NCBI GenBank assembly: GCA_965202585.1
Contig: OZ241831.1
Coordinates: 41,602,001 to 41,666,000 of the forward strand
Direction of reading: 5' to 3'
Length of the DNA: 64,000 bases
Source of the DNA: Thalia democratica
Taxonomy: Eukaryota
Shown: positions 1 to 64,000 of the stretch, in pieces
How the letters are laid out: each line of letters begins with the position of its first letter
How positions within the stretch are numbered: the stretch's first letter is position 1
Translations under genes and position numbers: made by a program
Notes under the pieces: generated by a model
What the model saw: the letters and a program-made list of their open reading frames with translations, nothing else
Told to the model about the DNA's origin: nothing
Database searches by the model: none

Positions 1-59
1 AAATATATAAACTATTTTCTGAAATTATATTCTAGCCTTTATTAAATTATAATTACAAA

Positions 60-284
60 AAGAGGGGGTCATGAGGAGTAAAGGAGCCACAGGGGGGGGC
101 ATGAGTTCATAATTTAAAACTTACACTAGATATTCTTGAGTTGCAGATAAAGAGAAAAAAAAAGGGTCTTTGGTGTTTTTTATCGTAATTTGTTCGTAGT
201 TTATGACTAATCTTGTTGAAAGAGGCCATGGCCTTTTCAATTGCTTTAAAAGGGGCCATTTTCAAAAAAGTTTGGGAAACCCTG
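60..284 (-). mobile_element. Truncated hAT-type MITE (same family as 29292-29543)
   Basis: Ends in the TIR TTTGGGAAACCCTG. Internal GAGTAAAGGAGCCACAGGGGG is the reverse complement of the 29450-region motif. Confidence 0.75.
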
Positions 285-704
285 GTTTAGATCATTAGAA
301 AATATTGATATATAATTATGTTTATAATTTTGGAACTCTTAGATATTGTAGATATAAAATCATATCACAGAAAATTGGCAGACTTTGCCAAATTTTTAAT
401 CAAACGATCTCAAAATTTCCGTATTTTTAAACCTATAGAGCCTAAACTTTAAACTTGTAGTACAAAGAATTCTTTTTTTACTTTAAGACTTTGTTTTTAG
501 AATCTATTAAAAACTTAAAAGCAATTAAAAATCTAAATATAGTAAAGTATGAGTTCAATTTGCCTTATTTCAATTCTTAAAACAATGATGTTTATAACAC
601 AAAAAATGCTTTGAGCACAAAAATTTTATAACAGTTATTTTTTTTTTAATTTTTATCTAGGAGTTTAATATCCTTTAAATAGTTTTGTAGTTTGAATTTC
701 AAAT

Positions 705-790
705 AGTTTGCACGGCCTCAACTTTGCACAAGTCGTCAATTTTACACGGAGTCATATTTTACCAGTAGTTACTTTTGACCGAGTGGTCAT
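705..790 (+). repeat. Degenerate TTTGCACG subterminal-repeat fragment
   Basis: Short spaced TTTGCACG/TTTACACG units like those at 2407-2740. Confidence 0.5.
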
Positions 791-2137
791 TTTTGTATGA
801 ATTTAAATGAACTAAAATTTTAAAATAAGCCTAACTCAAGCATGCAAGTATTATTGTGGAAATTATTTAGAATGAAATGGAATTAATACTATATTTATCT
901 AAATATAAAAATGTTTCTTACAAATAAGCTAACCAAAAGATAAGGTCATCATGTACGAAATGTCCGTTCGCACTATTTAAACTGTTTTTGATATTCTTAA
1001 TAGATGTTCTGTTTTTTTATACCAGGTTCAAAAATTACACTTATTTATTACTAGATGTAAAGCGTAATGTCGTTTTTTTACCAAAGGAGATCGTTGAACT
1101 TTCATAACCTTTAAGTATTTAACGTTTCTGTGTATAAATCTGTAAAATTATATCCGAAACAAAGTTGTAACAGTTTAAAATAAAACAAAAAAGCAGATTT
1201 AAGGATTTTATTAATAACTAGTATGACACTTCAACTTTACTTCAAAAACTATTATTTTTTTGTCACAGATTTAAATTTGAGTTTTTAAATTGAACAACAA
1301 TAGTTCTAAACTTTTTTGAAAATAAGGAGACAAATATACAACATTAATTAATCAAAATTTTATTTGTAAAACTAAGTTTTACCCTTTAAGAGATCTTTTG
1401 TTAATTTTTTAAAATGAAAAACAAAAGTTAAACAAAACATGGAAGATACTATTAAAAAAACAAAACAAGTAAATTAGAAATCATAACTTATGTTAGCTAG
1501 AAAGTTTTGAGTCTTAAACATGAAAGTTGTATATACTAGAATTACTAATTAAAATGAAAGCTAAATTGAACACAAAACTACTAGATTAAAAACGCAATCA
1601 GCTTAAAGTGAATAAATAAATTAAATAACTTACTTATTACCATACACAAAGGGATTTGAATTAAATTTGAAACTTGATAAATTACTAGCTATCTTAAGTT
1701 AACTGAACTGATCTAAAAGTGTAATGAAAGATTCTTTTAATAATATTGCTTCTATCATGATGACGTAACTAATGTACAATTTGAACTAAATTAATGCTAT
1801 TATTTAGTTTTCACAATTTAAAGTTTTATTGTATTTTTTAAGTCGGGCTAAAAACATTTTGTACTTATAAGTTAAAATGAATTAGGTAAATAAAGTAAAC
1901 TGATATGCAAAACAAACTAGCAGGCGCTTAAGTCTTAAATGAAGTTTCTTTTTAATGTGGACAATTGTTCCAATTCATCGATAAACATTTTAGAAACAAT
2001 GAAGTATTCAACAAAATTATTAGCAAAAACAATTGCAAAATTTCATAAAGCTAAATAAATAATATTGAAGTTATAATACAAAAATATAATAAGAAAACCC
2101 TAAAGAATATTTCCAAAAAAGAAAAAAAAGTTGTCAT

Positions 2138-2245
2138 CTACCGAATCCAAGATTTGGACTCGTATTCGAATTCGGCCGAATACTAATTTCAAAATGAGAC
2201 TCGGACTCGAATTGGGCCATATTCGAAATTTCGGATCCGGTAGAC
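2138..2245. mobile_element. Short MITE-like inverted-repeat element
   Basis: Termini CTACCGAATCC ... GGATCCGGTAG with CpG-rich TTCGAATTCGG motifs; related GGATCCG sequence at 12305-12420. Confidence 0.55.
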
Positions 2246-2406
2246 CACTTTAAACTTTTTGAATTTAATGCAATTGTTTATCATAAGTTAAATTAAATGT
2301 AAAATTAATAAATGATTTCACGCTTGAGTTGATAAAACAGTGCTTTTTCACACTTACAAAAGCCTTCTCACCTTTGATTTAAAGTTTTGCACACAGTGTA
2401 AAATCT

Positions 2407-5279
2407 GGGTAGCTAGCTGTCTAAGTTGCGCGAGCGTACAAAATCGCACAAGGGGACAAAATTACTTTTGCACGAAGACTAATTAGCACAACAGCGCAAA
2501 ATTGCACGAAGATAAAATTGCACGTAGACAAAATTGCACAAAGGCTCACTATTGCACGAAGACACTTTTGCACGAGGGTATATTTTTGCACGAGCAGACA
2601 ATTTTGCACCCAGAAAATTTTGCACGAGTGACAATTTTGAACGGAGGGTCAGTTTTGAACGGATTTTGTTGCGCAGGGACGTGTCAGAATTGTGCGTAGA
2701 CAAATTTGCACGAGAAGACTCTTTTGCACGAAAAAAATTATAGAATATTTAAAAAACAAAGAAATCAGAATTATATATTTTCATAACTAAATGATAGAAA
2801 AATAGGAAAAAAAAATGTAGTATTTAAAAAATTAAAAAATTTGAGTGATAAAATTTAATTACTAAATAATAAAATAAAAAAGAAAACCGAAAAAAAATAA
2901 GTAAAAAATTTTAAGTAAAAAGTAACTAATCAATTAAAAAAAAAATAACAAAAAATAACAAACCAAATAATAATAAAAAATAATAATAACTAAATTTAAA
3001 AAAAGTATGTACGATATTTTTAACTAAAAAAAAATTATTTCCAAGTAAAAAATTAAAACTAAATGTTAAATTGACCAAAATAAACAATCACAAAAATCAA
3101 ATAAATAAATGATAAATAATTTTAAAACAATTAAAAAATAGATAATATTTATAAAATTTGAATATTGATAAACTAAATTATAAATATATTAAATAAATCT
3201 CCAAAACAAAAGTTAATAAAATTAATTAAAAAAAGTTAAAATAAAAGAATTAACTTATTAAATACATTTAAAAGAATTAAGAGTAGTTAAAAAAGTTAAA
3301 AAGAACAATTTAAAAAATAAACAAAAATCAATTAAAAATATTTGTATAAATAAAATTGAAAACTAGATTATAAAATTAAATTCTAACCGTTATTGAAAAT
3401 AATTACCAAAAGGAGTTTTAGTAAATAATTTCTTTTCGGTACTAGCTTTATATAAAAATTTTTCTTTATATAATATATCATCATGTTTTCACATAAGAAG
3501 GGACCAACACGTGACCAACGCATTGAGAAACTGGATGATCTATGGGACTAATAAGCCAATAAAAAGTCAATCGGCAATAGGTGAACATCTGTTAAATAAT
3601 TTAGAATGCGCAAAAAACTATAACGATAATATGTTTTCAATTGTTTGTAGAGGACGTAACATGTATCATTTAAGTGTTTTAGAGTCTATATTTATTAAAA
3701 CTAATAAGCTAAGTTTATGCAAACAAAAATTTGTTTATAACTCTAATTTGTTTAAATTATTGTAAATTCGCTACTAAGTTTTGTTTTGGTTGTTTAATTT
3801 TATTTTAAGAAAGTTTAAATAAGTCGGTTTCCTCTTATTAAAATTGCTATTAATACTTTCAATTTCTAGTACTTAAGCTTTATACTTTAAATTTTGTTAA
3901 ACAACTTTATATTAGCATCGCCTAGTACATGTAATTTTATTTTCCTATTATGACGCATAATCTTACAACTTTATTAATTTTACTATTTTAGAAAAATCTA
4001 TTTAGTTATCTACAAAAACTATTGAAAAGGGTAGATTGAAAAATTTTTAGTTAACAAAAATAAAATATACTGCAAAATGAATTGTTGTCTTAAATTTTTA
4101 TAAAAAGAGTTTTGTTTATATTAATAATTTTTTTTTTGTTTAAATATTAATTAACTAATGGTAGCTGTTGTATTATTTTGTTTGTTTAGTCAAAAGCTTT
4201 TATCTCCTATTTCTTCTAAAAACCCAAGAAGAAAATTGCTTTTGACAGTGCTTTTTCGCTAGTCTGGGTTAGATAAAGAGATAAAGAGAAAAAACAGAGC
4301 ATGAGAAACTTAAGAGCTAATTAGCGTAAAACGCGTGCAAATAGTGATGCAACTAAGATAAAGTTTAGACCAATAGAAAATAATGATATATAAATTATGT
4401 TTAAAACTTTTATATAAAACAAAAATAAAACAGTTTTAAGTATGGTTTATAAAAGTACACAGCTAAAACAGAACTTTCTGTACAGTGCACATTAAAAATT
4501 TCATTAAACGGATTTTCTTCTTTCTAAATTTCTAAACTTTCTTTCTATTTAATTGTCTCACAATTTCCCATGCTCGTTTTTTTCTGTGCAGAGTATCTTT
4601 GTGCAATTTGTCCCCTCTTGAAATTTTGTAGCTCGTGCAATTTTAACACATACCTTTGTAAATATTATATATTTATTTGTATTTCTAATCTTGTTTTATT
4701 TCAAAATGAAGTTTAGTATAATTTGAGTTAAATTTAAGTTTACATCAATACATGTTTATTCTTTAATAAGGTATATTTTTAGTAAATAAAGTTCTAACTT
4801 TATTTCTATTAAAAAGTTTTCAAATTTATATTAGTTTTTAAACACAATCATTTAGTTGCAATTAGAAGTATATATATAAATTAAAAAAAATAGTTAAGTT
4901 AATATAAACCTAATTTTATTAAAATTAATTACACTTACACATGCTTATTACTTTTTAATAAAATATAAATGTCTTAATATATTTTTGATTTAGTTATTTT
5001 AAGTTAGTATTTTTTTGTGCAAAATTGACTCTCCGTGCACAACTGTCTGTCGTACGAAATTAACCTTCCGTGCAAAATTGTAACTCGTGCAAAATTAAGC
5101 TTCCGTGCAAAATAGTCTTCGTGCAATTTTGTGCCCACGTGCAAACTAGTTTTAGTGCAATAGTATCTTCGTGTATTTTTGTACACTCGTGCAATTTTTT
5201 ACTCGTGCAATTTAGTCCCCATGTGCAATTTAGCAACCTCGTGCAATTTAGTAACCTCGCGCAATTAAGACCCGTTCCC
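2407..5279. mobile_element. Foldback/Mutator-like non-autonomous DNA transposon with arms built from AAAATTGCACGA repeats
   Basis: Forward array 2407-2740 and reverse array 5010-5279 share the terminal GG..GTCT.A.TTGCGCGAG. Flanks GTAAAATCT and ATAAAAACT match 7/9, consistent with a decayed 9-bp TSD. An extra reverse arm sits at about 4580-4654. Confidence 0.6.
3490..3765 (+). mobile_element. Penelope-like retroelement 3' fragment (GIY-YIG endonuclease C-terminus)
   Basis: Frame reads RRDQHV...SAIGEHLLNN..C...Y....FSIV......HLSVLESIFIK..K.SLCKQ, a pattern typical of PLE ORF ends. Confidence 0.75.
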
Positions 5280-6489
5280 ATAAAAACTATGATAAGCTAT
5301 TTTTGTTAGACTCTCACTTAAAATTAAGTGCATAGTTCAATCGTTTAATCTCAGCTGTTTAGATAACAGCTCTTACTTATTCACTTTATGTTTAATTTTT
5401 TGTGTTAGCTCGTAAACCTATTTCTGTTCAAATAAAAATTTGGGTTTGCTCTTACGAGAATATAATTGATAAGTATACTTGTAGGTAACTTAATTTATTT
5501 CATTTTAGTAAGGTTTTCTTTAGGTCACCTCAGTTCAGTGAGATCTTATCTGGATAGCTCAGGCCTTACAAGGACTTATTTTCTAAACATATCTTTTAAG
5601 GTGCTCTTGAAAAGTTATGAAATCTATTTTTCGGATGAATTTGTGGAATTTAAGTAGTAAGGTCTACTTTACAAAGACCATGTAATTATTTTAAATACCT
5701 TCTGTTTATTAACACGCTTTTCAGCCTCCACTTAGGCGTTGTTGATTATATTTTAGTTGTGTCATAAATGACTTGTGACAAATATTGTAGGACTTACATA
5801 TTTACCTGTTAAAAAAAAAATCATGTTATTGTTTTTTTTTTAAGGGAGAGCATGTAAATTAAAATGTAGAATCTCAGTTATAATAAAGTTGTTTTTTTTA
5901 GATTTTATATAAAAGTCAATTATTTATACAAAGAAAAAAATTCAACTTTTACATAGTTTTTATCAAACGTTCAAGCAGGTGCTTCCATACTTTTAGCTAT
6001 ATACTTTTGTGTTAATATTTTGTATATATATTAAACTAATAATTCAGTTTATGAATTATACGTTATAAATTTAAACATATAATTTTCTTAGCTTTAAAAC
6101 AGTGTTCTAAAAAAACTGTTAATAACAAAATATTAATTAATTTTTGATAAATTTTTATTTTTTTTTTATTTTAGTGAAACTGTTTTATAAAAACAAAAAT
6201 TTTAATTAAAAAGAAGTTGTATCATTTTCTTTAGCAATAAGTTGAGATCTTTAGTTGTTATTTATCTTTAAATCTCTATATTTATTTAACTGCGCATTAA
6301 TTAAATGAAAATTTGAATTGCAAACATCGTGTTTGACATTACCGGGTAATGGAGTGTGAGTTGAGCACACTTGCCTAAACATTTTTTATTAAATTAAGGC
6401 TATGCCTAGTAATTGTAATACTAACTTGGATTATTTTCACGTTTTTTGCAAGACAATGTAAGAAACATTAAAAACAACAAACAAAACAA

Positions 6490-6700
6490 AAAGCCTTACT
6501 TCTTGTTCAAGATGTAGATACAAGGTGGAACTCAACATTTATAATACTATAGATATAGAGACTGAACTAGCTAAAATCAGGTGTCCCGTACTATATGGCT
6601 AACTACAAAAGTTGTCAAGATTCAAATATTACAGAATTAGAGAATTGAAACTGGTTAATCACAATATTCTACTGCTTGAACCTTTTTTTTTGTAACAAAG
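6490..6700 (+). pseudogene. hAT transposase relic
   Basis: 6508-6540 encodes QDVDTRWNSTF, the hAT D(V)xTRWNST motif, followed by in-frame stops. Confidence 0.75.
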
Positions 6701-8150
6701 AAATGTAGTAAAAACAATCGTAGTAAAATCATAAGTAAAAAAAATTAAAAACAAAGTTTTGAAACTTTATAATTATTTTGTACATTATCTTGTAACTTAA
6801 ACTAATACTTGAGTACAAAATACTTTAAGTATTGGGTGGTAAGTTTTATAAAACATTTTAATTACTTTTTTAACTTGAATAAGACGCAAAAAAAAGCTTA
6901 GCTATCTTGTTTAAAACATAAAAAAATTTAAACGAATTATATATTGAAATCTGAACTTAAAAAACTTCGAATGAATACAATATTTAGGGATTTAAACTTT
7001 CTATAAATTTTAGGCTCCAATAAACGGTTGTATTGACTCAAAATATAAATTAATAAGTATGAGTAACTAGGATTTTTCTTTTAAGTTTTCGGTTGTATAA
7101 TTTTTTTTAACTTAAAATCTTCTATACCGTTATTTTGATAATAATATATTTGTAAAATAAATAAACTAATTAAGTTTATATAATAAAATTAAAATTAGTT
7201 TAAAACAGTTGTATTTTTTTATTCAAACGATAACAAGTTTTGTAGTAGTCCGTAGTTTTCAAACTTCCTAAAATTTGTAAAATTGTTTATAAAAGTTACA
7301 GATTTTTCAATTTCTGAACCAAACCACCGGCCTAATTAACACAAAACTTACACAGTGACACACTGAATTTAAAAAGATCATAATCAAACAATTCAACTGA
7401 AGTAAAAAATTAAATAACGGTTTTTCAAGTAAAATAGTAAAAAAAAATCATAACAATAGTACTTCTTACCAAGATAAAAGTAGTTAGTTATAATGAAAAC
7501 AGCTAAAATCAAGGCTTAAAAACTAGCCAGGAGTTTCTGTAAAAGATATCAAATTTAACTTTAAAACAGAGCCTTTGTTAGTCTGACAATGTTGTATTTT
7601 AACAATATAAGTCGTAAAATTAACCGATTTTTGTCATAAGTAATTTGTTACTATTAATTGCGTGTTAGGGCGATTAATGCACAAAATTGTAAGCTTATGC
7701 AAAATTTAAGGTAACTCTAAAAAGTAAAATTGTTTACTAACAAAAAATATTATTACTTTTTTTTAGTTTGGATATTTAAAAAGTTTAATTGTTTAAGTAA
7801 AAAATTAACTTAATTCTAAAAGCTAAATTTACAAGGACCACACTTTTTTTGAATGCTTTTTTGTCGTATAATAAACTAAACTTTTATATTCTATATAAAA
7901 GTATAAATTTCTCAATTACATACTGAATTTTATTAACCATGTTTACCTTATGGTTTATATATGTTTGAAGAATATTGTTATCTATTGTTATTTCTAACGC
8001 AATAAGATAATAACTTAGTTCAATTTTTCATCATAATTTATTGTTACATTTTAACATGCTTAAGTATTTTTAACATCCTTAAATATGTTTTCTTAGTTTT
8101 ATAAATGCTTATGTGATAAAAACATACATTTGGTATGTTGATATTTAGAT

Positions 8151-8303
8151 CAGGGGTTTCCAAATCGATAAGCATCTCCTTTTTGGTAAAAATTTAGATG
8201 GAAAATTAGCCAGCAGTAAAGCGGTTATATCCAATGAAGGGTGGCGATTAGTTTTTAAGCTATGCACAGTGGGTAATAAAGAAATGTATTTTTAAAAACC
8301 CTA
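8151..8303. mobile_element. Degenerate hAT-type MITE
   Basis: Termini CAGGGGTTTCCAAA ... TTTAAAAACCCTA. Confidence 0.5.
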
Positions 8304-9004
8304 GTTTAATATAACCAGTATTTATAGACCGTATATACAAACAGAGAACTATTGAACTATGTTTAACGCTCGGTTCGAATTTCTAGTTATAAGTATTCCA
8401 GTTACAACCTAGCTCTTATGTTTAGATAAGTAGGTATTTATAACTAAAAAAGTTTTGTAAACTAGCTATAGTATGATATGACAAACATGCTTAACTTAAA
8501 TGCCTTTTAATTAAGGAGTGCAAAAAGGTTTACAAAATTAAATTTAATTGTAGTAAATTTGAAAGCAAAATCCATAAAATAATCTAGTGCAACGATTAGT
8601 TAAACTTGATTATTTACTTCTTTAATTTTAAGGTGCTTTTATAACAGTGTATGTAAGCTTTTTTTCAGTAGTACTTACGGCTATGGATTAAAAAGTCTTT
8701 TAATACTTATTTAGCTAAAGCTAATATTAATAAGGACAATTAGCGGATAGATTCACAATAGATCGCTCGTTCCGTGACTAAAAAACTGATAACTAGTCGA
8801 CTAGAATCAGCTTTGGGCCGAGAACTTAAATTGGCTTTAAAGAAGTGTTTCATGAAATATTATAATAGTTAAAAACAACTTTGGTTTTTAACGACAAAAA
8901 ATTGATTTCTAAATACATAAGCAAAATTTTAATGAATTATTTGTTTTCAAAATTTAAGAAATAAAATCTTTAATATGACGTAATAAAAGTATTTTAAAAA
9001 TGGG

Positions 9005-9012
9005 TATATAAA
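9005..9012 (+). promoter_or_regulatory. Candidate TATA box of SET gene A
   Basis: TATATAAA about 85 nt upstream of the ATG. AT-rich background limits specificity. Confidence 0.35.
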
Positions 9013-9093
9013 CTCAGTTTAAAATTGAATCTTAATTTTTTTGTTAAAGCAAAAATCCGCTTCAAAAGTAGTTGAAGTTGTCCAAGCAAAAAC

Positions 9094-10366
9094 ATGAGAA
9101 CAAAAGTAACAAAAAAAAAGTTAAATTATTGGTCAAGAAGGCAAATGGGGCGAAAGACTATTGCCCGCGCCAAAAGGCAAACGGGAAGAAAGACCATTGC
9201 CCGCGCCATAAGGCAAACGGGAAGAAAGAGCCTAGTCCCCGCCTTAAACCGACCGGCAAGTGAGATCGCCTTAAACCGACCGGCAAGACAGATCGCCTTA
9301 AACCGACCGGCAAGACAGATCGCCTTAAACCAACCGGCAGGAGAGATCGCCTTAAACCGACCGGCAAGTGAGATCGCCTTAAACCAACCGGCAGGACAGA
9401 TCGCCTTATACCAACCGGCAAGACAGATCGCCTTAAACCAACCGGCAGGAGAGATCGCCGTAATGCAACCGGATCGAGTGGTAGCCAGAAGAAATATTCC
9501 ACAAAACGAACACGTGAGAACATTTGCTCCGATACGAATCTTTATGGATGAAAATAATATCCCTCAATATCTGAAAGTTTTCCGAGAGCCAAATTATAGA
9601 CTTGCATATAGTCTTCCAGCAGCACCAAGAGACATTTTTGACGATTACTACAGATCTAATCCGCAAAGACATCACGTTTGGTCGGACCACATCGTGGTTA
9701 GGAGGGACCTTGAAATCGATATTTCCGCAACCCGAGGAAGTTATGTCAATAGGCAACAGTTGTTAAATTACAGCCATGACTATCTTGCCAGTCCTGAACT
9801 CTTTTTTTACTTGAACTATCTCAGTAATCGAATGGGACATGGACTGTTTCCTAATTGTGAAATACAACCAGGTATGTTTGATTGTTTTAGTTCTTGTTGT
9901 AATATACAATTCATTTGTACGTTTTGTTTCAGCACTTGCTCTTAACAACTTAACACTTTGTAATATTAACAACTGGTGATTTTCAGGCAGCATAATTGGA
10001 GAGTACGCCGGTGAGCTCATCACGATGCAGGAGTATCGTGCAAGGCTGAGAAGAGTGACGAGAAACGGAACCTGCAACTACTTTTTTGAAACCTGTATCA
10101 CCAACATGGTGATAGACGCGGGCCCGATTGGCAACCACACCAGATTTATCAACCACGATTGCGAAAATTTCAACTGCGCGATAGTGTTCGCACTTCACAA
10201 TGGCATCCCAAGGAACTATGTTATCAGCATTAGAAGAATTAGAGCAAACGAACAAATCTTAATGAATTACGGAAGAGATTATTTTACTGACACGGAATGT
10301 CTATGTGGATCGGATAATTGCGTTACTCGAATTCGGGATATAACAGATGAAGTTGACGAAGAGTAA
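9094..10366 (+). CDS. SET + post-SET lysine methyltransferase-like gene A, 385 aa; exons 9094-9871 and 9987-10366
   Basis: Phase-1 intron 9872-9986 (GTATGT...GATTTTCAG) joins two ORF-track fragments in frame (778+380 nt). The spliced product has the SET motifs MGHGLF, IIGEYAGELI, IDAGPIGNHTRFINHDC, EQILMNYG and the post-SET CLCGSDNC. AATAAA follows the stop at about 10375. Confidence 0.9.
9139..9231 (+). repeat. 36-nt (12-aa) coding tandem repeat, ~2.6 copies, encoding RQ(M/T)GRK(T/S)IARA
   Basis: Units start at 9139, 9175 and 9211. Confidence 0.95.
9241..9483 (+). repeat. 27-nt (9-aa) coding minisatellite, 8 full copies plus 1 degenerate, AL(N/Y)(R/Q)PA(R/S/G)(Q/E)I
   Basis: GCCTTAAACCRACCGGCARG...ATC units start at 9241, 9268, 9295, 9322, 9349, 9376, 9403, 9430 and 9457. 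Confidence 0.95.
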
Positions 10367-12215
10367 AAATGTACAATAAAAACAGCACTAGATTTTTGTT
10401 TGTGTTTCTTTTTTATTTAGTTATGTTTTGTTAAGTATTCACTCCCCAAGATTCATATAATACTTGGTAATAACACTAGTAAATTTAAAAAAATAAATAT
10501 AATTATTTCAATTTTTAACTTAAGTTTTTAATAAAAAAAAAGTGTAATTTATTTTTTAGATACGCTAGAAGTAACCCGATCATATCTAACCTAGTCATTT
10601 CTAACACGATATAACCCGATCATTTCTAACTCGATCAGTAAAAACTATCTTATTTTAATCAGGATTTAATTTAAAAGCAAACTAATCTTAAAAAAATTAT
10701 TCTTATTTTAAGACATAGAAATAAATAGTTTATATAGTGTTACTTGAAATTTGTTCTTGGTATAAGTTTTATTTTAACTTATTTTTTTCTTTATATCAAC
10801 CTGCTTCAATGGAAGTTGTTTTGGTTGAACAAAATTTTCTAAACTGTTTGACGCTTTTTTAAATTGTTTGTTGGATTCTTATAGTAATCTGTTATAGTTA
10901 TGCTTAAGTTGGATCTTCTTGTCAGTTACATAGTTAGAATTTTTTCAAGGCAAGTAAATTATAATAATTAGACCTGCAAAAATTTAATATTCAGATATCC
11001 AACTATTACAGTTTATAAGTTATGCTGAAGTCTAGCGCTGCGGTTGTTTACAAATCTGTTACTTTTTTATAGTCAATTAGCTTTTATTTTCAGCTTAAGA
11101 ATTTGCACAAGTTGTTCTATAACTTGCACAGGCCTACTTAGATAACCAAACTTATACAGAAGTTAGGCGAACTTGAACATTTTTCTTTTATTTCTAATCT
11201 TCGTATACCATAAAAAGTAACTGAAATTTTAAAGAAAGTTTACTAGACGAGATTTGATCTCATTTTTTAAATTTAAATTTCAAAGATTTAAAAAAAGTTT
11301 GTTGGTTCCCAGCAAAATTTACTGCTCTAAAGTTGAACTGTCTCTTAAAATAAACTGAAAATGTGCCAATTATGTAGTCAACAATACTACCTAAAACTTA
11401 AAACTTTTTGAATATGCCGCTTTTATAACAAGTTTTTACAAAAATGAATGTTAATTACGACTGATACTTAAAAAACTTCAACTTCAGAAAAACAAACTTA
11501 TTTGAATTAAGTTTTTTGAAACTTTACCAGAACATTGTACTAAAAATATTCTTTTAATTATCGAATGTTGGCTAAAAATTAATTTTAAAGGTAAAATACG
11601 TTTATACAATTAATTTTAGAAATAAAAATTCTATAAAACCAACAACTAATAAACTAAATTAAGACATCAGCCTTTGTTTTATCTTTTTATAGTAAGTCTT
11701 TAATTACAATTTATTAAAAGCATAGTAAAACAACAAATACATTGTTACATTAGCGGTTATTATACACAATGGAAGTTAAAAGTGAAAACAAATATGTTAA
11801 ATTACTAACTATTTAATTAAAGTAAACGTTTTCCGTATTCGTAAATTAAATCTTTGTTTTTGTTGCATAAATTATTTTATTATTCTTGAAAGTCACAAGC
11901 TAAACTTTAAAAATATGATGATTGACCTAAGAAACTATTTGATATTTTTCTAATTAAGTTAATATTATTCAAGACATTGGTAAACTTCGGCCTATGGTAA
12001 AAACGTAGAAAGCAAACTAAAAACTGCTGCAGGTACTTTTAAGCTTAAACTGTACTTGTTTGAAACAACTTAGAAAAAGTTAAAAACCAAAACTTATTGA
12101 TAGTTATTACTCAACTATTGTTTTTTGTTTAAATACCATTTATTTAGATAGTTATATTTATTATGATTAAAATATTATTGAAATAACTGCAGTCCCGCAG
12201 GACTTATTTTTATAC

Positions 12216-12869
12216 TAGGGGTACGCAACGTTTTTCAATATACGGGCCGGATCCGGAAAAATTTAGTATTTTGCGGGCCGGAGCTTTTCGAGTTAGTGAT
12301 TTACTGGATCCAGCCGAATAACGAGTTTTTAGATTTGAATCCGACTAGATACTTATTTTAAGTCGAGATACGGATCTGGTTGGATTCTAATGTAAATAAA
12401 AGTTTCGGATCCGGCCGTAATCTAATTTTATGGATACAGTTGATCACTTTTTTACATCCTTCAAATTGAAAAAACTTTCTCAAGTCTGACAACTTAAGAT
12501 GTAGATTGAGACATGTCAGATGTTTAAATAATGTCTATAAACAGAATTGACATTGTAATTGACAAAGGTACGTATTTAAAATAAATAAAAAAACACTTTG
12601 CTTGGGATATTTTACTAAAAGATATTCTAACTAATTTAGAGAAATATTATGACAAAATAGTGTGTTTATTAGTACACATTATTTTATAAAGTAGTTTTTT
12701 AGCATATTTTTTAAGTCAAATTCTTACAGTGATTTGTAAAAATATGATACAAAGTTATATACAAATGTTGTAGTATTGACCCTTTGCAGGCCTGTAAATT
12801 TCCTAGCGGGCCAGTAATTTTCATTTGCGGGTCGGATCCGGCCCGAGGGCCGTACGTTACCCACCCCTA
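12216..12869. mobile_element. Non-autonomous hAT element with intact TSD and nested inserts
   Basis: TIRs TAGGGGTACGCAACG / CGTTACCCACCCCTA, perfect 8-bp TSD TTTTATAC on both sides, subterminal GCGGGCCGGATCCGG motifs. Confidence 0.85.
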
Positions 12870-13023
12870 TTTTATACGCTGCGGCATGCGAGCAACTTTT
12901 TAAGGAAACTCGGCTTGTTACTTGTAAAAGACTACTGACACCTGTTTGTATACTAGTTTTTAATTTAAACATATTTTTTTAATTATTCAAATCAATCAAA
13001 TATTACGACAAATATCTCTACTA

Positions 13024-13090
13024 CAGGGTTTCCAAAACTTTTTTTAAAAAACCCCTTTAAAGAAGTTAAAAAAGCTATGGCCTCATCCAA
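13024..13090 (+). mobile_element. hAT MITE left-end fragment
   Basis: Starts CAGGGTTTCCAAAACTTTTTT, the same TIR family as 29292. Confidence 0.6.
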
Positions 13091-13625
13091 TAAGATTTTT
13101 CGAAAAACTACCATTAAAAACAATTAATTTTTTTTTAGCTACTTAACATCAACTTTTTGACTAGTAGTTGTAACTTAGATAAAGTATTTATGTTACTGTT
13201 AAATATAAAAAGGTAAAAAAAAGCTTCACTAACAATTCAACAACGACTGAATGTTTCGGGGAGAACCTGTAGATTAAAAGCCACTCAAGGGTTTGATCTG
13301 GACAAAGAAATGAGGCAATTTTTTACGAATGTAAGGGGTTGCTGCTAAGTAGAGCGGTAGGTTGCATTTCGACTGAAACTATGCAATATAAGACGTAACA
13401 ATTGGATAAATAGCGAACTTCGACTGAAACGATGAAAAAGATGACGTAACAATTGGAAAACTTCGTAATTTTAAAATGACACAATACTGGCAACTTTGTT
13501 CCTTGCATTACGGGAAGCGCGCTGCATTAAGCAAAACTAAGCTTTTATGCCGAAATTATTCAAGAAAATTAGCTTTCCTTTTGGGGAAAATTTACTTTTG
13601 CGCTGAAACTTCATACACTTTAACT

Positions 13626-13750
13626 GGGTAAGCTGTCAAATTTGCACGAGCGTACAAAATTGCACGAGTGCACAAAATCGCTAAAATAAACTTTTGCACG
13701 AAGACACTATGCACGAGGGAATAAAATTGCACGACAATACATTTGCACGG
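13626..13750 (+). mobile_element. Solo left arm of the TGCACG-repeat transposon family (also 35681-35805, 58146-58270)
   Basis: GGGTAAGCTGTC...GAGCGTACAAAAT matches the 2407 terminus. Confidence 0.65.
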
Positions 13751-16222
13751 GTTATTTTTTTCTTATTTAATTTATTTTTTTTATTATCACTTTTTACCCT
13801 AACGCTTACCCTCGGTCGAAGAATCGAAACGTAGATGCCTAATAAAGTTTTTCATACTGTAATGAAATCAATATTTGATTTTATTATTTTAAATAAATGA
13901 GTAAATAAGGAGTTTTTTGTTTCGACGGCGTAAAACATTCATAATTCTTAGAAATGAGTTATTTTAAACCAAAAACAATAATAAGCTTTCTGAAAACAGT
14001 TTTCCAAGTTTTTAAAACATTATTGTTAATTCGAAGAAGTTAGTTTCTTTCCAGTGCGTGTATATCGGTGTTTGTGTTTCAAATACGCGTTAGTTAGTTA
14101 AGTTTTTGTGCGTTTCGTACGCCGTCTTAAGTCACGATGATGATCAACGCAACATCAAGTTAAGTTCAAGCTAATGAAGTAAAATCTACATCGAAAAAAG
14201 TATACGTTTTCTAGTGAAGAATAAGTTACACATTGTCAAGCAACCAGAACACCTAGTCGTGTCTAAGAACATCAATCTAAACGAGTTCCTTGATCGAACA
14301 ATTCATTTGTCAAGACCATAAGTATCTTTGCATACATTTTTTTAAAATAGACTATTTGTTTATTAACTAATACAGTTCTTTCTTGAGTTTTAAAATACTA
14401 CTTGACATTAATTCATAGAGTGTTTCAATCATGACTTAGTAACAAGTTACTTTAAGTTTTGTAACTTTAGTATTGTAAGGTACTCTTAAGTAAAGCAGTC
14501 AGTTTAGCTTAAGTACTTAGAAACCATGTTTAAGACGATAAACATAACCAGTTTTATAAATATTTCTCTGTGGTTATAATACTTTACTATGTTTTCAATA
14601 ATATTTAATTCAACCTAAAACGATGTAAAAAATATTTATCATTAAGAAGTACCAATAATTGGGTTATAACTTAGCAATATTAGTTAAAAATAAAAAATAA
14701 ATACTTGTTTTAAAAAATAATGAAAACTAACAATTATACTCCAACAGCAAAAAATAAATAAAAAAGGATCAAAAAATATATATGTTTGTTAAAGACAAAA
14801 TCTAGTAATAGACCTGTTTTCAAAGGCAAACTCTTATTGTTTTGTTTTGTCGAAACCATGTTACAGGCTTCATGCAAATTTTGTAATATTATCTTTAGCG
14901 GGCCGGATTTCGTATTAATTTTGAAAAACGTTAAGCTGGCCGGTCACTTTCACTCGCGGGCCGTACGTCACTCACAACAACGGTTTGTAGTTGTCAACCA
15001 CCAATATTTGTTGGAAGATCAAAGAAATCGGCCTGGTGACAGAATACGTTTGATCTTTTTTTGTTACCAAGATGAGCTGTATCTTTGAAACAACTAATAG
15101 CAAAAAAAGATCTACCTACAGAAATAGCTAACTATGTTTTTTAATATTTAAAATACTAATTTAAAGTAAAAATACATGTTGTAGAGTTTATTCAACTTCT
15201 AAATTGTGTTTTGATATTGTTAAGTCACCAATAAAAAACTAGAATTTCTATACTTAACAATTTAAAAGTTTATCGTATTTTAATCAAAAAATAATTCTTG
15301 AACATACTGTAAGTACAAACATGAATTTTCAACATAAACATCTAATTTTACAACATGTAAAACAGCTATAACTGTATATAAAAAACTTGTTTTATTCATT
15401 TCACATTTAACAATTTATATTCTTTTTATGCTTTTATTTTATATTGTAAAAACGTGTTACAAATTTATCTAATTTTCTTTCATAATAATTTTTTAAGACA
15501 TTGTGGTTATTTCAACAAGTTAATGATTTTATTTTGCTGAACTATGATTTTTTAATTCTACTTGAAAATTACTTCTATTATGTCACAAAATTAATTATAA
15601 AAGTTATTCCTAGTTGCTTATTTTACACAACTAACTGCACGAAAACTTTTCTCTATTGTTATTTTACTTAATAAGTAATATTATATATATTAAAACCTTA
15701 GAAATCAATCATTAAAAAAATAAGTAAAAGGACTTTTTAAATAATAACAAGTATTATGCAGAAATTTGAGGCATGATTGGTTTAATTTTTTTTTTTTAAA
15801 CAAAAAAGTTAAATCGATTTTAAATAACACTTATCAACTACTTGTTTTTATAATTGTTGTTTGTCACTTATTTTATATATTTATCGTATTTTGTGTTTTT
15901 ATTTTTATACGTTTGCTTATCTTAGTTAAATTACTAATCAATCTATCTAAAAACATGTAATTATAAACTGTTAATTGGTATTAATTGAACTTTTTCTCAT
16001 GAAACCTCCAACTGTTTATTTACTCAAAATTTATCTTCAAAATTAGTTGCTAACATTAGATATTGATAATTTTTAGCTGAAATCAATTTTACTTGTTTGT
16101 TTAAATAAAAATGTTTTTGAACAAATCATGTTTCAAACTTCTTTTTAGTATATGTATTACAAAAAAGTTATATAGTAGCAAGTATAAATAATTATTTTAT
16201 GTTTATTTTATAATTTGTACGC

Positions 16223-17178
16223 TTATTTTTTTTCGGTCTCTAGTGACGTATTTCTCGATAAGCAGTTTTTTGAATTACACTCACAATCAAAATCACGAAA
16301 ATACCCTTCTCCGTACCAAATGAAGAGTTGCTCACTAGCTCTGATAACTTTTTTGCTGATGATAAAGTTCCTAGGAATTCCATTTATCAGAGCGTACTCT
16401 GTCCTGCAGTTCAACTTTTCTTCGCAATCGTGGTTGATGTACCTGGTATGGTTGCCCATTGCGCCCGCGTCAATATCAAAATTCGTGCATGTGCTGAAAT
16501 AGTAGTTGGTAGCCCCTTTATTCTCACGCCACCTTTTAGTCTTTTCTTCTTTTGAAATAAGCTCGCCTGTATACTCTCCTATTATTGAGTCTGAAAATCA
16601 ACAAATAATAAGTTTAATATCCAAGCTAGTAGTTTAATTTAAGAATTATTTAGTCAAAATTTTCATTATAACAAAAAAAAGTTGTACATTGAAAAAAAAG
16701 TTAAACAATGAAACTAACTTGCTGGTATAGCATGCTTAGCGAACAGTCCACGGCCCATATCACCACTAAGATTGTCCACATAAAAATGTTTTTCAGGATC
16801 GTCGAGGCAGTCATGATTGAACTTTTTCAAACTATCCAGTTCAATAAAAGAAGCTACATGTTTCATCTCATCCAAATAAGTACCGCTTCCAATCACGAGG
16901 TGGTTCGTCCAAACATGATGCTTCTCTGTATTGAAATGATAGTAAGGATCAAAAACGTCGTCAGGCCCTTCCTTGAATGTCCTTTTAACTTCGAATTTTC
17001 CCTCCAAAGCAATTTTTTTCCACTTTTGCCTGCTTGACGATCGTATTTTAATGCTGAGTGGTGCATATTTTTTCAACGTATTCCTGATTGGAACACTTCT
17101 TATAACGGTCTTCCTTGCTGTCTGCTTTTTGTAGCTTTTTATTCTTGATTGCTTACTGGAACTTGTTTTTACTGGCAT
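16223..17178 (-). CDS. SET + post-SET gene B copy 1, 275 aa; exons 17178-16719 and 16590-16223
   Basis: Phase-1 intron 16718-16591 (GTTAGT...GATTTTCAG) at the same position as in gene A; 460+368 nt in frame. Motifs MGRGLF, IIGEYTGELI, IDAGAMGNHTRYINHDC, EQLFIWYG, CECNSKNC. Confidence 0.9.
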
Positions 17179-18869
17179 TTTATAGTTGAGAAATTTAGCA
17201 AATAAATGACTATAAATATGTTAGATAAGTAATTTAAGAAACTTATACTGTTGTAATATATTTTATATCCGAAGTATGGATCATAAGTTTATCTAAAGCT
17301 TGAAAATTTCGAATGATACTTCAACCTTTTTCATATAAACCAGGCAAAACAAATGAGTTATTAGATTAAAATCTAAAACATTATACATAAAGAGTAATAT
17401 AACAGATTTTATAAATAAAACAAGTTATTATTAAATTGAGTTTAAGAAAATTCTGAATTTTAAAATGTTATTATACCATACCTGATTCCCACATCAACAG
17501 TTTTTTTTTAAGTGTTAAATAAACAAATTAAAATAGCAACTATTATCAAATCCCTGTAAAAGATGATTAATAATTAATTAAGAAAATGAAGGTAGAGATG
17601 GATACCGAACTCAGATACAAAAACCAAGTCGTAAGAAATGCAAGAAATGATAATAAACTATCAAGCTAGGAAAAGAGAATTGTCAATTAGAATATAAAAT
17701 GCAATTGAAGCTGACAAAAAATGAATAAGTTAAAGCAGATAATGAAAAATAAACAGCAGGTGTAATCAGTGTTGAAAGAAAAAAGTATACTGTGAATCAT
17801 TGCTAGTGAAACTGCAAAGCATGAAAAAAATCTGTTATCTAATGTTAACAAAATTGAGAAGTTTCAAAGGAATTTCAATTTTGAAACTCAGGATGTATCA
17901 ATTGAAAGATAATGAGAAATCTAAAAATACCAACAAAGTATTACTAGAAAATAGTATTACTGTTCAACAAATTTATTTAATATTATTATTAATTTAATAA
18001 GGTGTTGGAAGGAACAAAAAAGAAAGTTAATAAAATAATAAACATTTATAAAATTAAATTTATTAAATATAACAACTTTAAACAAAATGACTGTTCACTT
18101 GACTTAATATTCATACACTCCCAAAAGATAAATCTAACAAAAAGTATAACTACATAACCTGAAACTTTATCTATACTAAGTTAACTTAACATTAACCTTA
18201 ACAACTGAAAACAACTATTTTTATGTTCGCATGCGTGTAATTGAACATTTGTGGTTTGTGGTGTGACCTCAAAACTCGAGACAACACTTTTGGGCATAGT
18301 ATTTTGAGAGAATTTAGGGTTTTATAACCCGCGGCGAGTTCAAAAGACTTTTTTGCTTAAATAATTTTCAAATGTTTAGGCTAACCCAGAACATCGAGAC
18401 CTTGTGATGAATTTCCCGTGTATATTTTTTTAGGTCTTGTTTTTCTAAAAGCGAAATGGTGCAATTCCGTGGATTTGAACTTACCAGGAACAAAAGAACT
18501 AGAAAAAACTTACCAGGAATAAAAGAAGGCAGGAATATAAATCTAAAAATAGTAAAGAAAACATTTAATGCTAAAGTTTAGTATAAATGAGTTTAAAATT
18601 AAACTATGTTTCTCAATAACAGAGTTTTTATTTGTTCTCTTTCTAACAATAAAATAAACAAAGAATACTTTTCAAGTGAGTCATATGATTTTTTAAATTG
18701 TTATTTTTGAGATACCTTTTAATTTTTGTTATGATCAATATAAAGCTTTTGATAGTAATAGTGGTATTCTAATTACAGAACTTAATTTTGATATTGAGAC
18801 TGGACAAACTTTTGTTAGTTCACAATACATAACTAGTAACGTTAATCCATTTTAGTTTATAGTTAATAA

Positions 18870-19130
18870 AACTGAAAAACTAAAAATATTACAGGATAAA
18901 ACAAATCTTCCTAAACAACAGTATTTAACAGTTACTTGCATATAAAAGATTTTTGAAAAGCTTAGCAGTAACATAATAGAATCGCTGGAAACAACTAGTG
19001 TTGATATTAAAGTAGCCTTCAGAACAGATTTAGTTGGAAACTATTTCTCATTGAAAGATCGAATGGATAAATTTTACAGGAGTTGCATCGTTTACAAGTT
19101 TCAATGTCCGGGTGAAATGAATACCCAATT
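18870..19130 (+). mobile_element. Penelope-like fragment (RT-endonuclease linker into GIY-YIG start); copies at about 40590-40862 and 63055-63327
   Basis: Translates to ..EKLSSNIIESLETTSVDIKVAFRTDLVGNYFSLKDRMDKFYRSCIVYKFQCPG, the YFSLKD...S..VYKF.C.G signature, truncated before YIG. Confidence 0.75.
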
Positions 19131-21400
19131 CAAGTATAACTCTATAATAAAAAAATTTAAAAAAAGAGTTAAAGGGAAAAAATGTACCAGATAAAATATT
19201 TCTAAAGTTTAACTTAAGGTAAGTTCTAAACCTAGGATATCTAAAGCCGTGTTTACATTTACAAAATAAGTAATAAGCTATTCAAAACTATTTGCAAAAA
19301 CAGTTTTAAAAGTCAAGTAAAGGTAAAAGATAATAAAAACTGAGAAATAAATTAAAAAATCAAAACTAGTCTAAAAAACATACTTTGAAACAAACATTCT
19401 AATTAACATAAATCAAAACACTCTTTAAGAAAAATTAAATGTATTTTTTTAAATTTAAAGAGTTATCAATGAAATATGCAAAAAACACAAAAAGAAAACT
19501 ACTTCCTACTTAAAATTTAAATAAATAAAGTTGTTTTCAAAGCTAATTGATATAGTTTATAAACATAACACAAGATTTGCTTATTAGTAAACAGACATGT
19601 CAGTAACATAAATCAATCAAAAATAATGCAGTAATATAAAATACAGCAGAAACAGTTTCATCTGGTATGATGCGATAAATGTTGAAGTATATAACGTTAC
19701 AAAAATTTAAACTCAAAGAAAGCCAGTAGTGAGGATTAGATATCAGTCAAATTCTTAAAAAAGGCAACATTGTATCTCTAGTAACTAAAAAAAACTAATT
19801 AGTCAGGTATCCTGTGAAAGTAAGTACCTAAATAGTTTAAAAGTAGCAAAAGTAATACAAATACTCCAGTCAGGCTCAAAAAAGATAACAGGAAAATATA
19901 GTATATAACAACTTCCATTTTATCTAATTTAAACAAATCTACAATAAAAACTTATACAATAGTTCCAAAACAGTTTGTAAATTTTTTTACTAAATACAAT
20001 GACCAATTTTTTTTTCAGATCAGGCTATTCTACCACCTTAGCTTTGAATGAATTAATTGAAGGAGTTCTATAACAATTTATTATAAGTAAAGCTTAATGA
20101 TCAGTTTTACTAGATGTAAGTAAACTCTTAAATCTTGATAGTGTTAGTAGAGAAGTTTTGTTTAAAACTTAGATTTCTATAGCAGTGGTCTTAAAGCTAA
20201 TCAAGTTTTGTGTACACTAACCTGAAAAAAATAATTGGTGTGTCCCAAGATATAATTTTTAAAAGCGCCGGTAGTGGTGGGTCTTCGTAAAACTTTTTAA
20301 TAACATGTTTCTCTCTAAAGCGATATCTCAAGTTATGTTGTGATACTATTATTTATGTTAATGAGATATGTTTTCATGGAACCCACTAGCAGCGCTAATA
20401 TATCATAATTAAGTTTATTTCTACATGCAAACCTTTAAATAACTCAAGCTGACTCTTGTTATTTGATCCAAATTTTGATGTGCTTTTCTATTTATTTTGC
20501 CTTTCTTTCACAATGAGATTTTAGTTATGTGGTTTTGTCTTACATAAATATCAGTTGAACACATCTTCGCAATCACTACAAATCCCCAGTAGAGTTCTTT
20601 TAAAATATTTTATTTAACATTAACTACATAATTAAACTAATTCTATGTCTTTAACTTTTTGTGTATTACCTACTTCAAAAAATGATATTCAAACAGAAAA
20701 ATAACACATGAAAAAGGAGTTAAAAACAGATAAATTCTAAATTATGTATATGTTGTTGCTCTCCGTACAGTTGCTGTAGACATTGTTTCTTTCATAGACT
20801 AAATTTTTGCACTTCAAGAAGTTCAGGGTTGTATATGATTGTCACTTCTTTCTGGTAAAAAAACTAAAACCTGAAAATTGAAAAATGTTTTGTTGTGAAG
20901 TTTATTACATATAACTAGTACATACTATACTATAAGTTTTAACTAGGCTTAGCATTTAATATAGAGTTTTTCACTCTTTCAAGTAAAAAAGCAATTCTGA
21001 TTGACCTACAACCAGTTTGTATTTCTTTAAGCTAGTTTAAAATAAGAAAATGTTTATCTATGTTGGCTAAAAACTCAATATCAAATTAAAAATCATATGT
21101 GAATAAAACAGTAATTAACTCAACAAATACTTAATTGAAAAAATAGTTTAACATTCAGAAAAATATCAAACTAGTCTAAATTTAAATTAGCTTTTACTAA
21201 ATGCTACAAACTGTTACTCTATATGCTACTTATGCAAACTTTGGATGGTATTAGTGAGGATATTTTATACTAATGAACAAATACACAACTTAACAATAGT
21301 ATAAAGGACATCATGTTTAAAAAATACTTTAAAGGGAGACAAATCCATAACAAAGATTTTAAATCTGAGATAATATATTTTAAGAAATGTAAGCCTAGAC

Positions 21401-21470
21401 CAGGGGTCGGCAGGCAGTTTGTGCTCGCAGGCCAAATTTCGAGTTTCAAAAATTTTAGTGGGCCGCAGTT
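21401..21470 (+). mobile_element. hAT MITE left-end fragment (copy at 43866-43935)
   Basis: CAGGGGTCGGCA...GCAGGCC...GTGGGCCGCA. Confidence 0.6.
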
Positions 21471-22836
21471 TTGGTTTTAGTGATATGCAAAAAATATTAT
21501 GGTTCTAGTTTTATTAACAATTTTAGGTTACTTTTATTCAGTTTGTTGTTTTAAAATGATTTTAGCTACACATAGAATACCTAAAAAACTTATAAACATT
21601 TATTGGAATCAAAATTTCATTGACTAATATAGTTTAGTCTTAATAAACCATGTAATATTTAAACAGTTAGTAGGTTTAATTTACTGTTTTGTAGATAATA
21701 AATTATAGTACTAAATAACTTTTAAACCTAGCTTACAATACCTACAAACAGAATTCAAAAAGAAGAGAGCGGTTTGTTAAAAAAATAAAATTAAGAAATT
21801 ATTTATATCTAAGTGTACTTCGACATAACTAGTTTTTTTTAAATTTTAGTTTAAATTAAGTAAATAATGAATTGCCACGGTTTGGATTTGCAGCGTTCTT
21901 TTGCCTTTTCATGCAAGCTGTCTGTTGAAAATGGTATCTGTTCTTGAGTCTTAGTACGTACTTTACGAGAGTGCGTACCTGCTCTATGTATGTAGTGTAG
22001 CTGGTAAACTTTATATACAATGAGCAAGATTAATACAAGGATAAATAAGTGCATGTGATGAAAAAAAGAATAGTTTGACTCTCTTGAGGTAGCCAAAATA
22101 CAATATTTTCAACAGCAACATTTGAGCATCATACGCGTATACATAGTGTTACACTATTAAGAGAGGCACTTGTAGTGTGTCAGAAAGCGAGCTGACGACC
22201 TAGTCAGCTTAGGGATTTTACAATGTAAAGCTACAACGAATAAATCCCTAGACGTCTAAGCGGGTAGACGTCGTGAAGGCGGGTTGTGTGTTAGTGTGTT
22301 TGCAGGCATACAGATTATAGCTTGAGTCGACTTGGCCGTCGACTCGAGCTAGAGTCGAAAGACCGCAGCTAGGCGATCAAAGGTCGTATAGCAGACCTCA
22401 TTGAATAAGCACGAAGGGAACGTAAAGCGAGAGCAAGGCACGTACCGTCCTAAGCAAGCCGTTAAGCATAAAAGCCGCACTCTCGCAAGGCAGTATATGA
22501 ACGAGCTCTGACATGATTCAGCCCAGTTGAAAGTACGTTTGAGTGCAAAGATGAATTGATTAAGGAATGCATTTCTAGAAGTGAAGCTTCGGACGGGCGA
22601 CTGAAGCAGAGTAGGCGAGGTACTAGAAAATGCGAAGGTGTAGCACTCAAAATGTAACATGTAAAAAAGCGGCATAATCTCATGGTCGCTTTCAAAGTCA
22701 GAGGTCAGTTGAAGCGAAATGTTTTGGAAGGGAAGCAGGAGCTTCGAGAAAACATTTGTAAAACAGCGGGAGGTCTGTTTTTTCGAAAAGTTGTTGAAAA
22801 TGAATTTTTGGGTTGTGAGAAGGGTGGAGAGAATAA

Positions 22837-22940
22837 AGAAAGAAAAGTTGGAAAAATTTTGAGCAAAAAAGCCGTCCGAATTCGCCCGCGGGCGAATTCG
22901 GACGGCTTTTTTGCTCAAAATTTTTCCAACTTTTCTTTCT
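22837..22940. repeat. 104-bp perfect spacerless palindrome (copy at 45302-45405)
   Basis: 52-bp arms centred at 22888/22889 in GAATTCGCCCG|CGGGCGAATTC. The ORF track shows SKKAVRIRPRANSDGFFAQNFSNFSF on both strands. Confidence 0.97.
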
Positions 22941-23140
22941 ATAATTTTTCAAAGGTGTTCGACAAAAGTCGAACGCCTTTTTTTTACCCAAAATTTTTTT
23001 TGGCTACCTCAAGAGAGTCAGAGTTTTTTGCCTAGTACTATATATTTTTCAAAGGTGTTCGACGAAAGTCGGATGCCTTTTTTTTACCCAAAAATTTTTT
23101 AGGCTGCCTCAAGAGAGTCAGAGTTTTTTCCCTAGTAATG
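22941..23140 (+). repeat. Two ~100-bp direct repeats, each with a 13-bp hairpin (copy at 45406-45605)
   Basis: TTTTTCAAAGGTGTTCGAC at 22945 and 23045; both units end ...CCTAGTA. Confidence 0.92.
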
Positions 23141-26100
23141 ATTATTTTATCAATTTCACTGATGTCTTAAATTTTGAACGTTGCTGCCGAAAGGTTAGCA
23201 CCATTATTTTTTATATATAATTTTGATAAAAAATGTTAGAGTTTTTAAAATTACAACTATCAATAGCCTTATTAGAGAAATGTAGAAAATATTTTTTACT
23301 TTTGATACTTATAATAAATTAAGATTTAATTTATAAAGATATAATCAAAACAATGATAGTAAAAAGGCTTGTTTGTTATTTGAAATATGTAAGATAAAAA
23401 TATTACAAATTAAACTTTATATTTCAGGTTAGAACTTTTATATTTCAAATTGAAAATAAGTTTTAATGTTCTTAACAAAATTACGCATTGAAATTTTCAA
23501 CATTTTCACGTTTCTAAGACATGCTTTATTTTTTAATAAAGTTTTAAACTAATGGGAATTTACTTACAAACGAGAACTATAAAAGTAAGCATGCCAAAAA
23601 AAAAAACTTAAGCACGTGTACATATATTACTTAACCTGATAAGATAATAAATCCAATTGTACAAACAAAAACAAACTAAACTCGTATCTGTGCCAACGAA
23701 CAACTATGTCAAAAAGAAAATTAAAAGTGTTGTTTTATAATTAGAATTTTTTTTTGTATCTGACACTTAATGAAGCAAACTGTTTAATTCAACGTTGATA
23801 CTCTTTTTAGTACTTGTGTGCAGTTTTCTATATAGTTTTCTATACAATAAACAAATTTTTAGGTAGCAGGCATTTTGATTAATTTTGTTAAACGTTTGTA
23901 ATTCATTTAATTTGTTCTTAAAAATAAAAGAATATGGTTTAGTTTGTTAAATAAAACGACAAAAACCGATAAAACATTTAGTGTAGTTGAGAAACAAGTA
24001 GCTTATGTATAAAAACGATTTATGTGATTCAATCATGTAATTTAGTTTAGTTAACATAAGGCATATTTAAGTATAGACAGCTATATGTAACTATACTGAT
24101 TTTGTTTGAGTCAACTATCATAGACAAGTTCTCAATTAATGAAAAATAAAGATACTTCACATTTTTTTATACATGCGCAAGTACTTGGTAAAAACTTTAA
24201 ATAACTAAACAAAAAGCTTGCGAAACATAGGCTACTCCCACAACTGATTTCTGAATACAATCTAGTTTCGTTTAGTTTTCTTTTATCGCTCGTTTTATTT
24301 ATTTAATTATAAAGTTTTAAGTTTTAAACTTAAAACTTATCGGCTCGTTAACCATTGTAAAACCATGTGGTGTACGACTCGAAAACCGAAAAGTTCTTTC
24401 GAATACCAGGTCTTTAGAAGAAACTTTTTAATGCTTTTTTTGCGGTTCAACGAACAATAAAAAATTGAAAAGGGAAGGTTAAAAAAAAGCTACTAGACGA
24501 AGTGGTCTAACGTTTTCACGCGTTGTCAAACTCTTGTAATCAACATATTTTTCTCTATACTTAGCTAGACGCTCAAAAATGTAACGGCGACTTTTGCGAG
24601 ACTAAGTGTCTGTTTCCATTATATGATCATTAAAAACTTCACTTTCAGCTAAGTTTACTTATAGAATATGGTTTTATAAAAGCATGTCTTGGTAGTTAAT
24701 TATTTTGATTTAAGTAAAGTACTTGACAAATACAGGTATTTCTCATAAAACTATTCGCAGATTTTTGACAATTACGGACGACGCAAGTTGATTTTACGAG
24801 AAAAGCTATTGAAAACAGAAAAAAAGTCTAATAAAAGAGATGAGTACAAATTATATTGAAAATAAGAGGTATACTCATTTAGACATTTTGCAATAGCGTT
24901 ATGAACGCTTTTCAACAATCTATCTGGAGTATTTTAAAGTTATGTAATTTAACATAATCTAATGAACGTAAAGATAACTTATGAAAAATATAAAAATCAA
25001 CAAACGTGCGAAGATTTAAAACTGTAAACTTTGAAAAACCGTCTTTTTTTACGATCAAAGTTAAACACAATATTTTATTTAAACAAAGCGTCATGCGACT
25101 AAAATAAAGCAAATTTATAATTTAAACAAAAGAGTCGTTAATAATATAGCTTTGGTAGTTACAGCACAACACCTATGACAGAACTACTCTTATATATCTT
25201 ATACTACTTAAACAACGATTACTTGTCGAATTTTTTCATGATATTAAGGTACTTCATAAAGAGAAACATATTACAAAATAGAAGCAAATTGATTTAGTGA
25301 CATTTAATTTTATACTCGTTTAATCAAAACTAACATTTAAACGGTTAAATATGTAGTTGCTATCTTGCATAGTTGGTCATTTCATGCAGTTAGTTTTTGT
25401 ATATGAACTGAAGAAAGACCTAAATAAAAATATCAGAAGCGTTATCTTTTACAAAGCTTGAGCTTTATTTAATACGCAAGTGAAAACTTCCAACAAGAAA
25501 CAAAATCAAATACTAAAACTATTAAGAAAGGTTGATTTAGAAATACATTTATTTTAAGAAAACATCTGTTTAATGCTCATTCCGAAGTCAATACACTGCG
25601 AAGAACAGTCCTGGACAAAAAATTTATGTAACTGTGGCGTATTAGTTGATAACCGAAAGGTTTTTCGTACACCAGGTCCTTAGATCAAACTTTTATTGAG
25701 TGTTTCTATCGACGTTCAACAAACTGACTGTACATACGAACTAACTTCCAAGCATGTATAAAAATTTTGATATATATATGGCAAGTTTCCTTCAAGTTGC
25801 GTAAACAAGTCGAACATTTGTGTAATATATTTATTAAACGGTAATAAAAACTATGCAAGCTGTGTTAGTATAAGTGTCACTATATAATATTTCAAGAAAA
25901 TTGCAGCTATACTCTGATAAATCACTTATTCGGGTAAAAATAGTTTTTTCTCAAAAACTCGATTTCATTTTATCTTTACAAGAATTCTGGACATTATGAA
26001 AAAGTTGCTTTTAAATAATGGTGATGCTTTAAAAAATATATATACTTAAGTATATTATCCAATAATCTATTGTGTGTGTCTTAAGATATTTCTCTTGATA

Positions 26101-29100
26101 AAGATGCCCTCATAAATATCTTATTTTTAATACAACTTACATAGTACTTATACATTTGCAAATATGAACCACAAAATATGTCCTAACTTATCGTTTCCTA
26201 TCTTATGGGATCAATAAAAACTGCTACGGATAGAAATGAAGACATGTCTTCTTAAAATGAACAACATTGTACTTGTGGAAACTTTACTAAAATTAATAGT
26301 AACAATAATTTTGCTTTAAACGACTACTTTAAATCAATTAAATAAACTAATTATCAAACCCAGAATTATTAACTCTTAAACCTAAAAATTATATAACAAA
26401 CATTAAATTATAACTGACTGATAGTTTAATTTGCGATAAAACAAAAATATTTATATAAAAATTGAGATTCATTTCCGGTTGTTGCCCGTCCAGTTGCACA
26501 AACTGTTCTTCAGATCCAAGTTGCTTCCTTTAAAATTTATTTATAGTTATACTACTTAATACCATATAGACTATTATGTTTTTTTGTTTGTTTAAAACTC
26601 TATTTGGTTGAAAAAAGACTAATTAAATATTATTTAGTTTTTAAGCATATTTTTCGGTTTAGTATAAATTAAATGCAATTCCGTGCTATTAATAAATAAT
26701 ACAGGCACAACTGTTATTAGATACACAAAAAGTAGCAGACTAGCTTAAATTAATTTTTACAATAGTAATTTTTTAAAAACTTAAATAATGTCAAAGGAGT
26801 AAACTAAAACAAAAATATTTTGGAGACTTAAATTTAATACTAATAAATCACATAAAAAAAGCCAAAAATAATAAGGTTTTACTACTAATTACGTATTTAA
26901 AATACTTCATAAACATTAGTTTTACACTGAAAACGATAAGATACATATTAAATTAAATACTTTACCATTACTCAGAGACGATTATAAGTTTATTAATTCG
27001 GTAGACTAAAAATAATAATATTTTAGGTGTTAGGGATATAAATTATTTTGACTTATATTTCATATATATTTATGTTAATCGAAAATTGTTAATGAAAAAA
27101 CATTATACTGACGTGGAAACAAATACACCAGTGATTTAGCTCGATTAAAAGATGTAGTCCTTTTATCAATGTTTAAATAGATGTTTAATTAAAAACAAAG
27201 CATTGTCTTTGAAAAAATTTACAACCTACTAGAAATTAAATAAACATTAAAACACTATCTGAAAGCATGCTGTTTAAATAAAATGTTAAGTTAACATTAC
27301 AAAAAATACTACGTTAAACCACTATCAAAGCTGCTACAATTTTCACACAACTACTTGAAAAAGACTTACATCTTTAACTAAATAATAAATAAACCGGTAG
27401 AACTTTTTTAGTAGAGAAAGCTATAAACGAGTGTAAACAAAATTACTTCATTTAAAATCATTTAAAATGTATGTATATGCATTTAGTATTTAACATTAAT
27501 ATTCTAACAAAACTTAGTAAACTATTACTAAATTTAAATAAAAAATATTGACAAATACATTGCATTTTTATTGAAGTAGAAAACTTTTCTAAACACACTT
27601 ATCAACTACTGTTGTGTTTAACTAAGCTATAAATAGTATTAACATGTATTAAAGTTACTTATTGGTTACTTCATTATAAGTTTAAATAAAAATGTGAAAT
27701 AAATACTGTTTAAATAAAAATTTTTTGAAAATTAAATAGACAATACTTTTTAAGCATAAGTTAATAGAAAACAACTTAAGATGGTAAAAGGATATTACAA
27801 TAAAGTATATACATATGAAACTTTTAGAGTCAATAATAATAATAGATAAGGCTATGAAAACATTAGAAGTAAAATATAATCATCTGAACTTAAATAATTA
27901 CTTATGTAAAAGGAATAAAGCAAGTTATGTATTTAAAAACTAAAATTTCAGAACATGTTATAGTATACTTACGCAATTAAAAAAAGTATTTAAAGTAAAC
28001 TGAACAAAAATATTTAAACATTAAAAAAAAACAACTATAACAGTTTGTACAAGTTAGTATTGTAAACTATTAATAAAAAGAATATGTTATTATCTATACA
28101 TAGTAATACTTATTCATTTAACATAACTTTTTTCCTTTACATTAATTTGGTAAAAAAAGAAGTATTGCTATGTAAAAGTATACTAAAAATAAAAAATATT
28201 TTAAATTAATTACTAATAAATTTTAAAGTTATTTCTATACTTTCTTTTATTATTAAAATTATTAAAATTTTATTAAAGGCTGAAACTTTTTAAATATTGA
28301 CTCTCTAATAAGTCAAGTATGTTAATCAATAATTCTAACTACCTTTCTTAACTCCGCCAGTTGATAGTTTGTAGCGCTGATAGAGGTCACTTCGGCTTAC
28401 GTGTGTCATCAAAGCTCCGTGTCACTCAAACTTATTTCCTTCCACAACATGTTTACTTGACTGTAAAATAAATATATTATAATTCATACACATTTGATTA
28501 AAGTTTTATAAAAATTGAAATAACTGGTTAATAATCTAACTGTTTTAAAAAGTTAACTGATTGTTAAAGTTTGTGCGAGTTTAAAACTAAAAAAAACTTA
28601 CTTGGACACACAAACTTGCTAAACTTAAACCTTGAGACTTCCAGTCTCCACAGTGTGCTCAGTAGGGTTCATAAAAATTATTTTACTGTAAACAACTAAT
28701 CAAGTCAGATGAAAAATGTGTTTGTAATTAAAGCTGTTTTCTTTTGTGAATATTGGAAAAGTCCAGTTATAACATAAATTTTAAAAGTTCTTATTTTTAG
28801 ACATTCAAAAGATGACAAAACACTGTCTTTATAGTGAATTGTCCACAACTTTAGTTTTATTTATTTAGTTTGCACAGCTTCTGAAAGCATAAAGACCACT
28901 ATGACCTGCAAGCACAATAGAAGTAAACAGTTTTTAAATATACTAATAAAAAAAATAGCATATTAAGTAATGTGTTACATAAAATGATAAACTAGTATCA
29001 AAGTGTCATTATTGCTCCTTCTCTTTTTTACTAATAACAAGTTGCAATTTAATAAAACAAAACAAAGAGCATAGTTGCACAATTTAATTTTTTTTAATAA

Positions 29101-29291
29101 ACTTTAAAATGTATCAGATGTCAAATTATAGATGGCTACAATTCTTTTTTGTAAGATAATGAAAGTAAAGTTCTGACTTTTTAAAGCTACCTAGATAAGG
29201 TTATGAGTTTTTATGTTTAGTTTAAAATCTTCACCAACTCACTTTTAAATCTATATAAATTTTCTAAAGCTTTGATGTTATTGTTATACAC

Positions 29292-29543
29292 CAGGGTTTC
29301 CCAAACTTTTTTACTAATGGCCCCCTTCAACATATAGGTTACTCAAAAACTACGAAAAAATACACATATGAGCTTTTTTTTTGCTCTTCAACTGCAACTC
29401 CAGAATATCTAGTGTAAGTTTCAAGTTATAGCCTCATGGCCATGGCCCCCCTGTGGCTCCTTTACTGCTCATGGCCCCCCCTCTTCCCCCTTTGCTGCTC
29501 ATGGCCCCCTAGGGGGCCACTTTGCCAACTTTGGGAAACCCTG
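29292..29543. mobile_element. Complete 252-bp hAT MITE
   Basis: TIR CAGGGTTTCCCAAA at both ends; 8-bp TSD TTATACAC / TTATACAT. Confidence 0.88.
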
Positions 29544-31043
29544 TTATACATCATAAAAACTTAATGGATCAACTTAAAATTTAAATATAAGGATCTATTT
29601 GAAACAAATGTCTCCAAGTGCAGTAACCTCTTCAAAAATAAGGACCTGTTTTGCAACTAGAACTTTCCTTTAAAAAGAAGTGTAATCATGTAAAATAATT
29701 TTTGTTTCATAATAAACCTTGCTTCACAATCATATTTAGTATAAAATTGTAGGTTTGTTTATAAATTAATGTTTAAAAGTTTCACCACTATCAAGCTCCC
29801 ATTATGTGAATTCAAATTATTTAAAATTAAGTTTTTTTAATGTTGTTTAATCTATAATATCATTTGAACATAACATTAACATGGTTGTCACCTTTTAGAG
29901 CAAAAAAAGCTTGAAAAGACAGTCTGAGTAGGGATAAAATTTTATAAAAAAATTAATTATAACAGTAATAATAATCAAGCTCAAATACTAAAATAATATA
30001 AATAGGACTTGATAAAAGATTTGTTTAAGAAAGAATATGTTTAAATTCCTTATATTTAAGAAAAGTGTACAAACTATCTAAGTTTTGAAAAAAAAATGTA
30101 CAAGCTTAAGTTTACTTAGCTGGGTGGCAATTCTGCTTAAGACATTTGAACAAAAAGTTCAAAAGAGTATTTGATGTGTCACTCTTAAACTAAAACTTTG
30201 ACTAACCTAAATATAAATTTTTCCCTTAAAAGAAATCAATCTTAAGTAAAACATTAATGGGCAGTTGTATGAAAAGTAGTAAAAAATCAAGATTGTAGTC
30301 CTGACAGAGATAAAAAAAGGTAAAACTATGAAAATTTTTATATAAAATGAGAAAAATTAAAGGCAAAAGTGGAAGTAGTACTAACATGCATAATGAAACT
30401 TTACTAAGGTTGAGAAGCCATTGAAAAATCTTTATTTTAGTTCAAAAATTTTTTTAAATGAACTTCAAGAAAAAAAATAACAAACTGAAACTTTTGTAGA
30501 AATCTGTTTAAGTGTTAATAAATTTACATGTTTGTTAGTTAATTAAATTAATGCTAAGTTTAAAACTTAAATTGACAGAACTTTGACAACTATAAAAGTA
30601 TTAAAGTTGCACATATAATGGGACACTGGAATAGATATTTTTGAAGCAGGCTCAATTAATGTTTAAATTTTATTCATATTTAAAACTGTGCATTATTTTA
30701 AAATAAAGTTCAGTATACTATTTGACTAACTTAATTTAACAGTGTGGCCACTGGTTTATTGTAAATTTCTTCCAGATTTTTAGATATAATTTAATTGTTT
30801 ATTTTTACTATATAATTAAAACTATATTAAAAACAAATGTCTAAAACACTATAGTATCATTAAATAATACTATGGTTATAATTGTTTGTTTTTATTGATA
30901 AAGAATTTTATTTTTTAGAGAATTTTTATATCTCAACAAAATTTTACTACTTCACATGTAAAAGTAGTTCTAAATTCCAGGTTTTTTAGAGGTATTTGTT
31001 CAAAACTACAATTTTTTTCAAATTTCACTAACTACAGGTTATG

Positions 31044-31119
31044 CAGGGGTTTTTGTAAAATTTGTCTAAAAAGTCAAATTCCAGGTTTTTCAAGGACTCC
31101 AGATTTTTTTAGCACCCTG
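31044..31119. mobile_element. Tiny hAT-like MITE remnant (copy at 53509-53584)
   Basis: CAGGGG...CACCCTG termini with AATTCCAGGTTTTT repeats; no TSD match. Confidence 0.4.
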
Positions 31120-31268
31120 TTTTAATTATATTTTGTACCTTTAGTGATTTAGGTAACTATGATTGTATACAACATAATAGTAACTGTAACAAAATTTAGA
31201 ATAATGTCTTTTAGTATGATGTTAAATTTGGTACAAAAACTTGTAAATACAAAAGCAAATTTACATAC

Positions 31269-31369
31269 CTTGAAAGTTTGAAAAGGGAGTTATTCCTGTG
31301 GAGCTCTGGGTTTCATTTTGTTTAGGATGACTTTCATCATTGAAGATCAGGAGGACAGTGAATATAGTT
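31269..31369 (-). other. Candidate internal exon of an unannotated minus-strand transcript (copy at 53734-53834)
   Basis: Flanked by TTTTTAG and GTATGT. One open frame (TIFTVLLIFNDESHPKQNETQSSTGITPFSNFQ). A GTAAGT donor at 31487 defines a 118-bp intron upstream. Confidence 0.3.
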
Positions 31370-32224
31370 CTAAAAATTTATAACCTAAAATTAACATAGA
31401 ATAACAAAATTTTTAAATAAATTTGTAGAGAAGTTTATTCAATTTTACAGAATAATTTGATGTCATGGTTTAAATGTCACAACTTACTTGGTTTTAATTG
31501 AACATGCCTCTGTGCCAAGGTATAAACAATAAGAGACAACAATTGCTTTTTTTTCACTACAAATAATGAAACAACCATTTTAGAAGTGTTAATAAACATT
31601 TGAAAATTCGCTAAAAACTAGTACCAGAGAACAGTTTTACAATAAACACAAAAAAGGCATATTAATTTCTCGCTAACCTTTCAAGGCTTAAATAACTTAA
31701 AGTCAAAAATTGCAAAGCACAAAGTTATAAGCAATAAATTATCATTAAACCTAATAGTTTTTTTTTCAGAGCTTTATTTTTTAGCAACTGGATTTTCATA
31801 GTTATTGAGTAAGTAAATATATAATAGTTTGTAAGCTAAGAGCGCTTTGTTAATGATATAATATTTTATTTTGTTGTATAACATTAAATCTACTTTTAAA
31901 AAGACTAGTATTAAACAAAAGACAAGACCTGTTTAGGAAAAATATGAATTACAAAAGCTTTACTTTTATACTACTCAAGTTTAAAACCTAAACATTAATG
32001 TTTGTTATTCATACGTTTTTTTAAGTTAATATTTTTTAGTTATCGGCAATAAATAAGTAAGTTTCAGCTTAAAACATTAGTAAACAATGATTAAAAAAAT
32101 GTACTAAAATATTACAACTAGGCTTATAATTTTGTAGTTCGTAGCTATTTATTATATTATTATTATTAAAGCGTTAAAAAACCTTAAATTATAAGTCAAG
32201 GGACAGATATTTTACCACCAACCT

Positions 32225-32880
32225 AGATCAATGACAAGGATATCGCAAATGTGAAAAACTTTGGATACCTTAGCTTCAGACTCCCACCCGTTGATCAAAC
32301 TCATAGTTAGACACAGAAATAACTAGTCGCATAGGTAAGGCCTCAGGCACTTTCGCTTGTTTGTCTGCAAGAGTATGGGGTAACCAAAGTTAAGCATTCT
32401 TACAAAGTCTAACGTTTATTGTTCCTGTGTATGCAGTACTCTGCTATACGGTAGCGAAATAAGGATATTTACTAGCGTCCTGGAGAAGAAAAAACAATAC
32501 CTTTCATTAACAATGCCTTTGTCGCATCCTTAGAATTGCATGGAATCAAAAGATCACCAACGAGGAAGTGTTGAGACGTACTTGTGATACTACCATGTGG
32601 TTTACCCTCAGTCAGCGCAGGTTTCGCTGGGTCGTTCATGTTCTGAGGATGAGTGCTGAGCGAATCCCAAAGTTTGTCAATTGCACACGCTACAGAGGTC
32701 GTCCAACATTACGTTTTAACGACGTATGCAAGCGTGACCTAAAAAGCTGGAATATAAGAACTGGTGAATGGGAATCGTTTGCAAATGACCGTGCCAAATA
32801 AAGATCTACTGTTAACAAAAGTCTGAATGAAAGGAAAAAAGAACTTTAAGAAAACGAAAAAATGAAATGAGAAGCGCAAT
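32225..32880 (+). mobile_element. RTE-clade LINE, 5'-truncated and frameshifted 3' end
   Basis: Encodes EITSRIGKASGTF...RRFRWVVHVLRMSAERIPK...RGRPTLRFNDVCKRDLK..I....WESFANDR, the RTE RT C-terminal pattern. Confidence 0.8.
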
Positions 32881-34302
32881 GAATTTTATCAATTTGATTT
32901 TATTTATTTGTATTTTTATTTACTATTGACGCTTTTTTTAAATGTTTGTTGGATTCTTATAGTAATCTGTTATAGTTATGCTTAAGTTGGATCTTCTTGT
33001 CAGTTACATAGTTAGAATTTTTTCAAGGCAAGTAAATTTTAAAAATTAGACCTGCAAAAATTTAATATTCAGATATCCAACTATTACAGTTTATAAGTTA
33101 TGCTGAAGTCTAGCGCTGCGGTTGTTTACAAATCTGTTACTTTTTTATAGTCAATTAGCTTTTATTTTCAGCTTAAGAATTTGCACAAGTTGTTCTATAA
33201 CTTGCACAGGCCTACTTAGATAACCAAACTTATACAGAAGTTAGGCGAACTTGAACATTTTTCTTTTATTTCTAATCTTCGTATACCATAAAAAGTAACT
33301 GAAATTTTAAAGAAAGTTTACTAGAAGAGATTTGATCTCATTTTTTTAATTTAAATTTCAAAGGTTTAAAAAAAGTTTGTTGGTTCCCAGCAAAATTTAC
33401 TGCTCTAAAGTTGAACTGTCTCTCAAAATAAACTGAAAATGTGCCAATTATGTAGTCAACAATACTACCTAAAACTTAAAACTTTTTGAATTATGCCGCT
33501 TTTATAACAAGTTTTTACAAAAAATGAATGTTAATTACAACTGATACTTAAAAAACTTCAACTTCAGCAAAACAAACTTATTTGTATTAAGTTTTTTGAA
33601 ACTTTACCTGAACATTGTACTAAAAATATTCTTTTAATTATCGAACGTTGGCTAAAAATTAATTTTAAAGGTAAAATACGTTTATACAATTAATTTTAGA
33701 AATAAAAATTCTATAAAACCAAAAACTAATAAACTTAATTAAGATATCAGCCTTTGTTTTATCTTTTTATAGTGAGTCTTTAATTACAACTTATTAAAAG
33801 CATAATAGAACAACAAATACATTGTTACATTAGCGGTTATTATACACAATGGAAGTTAAAAGTGAAAACAGATATGTTAAGTTACTAACTATTTGATTAA
33901 AGTAAACGTTTTCCGTATTCGTAAATTAAATCTTTGTTTTTGTTGCATAAATTATTTTATTATTCATGAAAGTCACAAGCTAAACTTTAAAAATATGATG
34001 ATTGACCTAAGAAACTATTTGATATTTTTCTAATTAAGTTAATATTATTCAAGATATTGGTAAACTTCGGCCTATGGTAAAAACGTAGAAAGCAAACTAA
34101 AAACTGCTGCAGGTACTTTTAAGCTTAAACTGTACTTGTTTGAAACAATTTAGAAAAAGTTAAAACCCAAAACTTATTGATAGTTATTACTCAACTATTG
34201 TTTTTTGTTTAAATACCATTTATTTAGAATTTAGATAGTTATATTTATTATGATTAAAATATTATTGAAACAACTGCAGTCCCGCAAGACTTATTTTTAT
34301 AC

Positions 34303-34953
34303 TAGGGGTACGCAACGTTTTTCTATATACGGGCCGGATCCGGAAAAAATTATTCTTTAGCGGGCCGGAGCATTTTGAGTTAGTGATTTACCGGATCCAG
34401 CCGAATAATGAGTTTTTAGATTTGAATCCGACTAGATACTTATTTTAAGTCGAGATACGGATCTGGTCGGATTCTTATGTAAATAAAAGTTTCGGATCCG
34501 GCCATAATTTAATTTTATGGATACAGTTGATCACTTTTTTACATCCTTCAAATTGAAAAAACTTTCTCAAGTCTGACAACTTAAGATGTAGATTGAGACA
34601 TGTCAGAATTTTAAATAATGTCTATAAGTAGAATTGACATTGTAATTGACAAAGGTACGTATGTAAAAAAAAAAACACTTTGCTTGGGATATTTCACTAA
34701 AAGATATTCTAACTAATTTAGAGCAACACAAAATATTAGGACAAAATAGTGTGTTTATTAGTACACATTATTTTATAAAGTAGTTTTTTATCATATTTTT
34801 TTAGTCAAATTCTTACAGTGATTTGTAAAAATATGATACAAAGTTTTATACAAGTTTTGTAATATTGACCCTTTGCAGGCCTGTAAATTTTCTAGCGGGC
34901 CAGTAATTTTCATTTGCGGGCCGGATCCGGCCCGAGGGCCGTACGTTAGCCAC
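34303..34953. mobile_element. Copy of the 12216 hAT element with its right end and TSD deleted
   Basis: After CGTTAGCCAC the sequence jumps to TTTTTAAGG; CCCTA and the TSD are missing. Same state at 56768-57418. Confidence 0.8.
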
Positions 34954-37952
34954 TTTTTAAGGAAGCTTGGCTTGTTACTTGTAAAAGACTGCTGACACCT
35001 GTTTGTATACTAGTTTTTAATTTAAACATAATATTTTAATTATTTAGATCAATCAAATATTACGACAAATATCTCTACTACAGGGTTTTCAAAACTTTTT
35101 TTAAAAAACCCCTTTAAAGAAGTTAAAAAAGCTATGGCCTCATCCAACAAGATTTTTCGAAAAACTACCATTAAAAGCAATTAATTTTTTTTAGCTACTT
35201 AACATCAACTTTTTGACTAGTAGTTGTAACTTAGATAAAGTATTTATGTTACTGTTAAATATAAAAAGGTAAAAAAAGCTACACTAACAATTCAACAACG
35301 ACTGAATGTTTCGGGGAGAACCTGTAGATAAAAAGCCACTCAAGGGTTTGATCTGGACAAAGAAATGAGGAAATCTTTTACGAATGTAAGGGGTTGCTGC
35401 TAAGTAGAGCGATAGGTTGCATTTCGACTGAAATGATGCAATATAAGACGTAACAATTGGATGAATAGCAAACTTCGACTTAAAAGATGAAAAAGATGAC
35501 GTAACAATTGAAAATCTTCGTAATTTTAAAATGACACAATACTGGCAACTTTGTTCCTTACATTACGGGAAGCGCGCTGCATTAAGCAAAACTAAGCTTT
35601 TATGCCAAAATTATTCAAGAAAATTAGCTTTCCTTTTGGGGAAAATTTACTTTTGCGCTGAAACTTCATACACTTTAACTGGGTAAGCTGTCAAATTTGC
35701 ACGAGCGTACAAAATTGCACGAGTGCACAAAATCGCTAAAATAAACTTTTGCACGAAGACACTATGCACGAGGGAATAAAATTGCACGACAATACATTTG
35801 CACGGGTTATTTTTTTCTTATTTAATTTATTTTTTTTATTATCACTTTTTACCCTAACGCTTACCCTCGGTCGAAGAATCGAAACGTAGATGCCTAATAA
35901 AGTTTTTCATACTGTAATGAAATCAATATTTGATTTTATTATTTTAAATAAATAAGTTAAAAAGGAGTTTTTTGTTTCGACGGCGTAAAACATTCATAAT
36001 TCTTAGAAATAAGTTATTTTAAACCGAAAACAATAATGAGCTTTCTGAAAACAATTTTCCAAGTTTTTAAAACATCATTGTTTACTCGAAGAAGTTAGTT
36101 TCTTTCCAGTGCGTGTATATTGGTGTTTGTGTTTCAAATACGCGTTAGTTAGTTAAGTTTTTGTGCGTTTCGTACGCCGTCTTAAGTCACGATGATGATC
36201 AACGCAACATCAAGTTAAGTTCAAGCCAATGAAGTAAAATCTACATCGAAAAAAGTATACGTTTTCTAGTGAAGAATAAGTTACACATTGTCAAGCAACC
36301 AGAACACCTAGTCGTGTCTAAGAACATGAATCTAAACGAGTTCCTTGATCGAACAATTCATTGTCGAGACCATAAGTATTTTTGCATACATTTTATTATA
36401 ATAGACCATTTGTTTATTAACTAATACAGTTCTTTCTTGAGTTTTAAAATGCTACTTGACATTAATTCATAGAGCGTTTCAATCATGACTTGGTAACAAG
36501 TTACTTTAAGTTTTGTAACTTTAGTATTGTAAGCTGCTTTTAAGTAAAGCAGTCAGTTTAGCTTAAGTACTTAGAAACCATGTTTAAGACGATAAACATA
36601 ATCAGTTTAATAAATATTGTTCTGTGGTTATAATACTTTACTATGTTTTCAATAATATTTAATTCAATCTAAAACGATGTAAAAAATGTTTATCTTTAAG
36701 AAGTAGCAATAATTGGGTTATAACTTAACAATACTAAATACAAAAAAAAAAATTGTTTAAAAAATAATGAAGATTAACAGTTGTACTCCAAAAGCAAAAA
36801 ATAAAAAAAGGATCAAAAAAAATATATGTTTGTTAAAAATAAAATCTATTAAAAGGTATAGAAAATTTATATGTATAAATTTTTTTTGCCCTTATAACTA
36901 TATTTTAACCACTAAAAATACACCTAAAATTGAGTTTTTATTCTTAATAGTTTAAGTTTACTAGTTGTATAAAAGGTTTTTTAATTTGGTCATAATAGGA
37001 CCCGTAATTAACCTGTTTTCAAGGGCAAACTCTTATTGTCTTGTTTTGTCGAAACCATGTTACAAGGTTTTATAAAAATTTCGTAATATTATCTTTGGCG
37101 GGCCGGATTTCACAATGTGCTTTTTTCACATTTTATATTGTAAAAACGTGTTGCAAATTTATCTAATTTTTTTTTCGTACTGATTGTTTAAGACGTTGTG
37201 GTTAGTTTTAACAAGTTACTGATTTTATTTTGCTGAACTATGATTTTTTTATTCTATTTGAAAATTACTTCTATAATGTCTTAAAATAAATTATAAAAGT
37301 TATTGCTAGTTGCTTATTTTACAGAACTAACTGCACGAAAACTTTTCTCTATAGTTATTTTATTTAATAAGTAATATTATATATATTAAAACCTTAGAAA
37401 CCAATCATAGAAAAAAAATAAAAGGACTTCTTAAATGATAACAAGTGTTATGCAGAAATTTGAGACATGATTAAATCAAAAACATAATTATTTAAACAAA
37501 AAAGTAAAATGGATTTTAAATAACACTTATCAACTACTAGTTTTTATGATTGTTGTTTGTCGCTTATTTTATATATTTATCGTATTTTTTGTTTTTATTT
37601 TTATACGTTTGCTTATCTTAGTTAAATTACTAATCAATTTATCTATAATTATGTAATTATAAACTGGTAATCTGTCTCTAATTGATTTTGCTTAACTATG
37701 CTAATTAGTATTAATTGAATATTTTCTAATTAAACCTCTAAATGTTTATTTACTCAAAATTTATCTTTAAAATTAGTTGCTAACAAAAGAAGTTGATAAT
37801 TATTAGCTAAAATCGATTTTACTTGTTTGTTTATAAAAATATTTTTTTAAAGGAATCATGTCTCAAATTTCTAATTAACATATGTATTACAAAAAAGTTA
37901 TATAGTAGCAAGTAAAAATAATTATGTTATGTTTATTTTATAATTTGTACGC

Positions 37953-38908
37953 TTAATTTTTTTCGGTCTCTAGTGACGTATTTCTCGATAAGCAGTTTTT
38001 TGAATTACACGCACAATCAAAATCACGAAAATACCCTTCTCCGTACCAAATGAAGAGTTGCTCACTAGCTCTGATAGCTTTTTTGCTGATGATAAAGTTC
38101 CTAGGAATTCCATTGATCAGAGCGTACTCTGTCCTGCAATTTAATTTATCTTCGCAATCGTGGTTAATGAACCTGGTATGGTTGCCCATTGCGCCCGCGT
38201 CAATATCAAAATTCGTGCATGTGCTGAAATAGTAGTTGGTAGCCCCTTTATTCTCACGCCACCTTTTAGTCTTTTCTTCTTTTGAAATAAGCTCGCCTGT
38301 ATACTCTCCTATTATTGAGTCTGAAAATCAACAAATAATAAGTTTAATATCCAAGCTAGTAGTTTAATTTAAGAATTATTTAGTCAAAATTTTCATTATA
38401 ACAAAAAAAAGTTGTACATTGAAAAAAAAGTTAAACAATGAAACTTACTTGCTGGTATAGCATGCTTAGCGAACAGCCCACGGCCCATTTTACCACTAAG
38501 ATTGTCCACATAAAAATGTTTTTCAGGATCGTCAAGGCAGTCATGATTGAACTTTTTTAAACTATCCAGTTCAATAAAAGAAGCTACATGTTTTATCTCA
38601 TCCAAATAAGTATCGCTTCCAATCACGAGGTGGTTCGTCCAAACATGATGCTTCTCTGTATTGAAATGATAGTAAGGATCAAAAACGTCGTCAGGCCCTT
38701 CCTTGAATGTCCTTTTAACTTCGAATTTTCCCTCCAAAGCAATTTTCTTCCATTTTTGCTTGCTTGACGATCGTATTTTAATGCTGAGTGGTGCAAATTT
38801 TTTCAACGTATTCCTGATTGGAACACTTCTTATAACGGCCTTCCTTGCTGTCTGCTTTTTGTAGCTTTTTATTCCTGATTGCTTATAAAAACTTGTTTTT
38901 ACTGGCAT
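37953..38908 (-). CDS. SET + post-SET gene B copy 2, 275 aa; exons 38908-38449 and 38320-37953
   Basis: Same structure with a GTAAGT donor. Intact frame; 14 aa differences from copy 1 by hand count. Confidence 0.9.
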
Positions 38909-41791
38909 TTTATAGTTGAGAAATTTAGCATATAAATGACTATAAATATGTTAGATAAGTAATTTAAGAAACTTATACTGTTATAATATATTTTATATCC
39001 GCAGTATGTATCATAAGTTTATCTAAAGCTTGAAAATTTCGAATGATACTTCAACCTTTTTCATATAAACCAGGAAAAACAAATGAGTTATTAGATAAAA
39101 ATCTAAAACATTATACATAAAGAGTAATATACCAGATTTTATAAATAAAACAAGTTATTATTAAATTGAGTTTTAGAAAATTCTGAATTTTAAAATGTTA
39201 TTATACCATACCTGATTCCCACATCAACAGTTTTTTTTTTTAAGTGTTAAATAAACAAATTAAAATAGCAACTATTATCAAATCCCTGTAAAAGATGATT
39301 AATAATTGATTAAGAAAATGAAGGTAGAGATGGATACCGAACTCAGATACAAAAACCAAGTTGTAAGAAATGCAAGAAATGATAATAAACTATCAACCTA
39401 GGAAAAGATAATTGTCAATTAGAATATAAAATGCAATTGAAGCTTACAAAAAAAGAATAAGTTACAGCAGATAATGAAAAATAAACAGCAGGTCTTATCA
39501 GTAATGAGAGAAAAAAGTATACTGTGAATCATTGCTAGTGAAACTGCAAAGCATGAAAAAAATCTGTTATCTAATGTTAACAAAATTGAGAACTTTCAAA
39601 GGAATTTCAATTTTTAAACACAGGGTGTATCAATTGAAAGATAATGAGAAATCTAAAAATACTAACAAAGTATTACTAGAAAATAGTATTACTGTTCAAC
39701 AAATTTATTTAATATTATTATTAATTTAATAAAGTGTTGGAAGGAACAAAAAAGAAAGTTAATAAAATAATAAACATTTATAAAATTAAACTTGTTAAAT
39801 ATAACAACTTTAAACAAAATGACTGTTCACTTGACTTATTATATATATACACTCCTAAAACATAAATCTAACAACAAATATAACTACATAACCTGAAACT
39901 TTATCTATACTAAGTTAACTTAACACTAACCTTAACAACTGAAAACAACTTTTTTTATGTTCGCATGCGTGTAATTGAACATTTGTGGTTTGTGGTGTGA
40001 CCTCAGAACTCGAGACAACACTGTTGGGCATAGTATTTTGAGAGAATTTAGGGTTTTATAACCCGCGACGAGTTCAAAAGACTTTTTTGCTTAAATAATT
40101 TTCAAATGTTTAGGCTAACCCAGAACATCGACACCTTGTGATGAATTTCCCGTATTTTTTTTAAGTCTTGTTTTTCTAAAAGCGAAATGGTGCAATTCCG
40201 TGGATTTGAACTTACCAGGAACAAAAGAACTAGAAAAAACTTACCAGGAATAAAAGAAGGCAGGGATATAAATCTAAAAAAAGTAAAGAAAACATTTAAT
40301 GCTAAAGTTTAATATAAATGAGGTTAAAATTAAACTATGTTTCTCAATAACAGAGTTTTTATTTGTTCTCTTTCTAACAATAAAATAAACAAAGAATACT
40401 TTTCAAGTGAGTCATATGATTTTTTAAATTGTTTTTTTCGAAATACTTTTTAATTTTTGTTATGATCAATATAAAGCTTTTGATAGTAATAGTGGTATTC
40501 TAATTACAGAACTTAATTTTGATATTGAGACTGGACAAACTTTTGTTAGTTCACAATACATATCTAGTAACGTTAATCCATTTTAGTTTATAGTAAATGA
40601 AACTGAAAAACTACAAATATAATAAGATAAAACAAATCTTCCTAAACAACAGTGTTTAACAGTTACTTGCATATAAAAGATTTTAGAAAAGCTTAGCAGT
40701 AACATAATAGAATCGCTGGAAACAACTAGTGTTGATATTAAAGTAGCCTTCAGAACAGATTTAGTTGGAAACTATTTCTCATTGAAAGATCGAATGGATA
40801 AATTTTACAGGAGTTGCATCGTTTACAAGTTTCAATGTCCGGGTGACCTGGATACCCAATTCAAGTATAACTCTATAATAAAAAAAATAAAAATAAAAGT
40901 TAAAGGGAAAAAATGTACCAGATAAAATATTTCTAAAGTTTAACTTAAGGTAAGTTCTAAACCTAGGATATCTAAAGCCGTGTTTACATTTACAAAATAA
41001 ATAATAAGCTATTCAAAACTATTTGCAAAAACAGTTTTAAAAGTCAAGTAAAGGTAAAACATAATAAAAAACTGAGAAATAAATTAAAATATCAAAATTA
41101 GTCTAAAAAACATACTTTGAAACAAACATTCTAATTAACATAAATCAAAACACTCTTAAATAAAAATTAAATGTATTTTTTTAAATTTAAAGAGTTATCA
41201 ATGAAATATGCAACAAAAACAAAAAGAAAACTACTTCCTACTTAAAATTTAAATAAATAAAGTTGTTTTCAAAGCTAATTGATATAGTTTATAAACATAA
41301 CACAAGATTTGCTTATTAGTAAACAGACATGTCAGTAACATAAATCAATCAAAAATAATGCAGTAATATAAAATACAGCAGAAACAGTTTCATCTGGTAT
41401 GATGCGATAAATGTTGAAGTATATAACGTTACAAAAATTTAAACTCAAAGAAAGCCAGTAGTGAGGATTAGATATCAGTCAAATTCTTAAAAAAGGCAAC
41501 ATTGTATCTCTAGTAACTAAAAAAAACTAATTAGTCAGGTATCCTGTGAAACTAAATATCCAAATAGTTTAAAAGTAGCAAAAGTAATACAAATACTCCA
41601 GTCAGGCTCAAAAACGTTAACAAGAAAATATAGATTATAGTTCATTTTATCTAATTTAAACAAATCTACAATAAAAACTTATACAATAGTTCCATAACAG
41701 TTTGTAAATTTATTTACTAAATACAATAACCAATTTTTTTTTCAGATCAGGCTAGTCTACCACCTTAGCTTTTATTCTTTAGCTTTTGAAC

Positions 41792-42510
41792 TATCTTGCT
41801 TATTTACGCACATTGTGTCCACAGAAAAAATGCGTAAAGATATGAGAGATCGTAAAGATACGAGAAGTACCAAATATACTTACTGTATTGGATGTTTTTT
41901 GACACTTGTTTACTTTATTTATAAATATGAAAATAAACTATACATATATTAAAAAGAAGGATTTAAATTTATAAAGAATAATAGTATTTGTAGAAAAATT
42001 TTACTAATTTTAATAATATGTATATTTTACCTTTATCTTTATTTATATGAGACTTATTTGATACTTAACATTTGTATTCTATTTTACTTAGCGAATTAAA
42101 TTTATAATTAAGCATTTGTTTTCAATTAAGAAATGGTGTTGGCAAGAGTGTTGTAGTATGTGTTTGTGTTTTAAAGTCTCATTATTTCATTATACTTTCA
42201 TTATTTAACACAGTCATATTTCTTTCAGAGTTTTTATTTAATCTCTTATTGTTAACAAAATTTCTTATATATTGAGGTATAACTAAATGTTTATTAATTA
42301 GTCAAGGAACATAAGTTTACTAAGTCTAAAGATGTAGAGTGGTGAGTTAGCATTTAATAATATATTTTAAATTAAAATTATACAATAAATCTAATTTGTG
42401 AAATATTAAAAAATACTAGAATTTTTATTTTTTGAATTTTTTAGAATTTTAAAATGCGTAACTAAACGAGAGTGCGTAACGTCACGAGTGCGTAAAGATC
42501 CGAGAGGATA
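41792..42510. mobile_element. ~720-bp MITE-like insertion present in unit 2 but absent from unit 1
   Basis: Imperfect inverted ends TATC..TTTACGCAC / GTGCGTAAAGATCCGAGAGGATA. Unit 1 at about 20045-20055 lacks it. Confidence 0.6.
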
Positions 42511-44540
42511 TTGTAATTGAAGAAGCTCTATATTAATTTATTATAGGTAAAGCTTAATTTAATGATCAGTTTTACTAGATGTAAGTAAACTTTTAAATCT
42601 TGATAGTGTTAGTAGAGAAGTTTTGTTTAAAACTTAGATTTCTATAGCAGTGGTATTCAAGCTAATCAAGTTTTGTGTACACCAACCTGAAAAAAAACAT
42701 CGGTTTGTCCCAAGATATAATTTTTAAAAGCGCCGCTAGTGGTGGGTCTTCGTAAAATTTTTTAGTAACATGTTTCTCTCTAAAGCGATATCTTAACTTA
42801 TGTTGTGATACTATTATTTATGTTAATGAGATATGTTTTCATTGAACCCACTAGCGGCGCTAATATATCATAATTAAGTTTATTTCTACATGCAAACCTT
42901 TTAATAACTCAAGCTGAATCTTGTTATTTAATCCTAATTTAAATGTACTTTTCTATTTGGTTTGCCTTATTTTTACAATGAGATTTTAGTTATATGGTTT
43001 TGTCTTACATAAATATCATTTGAACACATCTTCGCAACCACTACAAATCCCCAGTAGAGTACTTTTAAAATATTTTATTTAACATTAACTACATACTTAA
43101 ACTAATTCTATGTCTTTAACTTTTTGTGTATTACCTACTTCAAAAAATGATATTCAAACAGAAAAATAACACATGAAAAAGGAGTTAAAAACAGATAAAT
43201 TCTAAATTATGTATATGTTGTTGCTCTCCGTACAGTTGCTGTAGACATTGTTTCTTTCATAGACTAAATTTTTGCACTTCAAGAAGTTCAGGGTTGTATA
43301 TGATTGTCACTTCTTTCTGGTAAAAAAACTAAAACCTGAAAATTGAAAAATGTTTTGTTGTGAAGTTTATTACATATAACTAGTACATACTATACTATAA
43401 GTTTTAACTAGGCTTAGCATTTAATATAGAGTTTTTCACTCTTTCAAGTAAAAAAGCAATTCTGATTGACCTACAACCAGTTTGTATTTCTTTAAGCTAG
43501 TTTAAAATAAGAAAATGTTTATCTATGTTGGCTAAAAACTCAATATCAAATTAAAAATCATATGTGAATAAAACAGTAATTAACTCAACAAATACTTAAT
43601 TGAAAAAATAGTTTAACATTCAGAAAAATATCAAACTAGTCTAAATTTAAATTAGCTTTTACTAAATGCTACAAACTGTTACTCTATATGCTACTTATGC
43701 AAACTTTGGATGGTATTAGTGAGGATATTTTATACTAATGAACAAATACACAACTTAACAATAGTATAAAGGACATCATGTTTAAAAAATACTTTAAAGG
43801 GAGACAAATCCATAACAAAGATTTTAAATCTGAGATAATATATTTTAAGAAATGTAAGCCTAGACCAGGGGTCGGCAGGCAGTTTGTGCTCGCAGGCCAA
43901 ATTTCGAGTTTCAAAAATTTTAGTGGGCCGCAGTTTTGGTTTTAGTGATATGCAAAAAATATTATGGTTCTAGTTTTATTAACAATTTTAGGTTACTTTT
44001 ATTCAGTTTGTTGTTTTAAAATGATTTTAGCTACACATAGAATACCTAAAAAACTTATAAACATTTATTGGAATCAAAATTTCATTGACTAATATAGTTT
44101 AGTCTTAATAAACCATGTAATATTTAAACAGTTAGTAGGTTTAATTTACTGTTTTGTAGATAATAAATTATAGTACTAAATAACTTTTAAACCTAGCTTA
44201 CAATACCTACAAACAGAATTCAAAAAGAAGAGAGCGGTTTGTTAAAAAAATAAAATTAAGAAATTATTTATATCTAAGTGTACTTCGACATAACTAGTTT
44301 TTTTTAAATTTTAGTTTAAATTAAGTAAATAATGAATTGCCACGGTTTGGATTTGCAGCGTTCTTTTGCCTTTTCATGCAAGCTGTCTGTTGAAAATGGT
44401 ATCTGTTCTTGAGTCTTAGTACGTACTTTACGAGAGTGCGTACCTGCTCTATGTATGTAGTGTAGCTGGTAAACTTTATATACAATGAGCAAGATTAATA
44501 CAAGGATAAATAAGTGCATGTGATGAAAAAAAGAATAGTT

Positions 44541-45605
44541 TGACTCTCTTGAGGTAGCCAAAATACAATATTTTCAACAGCAACATTTGAGCATCATACG
44601 CGTATACATAGTGTTACACTATTAAGAGAGGCACTTGTAGTGTGTCAGAAAGCGAGCTGACGACCTAGTCAGCTTAGGGATTTTACAATGTAAAGCTACA
44701 ACGAATAAATCCCTAGACGTCTAAGCGGGTAGACGTCGTGAAGGCGGGTTGTGTGTTAGTGTGTTTGCAGGCATACAGATTATAGCTTGAGTCGACTTGG
44801 CCGTCGACTCGAGCTAGAGTCGAAAGACCGCAGCTAGGCGATCAAAGGTCGTATAGCAGACCTCATTGAATAAGCACGAAGGGAACGTAAAGCGAGAGCA
44901 AGGCACGTACCGTCCTAAGCAAGCCGTTAAGCATAAAAGCCGCACTCTCGCAAGGCAGTATATGAACGAGCTCTGACATGATTCAGCCCAGTTGAAAGTA
45001 CGTTTGAGTGCAAAGATGAATTGATTAAGGAATGCATTTCTAGAAGTGAAGCTTCGGACGGGCGACTGAAGCAGAGTAGGCGAGGTACTAGAAAATGCGA
45101 AGGTGTAGCACTCAAAATGTAACATGTAAAAAAGCGGCATAATCTCATGGTCGCTTTCAAAGTCAGAGGTCAGTTGAAGCGAAATGTTTTGGAAGGGAAG
45201 CAGGAGCTTCGAGAAAACATTTGTAAAACAGCGGGAGGTCTGTTTTTTCGAAAAGTTGTTGAAAATGAATTTTTGGGTTGTGAGAAGGGTGGAGAGAATA
45301 AAGAAAGAAAAGTTGGAAAAATTTTGAGCAAAAAAGCCGTCCGAATTCGCCCGCGGGCGAATTCGGACGGCTTTTTTGCTCAAAATTTTTCCAACTTTTC
45401 TTTCTATAATTTTTCAAAGGTGTTCGACAAAAGTCGAACGCCTTTTTTTTACCCAAAATTTTTTTTGGCTACCTCAAGAGAGTCAGAGTTTTTTGCCTAG
45501 TACTATATATTTTTCAAAGGTGTTCGACGAAAGTCGGATGCCTTTTTTTTACCCAAAAATTTTTTAGGCTGCCTCAAGAGAGTCAGAGTTTTTTCCCTAG
45601 TAATG
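44541..45605. other. Second copy of the unclassified structured element
   Basis: 22076-23140 shifted by 22465; ORF-track entries are identical. Confidence 0.7.
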
Positions 45606-48600
45606 ATTATTTTATCAATTTCACTGATGTCTTAAATTTTGAACGTTGCTGCCGAAAGGTTAGCACCATTATTTTTTATATATAATTTTGATAAAAAATG
45701 TTAGAGTTTTTAAAATTACAACTATCAATAGCCTTATTAGAGAAATGTAGAAAATATTTTTTACTTTTGATACTTATAATAAATTAAGATTTAATTTATA
45801 AAGATATAATCAAAACAATGATAGTAAAAAGGCTTGTTTGTTATTTGAAATATGTAAGATAAAAATATTACAAATTAAACTTTATATTTCAGGTTAGAAC
45901 TTTTATATTTCAAATTGAAAATAAGTTTTAATGTTCTTAACAAAATTACGCATTGAAATTTTCAACATTTTCACGTTTCTAAGACATGCTTTATTTTTTA
46001 ATAAAGTTTTAAACTAATGGGAATTTACTTACAAACGAGAACTATAAAAGTAAGCATGCCAAAAAAAAAAACTTAAGCACGTGTACATATATTACTTAAC
46101 CTGATAAGATAATAAATCCAATTGTACAAACAAAAACAAACTAAACTCGTATCTGTGCCAACGAACAACTATGTCAAAAAGAAAATTAAAAGTGTTGTTT
46201 TATAATTAGAATTTTTTTTTGTATCTGACACTTAATGAAGCAAACTGTTTAATTCAACGTTGATACTCTTTTTAGTACTTGTGTGCAGTTTTCTATATAG
46301 TTTTCTATACAATAAACAAATTTTTAGGTAGCAGGCATTTTGATTAATTTTGTTAAACGTTTGTAATTCATTTAATTTGTTCTTAAAAATAAAAGAATAT
46401 GGTTTAGTTTGTTAAATAAAACGACAAAAACCGATAAAACATTTAGTGTAGTTGAGAAACAAGTAGCTTATGTATAAAAACGATTTATGTGATTCAATCA
46501 TGTAATTTAGTTTAGTTAACATAAGGCATATTTAAGTATAGACAGCTATATGTAACTATACTGATTTTGTTTGAGTCAACTATCATAGACAAGTTCTCAA
46601 TTAATGAAAAATAAAGATACTTCACATTTTTTTATACATGCGCAAGTACTTGGTAAAAACTTTAAATAACTAAACAAAAAGCTTGCGAAACATAGGCTAC
46701 TCCCACAACTGATTTCTGAATACAATCTAGTTTCGTTTAGTTTTCTTTTATCGCTCGTTTTATTTATTTAATTATAAAGTTTTAAGTTTTAAACTTAAAA
46801 CTTATCGGCTCGTTAACCATTGTAAAACCATGTGGTGTACGACTCGAAAACCGAAAAGTTCTTTCGAATACCAGGTCTTTAGAAGAAACTTTTTAATGCT
46901 TTTTTTGCGGTTCAACGAACAATAAAAAATTGAAAAGGGAAGGTTAAAAAAAAGCTACTAGACGAAGTGGTCTAACGTTTTCACGCGTTGTCAAACTCTT
47001 GTAATCAACATATTTTTCTCTATACTTAGCTAGACGCTCAAAAATGTAACGGCGACTTTTGCGAGACTAAGTGTCTGTTTCCATTATATGATCATTAAAA
47101 ACTTCACTTTCAGCTAAGTTTACTTATAGAATATGGTTTTATAAAAGCATGTCTTGGTAGTTAATTATTTTGATTTAAGTAAAGTACTTGACAAATACAG
47201 GTATTTCTCATAAAACTATTCGCAGATTTTTGACAATTACGGACGACGCAAGTTGATTTTACGAGAAAAGCTATTGAAAACAGAAAAAAAGTCTAATAAA
47301 AGAGATGAGTACAAATTATATTGAAAATAAGAGGTATACTCATTTAGACATTTTGCAATAGCGTTATGAACGCTTTTCAACAATCTATCTGGAGTATTTT
47401 AAAGTTATGTAATTTAACATAATCTAATGAACGTAAAGATAACTTATGAAAAATATAAAAATCAACAAACGTGCGAAGATTTAAAACTGTAAACTTTGAA
47501 AAACCGTCTTTTTTTACGATCAAAGTTAAACACAATATTTTATTTAAACAAAGCGTCATGCGACTAAAATAAAGCAAATTTATAATTTAAACAAAAGAGT
47601 CGTTAATAATATAGCTTTGGTAGTTACAGCACAACACCTATGACAGAACTACTCTTATATATCTTATACTACTTAAACAACGATTACTTGTCGAATTTTT
47701 TCATGATATTAAGGTACTTCATAAAGAGAAACATATTACAAAATAGAAGCAAATTGATTTAGTGACATTTAATTTTATACTCGTTTAATCAAAACTAACA
47801 TTTAAACGGTTAAATATGTAGTTGCTATCTTGCATAGTTGGTCATTTCATGCAGTTAGTTTTTGTATATGAACTGAAGAAAGACCTAAATAAAAATATCA
47901 GAAGCGTTATCTTTTACAAAGCTTGAGCTTTATTTAATACGCAAGTGAAAACTTCCAACAAGAAACAAAATCAAATACTAAAACTATTAAGAAAGGTTGA
48001 TTTAGAAATACATTTATTTTAAGAAAACATCTGTTTAATGCTCATTCCGAAGTCAATACACTGCGAAGAACAGTCCTGGACAAAAAATTTATGTAACTGT
48101 GGCGTATTAGTTGATAACCGAAAGGTTTTTCGTACACCAGGTCCTTAGATCAAACTTTTATTGAGTGTTTCTATCGACGTTCAACAAACTGACTGTACAT
48201 ACGAACTAACTTCCAAGCATGTATAAAAATTTTGATATATATATGGCAAGTTTCCTTCAAGTTGCGTAAACAAGTCGAACATTTGTGTAATATATTTATT
48301 AAACGGTAATAAAAACTATGCAAGCTGTGTTAGTATAAGTGTCACTATATAATATTTCAAGAAAATTGCAGCTATACTCTGATAAATCACTTATTCGGGT
48401 AAAAATAGTTTTTTCTCAAAAACTCGATTTCATTTTATCTTTACAAGAATTCTGGACATTATGAAAAAGTTGCTTTTAAATAATGGTGATGCTTTAAAAA
48501 ATATATATACTTAAGTATATTATCCAATAATCTATTGTGTGTGTCTTAAGATATTTCTCTTGATAAAGATGCCCTCATAAATATCTTATTTTTAATACAA

Positions 48601-51600
48601 CTTACATAGTACTTATACATTTGCAAATATGAACCACAAAATATGTCCTAACTTATCGTTTCCTATCTTATGGGATCAATAAAAACTGCTACGGATAGAA
48701 ATGAAGACATGTCTTCTTAAAATGAACAACATTGTACTTGTGGAAACTTTACTAAAATTAATAGTAACAATAATTTTGCTTTAAACGACTACTTTAAATC
48801 AATTAAATAAACTAATTATCAAACCCAGAATTATTAACTCTTAAACCTAAAAATTATATAACAAACATTAAATTATAACTGACTGATAGTTTAATTTGCG
48901 ATAAAACAAAAATATTTATATAAAAATTGAGATTCATTTCCGGTTGTTGCCCGTCCAGTTGCACAAACTGTTCTTCAGATCCAAGTTGCTTCCTTTAAAA
49001 TTTATTTATAGTTATACTACTTAATACCATATAGACTATTATGTTTTTTTGTTTGTTTAAAACTCTATTTGGTTGAAAAAAGACTAATTAAATATTATTT
49101 AGTTTTTAAGCATATTTTTCGGTTTAGTATAAATTAAATGCAATTCCGTGCTATTAATAAATAATACAGGCACAACTGTTATTAGATACACAAAAAGTAG
49201 CAGACTAGCTTAAATTAATTTTTACAATAGTAATTTTTTAAAAACTTAAATAATGTCAAAGGAGTAAACTAAAACAAAAATATTTTGGAGACTTAAATTT
49301 AATACTAATAAATCACATAAAAAAAGCCAAAAATAATAAGGTTTTACTACTAATTACGTATTTAAAATACTTCATAAACATTAGTTTTACACTGAAAACG
49401 ATAAGATACATATTAAATTAAATACTTTACCATTACTCAGAGACGATTATAAGTTTATTAATTCGGTAGACTAAAAATAATAATATTTTAGGTGTTAGGG
49501 ATATAAATTATTTTGACTTATATTTCATATATATTTATGTTAATCGAAAATTGTTAATGAAAAAACATTATACTGACGTGGAAACAAATACACCAGTGAT
49601 TTAGCTCGATTAAAAGATGTAGTCCTTTTATCAATGTTTAAATAGATGTTTAATTAAAAACAAAGCATTGTCTTTGAAAAAATTTACAACCTACTAGAAA
49701 TTAAATAAACATTAAAACACTATCTGAAAGCATGCTGTTTAAATAAAATGTTAAGTTAACATTACAAAAAATACTACGTTAAACCACTATCAAAGCTGCT
49801 ACAATTTTCACACAACTACTTGAAAAAGACTTACATCTTTAACTAAATAATAAATAAACCGGTAGAACTTTTTTAGTAGAGAAAGCTATAAACGAGTGTA
49901 AACAAAATTACTTCATTTAAAATCATTTAAAATGTATGTATATGCATTTAGTATTTAACATTAATATTCTAACAAAACTTAGTAAACTATTACTAAATTT
50001 AAATAAAAAATATTGACAAATACATTGCATTTTTATTGAAGTAGAAAACTTTTCTAAACACACTTATCAACTACTGTTGTGTTTAACTAAGCTATAAATA
50101 GTATTAACATGTATTAAAGTTACTTATTGGTTACTTCATTATAAGTTTAAATAAAAATGTGAAATAAATACTGTTTAAATAAAAATTTTTTGAAAATTAA
50201 ATAGACAATACTTTTTAAGCATAAGTTAATAGAAAACAACTTAAGATGGTAAAAGGATATTACAATAAAGTATATACATATGAAACTTTTAGAGTCAATA
50301 ATAATAATAGATAAGGCTATGAAAACATTAGAAGTAAAATATAATCATCTGAACTTAAATAATTACTTATGTAAAAGGAATAAAGCAAGTTATGTATTTA
50401 AAAACTAAAATTTCAGAACATGTTATAGTATACTTACGCAATTAAAAAAAGTATTTAAAGTAAACTGAACAAAAATATTTAAACATTAAAAAAAAACAAC
50501 TATAACAGTTTGTACAAGTTAGTATTGTAAACTATTAATAAAAAGAATATGTTATTATCTATACATAGTAATACTTATTCATTTAACATAACTTTTTTCC
50601 TTTACATTAATTTGGTAAAAAAAGAAGTATTGCTATGTAAAAGTATACTAAAAATAAAAAATATTTTAAATTAATTACTAATAAATTTTAAAGTTATTTC
50701 TATACTTTCTTTTATTATTAAAATTATTAAAATTTTATTAAAGGCTGAAACTTTTTAAATATTGACTCTCTAATAAGTCAAGTATGTTAATCAATAATTC
50801 TAACTACCTTTCTTAACTCCGCCAGTTGATAGTTTGTAGCGCTGATAGAGGTCACTTCGGCTTACGTGTGTCATCAAAGCTCCGTGTCACTCAAACTTAT
50901 TTCCTTCCACAACATGTTTACTTGACTGTAAAATAAATATATTATAATTCATACACATTTGATTAAAGTTTTATAAAAATTGAAATAACTGGTTAATAAT
51001 CTAACTGTTTTAAAAAGTTAACTGATTGTTAAAGTTTGTGCGAGTTTAAAACTAAAAAAAACTTACTTGGACACACAAACTTGCTAAACTTAAACCTTGA
51101 GACTTCCAGTCTCCACAGTGTGCTCAGTAGGGTTCATAAAAATTATTTTACTGTAAACAACTAATCAAGTCAGATGAAAAATGTGTTTGTAATTAAAGCT
51201 GTTTTCTTTTGTGAATATTGGAAAAGTCCAGTTATAACATAAATTTTAAAAGTTCTTATTTTTAGACATTCAAAAGATGACAAAACACTGTCTTTATAGT
51301 GAATTGTCCACAACTTTAGTTTTATTTATTTAGTTTGCACAGCTTCTGAAAGCATAAAGACCACTATGACCTGCAAGCACAATAGAAGTAAACAGTTTTT
51401 AAATATACTAATAAAAAAAATAGCATATTAAGTAATGTGTTACATAAAATGATAAACTAGTATCAAAGTGTCATTATTGCTCCTTCTCTTTTTTACTAAT
51501 AACAAGTTGCAATTTAATAAAACAAAACAAAGAGCATAGTTGCACAATTTAATTTTTTTTAATAAACTTTAAAATGTATCAGATGTCAAATTATAGATGG

Positions 51601-51756
51601 CTACAATTCTTTTTTGTAAGATAATGAAAGTAAAGTTCTGACTTTTTAAAGCTACCTAGATAAGGTTATGAGTTTTTATGTTTAGTTTAAAATCTTCACC
51701 AACTCACTTTTAAATCTATATAAATTTTCTAAAGCTTTGATGTTATTGTTATACAC

Positions 51757-52008
51757 CAGGGTTTCCCAAACTTTTTTACTAATGGCCCCCTTCAACATAT
51801 AGGTTACTCAAAAACTACGAAAAAATACACATATGAGCTTTTTTTTTGCTCTTCAACTGCAACTCCAGAATATCTAGTGTAAGTTTCAAGTTATAGCCTC
51901 ATGGCCATGGCCCCCCTGTGGCTCCTTTACTGCTCATGGCCCCCCCTCTTCCCCCTTTGCTGCTCATGGCCCCCTAGGGGGCCACTTTGCCAACTTTGGG
52001 AAACCCTG
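51757..52008. mobile_element. Duplicated copy of the 29292 hAT MITE
   Basis: Same sequence and flanks at +22465. Confidence 0.88.
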
Positions 52009-54689
52009 TTATACATCATAAAAACTTAATGGATCAACTTAAAATTTAAATATAAGGATCTATTTGAAACAAATGTCTCCAAGTGCAGTAACCTCTTCAA
52101 AAATAAGGACCTGTTTTGCAACTAGAACTTTCCTTTAAAAAGAAGTGTAATCATGTAAAATAATTTTTGTTTCATAATAAACCTTGCTTCACAATCATAT
52201 TTAGTATAAAATTGTAGGTTTGTTTATAAATTAATGTTTAAAAGTTTCACCACTATCAAGCTCCCATTATGTGAATTCAAATTATTTAAAATTAAGTTTT
52301 TTTAATGTTGTTTAATCTATAATATCATTTGAACATAACATTAACATGGTTGTCACCTTTTAGAGCAAAAAAAGCTTGAAAAGACAGTCTGAGTAGGGAT
52401 AAAATTTTATAAAAAAATTAATTATAACAGTAATAATAATCAAGCTCAAATACTAAAATAATATAAATAGGACTTGATAAAAGATTTGTTTAAGAAAGAA
52501 TATGTTTAAATTCCTTATATTTAAGAAAAGTGTACAAACTATCTAAGTTTTGAAAAAAAAATGTACAAGCTTAAGTTTACTTAGCTGGGTGGCAATTCTG
52601 CTTAAGACATTTGAACAAAAAGTTCAAAAGAGTATTTGATGTGTCACTCTTAAACTAAAACTTTGACTAACCTAAATATAAATTTTTCCCTTAAAAGAAA
52701 TCAATCTTAAGTAAAACATTAATGGGCAGTTGTATGAAAAGTAGTAAAAAATCAAGATTGTAGTCCTGACAGAGATAAAAAAAGGTAAAACTATGAAAAT
52801 TTTTATATAAAATGAGAAAAATTAAAGGCAAAAGTGGAAGTAGTACTAACATGCATAATGAAACTTTACTAAGGTTGAGAAGCCATTGAAAAATCTTTAT
52901 TTTAGTTCAAAAATTTTTTTAAATGAACTTCAAGAAAAAAAATAACAAACTGAAACTTTTGTAGAAATCTGTTTAAGTGTTAATAAATTTACATGTTTGT
53001 TAGTTAATTAAATTAATGCTAAGTTTAAAACTTAAATTGACAGAACTTTGACAACTATAAAAGTATTAAAGTTGCACATATAATGGGACACTGGAATAGA
53101 TATTTTTGAAGCAGGCTCAATTAATGTTTAAATTTTATTCATATTTAAAACTGTGCATTATTTTAAAATAAAGTTCAGTATACTATTTGACTAACTTAAT
53201 TTAACAGTGTGGCCACTGGTTTATTGTAAATTTCTTCCAGATTTTTAGATATAATTTAATTGTTTATTTTTACTATATAATTAAAACTATATTAAAAACA
53301 AATGTCTAAAACACTATAGTATCATTAAATAATACTATGGTTATAATTGTTTGTTTTTATTGATAAAGAATTTTATTTTTTAGAGAATTTTTATATCTCA
53401 ACAAAATTTTACTACTTCACATGTAAAAGTAGTTCTAAATTCCAGGTTTTTTAGAGGTATTTGTTCAAAACTACAATTTTTTTCAAATTTCACTAACTAC
53501 AGGTTATGCAGGGGTTTTTGTAAAATTTGTCTAAAAAGTCAAATTCCAGGTTTTTCAAGGACTCCAGATTTTTTTAGCACCCTGTTTTAATTATATTTTG
53601 TACCTTTAGTGATTTAGGTAACTATGATTGTATACAACATAATAGTAACTGTAACAAAATTTAGAATAATGTCTTTTAGTATGATGTTAAATTTGGTACA
53701 AAAACTTGTAAATACAAAAGCAAATTTACATACCTTGAAAGTTTGAAAAGGGAGTTATTCCTGTGGAGCTCTGGGTTTCATTTTGTTTAGGATGACTTTC
53801 ATCATTGAAGATCAGGAGGACAGTGAATATAGTTCTAAAAATTTATAACCTAAAATTAACATAGAATAACAAAATTTTTAAATAAATTTGTAGAGAAGTT
53901 TATTCAATTTTACAGAATAATTTGATGTCATGGTTTAAATGTCACAACTTACTTGGTTTTAATTGAACATGCCTCTGTGCCAAGGTATAAACAATAAGAG
54001 ACAACAATTGCTTTTTTTTCACTACAAATAATGAAACAACCATTTTAGAAGTGTTAATAAACATTTGAAAATTCGCTAAAAACTAGTACCAGAGAACAGT
54101 TTTACAATAAACACAAAAAAGGCATATTAATTTCTCGCTAACCTTTCAAGGCTTAAATAACTTAAAGTCAAAAATTGCAAAGCACAAAGTTATAAGCAAT
54201 AAATTATCATTAAACCTAATAGTTTTTTTTTCAGAGCTTTATTTTTTAGCAACTGGATTTTCATAGTTATTGAGTAAGTAAATATATAATAGTTTGTAAG
54301 CTAAGAGCGCTTTGTTAATGATATAATATTTTATTTTGTTGTATAACATTAAATCTACTTTTAAAAAGACTAGTATTAAACAAAAGACAAGACCTGTTTA
54401 GGAAAAATATGAATTACAAAAGCTTTACTTTTATACTACTCAAGTTTAAAACCTAAACATTAATGTTTGTTATTCATACGTTTTTTTAAGTTAATATTTT
54501 TTAGTTATCGGCAATAAATAAGTAAGTTTCAGCTTAAAACATTAGTAAACAATGATTAAAAAAATGTACTAAAATATTACAACTAGGCTTATAATTTTGT
54601 AGTTCGTAGCTATTTATTATATTATTATTATTAAAGCGTTAAAAAACCTTAAATTATAAGTCAAGGGACAGATATTTTACCACCAACCT

Positions 54690-55345
54690 AGATCAATGAC
54701 AAGGATATCGCAAATGTGAAAAACTTTGGATACCTTAGCTTCAGACTCCCACCCGTTGATCAAACTCATAGTTAGACACAGAAATAACTAGTCGCATAGG
54801 TAAGGCCTCAGGCACTTTCGCTTGTTTGTCTGCAAGAGTATGGGGTAACCAAAGTTAAGCATTCTTACAAAGTCTAACGTTTATTGTTCCTGTGTATGCA
54901 GTACTCTGCTATACGGTAGCGAAATAAGGATATTTACTAGCGTCCTGGAGAAGAAAAAACAATACCTTTCATTAACAATGCCTTTGTCGCATCCTTAGAA
55001 TTGCATGGAATCAAAAGATCACCAACGAGGAAGTGTTGAGACGTACTTGTGATACTACCATGTGGTTTACCCTCAGTCAGCGCAGGTTTCGCTGGGTCGT
55101 TCATGTTCTGAGGATGAGTGCTGAGCGAATCCCAAAGTTTGTCAATTGCACACGCTACAGAGGTCGTCCAACATTACGTTTTAACGACGTATGCAAGCGT
55201 GACCTAAAAAGCTGGAATATAAGAACTGGTGAATGGGAATCGTTTGCAAATGACCGTGCCAAATAAAGATCTACTGTTAACAAAAGTCTGAATGAAAGGA
55301 AAAAAGAACTTTAAGAAAACGAAAAAATGAAATGAGAAGCGCAAT
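54690..55345 (+). mobile_element. Duplicated copy of the RTE LINE fragment
   Basis: Identical ORF 55033-55266. Confidence 0.8.
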
Positions 55346-55390
55346 GAATTTTATCAATTTGATTTTATTTATTTGTATTTTTATTTACTA

Positions 55391-58300
55391 TTGACGCTTT
55401 TTTTAAATGTTTGTTGGATTCTTATAGTAATCTGTTATAGTTATGCTTAAGTTGGATCTTCTTGTCAGTTACATAGTTAGAATTTTTTCAAGGCAAGTAA
55501 ATTTTAAAAATTAGACCTGCAAAAATTTAATATTCAGATATCCAACTATTACAGTTTATAAGTTATGCTGAAGTCTAGCGCTGCGGTTGTTTACAAATCT
55601 GTTACTTTTTTATAGTCAATTAGCTTTTATTTTCAGCTTAAGAATTTGCACAAGTTGTTCTATAACTTGCACAGGCCTACTTAGATAACCAAACTTATAC
55701 AGAAGTTAGGCGAACTTGAACATTTTTCTTTTATTTCTAATCTTCGTATACCATAAAAAGTAACTGAAATTTTAAAGAAAGTTTACTAGAAGAGATTTGA
55801 TCTCATTTTTTTAATTTAAATTTCAAAGGTTTAAAAAAAGTTTGTTGGTTCCCAGCAAAATTTACTGCTCTAAAGTTGAACTGTCTCTCAAAATAAACTG
55901 AAAATGTGCCAATTATGTAGTCAACAATACTACCTAAAACTTAAAACTTTTTGAATTATGCCGCTTTTATAACAAGTTTTTACAAAAAATGAATGTTAAT
56001 TACAACTGATACTTAAAAAACTTCAACTTCAGCAAAACAAACTTATTTGTATTAAGTTTTTTGAAACTTTACCTGAACATTGTACTAAAAATATTCTTTT
56101 AATTATCGAACGTTGGCTAAAAATTAATTTTAAAGGTAAAATACGTTTATACAATTAATTTTAGAAATAAAAATTCTATAAAACCAAAAACTAATAAACT
56201 TAATTAAGATATCAGCCTTTGTTTTATCTTTTTATAGTGAGTCTTTAATTACAACTTATTAAAAGCATAATAGAACAACAAATACATTGTTACATTAGCG
56301 GTTATTATACACAATGGAAGTTAAAAGTGAAAACAGATATGTTAAGTTACTAACTATTTGATTAAAGTAAACGTTTTCCGTATTCGTAAATTAAATCTTT
56401 GTTTTTGTTGCATAAATTATTTTATTATTCATGAAAGTCACAAGCTAAACTTTAAAAATATGATGATTGACCTAAGAAACTATTTGATATTTTTCTAATT
56501 AAGTTAATATTATTCAAGATATTGGTAAACTTCGGCCTATGGTAAAAACGTAGAAAGCAAACTAAAAACTGCTGCAGGTACTTTTAAGCTTAAACTGTAC
56601 TTGTTTGAAACAATTTAGAAAAAGTTAAAACCCAAAACTTATTGATAGTTATTACTCAACTATTGTTTTTTGTTTAAATACCATTTATTTAGAATTTAGA
56701 TAGTTATATTTATTATGATTAAAATATTATTGAAACAACTGCAGTCCCGCAAGACTTATTTTTATACTAGGGGTACGCAACGTTTTTCTATATACGGGCC
56801 GGATCCGGAAAAAATTATTCTTTAGCGGGCCGGAGCATTTTGAGTTAGTGATTTACCGGATCCAGCCGAATAATGAGTTTTTAGATTTGAATCCGACTAG
56901 ATACTTATTTTAAGTCGAGATACGGATCTGGTCGGATTCTTATGTAAATAAAAGTTTCGGATCCGGCCATAATTTAATTTTATGGATACAGTTGATCACT
57001 TTTTTACATCCTTCAAATTGAAAAAACTTTCTCAAGTCTGACAACTTAAGATGTAGATTGAGACATGTCAGAATTTTAAATAATGTCTATAAGTAGAATT
57101 GACATTGTAATTGACAAAGGTACGTATGTAAAAAAAAAAACACTTTGCTTGGGATATTTCACTAAAAGATATTCTAACTAATTTAGAGCAACACAAAATA
57201 TTAGGACAAAATAGTGTGTTTATTAGTACACATTATTTTATAAAGTAGTTTTTTATCATATTTTTTTAGTCAAATTCTTACAGTGATTTGTAAAAATATG
57301 ATACAAAGTTTTATACAAGTTTTGTAATATTGACCCTTTGCAGGCCTGTAAATTTTCTAGCGGGCCAGTAATTTTCATTTGCGGGCCGGATCCGGCCCGA
57401 GGGCCGTACGTTAGCCACTTTTTAAGGAAGCTTGGCTTGTTACTTGTAAAAGACTGCTGACACCTGTTTGTATACTAGTTTTTAATTTAAACATAATATT
57501 TTAATTATTTAGATCAATCAAATATTACGACAAATATCTCTACTACAGGGTTTTCAAAACTTTTTTTAAAAAACCCCTTTAAAGAAGTTAAAAAAGCTAT
57601 GGCCTCATCCAACAAGATTTTTCGAAAAACTACCATTAAAAGCAATTAATTTTTTTTAGCTACTTAACATCAACTTTTTGACTAGTAGTTGTAACTTAGA
57701 TAAAGTATTTATGTTACTGTTAAATATAAAAAGGTAAAAAAAGCTACACTAACAATTCAACAACGACTGAATGTTTCGGGGAGAACCTGTAGATAAAAAG
57801 CCACTCAAGGGTTTGATCTGGACAAAGAAATGAGGAAATCTTTTACGAATGTAAGGGGTTGCTGCTAAGTAGAGCGATAGGTTGCATTTCGACTGAAATG
57901 ATGCAATATAAGACGTAACAATTGGATGAATAGCAAACTTCGACTTAAAAGATGAAAAAGATGACGTAACAATTGAAAATCTTCGTAATTTTAAAATGAC
58001 ACAATACTGGCAACTTTGTTCCTTACATTACGGGAAGCGCGCTGCATTAAGCAAAACTAAGCTTTTATGCCAAAATTATTCAAGAAAATTAGCTTTCCTT
58101 TTGGGGAAAATTTACTTTTGCGCTGAAACTTCATACACTTTAACTGGGTAAGCTGTCAAATTTGCACGAGCGTACAAAATTGCACGAGTGCACAAAATCG
58201 CTAAAATAAACTTTTGCACGAAGACACTATGCACGAGGGAATAAAATTGCACGACAATACATTTGCACGGGTTATTTTTTTCTTATTTAATTTATTTTTT

Positions 58301-61300
58301 TTATTATCACTTTTTACCCTAACGCTTACCCTCGGTCGAAGAATCGAAACGTAGATGCCTAATAAAGTTTTTCATACTGTAATGAAATCAATATTTGATT
58401 TTATTATTTTAAATAAATAAGTTAAAAAGGAGTTTTTTGTTTCGACGGCGTAAAACATTCATAATTCTTAGAAATAAGTTATTTTAAACCGAAAACAATA
58501 ATGAGCTTTCTGAAAACAATTTTCCAAGTTTTTAAAACATCATTGTTTACTCGAAGAAGTTAGTTTCTTTCCAGTGCGTGTATATTGGTGTTTGTGTTTC
58601 AAATACGCGTTAGTTAGTTAAGTTTTTGTGCGTTTCGTACGCCGTCTTAAGTCACGATGATGATCAACGCAACATCAAGTTAAGTTCAAGCCAATGAAGT
58701 AAAATCTACATCGAAAAAAGTATACGTTTTCTAGTGAAGAATAAGTTACACATTGTCAAGCAACCAGAACACCTAGTCGTGTCTAAGAACATGAATCTAA
58801 ACGAGTTCCTTGATCGAACAATTCATTGTCGAGACCATAAGTATTTTTGCATACATTTTATTATAATAGACCATTTGTTTATTAACTAATACAGTTCTTT
58901 CTTGAGTTTTAAAATGCTACTTGACATTAATTCATAGAGCGTTTCAATCATGACTTGGTAACAAGTTACTTTAAGTTTTGTAACTTTAGTATTGTAAGCT
59001 GCTTTTAAGTAAAGCAGTCAGTTTAGCTTAAGTACTTAGAAACCATGTTTAAGACGATAAACATAATCAGTTTAATAAATATTGTTCTGTGGTTATAATA
59101 CTTTACTATGTTTTCAATAATATTTAATTCAATCTAAAACGATGTAAAAAATGTTTATCTTTAAGAAGTAGCAATAATTGGGTTATAACTTAACAATACT
59201 AAATACAAAAAAAAAAATTGTTTAAAAAATAATGAAGATTAACAGTTGTACTCCAAAAGCAAAAAATAAAAAAAGGATCAAAAAAAATATATGTTTGTTA
59301 AAAATAAAATCTATTAAAAGGTATAGAAAATTTATATGTATAAATTTTTTTTGCCCTTATAACTATATTTTAACCACTAAAAATACACCTAAAATTGAGT
59401 TTTTATTCTTAATAGTTTAAGTTTACTAGTTGTATAAAAGGTTTTTTAATTTGGTCATAATAGGACCCGTAATTAACCTGTTTTCAAGGGCAAACTCTTA
59501 TTGTCTTGTTTTGTCGAAACCATGTTACAAGGTTTTATAAAAATTTCGTAATATTATCTTTGGCGGGCCGGATTTCACAATGTGCTTTTTTCACATTTTA
59601 TATTGTAAAAACGTGTTGCAAATTTATCTAATTTTTTTTTCGTACTGATTGTTTAAGACGTTGTGGTTAGTTTTAACAAGTTACTGATTTTATTTTGCTG
59701 AACTATGATTTTTTTATTCTATTTGAAAATTACTTCTATAATGTCTTAAAATAAATTATAAAAGTTATTGCTAGTTGCTTATTTTACAGAACTAACTGCA
59801 CGAAAACTTTTCTCTATAGTTATTTTATTTAATAAGTAATATTATATATATTAAAACCTTAGAAACCAATCATAGAAAAAAAATAAAAGGACTTCTTAAA
59901 TGATAACAAGTGTTATGCAGAAATTTGAGACATGATTAAATCAAAAACATAATTATTTAAACAAAAAAGTAAAATGGATTTTAAATAACACTTATCAACT
60001 ACTAGTTTTTATGATTGTTGTTTGTCGCTTATTTTATATATTTATCGTATTTTTTGTTTTTATTTTTATACGTTTGCTTATCTTAGTTAAATTACTAATC
60101 AATTTATCTATAATTATGTAATTATAAACTGGTAATCTGTCTCTAATTGATTTTGCTTAACTATGCTAATTAGTATTAATTGAATATTTTCTAATTAAAC
60201 CTCTAAATGTTTATTTACTCAAAATTTATCTTTAAAATTAGTTGCTAACAAAAGAAGTTGATAATTATTAGCTAAAATCGATTTTACTTGTTTGTTTATA
60301 AAAATATTTTTTTAAAGGAATCATGTCTCAAATTTCTAATTAACATATGTATTACAAAAAAGTTATATAGTAGCAAGTAAAAATAATTATGTTATGTTTA
60401 TTTTATAATTTGTACGCTTAATTTTTTTCGGTCTCTAGTGACGTATTTCTCGATAAGCAGTTTTTTGAATTACACGCACAATCAAAATCACGAAAATACC
60501 CTTCTCCGTACCAAATGAAGAGTTGCTCACTAGCTCTGATAGCTTTTTTGCTGATGATAAAGTTCCTAGGAATTCCATTGATCAGAGCGTACTCTGTCCT
60601 GCAATTTAATTTATCTTCGCAATCGTGGTTAATGAACCTGGTATGGTTGCCCATTGCGCCCGCGTCAATATCAAAATTCGTGCATGTGCTGAAATAGTAG
60701 TTGGTAGCCCCTTTATTCTCACGCCACCTTTTAGTCTTTTCTTCTTTTGAAATAAGCTCGCCTGTATACTCTCCTATTATTGAGTCTGAAAATCAACAAA
60801 TAATAAGTTTAATATCCAAGCTAGTAGTTTAATTTAAGAATTATTTAGTCAAAATTTTCATTATAACAAAAAAAAGTTGTACATTGAAAAAAAAGTTAAA
60901 CAATGAAACTTACTTGCTGGTATAGCATGCTTAGCGAACAGCCCACGGCCCATTTTACCACTAAGATTGTCCACATAAAAATGTTTTTCAGGATCGTCAA
61001 GGCAGTCATGATTGAACTTTTTTAAACTATCCAGTTCAATAAAAGAAGCTACATGTTTTATCTCATCCAAATAAGTATCGCTTCCAATCACGAGGTGGTT
61101 CGTCCAAACATGATGCTTCTCTGTATTGAAATGATAGTAAGGATCAAAAACGTCGTCAGGCCCTTCCTTGAATGTCCTTTTAACTTCGAATTTTCCCTCC
61201 AAAGCAATTTTCTTCCATTTTTGCTTGCTTGACGATCGTATTTTAATGCTGAGTGGTGCAAATTTTTTCAACGTATTCCTGATTGGAACACTTCTTATAA

Positions 61301-64000
61301 CGGCCTTCCTTGCTGTCTGCTTTTTGTAGCTTTTTATTCCTGATTGCTTATAAAAACTTGTTTTTACTGGCATTTTATAGTTGAGAAATTTAGCATATAA
61401 ATGACTATAAATATGTTAGATAAGTAATTTAAGAAACTTATACTGTTATAATATATTTTATATCCGCAGTATGTATCATAAGTTTATCTAAAGCTTGAAA
61501 ATTTCGAATGATACTTCAACCTTTTTCATATAAACCAGGAAAAACAAATGAGTTATTAGATAAAAATCTAAAACATTATACATAAAGAGTAATATACCAG
61601 ATTTTATAAATAAAACAAGTTATTATTAAATTGAGTTTTAGAAAATTCTGAATTTTAAAATGTTATTATACCATACCTGATTCCCACATCAACAGTTTTT
61701 TTTTTTAAGTGTTAAATAAACAAATTAAAATAGCAACTATTATCAAATCCCTGTAAAAGATGATTAATAATTGATTAAGAAAATGAAGGTAGAGATGGAT
61801 ACCGAACTCAGATACAAAAACCAAGTTGTAAGAAATGCAAGAAATGATAATAAACTATCAACCTAGGAAAAGATAATTGTCAATTAGAATATAAAATGCA
61901 ATTGAAGCTTACAAAAAAAGAATAAGTTACAGCAGATAATGAAAAATAAACAGCAGGTCTTATCAGTAATGAGAGAAAAAAGTATACTGTGAATCATTGC
62001 TAGTGAAACTGCAAAGCATGAAAAAAATCTGTTATCTAATGTTAACAAAATTGAGAACTTTCAAAGGAATTTCAATTTTTAAACACAGGGTGTATCAATT
62101 GAAAGATAATGAGAAATCTAAAAATACTAACAAAGTATTACTAGAAAATAGTATTACTGTTCAACAAATTTATTTAATATTATTATTAATTTAATAAAGT
62201 GTTGGAAGGAACAAAAAAGAAAGTTAATAAAATAATAAACATTTATAAAATTAAACTTGTTAAATATAACAACTTTAAACAAAATGACTGTTCACTTGAC
62301 TTATTATATATATACACTCCTAAAACATAAATCTAACAACAAATATAACTACATAACCTGAAACTTTATCTATACTAAGTTAACTTAACACTAACCTTAA
62401 CAACTGAAAACAACTTTTTTTATGTTCGCATGCGTGTAATTGAACATTTGTGGTTTGTGGTGTGACCTCAGAACTCGAGACAACACTGTTGGGCATAGTA
62501 TTTTGAGAGAATTTAGGGTTTTATAACCCGCGACGAGTTCAAAAGACTTTTTTGCTTAAATAATTTTCAAATGTTTAGGCTAACCCAGAACATCGACACC
62601 TTGTGATGAATTTCCCGTATTTTTTTTAAGTCTTGTTTTTCTAAAAGCGAAATGGTGCAATTCCGTGGATTTGAACTTACCAGGAACAAAAGAACTAGAA
62701 AAAACTTACCAGGAATAAAAGAAGGCAGGGATATAAATCTAAAAAAAGTAAAGAAAACATTTAATGCTAAAGTTTAATATAAATGAGGTTAAAATTAAAC
62801 TATGTTTCTCAATAACAGAGTTTTTATTTGTTCTCTTTCTAACAATAAAATAAACAAAGAATACTTTTCAAGTGAGTCATATGATTTTTTAAATTGTTTT
62901 TTTCGAAATACTTTTTAATTTTTGTTATGATCAATATAAAGCTTTTGATAGTAATAGTGGTATTCTAATTACAGAACTTAATTTTGATATTGAGACTGGA
63001 CAAACTTTTGTTAGTTCACAATACATATCTAGTAACGTTAATCCATTTTAGTTTATAGTAAATGAAACTGAAAAACTACAAATATAATAAGATAAAACAA
63101 ATCTTCCTAAACAACAGTGTTTAACAGTTACTTGCATATAAAAGATTTTAGAAAAGCTTAGCAGTAACATAATAGAATCGCTGGAAACAACTAGTGTTGA
63201 TATTAAAGTAGCCTTCAGAACAGATTTAGTTGGAAACTATTTCTCATTGAAAGATCGAATGGATAAATTTTACAGGAGTTGCATCGTTTACAAGTTTCAA
63301 TGTCCGGGTGACCTGGATACCCAATTCAAGTATAACTCTATAATAAAAAAAATAAAAATAAAAGTTAAAGGGAAAAAATGTACCAGATAAAATATTTCTA
63401 AAGTTTAACTTAAGGTAAGTTCTAAACCTAGGATATCTAAAGCCGTGTTTACATTTACAAAATAAATAATAAGCTATTCAAAACTATTTGCAAAAACAGT
63501 TTTAAAAGTCAAGTAAAGGTAAAACATAATAAAAAACTGAGAAATAAATTAAAATATCAAAATTAGTCTAAAAAACATACTTTGAAACAAACATTCTAAT
63601 TAACATAAATCAAAACACTCTTAAATAAAAATTAAATGTATTTTTTTAAATTTAAAGAGTTATCAATGAAATATGCAACAAAAACAAAAAGAAAACTACT
63701 TCCTACTTAAAATTTAAATAAATAAAGTTGTTTTCAAAGCTAATTGATATAGTTTATAAACATAACACAAGATTTGCTTATTAGTAAACAGACATGTCAG
63801 TAACATAAATCAATCAAAAATAATGCAGTAATATAAAATACAGCAGAAACAGTTTCATCTGGTATGATGCGATAAATGTTGAAGTATATAACGTTACAAA
63901 AATTTAAACTCAAAGAAAGCCAGTAGTGAGGATTAGATATCAGTCAAATTCTTAAAAAAGGCAACATTGTATCTCTAGTAACTAAAAAAAACTAATTAGT
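55391..64000. repeat. Tandem segmental duplication unit 3 (partial, runs off the window)
   Basis: Matches 32926-41535 with no difference in spot checks. Confidence 0.93.
60418..61373 (-). CDS. SET + post-SET gene B copy 3, 275 aa; exons 61373-60914 and 60785-60418
   Basis: Copy 2 shifted by 22465 bp; ORF-track translations are identical. Confidence 0.88.

Follow-up and report, generated by a model that had tools for sequence, protein, structure and literature searches.

Gene A of the window, by which we mean the whole stretch of 64,000 nucleotides analysed here, encodes a SET-domain methyltransferase whose N-terminal tail carries a tandem array of histone-like units, most of them without lysine. 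We favor, at a probability of about 65%, the reading that this array is an in-frame coding minisatellite in the disordered tail of an expressed, lineage-specific enzyme, and that its lysine-less mimic units act mainly as a flexible spacer. The window is very AT-rich (27.5% GC) and eukaryotic, and gene A is laid out in it as follows.

9005 to 9012, + strand: TATA box TATATAAA, read from the sequence, about 24 nt upstream of the mRNA 5′ end
9029 to 9093, + strand: 5′UTR of gene A, from the start of the mRNA alignment at 9029
9057 to 9080, + strand: conserved 5′UTR element, a 6-bp inverted repeat CTTCAA-N6-TTGAAG
9094 to 9871, + strand: exon 1, running from the start codon through the N-terminal tail and the N-terminal half of the core, from the open reading frame and the spliced mRNA
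9872 to 9986, + strand: intron of 115 nt with GT..AG ends, from the mRNA and RNA contigs
9987 to 10366, + strand: exon 2, with the C-terminal part of the SET domain (NHDC, the Tyr of NYG), the post-SET CLCGSDNC and the stop codon
10376 to 10398, + strand: poly(A) signal AATAAA and poly(A) addition site, the mRNA tail following 10398

Gene A is an expressed two-exon SET-domain gene. L032, a polyadenylated contig of 1294 nt that was assembled from an ocean metatranscriptome and codes for the protein P0001, aligns to the window at 9029-9872 and 9984-10398 at 99.3-100%. Splicing, polyadenylation after AATAAA and a 5′ end approximately 24 nt downstream of the TATA box are all confirmed by this alignment. 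A second mRNA contig of the same sample (L058, encoding P0151) is identical in its 5′ sequence to the start of L032, so that both begin at about position 9029, and in both of these polyadenylated and spliced contigs the array is in frame. RNA-library contigs of two studies, X5 (2016) and X6 (2025, oligo-dT), likewise skip 115 nt with GT..AG ends. The start codon is placed at 9094 because an ATG stands at the identical place after a shared 5′UTR in an orthologue, and the 5′UTR element occurs once in the 64-kb window, at gene A only. An open reading frame of 121 residues on the minus strand (9158-9523) was rejected: the repeat gives rise to it incidentally, and the polarity of the mRNA is settled by its poly(A) tail and by the GT..AG ends of the intron. 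For all comparisons, exons 1 and 2 were searched separately, and the full-length database product P0001 served wherever an entire protein was required.

The tail is built from two kinds of unit. Tandem Repeats Finder (TRF) reports one array at 9138-9229 (period 36, 2.6 copies, 91% matches, score 149) and a second at 9240-9472 (period 27, 8.6 copies, 90% matches, score 347), and the in-frame reading runs MRTKVTKKKLNYWSRRQM, GRKTIARAKRQT, GRKTIARAIRQT, GRKSLVPALNRP, eight units of 9 amino acids, AVMQPDRVV and finally ARRNIPQNEHVRTFAPIRI.

9148 to 9255, + strand: three 36-nt Lys-bearing units, GRKTIARAKRQT, GRKTIARAIRQT and the hybrid GRKSLVPALNRP, from TRF and the in-frame reading
9241 to 9456, + strand: eight 27-nt Lys-less units, ALN[RQ]PA[RSG][EQ]I, with the unit map a-b-b-c-a-d-e-c
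9457 to 9483, + strand: degenerate last unit AVMQPDRVV, counterpart of AVRNQQGRVV in the related contig L031 and of the orthologue's amplified unit
9484 to 9540, + strand: family-conserved junction block ARRNIPQNEHVRTFAPIRI, where the ordered core starts, from alignments A1 and A2 and AlphaFold2 pLDDT

Each 36-nt unit encodes 12 amino acids with a GRK[TS] core, and the motif RQTGRKT, which resembles residues 4-10 of H3 (KQTARKS), is present three times; the A/G-R-K-S/T signature of an H3K9 mimic is therefore found here in an H3 4-10-like context. The 27-nt units have no Lys and hence lack this signature. At the Lys position, Glu or Gln stands in 37 of 37 gene A units, and the degenerate ninth unit has Val, so that the claim of the sequence-only reading that Gln or Glu replaces Lys in every copy holds for eight units and fails at the ninth. 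The Arg before this position is kept in three of the eight units of the window (ARQ), the others reading ASE, AGE or AGQ. The consensus given for the unit, ALNQPARQI, is absent from the array of the window, where it is the TRF consensus, and is found in the second genomic copy (contig C416) and in the mRNAs. All gene A repeat units are in frame within the open reading frame of the mRNA, head to tail and with lengths that are multiples of three, as in a coding minisatellite. The GC content of both arrays is 55-56%, against 27.5% in the window, and the 27-nt unit has only two sites in the 801-Mb genome, this locus and contig C416. Searching JGI metagenome contigs for exact matches to the unit gave 0 hits, a result without weight because sequences near this genome may be held back there.

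Our comparisons show that the 27-nt Lys-less units are homologous to, and derive from, the Lys-bearing 36-nt unit, based on shuffle controls, the hybrid third unit and bridging forms in relatives. The match of 20 of 27 nt that had been noted between the two units was reproduced exactly. Mononucleotide shuffles taken over all 36 × 27 rotations never reached 20 in 5000 trials (mean 14.5, maximum 19), codon-order shuffles reached it in 0 of 20000 and in-frame mononucleotide shuffles in 3 of 20000. The unit types that actually occur (a-e and g) each match at 18-20 of 27 nt, scores which shuffles attain in at most 0.25% of trials (fraction ≤0.0025), and the similarity is thus better than that of composition-matched random sequence. 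The Lys codon AAG of the 36-nt units is replaced in the 27-nt units by CAG or GAG, either of which is one step away. The third 36-nt unit (9220-9255) is a hybrid, with a 5′ part from the GRK unit and a 3′ part (GCC TTA AAC CGA CCG) from the 27-nt unit, and continues directly into the 27-nt array. The single codon gap proposed between the units applies to 30 of the 36 nt; the full difference in length is 9 nt, and in the MAFFT alignment of gene A with the related contig L031 the two unit types differ by a gap of 9 nt. That the two arrays are unrelated, their likeness arising by chance or from shared composition, might be suspected given that both are GC-rich islands (55-56%) within a window of 27.5% GC and encode similar residue types. 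We give this explanation almost no weight, because the observed match is almost never reached by composition-matched or codon-order shuffles, the hybrid third unit joins the two arrays, and bridging units occur in L031 and in the orthologous proteins P0155 and P0156.

L031, a contig from a Tara metagenome, is 83% identical to gene A, intron included, and its tail has one 36-nt unit, a single 27-nt unit AVKQTTRGI, AVRNQQGRVV and the conserved block, which makes it a bridging form. It also has deletions of 5 nt and 4 nt, and with these two frameshifts it looks like a pseudogene, which may have lost units rather than preserved the ancestral state. Taken together, the similarity of the units, the hybrid third unit, L031, P0155 and P0156, and the recurrence of such multiplication in paralogues bear out the proposal that the mimic unit expanded in tandem into Lys-bearing and Lys-less copies.

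The array also varies within the species, and the unit order of the four available copies is the following.

C7 (this window): a-b-b-c-a-d-e-c-f, 9 units
C416: a-b-b-g-c-h-g-c-a-d-e-c-f, 13 units
mRNA L032: a-b-b-i-a-h-e-c-f, 9 units
mRNA L058: a-b-b-g-c-a-d-e-c-f, 10 units

The array turns over by gain, loss and replacement of units, with 9-13 units in the species, and its ends are conserved while its middle varies, like those of classical minisatellites. Copy number and unit order both differ, as in a variable-number tandem repeat, with the limits that C416 is possibly a duplicate and that the transcript copy numbers derive from assembled short reads, in which repeats can be put in the wrong order. 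C416 is an unplaced contig of 54 kb whose positions 16914-24421 match window positions 7396-14808 at 97-98.5%; it is probably the other haplotype and possibly a very recent duplicate. Its A-run downstream of the ATG is shorter by one A, reflecting a frameshift or an error in the homopolymer. Contigs from Logan break inside the array, and no copy numbers were taken from them. Contig X3, whose source bears another organism label, reads KQTAKDS instead of RQTGRKS in the third unit as a result of six changes over 17 nt, indicating that the number of Lys-bearing units varies as well.

A second species has, as judged from its transcripts, the same tail architecture, built on a unit of 10 residues. 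An exhaustive protein search and a cluster look-up led to P0155, P0156 and P0006, which come from polyadenylated mRNAs of another species and are 42% identical to gene A in protein sequence. The gene A element (CCGCTTCAAAAGTnnTTGAAGTTG...TCCAAGCrAAAAC-ATG) recurs in their 5′UTR and is common to the orthologous transcripts L056 and L057, and since this element is unique to gene A in the window, we read the three as gene A orthologues. A tree of the core region, built to place P0006, gave an unresolved polytomy. The orthologue tail reads MPRKK...RQPRKRQ-[QGRK or PVPE], then 6-7 ten-residue units I[AV][VL]RNQP[VM][RP]E, RKIIVPRRR, QVARKTGVRKQPMGE or LQVREIALRNQPVPE, and lastly AINRESVRKFAP. The array unit is I-A-V-R-N-Q-P-V-R-E, and the units of 9, 10 and 12 residues follow one template, I-A-x-(R/N)-Q-(T/P)-x-R-(K/E/Q). 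At one position of the array, P0155 and P0156 have either QGRK or PVPE, and likewise either ARKTG or VRE, so that single units are Lys-bearing in one and Lys-less in the other of two transcripts of one sample. The Lys position is Glu in 20 of 21 orthologue units, and Glu or Gln in 57 of 58 units across both species. Between the species, the best unit-to-unit identity is 7 of 9 amino acids, which column shuffles reach in 0.25% of trials, and the DNA identity of the units is 20 of 27 nt by hand count; this conservation is about equal to or above that of the catalytic core (42% of amino acids overall).

The unit is thus conserved across species with a nearly invariant Glu/Gln position, a degree of conservation that a pure spacer need not have. 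A sequence-specific role of the Lys-less units is, on the unit comparisons, possible.

Other proteins with matches to the tail were set aside. P0051/L051, which has IARNRPALK units and a HMMER match to the gene A tail at 47% identity, is an unrelated minisatellite that agrees with the gene A unit at 13 of 27 nt, the level of chance, and has a stop in frame and flanks devoid of a SET gene. The long repeat proteins P0069 and P0088, which matched residues 31-114, are unrelated low-complexity repeats with different units and no SET-family core, and P0015 and P0020-P0023, which matched the same residues, were dismissed on protein length and match position alone.

These data also bear on whether the array has any function. 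It could be a neutral young minisatellite that the protein merely tolerates and that has no function even as a spacer: a 27-nt period preserves the reading frame automatically, the units are approximately 90% alike and vary in number and order among copies, the region is predicted to be disordered, and the relative L031 has no array. This explanation is, however, improbable in our view. A like array stands at the same place in the orthologue despite a protein identity of 42%, an array is present in all four gene A sequences and all three orthologue transcripts, and L031, the only relative without one, looks like a pseudogene.

Gene A belongs to a large family in which H3-like motifs are widespread. 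Exon 1 has at least 51 matches in the genome, mostly in tandem clusters, and many of the paralogues that were read show an H3-like motif shortly before the conserved LKKFAPL block. The organism has a canonical H3 that reads KQTARKS and one variant H3 that reads KQTARKT. The motifs of family members are as follows.

Gene B group: KKQTARKT
L010: KKSARKSP...KRTGRKSP
L024: TGRKSSGKRAGRKSS
L025: KQTARKTGKQTAKKTARKRAPQ
P0005, a relative from elsewhere: KKQTARKTGGKARKTGGIARKTPGK

From these sequences, tandem multiplication of the ARK motif is a recurrent event in the family, having taken place in L010, L024, L025 and P0005. The distance between motif and core sets gene A apart. In gene B, the Lys of KQTARKT lies only 15 residues before the conserved xAP block, and gene B indeed lacks an insert of the kind found in gene A. 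The last Arg-Lys motif lies 11-15 amino acids from the core in the four paralogues measured in this genome (gene B, L010, L024 and L025), and the last Lys motif lies 21-23 amino acids from it in three relatives from elsewhere. The corresponding distance from the last Arg-Lys-Ser/Thr to the core is 99-135 amino acids in gene A.

Exon 2 matches the Pfam SET family PF00856 with E = 2.8e-15 and 57.1 bits (cut-off 22.4 bits); exon 1 matched no Pfam family and gave no hit to AWS in the same search, and residues 120-259 hold no Cys cluster. In the translation, the catalytic motifs are intact and align to NSD3: MGHGLF (GxG), RFINHDC, EQILMNYG with its Tyr, and the post-SET CLCGSDNC (CxCx4C). The best sequence matches of the SET domain are NSD3 (E = 1.2e-18), NSD2, NSD1 and SETD2. 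Structure prediction points the same way, as the best fold matches to the predicted core are headed by 6cen (NSD3), 6vdb and 3ooi and include SETD2, NSD1/2 and ASH1L, with G9a/GLP and SUV39H2 far lower. By sequence and predicted fold, the catalytic domain is therefore nearest to the H3K36 enzymes of the NSD/SETD2 type and not to G9a/SUV39. The label "H3K9" that had been given to the mimic fits the motif RQTGRKT and comes from that motif alone, because the lineage of the enzyme does not speak for K9 specificity.

The structure of P0001 was predicted by AlphaFold2 from a family alignment of 22 rows. Residues 120-368, the core, are predicted with confidence, pLDDT rising as high as 84 at residues 121-130, and residues 1-119 have a pLDDT of 31-46, so that the whole tail is predicted to be disordered. 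In the models of P0001 and P0005, no tail Lys is docked in the active site, the tails being of low confidence or a generic basic helix. Alignment A1, assembled from separate exon pieces of the paralogues, was not used for structure, since MAFFT placed the ends of exon-1 pieces under exon 2; alignments A2 and A3, made from database proteins, were used in its place.

The combination of predicted disorder, variable copy number and a long distance between Lys and core is best accommodated by the spacer reading. Lys-less units could not be methylated, and would mainly form a flexible, proline-punctuated spacer that holds the live H3-like motifs approximately 100-135 residues from the core, compared with 11-15 in the four measured paralogues. 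Such a spacer would alter whether and how the enzyme's own tail reaches the active site or offers a methylated Lys to reader proteins.

The Lys-less units have alternatively been proposed to work as functional decoys, that is, as multivalent, non-methylatable look-alikes of the H3 tail which fill the enzyme's own substrate groove or bind partners of the H3 tail, with copy number tuning activity or targeting. We consider this unlikely. The units do keep part of the H3 4-9 pattern (N/K-Q-P/T-A/V-R), and the features shared by the two species, namely the architecture, the Glu or Gln in 57 of 58 units and a unit identity of 7 of 9 that 0.25% of column shuffles attain, speak for it. Yet most gene A units (SE, GE, GQ), like the MPE/VPE units of the orthologue, have lost the Arg before the Lys position, the predicted structure shows no docked tail, and the length varies freely among alleles. 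In addition, known dominant inhibitors of SET enzymes need a hydrophobic side chain. The K-to-M type depends on a hydrophobic, lysine-shaped residue, which may be Met, Ile or norleucine (PMC5030085; EZHIP preprint 10.1101/585729), as seen in the complexes of SETD2 with K36M and K36I (PDB 5jjy and 5jlb). H3K9R, which is non-hydrophobic and non-methylatable, has little effect (PMC5030085), the comparator here being Arg and not Gln or Glu. No gene A unit carries such a hydrophobic residue among the 37 with Glu or Gln, and because these two are polar and the preceding Arg is often missing, an inhibitor of the K-to-M or EZHIP type is, by analogy, unlikely. A broader version, in which the built-in array of non-methylatable substrate motifs serves as a multivalent competitor or as a platform for reader binding, and flips between Lys-bearing and Lys-less units tune the enzyme allele by allele, we hold to be equally doubtful.

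In gene A the histone-like motif has become a repeat unit, with numbers of live and dead copies that vary between alleles and between species. If the tail interacts with the active site or with histone readers, these alleles would constitute a natural variant series in motif number and tether length, and recombinant alleles would offer a direct test of how a histone mimic in cis regulates a SET enzyme. Failing such an interaction, the locus would simply illustrate clearly how a coding minisatellite can arise from a functional motif. The finding has limited practical reach, as the organism is an uncultured-looking marine zooplankter.

Several known systems resemble gene A in part. G9a and GLP carry an automethylated ARKT histone mimic, which in G9a recruits chromodomain proteins, as described in work that PMC8541646 references, and SETDB1 has H3K9-like automethylation motifs which, once methylated, likewise recruit chromodomain proteins (10.1101/2025.10.22.683908). 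With these enzymes gene A shares the arrangement of a methyltransferase that has a short motif of H3K9 context outside or beside its catalytic fold, RQTGRKT in gene A and KQTARKT in its paralogues. Unlike them, gene A has a catalytic domain of NSD/SETD2 type and a putative mimic motif that is tandemly multiplied, most copies being Lys-less. The K-to-M oncohistones and EZHIP are similar to the array in presenting a substrate-like, non-methylatable peptide whose target lysine is replaced; the units of gene A differ from them in having Gln or Glu at this position, mostly without the flanking Arg, and in being repeated and in cis. The closest kin of the catalytic domain is the SET2 clade (NSD/SETD2/ASH1L), which provides the best matches in sequence and fold and whose post-SET CxCx4C is present in gene A. 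However, gene A lacks the Cys-rich AWS before SET, the N-terminal half of its core matches no Pfam family, and its protein is small (approximately 385 amino acids) and belongs to a lineage-specific family amplified in tandem.

PRDM9 is another SET/PR-domain methyltransferase with a coding minisatellite, its zinc-finger array, in which the units are folded, DNA-binding zinc fingers. The two arrays are alike in their head-to-tail units of a length that is a multiple of three, their variable copy number and internal order, and their conserved ends around a variable middle, but the units of gene A encode a predicted disordered segment derived, as we read it, from a histone-like motif. A loop of EZH2 carries a histone-like motif as well, and the motifs of G9a, GLP, SETDB1 and EZH2 are known as single sites. 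In the literature, we found no account of a histone-like methyltransferase motif that had been expanded into a tandem array including Lys-less copies. Methyltransferases with a single such motif are familiar; what gene A adds is its use as a repeat unit, most copies of which are Lys-less.

Gene A, the two-exon SET-domain gene, shares with its orthologue in another species (transcripts L056 and L057) a 5′UTR element, CCGCTTCAAAAGTnnTTGAAGTTG, which both have kept despite a protein identity of only 42%. Gene B, the paralogue of gene A in the window, does not carry this element. The element may form a regulatory hairpin. The features concerned are as follows.

Positions of the 5′UTR element and the gene B copies (window coordinates unless stated)
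9057-9080 (about 21-62 in L056 and L057): 5′UTR element CCGCTTCAAAAGTnnTTGAAGTTG, with the 6-bp inverted repeat CTTCAA/TTGAAG
16253-17178, minus strand: gene B copy, tail KKQTARKT
37983-38908, minus strand: gene B copy, tail KKQTARKT
60448-61319, minus strand: gene B copy, tail KKQTARKT

Directly 3′ of its start codon, gene A has a run of nine adenines (9112-9120), versus eight in its second copy on the unplaced contig C416 (L002). Because of this shorter run, the first ATG of the second copy is out of frame; either the assembly is wrong in this homopolymer, or translation of this allele begins at Met18 (MGRK). The repeat array of gene A (9241-9483) is also open in the third forward frame, where it reads LKPTGKTDR... 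and would include Lys; use of this frame across the array is ruled out by the mRNA ATG together with the downstream SET frame.

Gene B lies within a segment of about 22.5 kb that is duplicated in tandem, and at least five near-identical copies follow one another on the chromosome (C7:41640465-41729981). On the same chromosome, the paralogue L013 (41752353-41752715) has a tail repeat unlike the others, consisting of two 25-residue units, KTPSS[LH]ARHLSQMSPVSPVNKRARR, followed by PRKS. In tblastn, the paralogues L004, L014, L015, L018, L019, L022 and L030 have a single open frame across the intron position (ORFs of 315-351 aa), such that the intron is either stop-free and in frame or has been exonised. 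At C8:39.62-39.65 Mb, variant histone H3 genes (L033, L034 and L038) with altered tails, ARTKQAAKKSTGG and one of 13 residues, are clustered next to long tandem arrays in which canonical H3 is repeated hundreds of times.

Among the relatives from other species, the closest is Tara metagenome contig L031. It has lost 5 nt from exon 1 and 4 nt from exon 2 and is a probable pseudogene, or else an assembly with many errors. In a relative from the protein database that belongs to another organism (P0003, 802 aa), two complete family modules, each an N-terminal core plus SET, stand in tandem within one protein, the pair being preceded by an acidic N-terminal region.

What the first reader, a model, noticed from the sequence alone, without database searches (positions are those of the whole stretch)
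22140..22760. ~600-nt densely base-paired island resembling a large unclassified structured RNA (or ssDNA fold)
Seen: roughly 45-55% GC in hand-counted lines against strongly AT-rich flanks, with no credible ORF. Stems include 22190-96/22203-09, 22210-18/22242-50, 22251-58/22265-72, a 14-bp stem 22318-31/22338-51 with a G-U pair, GTC-GAAA-GAC 22354-63, 22381-85/22394-98 and 22427-33/22480-86. A nested multi-branch domain has 22535-46/22643-55 enclosing 22569-78/22623-33, which encloses 22586-90/22603-07. Another stem is 22717-25/22749-57. Purine-rich loops and G-U pairs favour the + strand. It does not fit rRNA, tRNA, snRNA, SRP, RNase P or group I/II intron cores as I know them. Inference: a novel ncRNA, ribozyme-bearing retroelement, viral UTR relic or rolling-circle element core, co-amplified once per SET repeat unit.
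Basis: partly seen in the sequence, partly recalled or inferred. Interest (0 to 1): 0.8.

Follow-up and report, generated by a model that had tools for sequence, protein, structure and literature searches.

The report
Stray ribosomal-DNA spacer fragment, duplicated
The GC-rich, hairpin-dense island is real. It is best read as a stray piece of ribosomal-DNA spacer, bracketed by inverted 22-nt pieces of the 28S rRNA gene and copied passively with a 22.5-kb duplication, and not as a new class of structured RNA.

Summary
Excess folding is confined to 22201-22500 (z about -5.6). 22501-22800 is no better than shuffles. Both strands fold equally well, so the stems are mostly perfect Watson-Crick palindromes. 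Nothing favours the + strand.

No Rfam family matches. The only second copy (44205-44825) is 100% identical, so covariation cannot be tested.

New evidence points to rDNA ancestry:
- The island lies between inverted copies of a 22-nt piece of eukaryotic 28S rRNA (22076-22098 sense; 22998-23020 and 23098-23120 antisense). This is the stretch where an R2-like retrotransposon sits in metagenome contig L003.
- 22108-22165 matches, at 88% over 58 nt with the first 33 identical, the point 470-530 nt upstream of 18S in rDNA contig L048. There AT-rich spacer turns into GC-rich external transcribed spacer, which is where a Pol I promoter and start site would be.
- Downstream lie a 124-nt palindrome and two hairpin-plus-T8 units.

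Best reading (about 0.5): an rDNA-spacer orphon, or mini Pol I unit, carried along by a 22,465-bp tandem duplication. A non-autonomous relative of R2-type elements (about 0.22) is not excluded. Interest is modest.

The parts
22076..22098 (+). 28S rRNA fragment in rRNA-sense orientation. 22 nt are identical to LSU model positions 2266-2287 and carry the lineage-specific G variant. This is the left arm of the 23-nt perfect inverted repeat.
   Evidence: Searches show the inverted repeat. Searches show that the pattern hits genuine 28S genes in about 30 metagenome contigs. One search gives the Rfam LSU alignment of L048, and the extent of identity.
22108..22165 (+). Pol I core-promoter / transcription-start-like block. 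It is homologous to the IGS-to-5'ETS boundary of rDNA contig L048.
   Evidence: 88% identity over 58 nt, E 3e-14, with the first 33 nt identical. In L048 the match lies 470-530 nt upstream of 18S on the rRNA-sense strand, where AT-rich spacer becomes GC-rich ETS.
22166..22790 (+). GC-rich (46%), purine-rich (60%) body with no relative anywhere.
   Evidence: Composition is and the stems. z is -3.93/-3.96. It has no similarity to the L048 or L036 ETS, no Rfam hit and no protein homolog.
22190..22351 (.). Cluster of perfect hairpins: 7 bp at 22190-22209, 9 bp at 22210-22250, 8 bp at 22251-22272, and 14 bp with one G-U at 22318-22351. This is the only part of the island with significant excess folding.
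   Evidence: verifies the stems. One search gives z -5.2/-3.9 for 22140-22450, and one search gives z -5.6 for 22201-22500.
22827..22950 (.). 124-nt palindrome with 62-nt arms, 94% complementary, and no spacer between the arms.
   Evidence: I1; 98% over 110 nt; z -14.4. The only Rfam 'evalue' hits of the region are hairpin-driven matches far below threshold at this spot.
22939..23153 (+). 100-bp tandem repeat, 2.2 copies at 89% identity. Each unit holds a 13-bp hairpin, a T8 run, a further T run and an antisense 28S fragment.
   Evidence: (D1).
22951..22988 (+). Terminator-like hairpin followed by T8 (+ strand only), first copy.
23051..23088 (+). Terminator-like hairpin followed by T8 (+ strand only), second copy.
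22998..23020 (-). 28S rRNA fragment in antisense orientation (LSU model 2266-2287). This is the right arm of the inverted repeat.
23098..23120 (-). Second antisense 28S fragment, with one substitution, in the second 100-bp unit.
44541..45618 (+). Second, identical copy of the whole composite (offset +22,465) in the next 22.5-kb tandem unit.

Best explanation
The island is a displaced piece of ribosomal-DNA spacer, an rDNA 'orphon' laid out like a miniature Pol I transcription unit.

Reading left to right on the + strand it has:
- a 22-nt copy of the 28S rRNA insertion hot spot;
- ten bases later, a roughly 58-nt block homologous to the promoter/start-site region of a related organism's rDNA;
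- about 625 nt of GC- and purine-rich sequence of the kind found in 5' external transcribed spacers;
- a T6 run, a 124-nt palindrome, and two 100-bp units, each with a hairpin-plus-T8 terminator-like signal and an antisense copy of the same 28S piece.

Shown: the 28S identity, the homology of the promoter-region block, the composition, the stems, and the passive duplication.

Inferred:
- The block is a Pol I promoter.
- The body is spacer-type RNA.
- If transcribed at all, transcription runs rightwards from about 22140 to the T-rich hairpins and gives a short-lived ETS-like RNA.
- The locus has no function of its own and was carried along when the 22.5-kb unit holding a SET-domain gene duplicated.

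On this reading the dense pairing reflects spacer-type composition plus a handful of perfect DNA palindromes. It is not an evolved RNA architecture.
For: (1) A 19-nt pattern from the inverted repeat hit 58 metagenome contigs. About 30 of them are genuine eukaryotic 28S genes with the motif in full rRNA context. Rfam places it at LSU model positions 2266-2287. L048/L036 28S and all window copies share a G where the eukaryotic consensus has A.

(2) Independently, window 22108-22165 matches L048 5504-5447 at 88% over 58 nt, with the first 33 nt identical. L048 is an rDNA unit (LSU, 5.8S, SSU). The match lies 470-530 nt upstream of 18S on the sense strand, at the AT-rich IGS to GC-rich ETS switch.

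(3) In the native rDNA of a related organism (L036/L029; rRNA plus ITS 87.5% identical to L048), tandem 52-nt repeats each hold the same 28S fragment in sense orientation. They sit just upstream of the ETS. This is the same order as in the window, fragment then promoter region.

(4) Body composition (A .32, G .28; purines 60%) resembles true ETSs (L048 57%, L036 61%). Its folding z (-3.9) is in the range of true ETSs (-2.5, -3.5).

(5) The + strand-specific hairpin-T8 signals lie downstream of the body.

(6) No ORF, protein family or Rfam family matches. The two copies are identical and lie inside a 99.8% tandem duplication.
Against: - The body (22166-22800) does not align with the L048 ETS, although the promoter-like block is nearly identical (local alignment score equal to shuffles). 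However, the L048 and L036 ETSs do not align with each other either.
- No 18S or any other rRNA follows, so this is not a working rDNA unit.
- Promoter identity rests on position in a single contig (L048). No transcription data exist.
- The island folds equally well on both strands, whereas real ETSs are asymmetric.
- The inverted orientation of the 28S fragments and the zero-spacer palindrome are not explained by simple displacement of a spacer.
- The source organism and its own rDNA are unknown. The nearest relatives of its SET genes are only unnamed marine-catalogue, JGI and ENA sequences.
Confidence: 0.5

Rival explanations
1. The island is a non-autonomous relative or remnant of an rDNA-specific (R2-type) retrotransposon. 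On this view the 28S fragment is the 'leader' left on R2-type RNA after self-cleavage inside 28S, the structured body is a 5'-UTR-like RNA (possibly with a ribozyme), and the locus is an ectopic or rearranged insertion. The inverted leader-plus-short-unit repeats on the right would be further 5'-end fragments.
For: - All fragment-type contexts start at LSU model position 2266/2267. That is 13-14 nt before the insertion point defined by the R2-like element in L003. They end at 2287-2293, next to L003's 5' junction with its 13-bp target duplication.
- L003 carries a 1109-aa ORF with a reverse-transcriptase domain (E 1.7e-31).
- PMC3774820 reports R2 ribozymes that cleave 9-36 nt upstream of the insertion site inside 28S, one class at 13 nt.
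- The same fragment occurs in a dispersed noncoding repeat family in other metagenomes (L015 and others).
- The 5' UTR of L003 is about as structured (z -3.9) as the island.
Against: - The window has no reverse transcriptase or any other ORF.
- There is no 3' junction with downstream 28S in direct orientation; the right-hand fragments are inverted.
- There is no similarity to L003 or to any other insertion in the fetched loci.
- An HDV-like descriptor found no fold. It also failed on the positive control L003, and Rfam is blind to L003's 5' end, so this test is uninformative.
- The block right after the fragment has its only homolog upstream of 18S in L048, where no 28S leader precedes it.
- The only copies are the two made by the segmental duplication.
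Confidence: 0.22
2. The island is a functional, previously unclassified structured non-coding RNA gene or ribozyme transcribed from the + strand.
For: - Whole-island folding energy beats all shuffles.
- There are several perfect hairpins with 6-nt loops and a GAAA-loop hairpin.
- It matches no known family.
- A promoter-like block lies upstream and T-run/hairpin signals lie downstream.
- There are zero differences between the two copies, where about 3 would be expected at 0.2% divergence. This is weak evidence.
Against: - z is equal on both strands.
- Half of the island is no better than shuffles.
- The stems are perfect palindromes with almost no G-U pairs.
- No homolog turned up in plasmid, phage, viral, prokaryote-genome or metagenome searches, or through spurious-ORF protein searches. 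There is thus no covariation or conservation evidence at all.
- The context is rDNA debris inside a very recent duplication.
Confidence: 0.1
3. The island is a cut-and-paste DNA transposon or MITE whose 23-nt terminal inverted repeats mimic its 28S target.
For: A perfect 23-nt inverted repeat brackets about 900 bp, with subterminal tandem repeats and an internal palindrome.
Against: - No target-site duplication flanks the repeat, and the similarity of the arms does not extend beyond the 28S fragment and A-rich context.
- The right arm lies inside a 100-bp tandem unit and not at an element end.
- No transposase is present.
- No other copies or empty site exist in the window.
Confidence: 0.06

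Closest known systems
rDNA orphons and IGS/ETS-derived repeats outside the rDNA array (for example the IGS-derived satellite described in PMC2679016; spacer remnants in PMC10319768)
   Same: Non-coding rDNA spacer sequence sits away from rRNA genes. It includes a promoter-region homolog, tandem subrepeats and terminator-like signals, it was amplified by duplication, and no function is needed to explain it.
   Different: - The piece is bracketed by inverted copies of a 22-nt 28S coding fragment.
- Its body has no detectable homolog in the one related ETS available.
- There are only two copies, made by a 22.5-kb segmental duplication. It is not a satellite.
Spacer-promoter transcription units of rDNA intergenic spacers (promoter duplicate, ETS-like leader, promoter-proximal terminator). 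This comparison rests on my own knowledge of Xenopus, Drosophila and mouse rDNA.
   Same: The order is promoter-like block, then a few hundred nt of spacer-type sequence, then T-rich terminator-like elements. The same short motif recurs upstream of the promoter and at the terminators.
   Different: - It is not located in an rDNA array.
- The upstream and downstream motif copies are in opposite orientation.
- The motif is a 28S coding fragment.
- Transcription was not shown.
R2 non-LTR retrotransposons and their internally deleted non-autonomous derivatives (SIDEs). The ribozyme literature is PMC3774820.
   Same: - The 28S stretch involved is the one where the R2-like element of L003 is inserted.
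- The fragment limits fit a self-cleaved 28S leader plus a target duplication.
- The non-coding RNA-like body is highly structured.
   Different: - There is no reverse transcriptase.
- There is no direct-orientation 28S flank or 3' junction.
- No ribozyme fold was found.
- There is no similarity to L003.
MITE or foldback-type DNA elements
   Same: Perfect short inverted repeats bracket about 900 bp, with an internal palindrome and subterminal repeats.
   Different: - There is no target-site duplication.
- No dispersed copies were seen.
- The arms are rRNA-gene fragments, and one lies inside a tandem repeat unit.

Membership tests
rDNA spacer-derived sequence (promoter/5'ETS orphon) | Sequence homology to the promoter/transcription-start region of an rDNA unit | tested here: met
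   22108-22165 matches L048 5504-5447 at 88% over 58 nt, with 33 nt identical. The match lies 470-530 nt upstream of 18S on the sense strand. This rests on one contig, and promoter function is inferred from position.
rDNA spacer-derived sequence (promoter/5'ETS orphon) | Homology of the body to the 5' ETS of a relative | tested here: inconclusive
   There is no alignment to the L048 or L036 ETS. However, those two ETSs do not align with each other either, so a negative result is expected at this distance.
rDNA spacer-derived sequence (promoter/5'ETS orphon) | Presence of rRNA-gene-derived sequence of the host lineage | tested here: met
   Three copies of LSU model positions 2266-2287 carry the same G variant as L048/L036 28S, where the Rfam consensus has A.
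Functional rDNA unit | 18S/5.8S/28S genes downstream of the promoter and ETS | tested here: not met
   No rRNA match in the whole window at gathering thresholds, and none in 21800-23300 at E<=10.
R2-type retrotransposon / SIDE | Reverse-transcriptase ORF (autonomous), or 5' and 3' ends homologous to an autonomous R2 (SIDE) | tested here: not met
   There is no ORF with a family hit. There is no similarity to the R2-like element L003 or to the other loci. The R2 elements of the source genome itself could not be examined.
R2-type retrotransposon / SIDE | Insertion between direct-orientation 28S flanks at the R2 site | tested here: not met
   The left fragment spans the site intact. The right fragments are inverted.
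R2-type retrotransposon / SIDE | HDV-like self-cleaving ribozyme at the 5' end | tested here: inconclusive
   A custom double-pseudoknot descriptor gave 0 solutions in the window and also 0 in the positive control L003. Rfam finds nothing in either.
TIR DNA transposon / MITE | Terminal inverted repeats flanked by a target-site duplication | tested here: not met
   A 23-nt perfect inverted repeat is present, but there is no duplication at its outer edges, and the right arm lies inside a tandem unit.
TIR DNA transposon / MITE | Multiple dispersed copies in the genome | not testable with these tools
   Only 64 kb of the source genome is available. Its two copies come from the segmental duplication.
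Known structured RNA families (rRNA, RNase P/MRP, SRP, group I/II introns, small ribozymes, riboswitches) | Covariance-model match | tested here: not met
   There were 0 matches at gathering scores in the window. At E<=10 there was nothing inside 22140-22760, only matches far below threshold on the palindrome at 22780-23130.
Conserved structured ncRNA (any) | Compensatory base changes in diverged homologs | not testable with these tools
   The only other copy is 100% identical. No homolog was found elsewhere.

The most novel reading that the evidence does not exclude
In this lineage of AT-rich marine eukaryotes, the 22-28-nt piece of 28S that spans the R2-type insertion hot spot is a recurrent, functional module of rDNA spacers and rDNA-derived units. 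It is placed next to Pol I promoters (L036/L029, window left end) and next to T-rich terminators (window right end). It could work as a decoy or landing pad for R2-type elements, or as the binding site of a Pol I pausing/termination factor. On this reading the window locus is a live Pol I-driven mini-gene outside the rDNA array, and its roughly 640-nt structured RNA has a role of its own.
Probability: 0.12. Interest if true: 0.65.

Novelty: new member of a known kind. Interest (0 to 1): 0.3.

Why it matters
The main value is corrective. A striking 'structured RNA island' in an AT-rich genome turns out to carry recognisable ribosomal-DNA ancestry. Its apparent architecture comes largely from a few perfect palindromes plus spacer-type composition, so it should not be counted as a new RNA class without covariation or expression data.

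Two side points could interest rDNA and retrotransposon specialists:
- A promoter-region homolog and 28S hot-spot fragments lie outside any rRNA gene, inside a very young 22.5-kb duplication.
- In three unrelated contexts (this window, the native IGS of a related organism, and a dispersed repeat family in other metagenomes), the 28S fragment starts at the same base, 13-14 nt before the R2-type insertion point. That is what a self-cleaved R2-type RNA leader would look like. If it holds up, such fragments would be footprints of R2-type activity and a route by which rDNA-specific elements seed spacer repeats.

Tried and rejected
- Rfam at gathering thresholds over the whole window, and at E<=10 over 21800-23300, gave nothing in the island.
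- tRNA/tmRNA scan: none.
- BLAST of 22060-23150 against plasmids and phages: no match.
- Exact-pattern scans of IMG/VR with a 30-mer of the 14-bp hairpin, with the 28S-fragment pattern and with the promoter-like block: 0 hits. The promoter-like block against GTDB genomes: 0 hits.
- Using the spurious 189-aa ORF as a handle to find related loci among 5.8 billion proteins: no hit. Pfam on island ORFs: nothing.
- Exact look-up of window SET ORFs in public assemblies: not on record.
- Search for an empty site or a diverged paralogous copy within the window: none.
- Alternative genetic codes as an explanation for the scarcity of ORFs: uninformative in AT-rich DNA.
- Local alignment and shared-k-mer comparison of the island body with the L048 and L036 ETSs: no signal.
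- HDV-like ribozyme descriptor: no solution, but it also failed on the R2-like control, so it is uninformative.
- Organism identification through SET-protein homologs: only unnamed JGI, marine-catalogue and ENA sequences.
- Literature searches found no precedent for 28S hot-spot fragments in IGS repeats.
- Considered and rejected:
  - A group I intron at this 28S site, because the flanks are not split and there is no model hit.
  - A bacterial or vector-like insert, because there is no plasmid or phage match and the count of 6-bp palindromes is about what chance gives.
  - A parvovirus-like hairpin telomere, because no viral genes are nearby.
Full report
**1. What is there**

The window is AT-rich (27.5% GC) and gene-poor. 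Its only recognisable genes are SET-domain genes (Pfam SET 5.8e-13 for 10025-10366).

Positions 22140-22760 are 45.7% GC and 59.6% purine on the + strand. The flanks are 27% and 23.5% GC. Eight are perfect Watson-Crick, one has a single G-U, and two need a one-base bulge.

The longest ORF is 189 aa, starts with TTG, lies on the minus strand at 22349-22918, and runs into a palindrome. It has no family hit and no homolog.

A self-comparison of the window shows a tandem unit, 20054-41535 = 42514-64000, at 99.8% identity (37 mismatches, 1 gap). It also shows an older partial unit at 10848-20045 (about 96%) that does not include the island. The island occurs twice, 22,465 bp apart, and the two copies are identical over 1501 nt. 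It also means the window holds no diverged copy for a covariation test.

**2. Is the structure more than chance?**

Only in part.
- Whole island: z = -4.75 (+) and -4.47 (-), 100 dinucleotide shuffles each (the tool's own 20-shuffle runs gave -4.39 and -4.20).
- Split in halves: 22140-22450 gives -5.2/-3.9, and 22450-22760 gives -0.4/-0.9.
- In 300-nt tiles over 42 kb the background is -0.2 +/- 1.8.

The signal therefore comes from a cluster of perfect hairpins at 22190-22351. The 'nested multi-branch domain' at 22535-22655 is not supported.

The two strands are equivalent (-3.93 against -3.96 for 22166-22790). Real transcribed spacers and an R2-like 5' UTR from related contigs are clearly asymmetric: L048 ETS -2.45/-1.73, L036 ETS -3.49/-0.49, L003 5' UTR -3.91/-1.30. 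The + strand folds to a lower absolute energy only because it is G+U rich, and its shuffles do the same.

**3. Known RNA families**

Rfam gives no match at gathering thresholds in the window. At E<=10 it gives nothing inside the island, only sub-threshold hairpin matches on the palindrome. There are no tRNAs.

**4. The context that changes the reading**

*Repeat architecture.* The island lies between a perfect 23-nt inverted repeat, 22076-22098 and 22998-23020. A third, slightly diverged copy lies at 23098-23120. The right-hand copies sit inside a 100-bp tandem repeat (22939-23153, 2.2 copies). Each unit also carries a 13-bp hairpin followed by T8 on the + strand.

*The repeat is a 28S fragment.* A 19-nt pattern from this repeat was scanned against JGI metagenome contigs and hit 58 contigs. 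About thirty of them are genuine eukaryotic 28S rRNA genes with the motif in full rRNA context. Rfam places it at LSU model positions 2266-2287. The 28S of contigs L048 and L036 and all three window copies share a G where the eukaryotic consensus has A. The 'terminal inverted repeat' is thus a fragment of 28S rRNA of this lineage.

*This stretch of 28S is an insertion hot spot.* In contig L003 a 4.6-kb element interrupts 28S exactly here. It has a 1109-aa ORF with a reverse-transcriptase domain (Pfam RVT_1, 1.7e-31) and a 13-bp target duplication. Three further contigs (L038, L052, L060) break off from 28S a few bases away.

*An independent match to rDNA.* Contig L048 was fetched only because of the 28S motif, yet it also matches window 22108-22165 at 88% over 58 nt, with the first 33 nt identical. 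L048 is an rDNA unit with LSU, 5.8S and SSU on the minus strand. The match is on the rRNA-sense strand, 470-530 nt upstream of 18S, at the point where very AT-rich intergenic spacer switches to GC- and purine-rich 5' ETS. That is the expected place of the Pol I core promoter and start site.

The window has the same layout. AT-rich DNA is followed by the 28S fragment, then ten bases, the shared block, and about 625 nt of GC/purine-rich sequence.

*A parallel in native rDNA.* L036/L029 come from an organism whose rRNA plus ITS is 87.5% identical to L048 over 3 kb. In its native rDNA, four to five tandem 52-nt repeats each contain the 28S fragment (model 2266-2293) in sense orientation, directly upstream of the ETS. 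A 5S gene lies further upstream in the spacer. The order fragment-then-promoter-region is thus seen in genuine rDNA of this group.

**5. What the body is**

The body (22166-22790) has no relative. It does not align with the ETS of L048 or L036, and local alignment scores equal those of shuffles. It is absent from all 60 fetched loci, from plasmids and phages, from the viral and prokaryote collections, and from protein space.

The ETSs of L048 and L036 do not align with each other either, so this negative result is weak. In composition and folding z the body falls within the range of those ETSs.

**6. Best explanation (confidence about 0.5)**

The locus is a displaced rDNA-spacer composite, an orphon laid out as a mini Pol I unit. 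Its order is 28S-fragment element, promoter/start-like block, spacer-type structured sequence, T-run, palindrome, and then two hairpin-T8 units with antisense 28S-fragment elements. It was duplicated passively with the 22.5-kb unit.

Shown: the homologies, the layout and the duplication. Inferred: promoter function, the direction and extent of any transcript, and the lack of independent function.

**7. Main rival (about 0.22): a remnant or non-autonomous relative of an R2-type element**

Three contexts carry the 28S fragment outside a 28S gene: the window, the L036/L029 IGS repeats, and a dispersed roughly 760-bp noncoding repeat family in Ga0209145/Ga0209783 contigs. In all three the fragment starts at model position 2266/2267. 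That is 13-14 nt before the insertion point defined by L003. It ends between 2287 and 2293, next to L003's 5' junction.

PMC3774820 reports that many R2 ribozymes self-cleave inside 28S, 9-36 nt upstream of the insertion site, including a class at 13 nt. The fragments could therefore be the 28S leader retained on such RNA.

One caveat applies. The search pattern itself began at 2266, so fragments with a later start could not be found. Only the absence of any upstream extension is informative.

Against this rival:
- There is no reverse transcriptase, no 3' junction, and no direct-orientation flanks.
- There is no similarity to L003.
- The block after the fragment has its only homolog upstream of 18S in L048, where no leader precedes it.
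- A ribozyme fold could not be tested. My descriptor and Rfam both fail on the positive control L003.

**8. Other rivals**

- A functional novel ncRNA (about 0.1) has no positive evidence beyond folding energy. That energy is strand-symmetric and local.
- A MITE-type DNA transposon (about 0.06) lacks a target-site duplication. Its right 'end' lies inside a tandem unit.

**9. Organism**

It is not identified. SET-gene relatives occur only in unnamed JGI transcript contigs (72-78% nt identity, L002), in marine-catalogue entries, and in ENA metagenome contigs (93% nt identity, L001). A marine planktonic eukaryote is my guess from those sources, not a result.

**10. Novelty and interest**

rDNA orphons and spacer-derived repeats are known. 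This is a new example with an unusual feature, the inverted 28S hot-spot fragments. Interest is 0.3. The most novel reading not excluded is given separately.

These were generic 28S hot-spot and rDNA promoter consensus strings, a homing-endonuclease site, and part of a ribozyme of a human virus satellite. Every sequence statement above rests on tool output. I stopped once I noticed, and I used only an abstract helix-length descriptor for the ribozyme test.

Noticed in passing
window 20054-41535 and 42514-64000; older partial unit 10848-20045: There is a very young tandem segmental duplication with a 22,465-bp period, at 99.8% identity (37 mismatches, 1 gap). An older partial copy at about 96% is also present. 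Each unit carries one two-exon SET-domain gene (for example 37930-38908 on the minus strand, with an intron of about 125 nt inferred from transcript contig L002).
   Followed up: partly
window 9094-10366 (+): A further SET-domain gene lies outside the repeat units. Its N-terminal exon holds 8.6 copies of a 27-nt (9-aa) tandem repeat at 9240-9472 and 2.6 copies of a 36-nt repeat at 9138-9229. This accounts for the second GC-rich spot of the window (42% GC in 9001-10000).
   Followed up: partly
window 12301-12900 and its copy at 34201-34800: This is a second region with folding better than shuffles (z -3.7 and -4.5 in 300-nt tiles). No long inverted repeat explains it, and it was not studied further.
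   Followed up: partly
window 29441-29509; 29279-29485 against 58-297: There is a C-rich 30-nt tandem repeat (2.3 copies). Next to it is a roughly 180-nt stretch that matches the start of the window in inverted orientation at 76% identity.
   Followed up: no
L003:144-4740 (Ga0256846_1002138): An R2-like non-LTR retrotransposon is inserted in 28S at the hot spot. It has an uninterrupted 1109-aa ORF with a reverse-transcriptase domain and a 13-bp target duplication. The first bases of its 5' end resemble the 28S sequence a little further downstream.
   Followed up: partly
L015:864-1626, and homologous stretches in L006, L019, L020, L027, L035, L037, L040, L047, L049, L050, L054: A dispersed noncoding repeat family of 300-770 bp occurs in metagenomes Ga0209145, Ga0209783 and JGI26670J51741. 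It carries two or three copies of the same 28S fragment, each with a hairpin, about 67 nt apart, and ends in a (GACG/GACA)n tail. It looks like a SINE-like element built around 28S hot-spot fragments.
   Followed up: partly
L029:1-240 and L036:3440-3545; L029:760-880: In native rDNA of an organism related to L048, 52-nt tandem repeats each contain a 28-nt 28S fragment and lie immediately upstream of the 5' ETS. A 5S rRNA-like gene lies in the same intergenic spacer.
   Followed up: partly
L038, L052, L060 (28S flank ends about 10 nt upstream of the motif); L060:5531-6118: Further contigs have 169 nt of 28S around the hot spot, and 68 nt of 18S, embedded in ORF-free sequence with 125-nt tandem repeats. 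L039 has rRNA genes in a scrambled and inverted arrangement.
   Followed up: no
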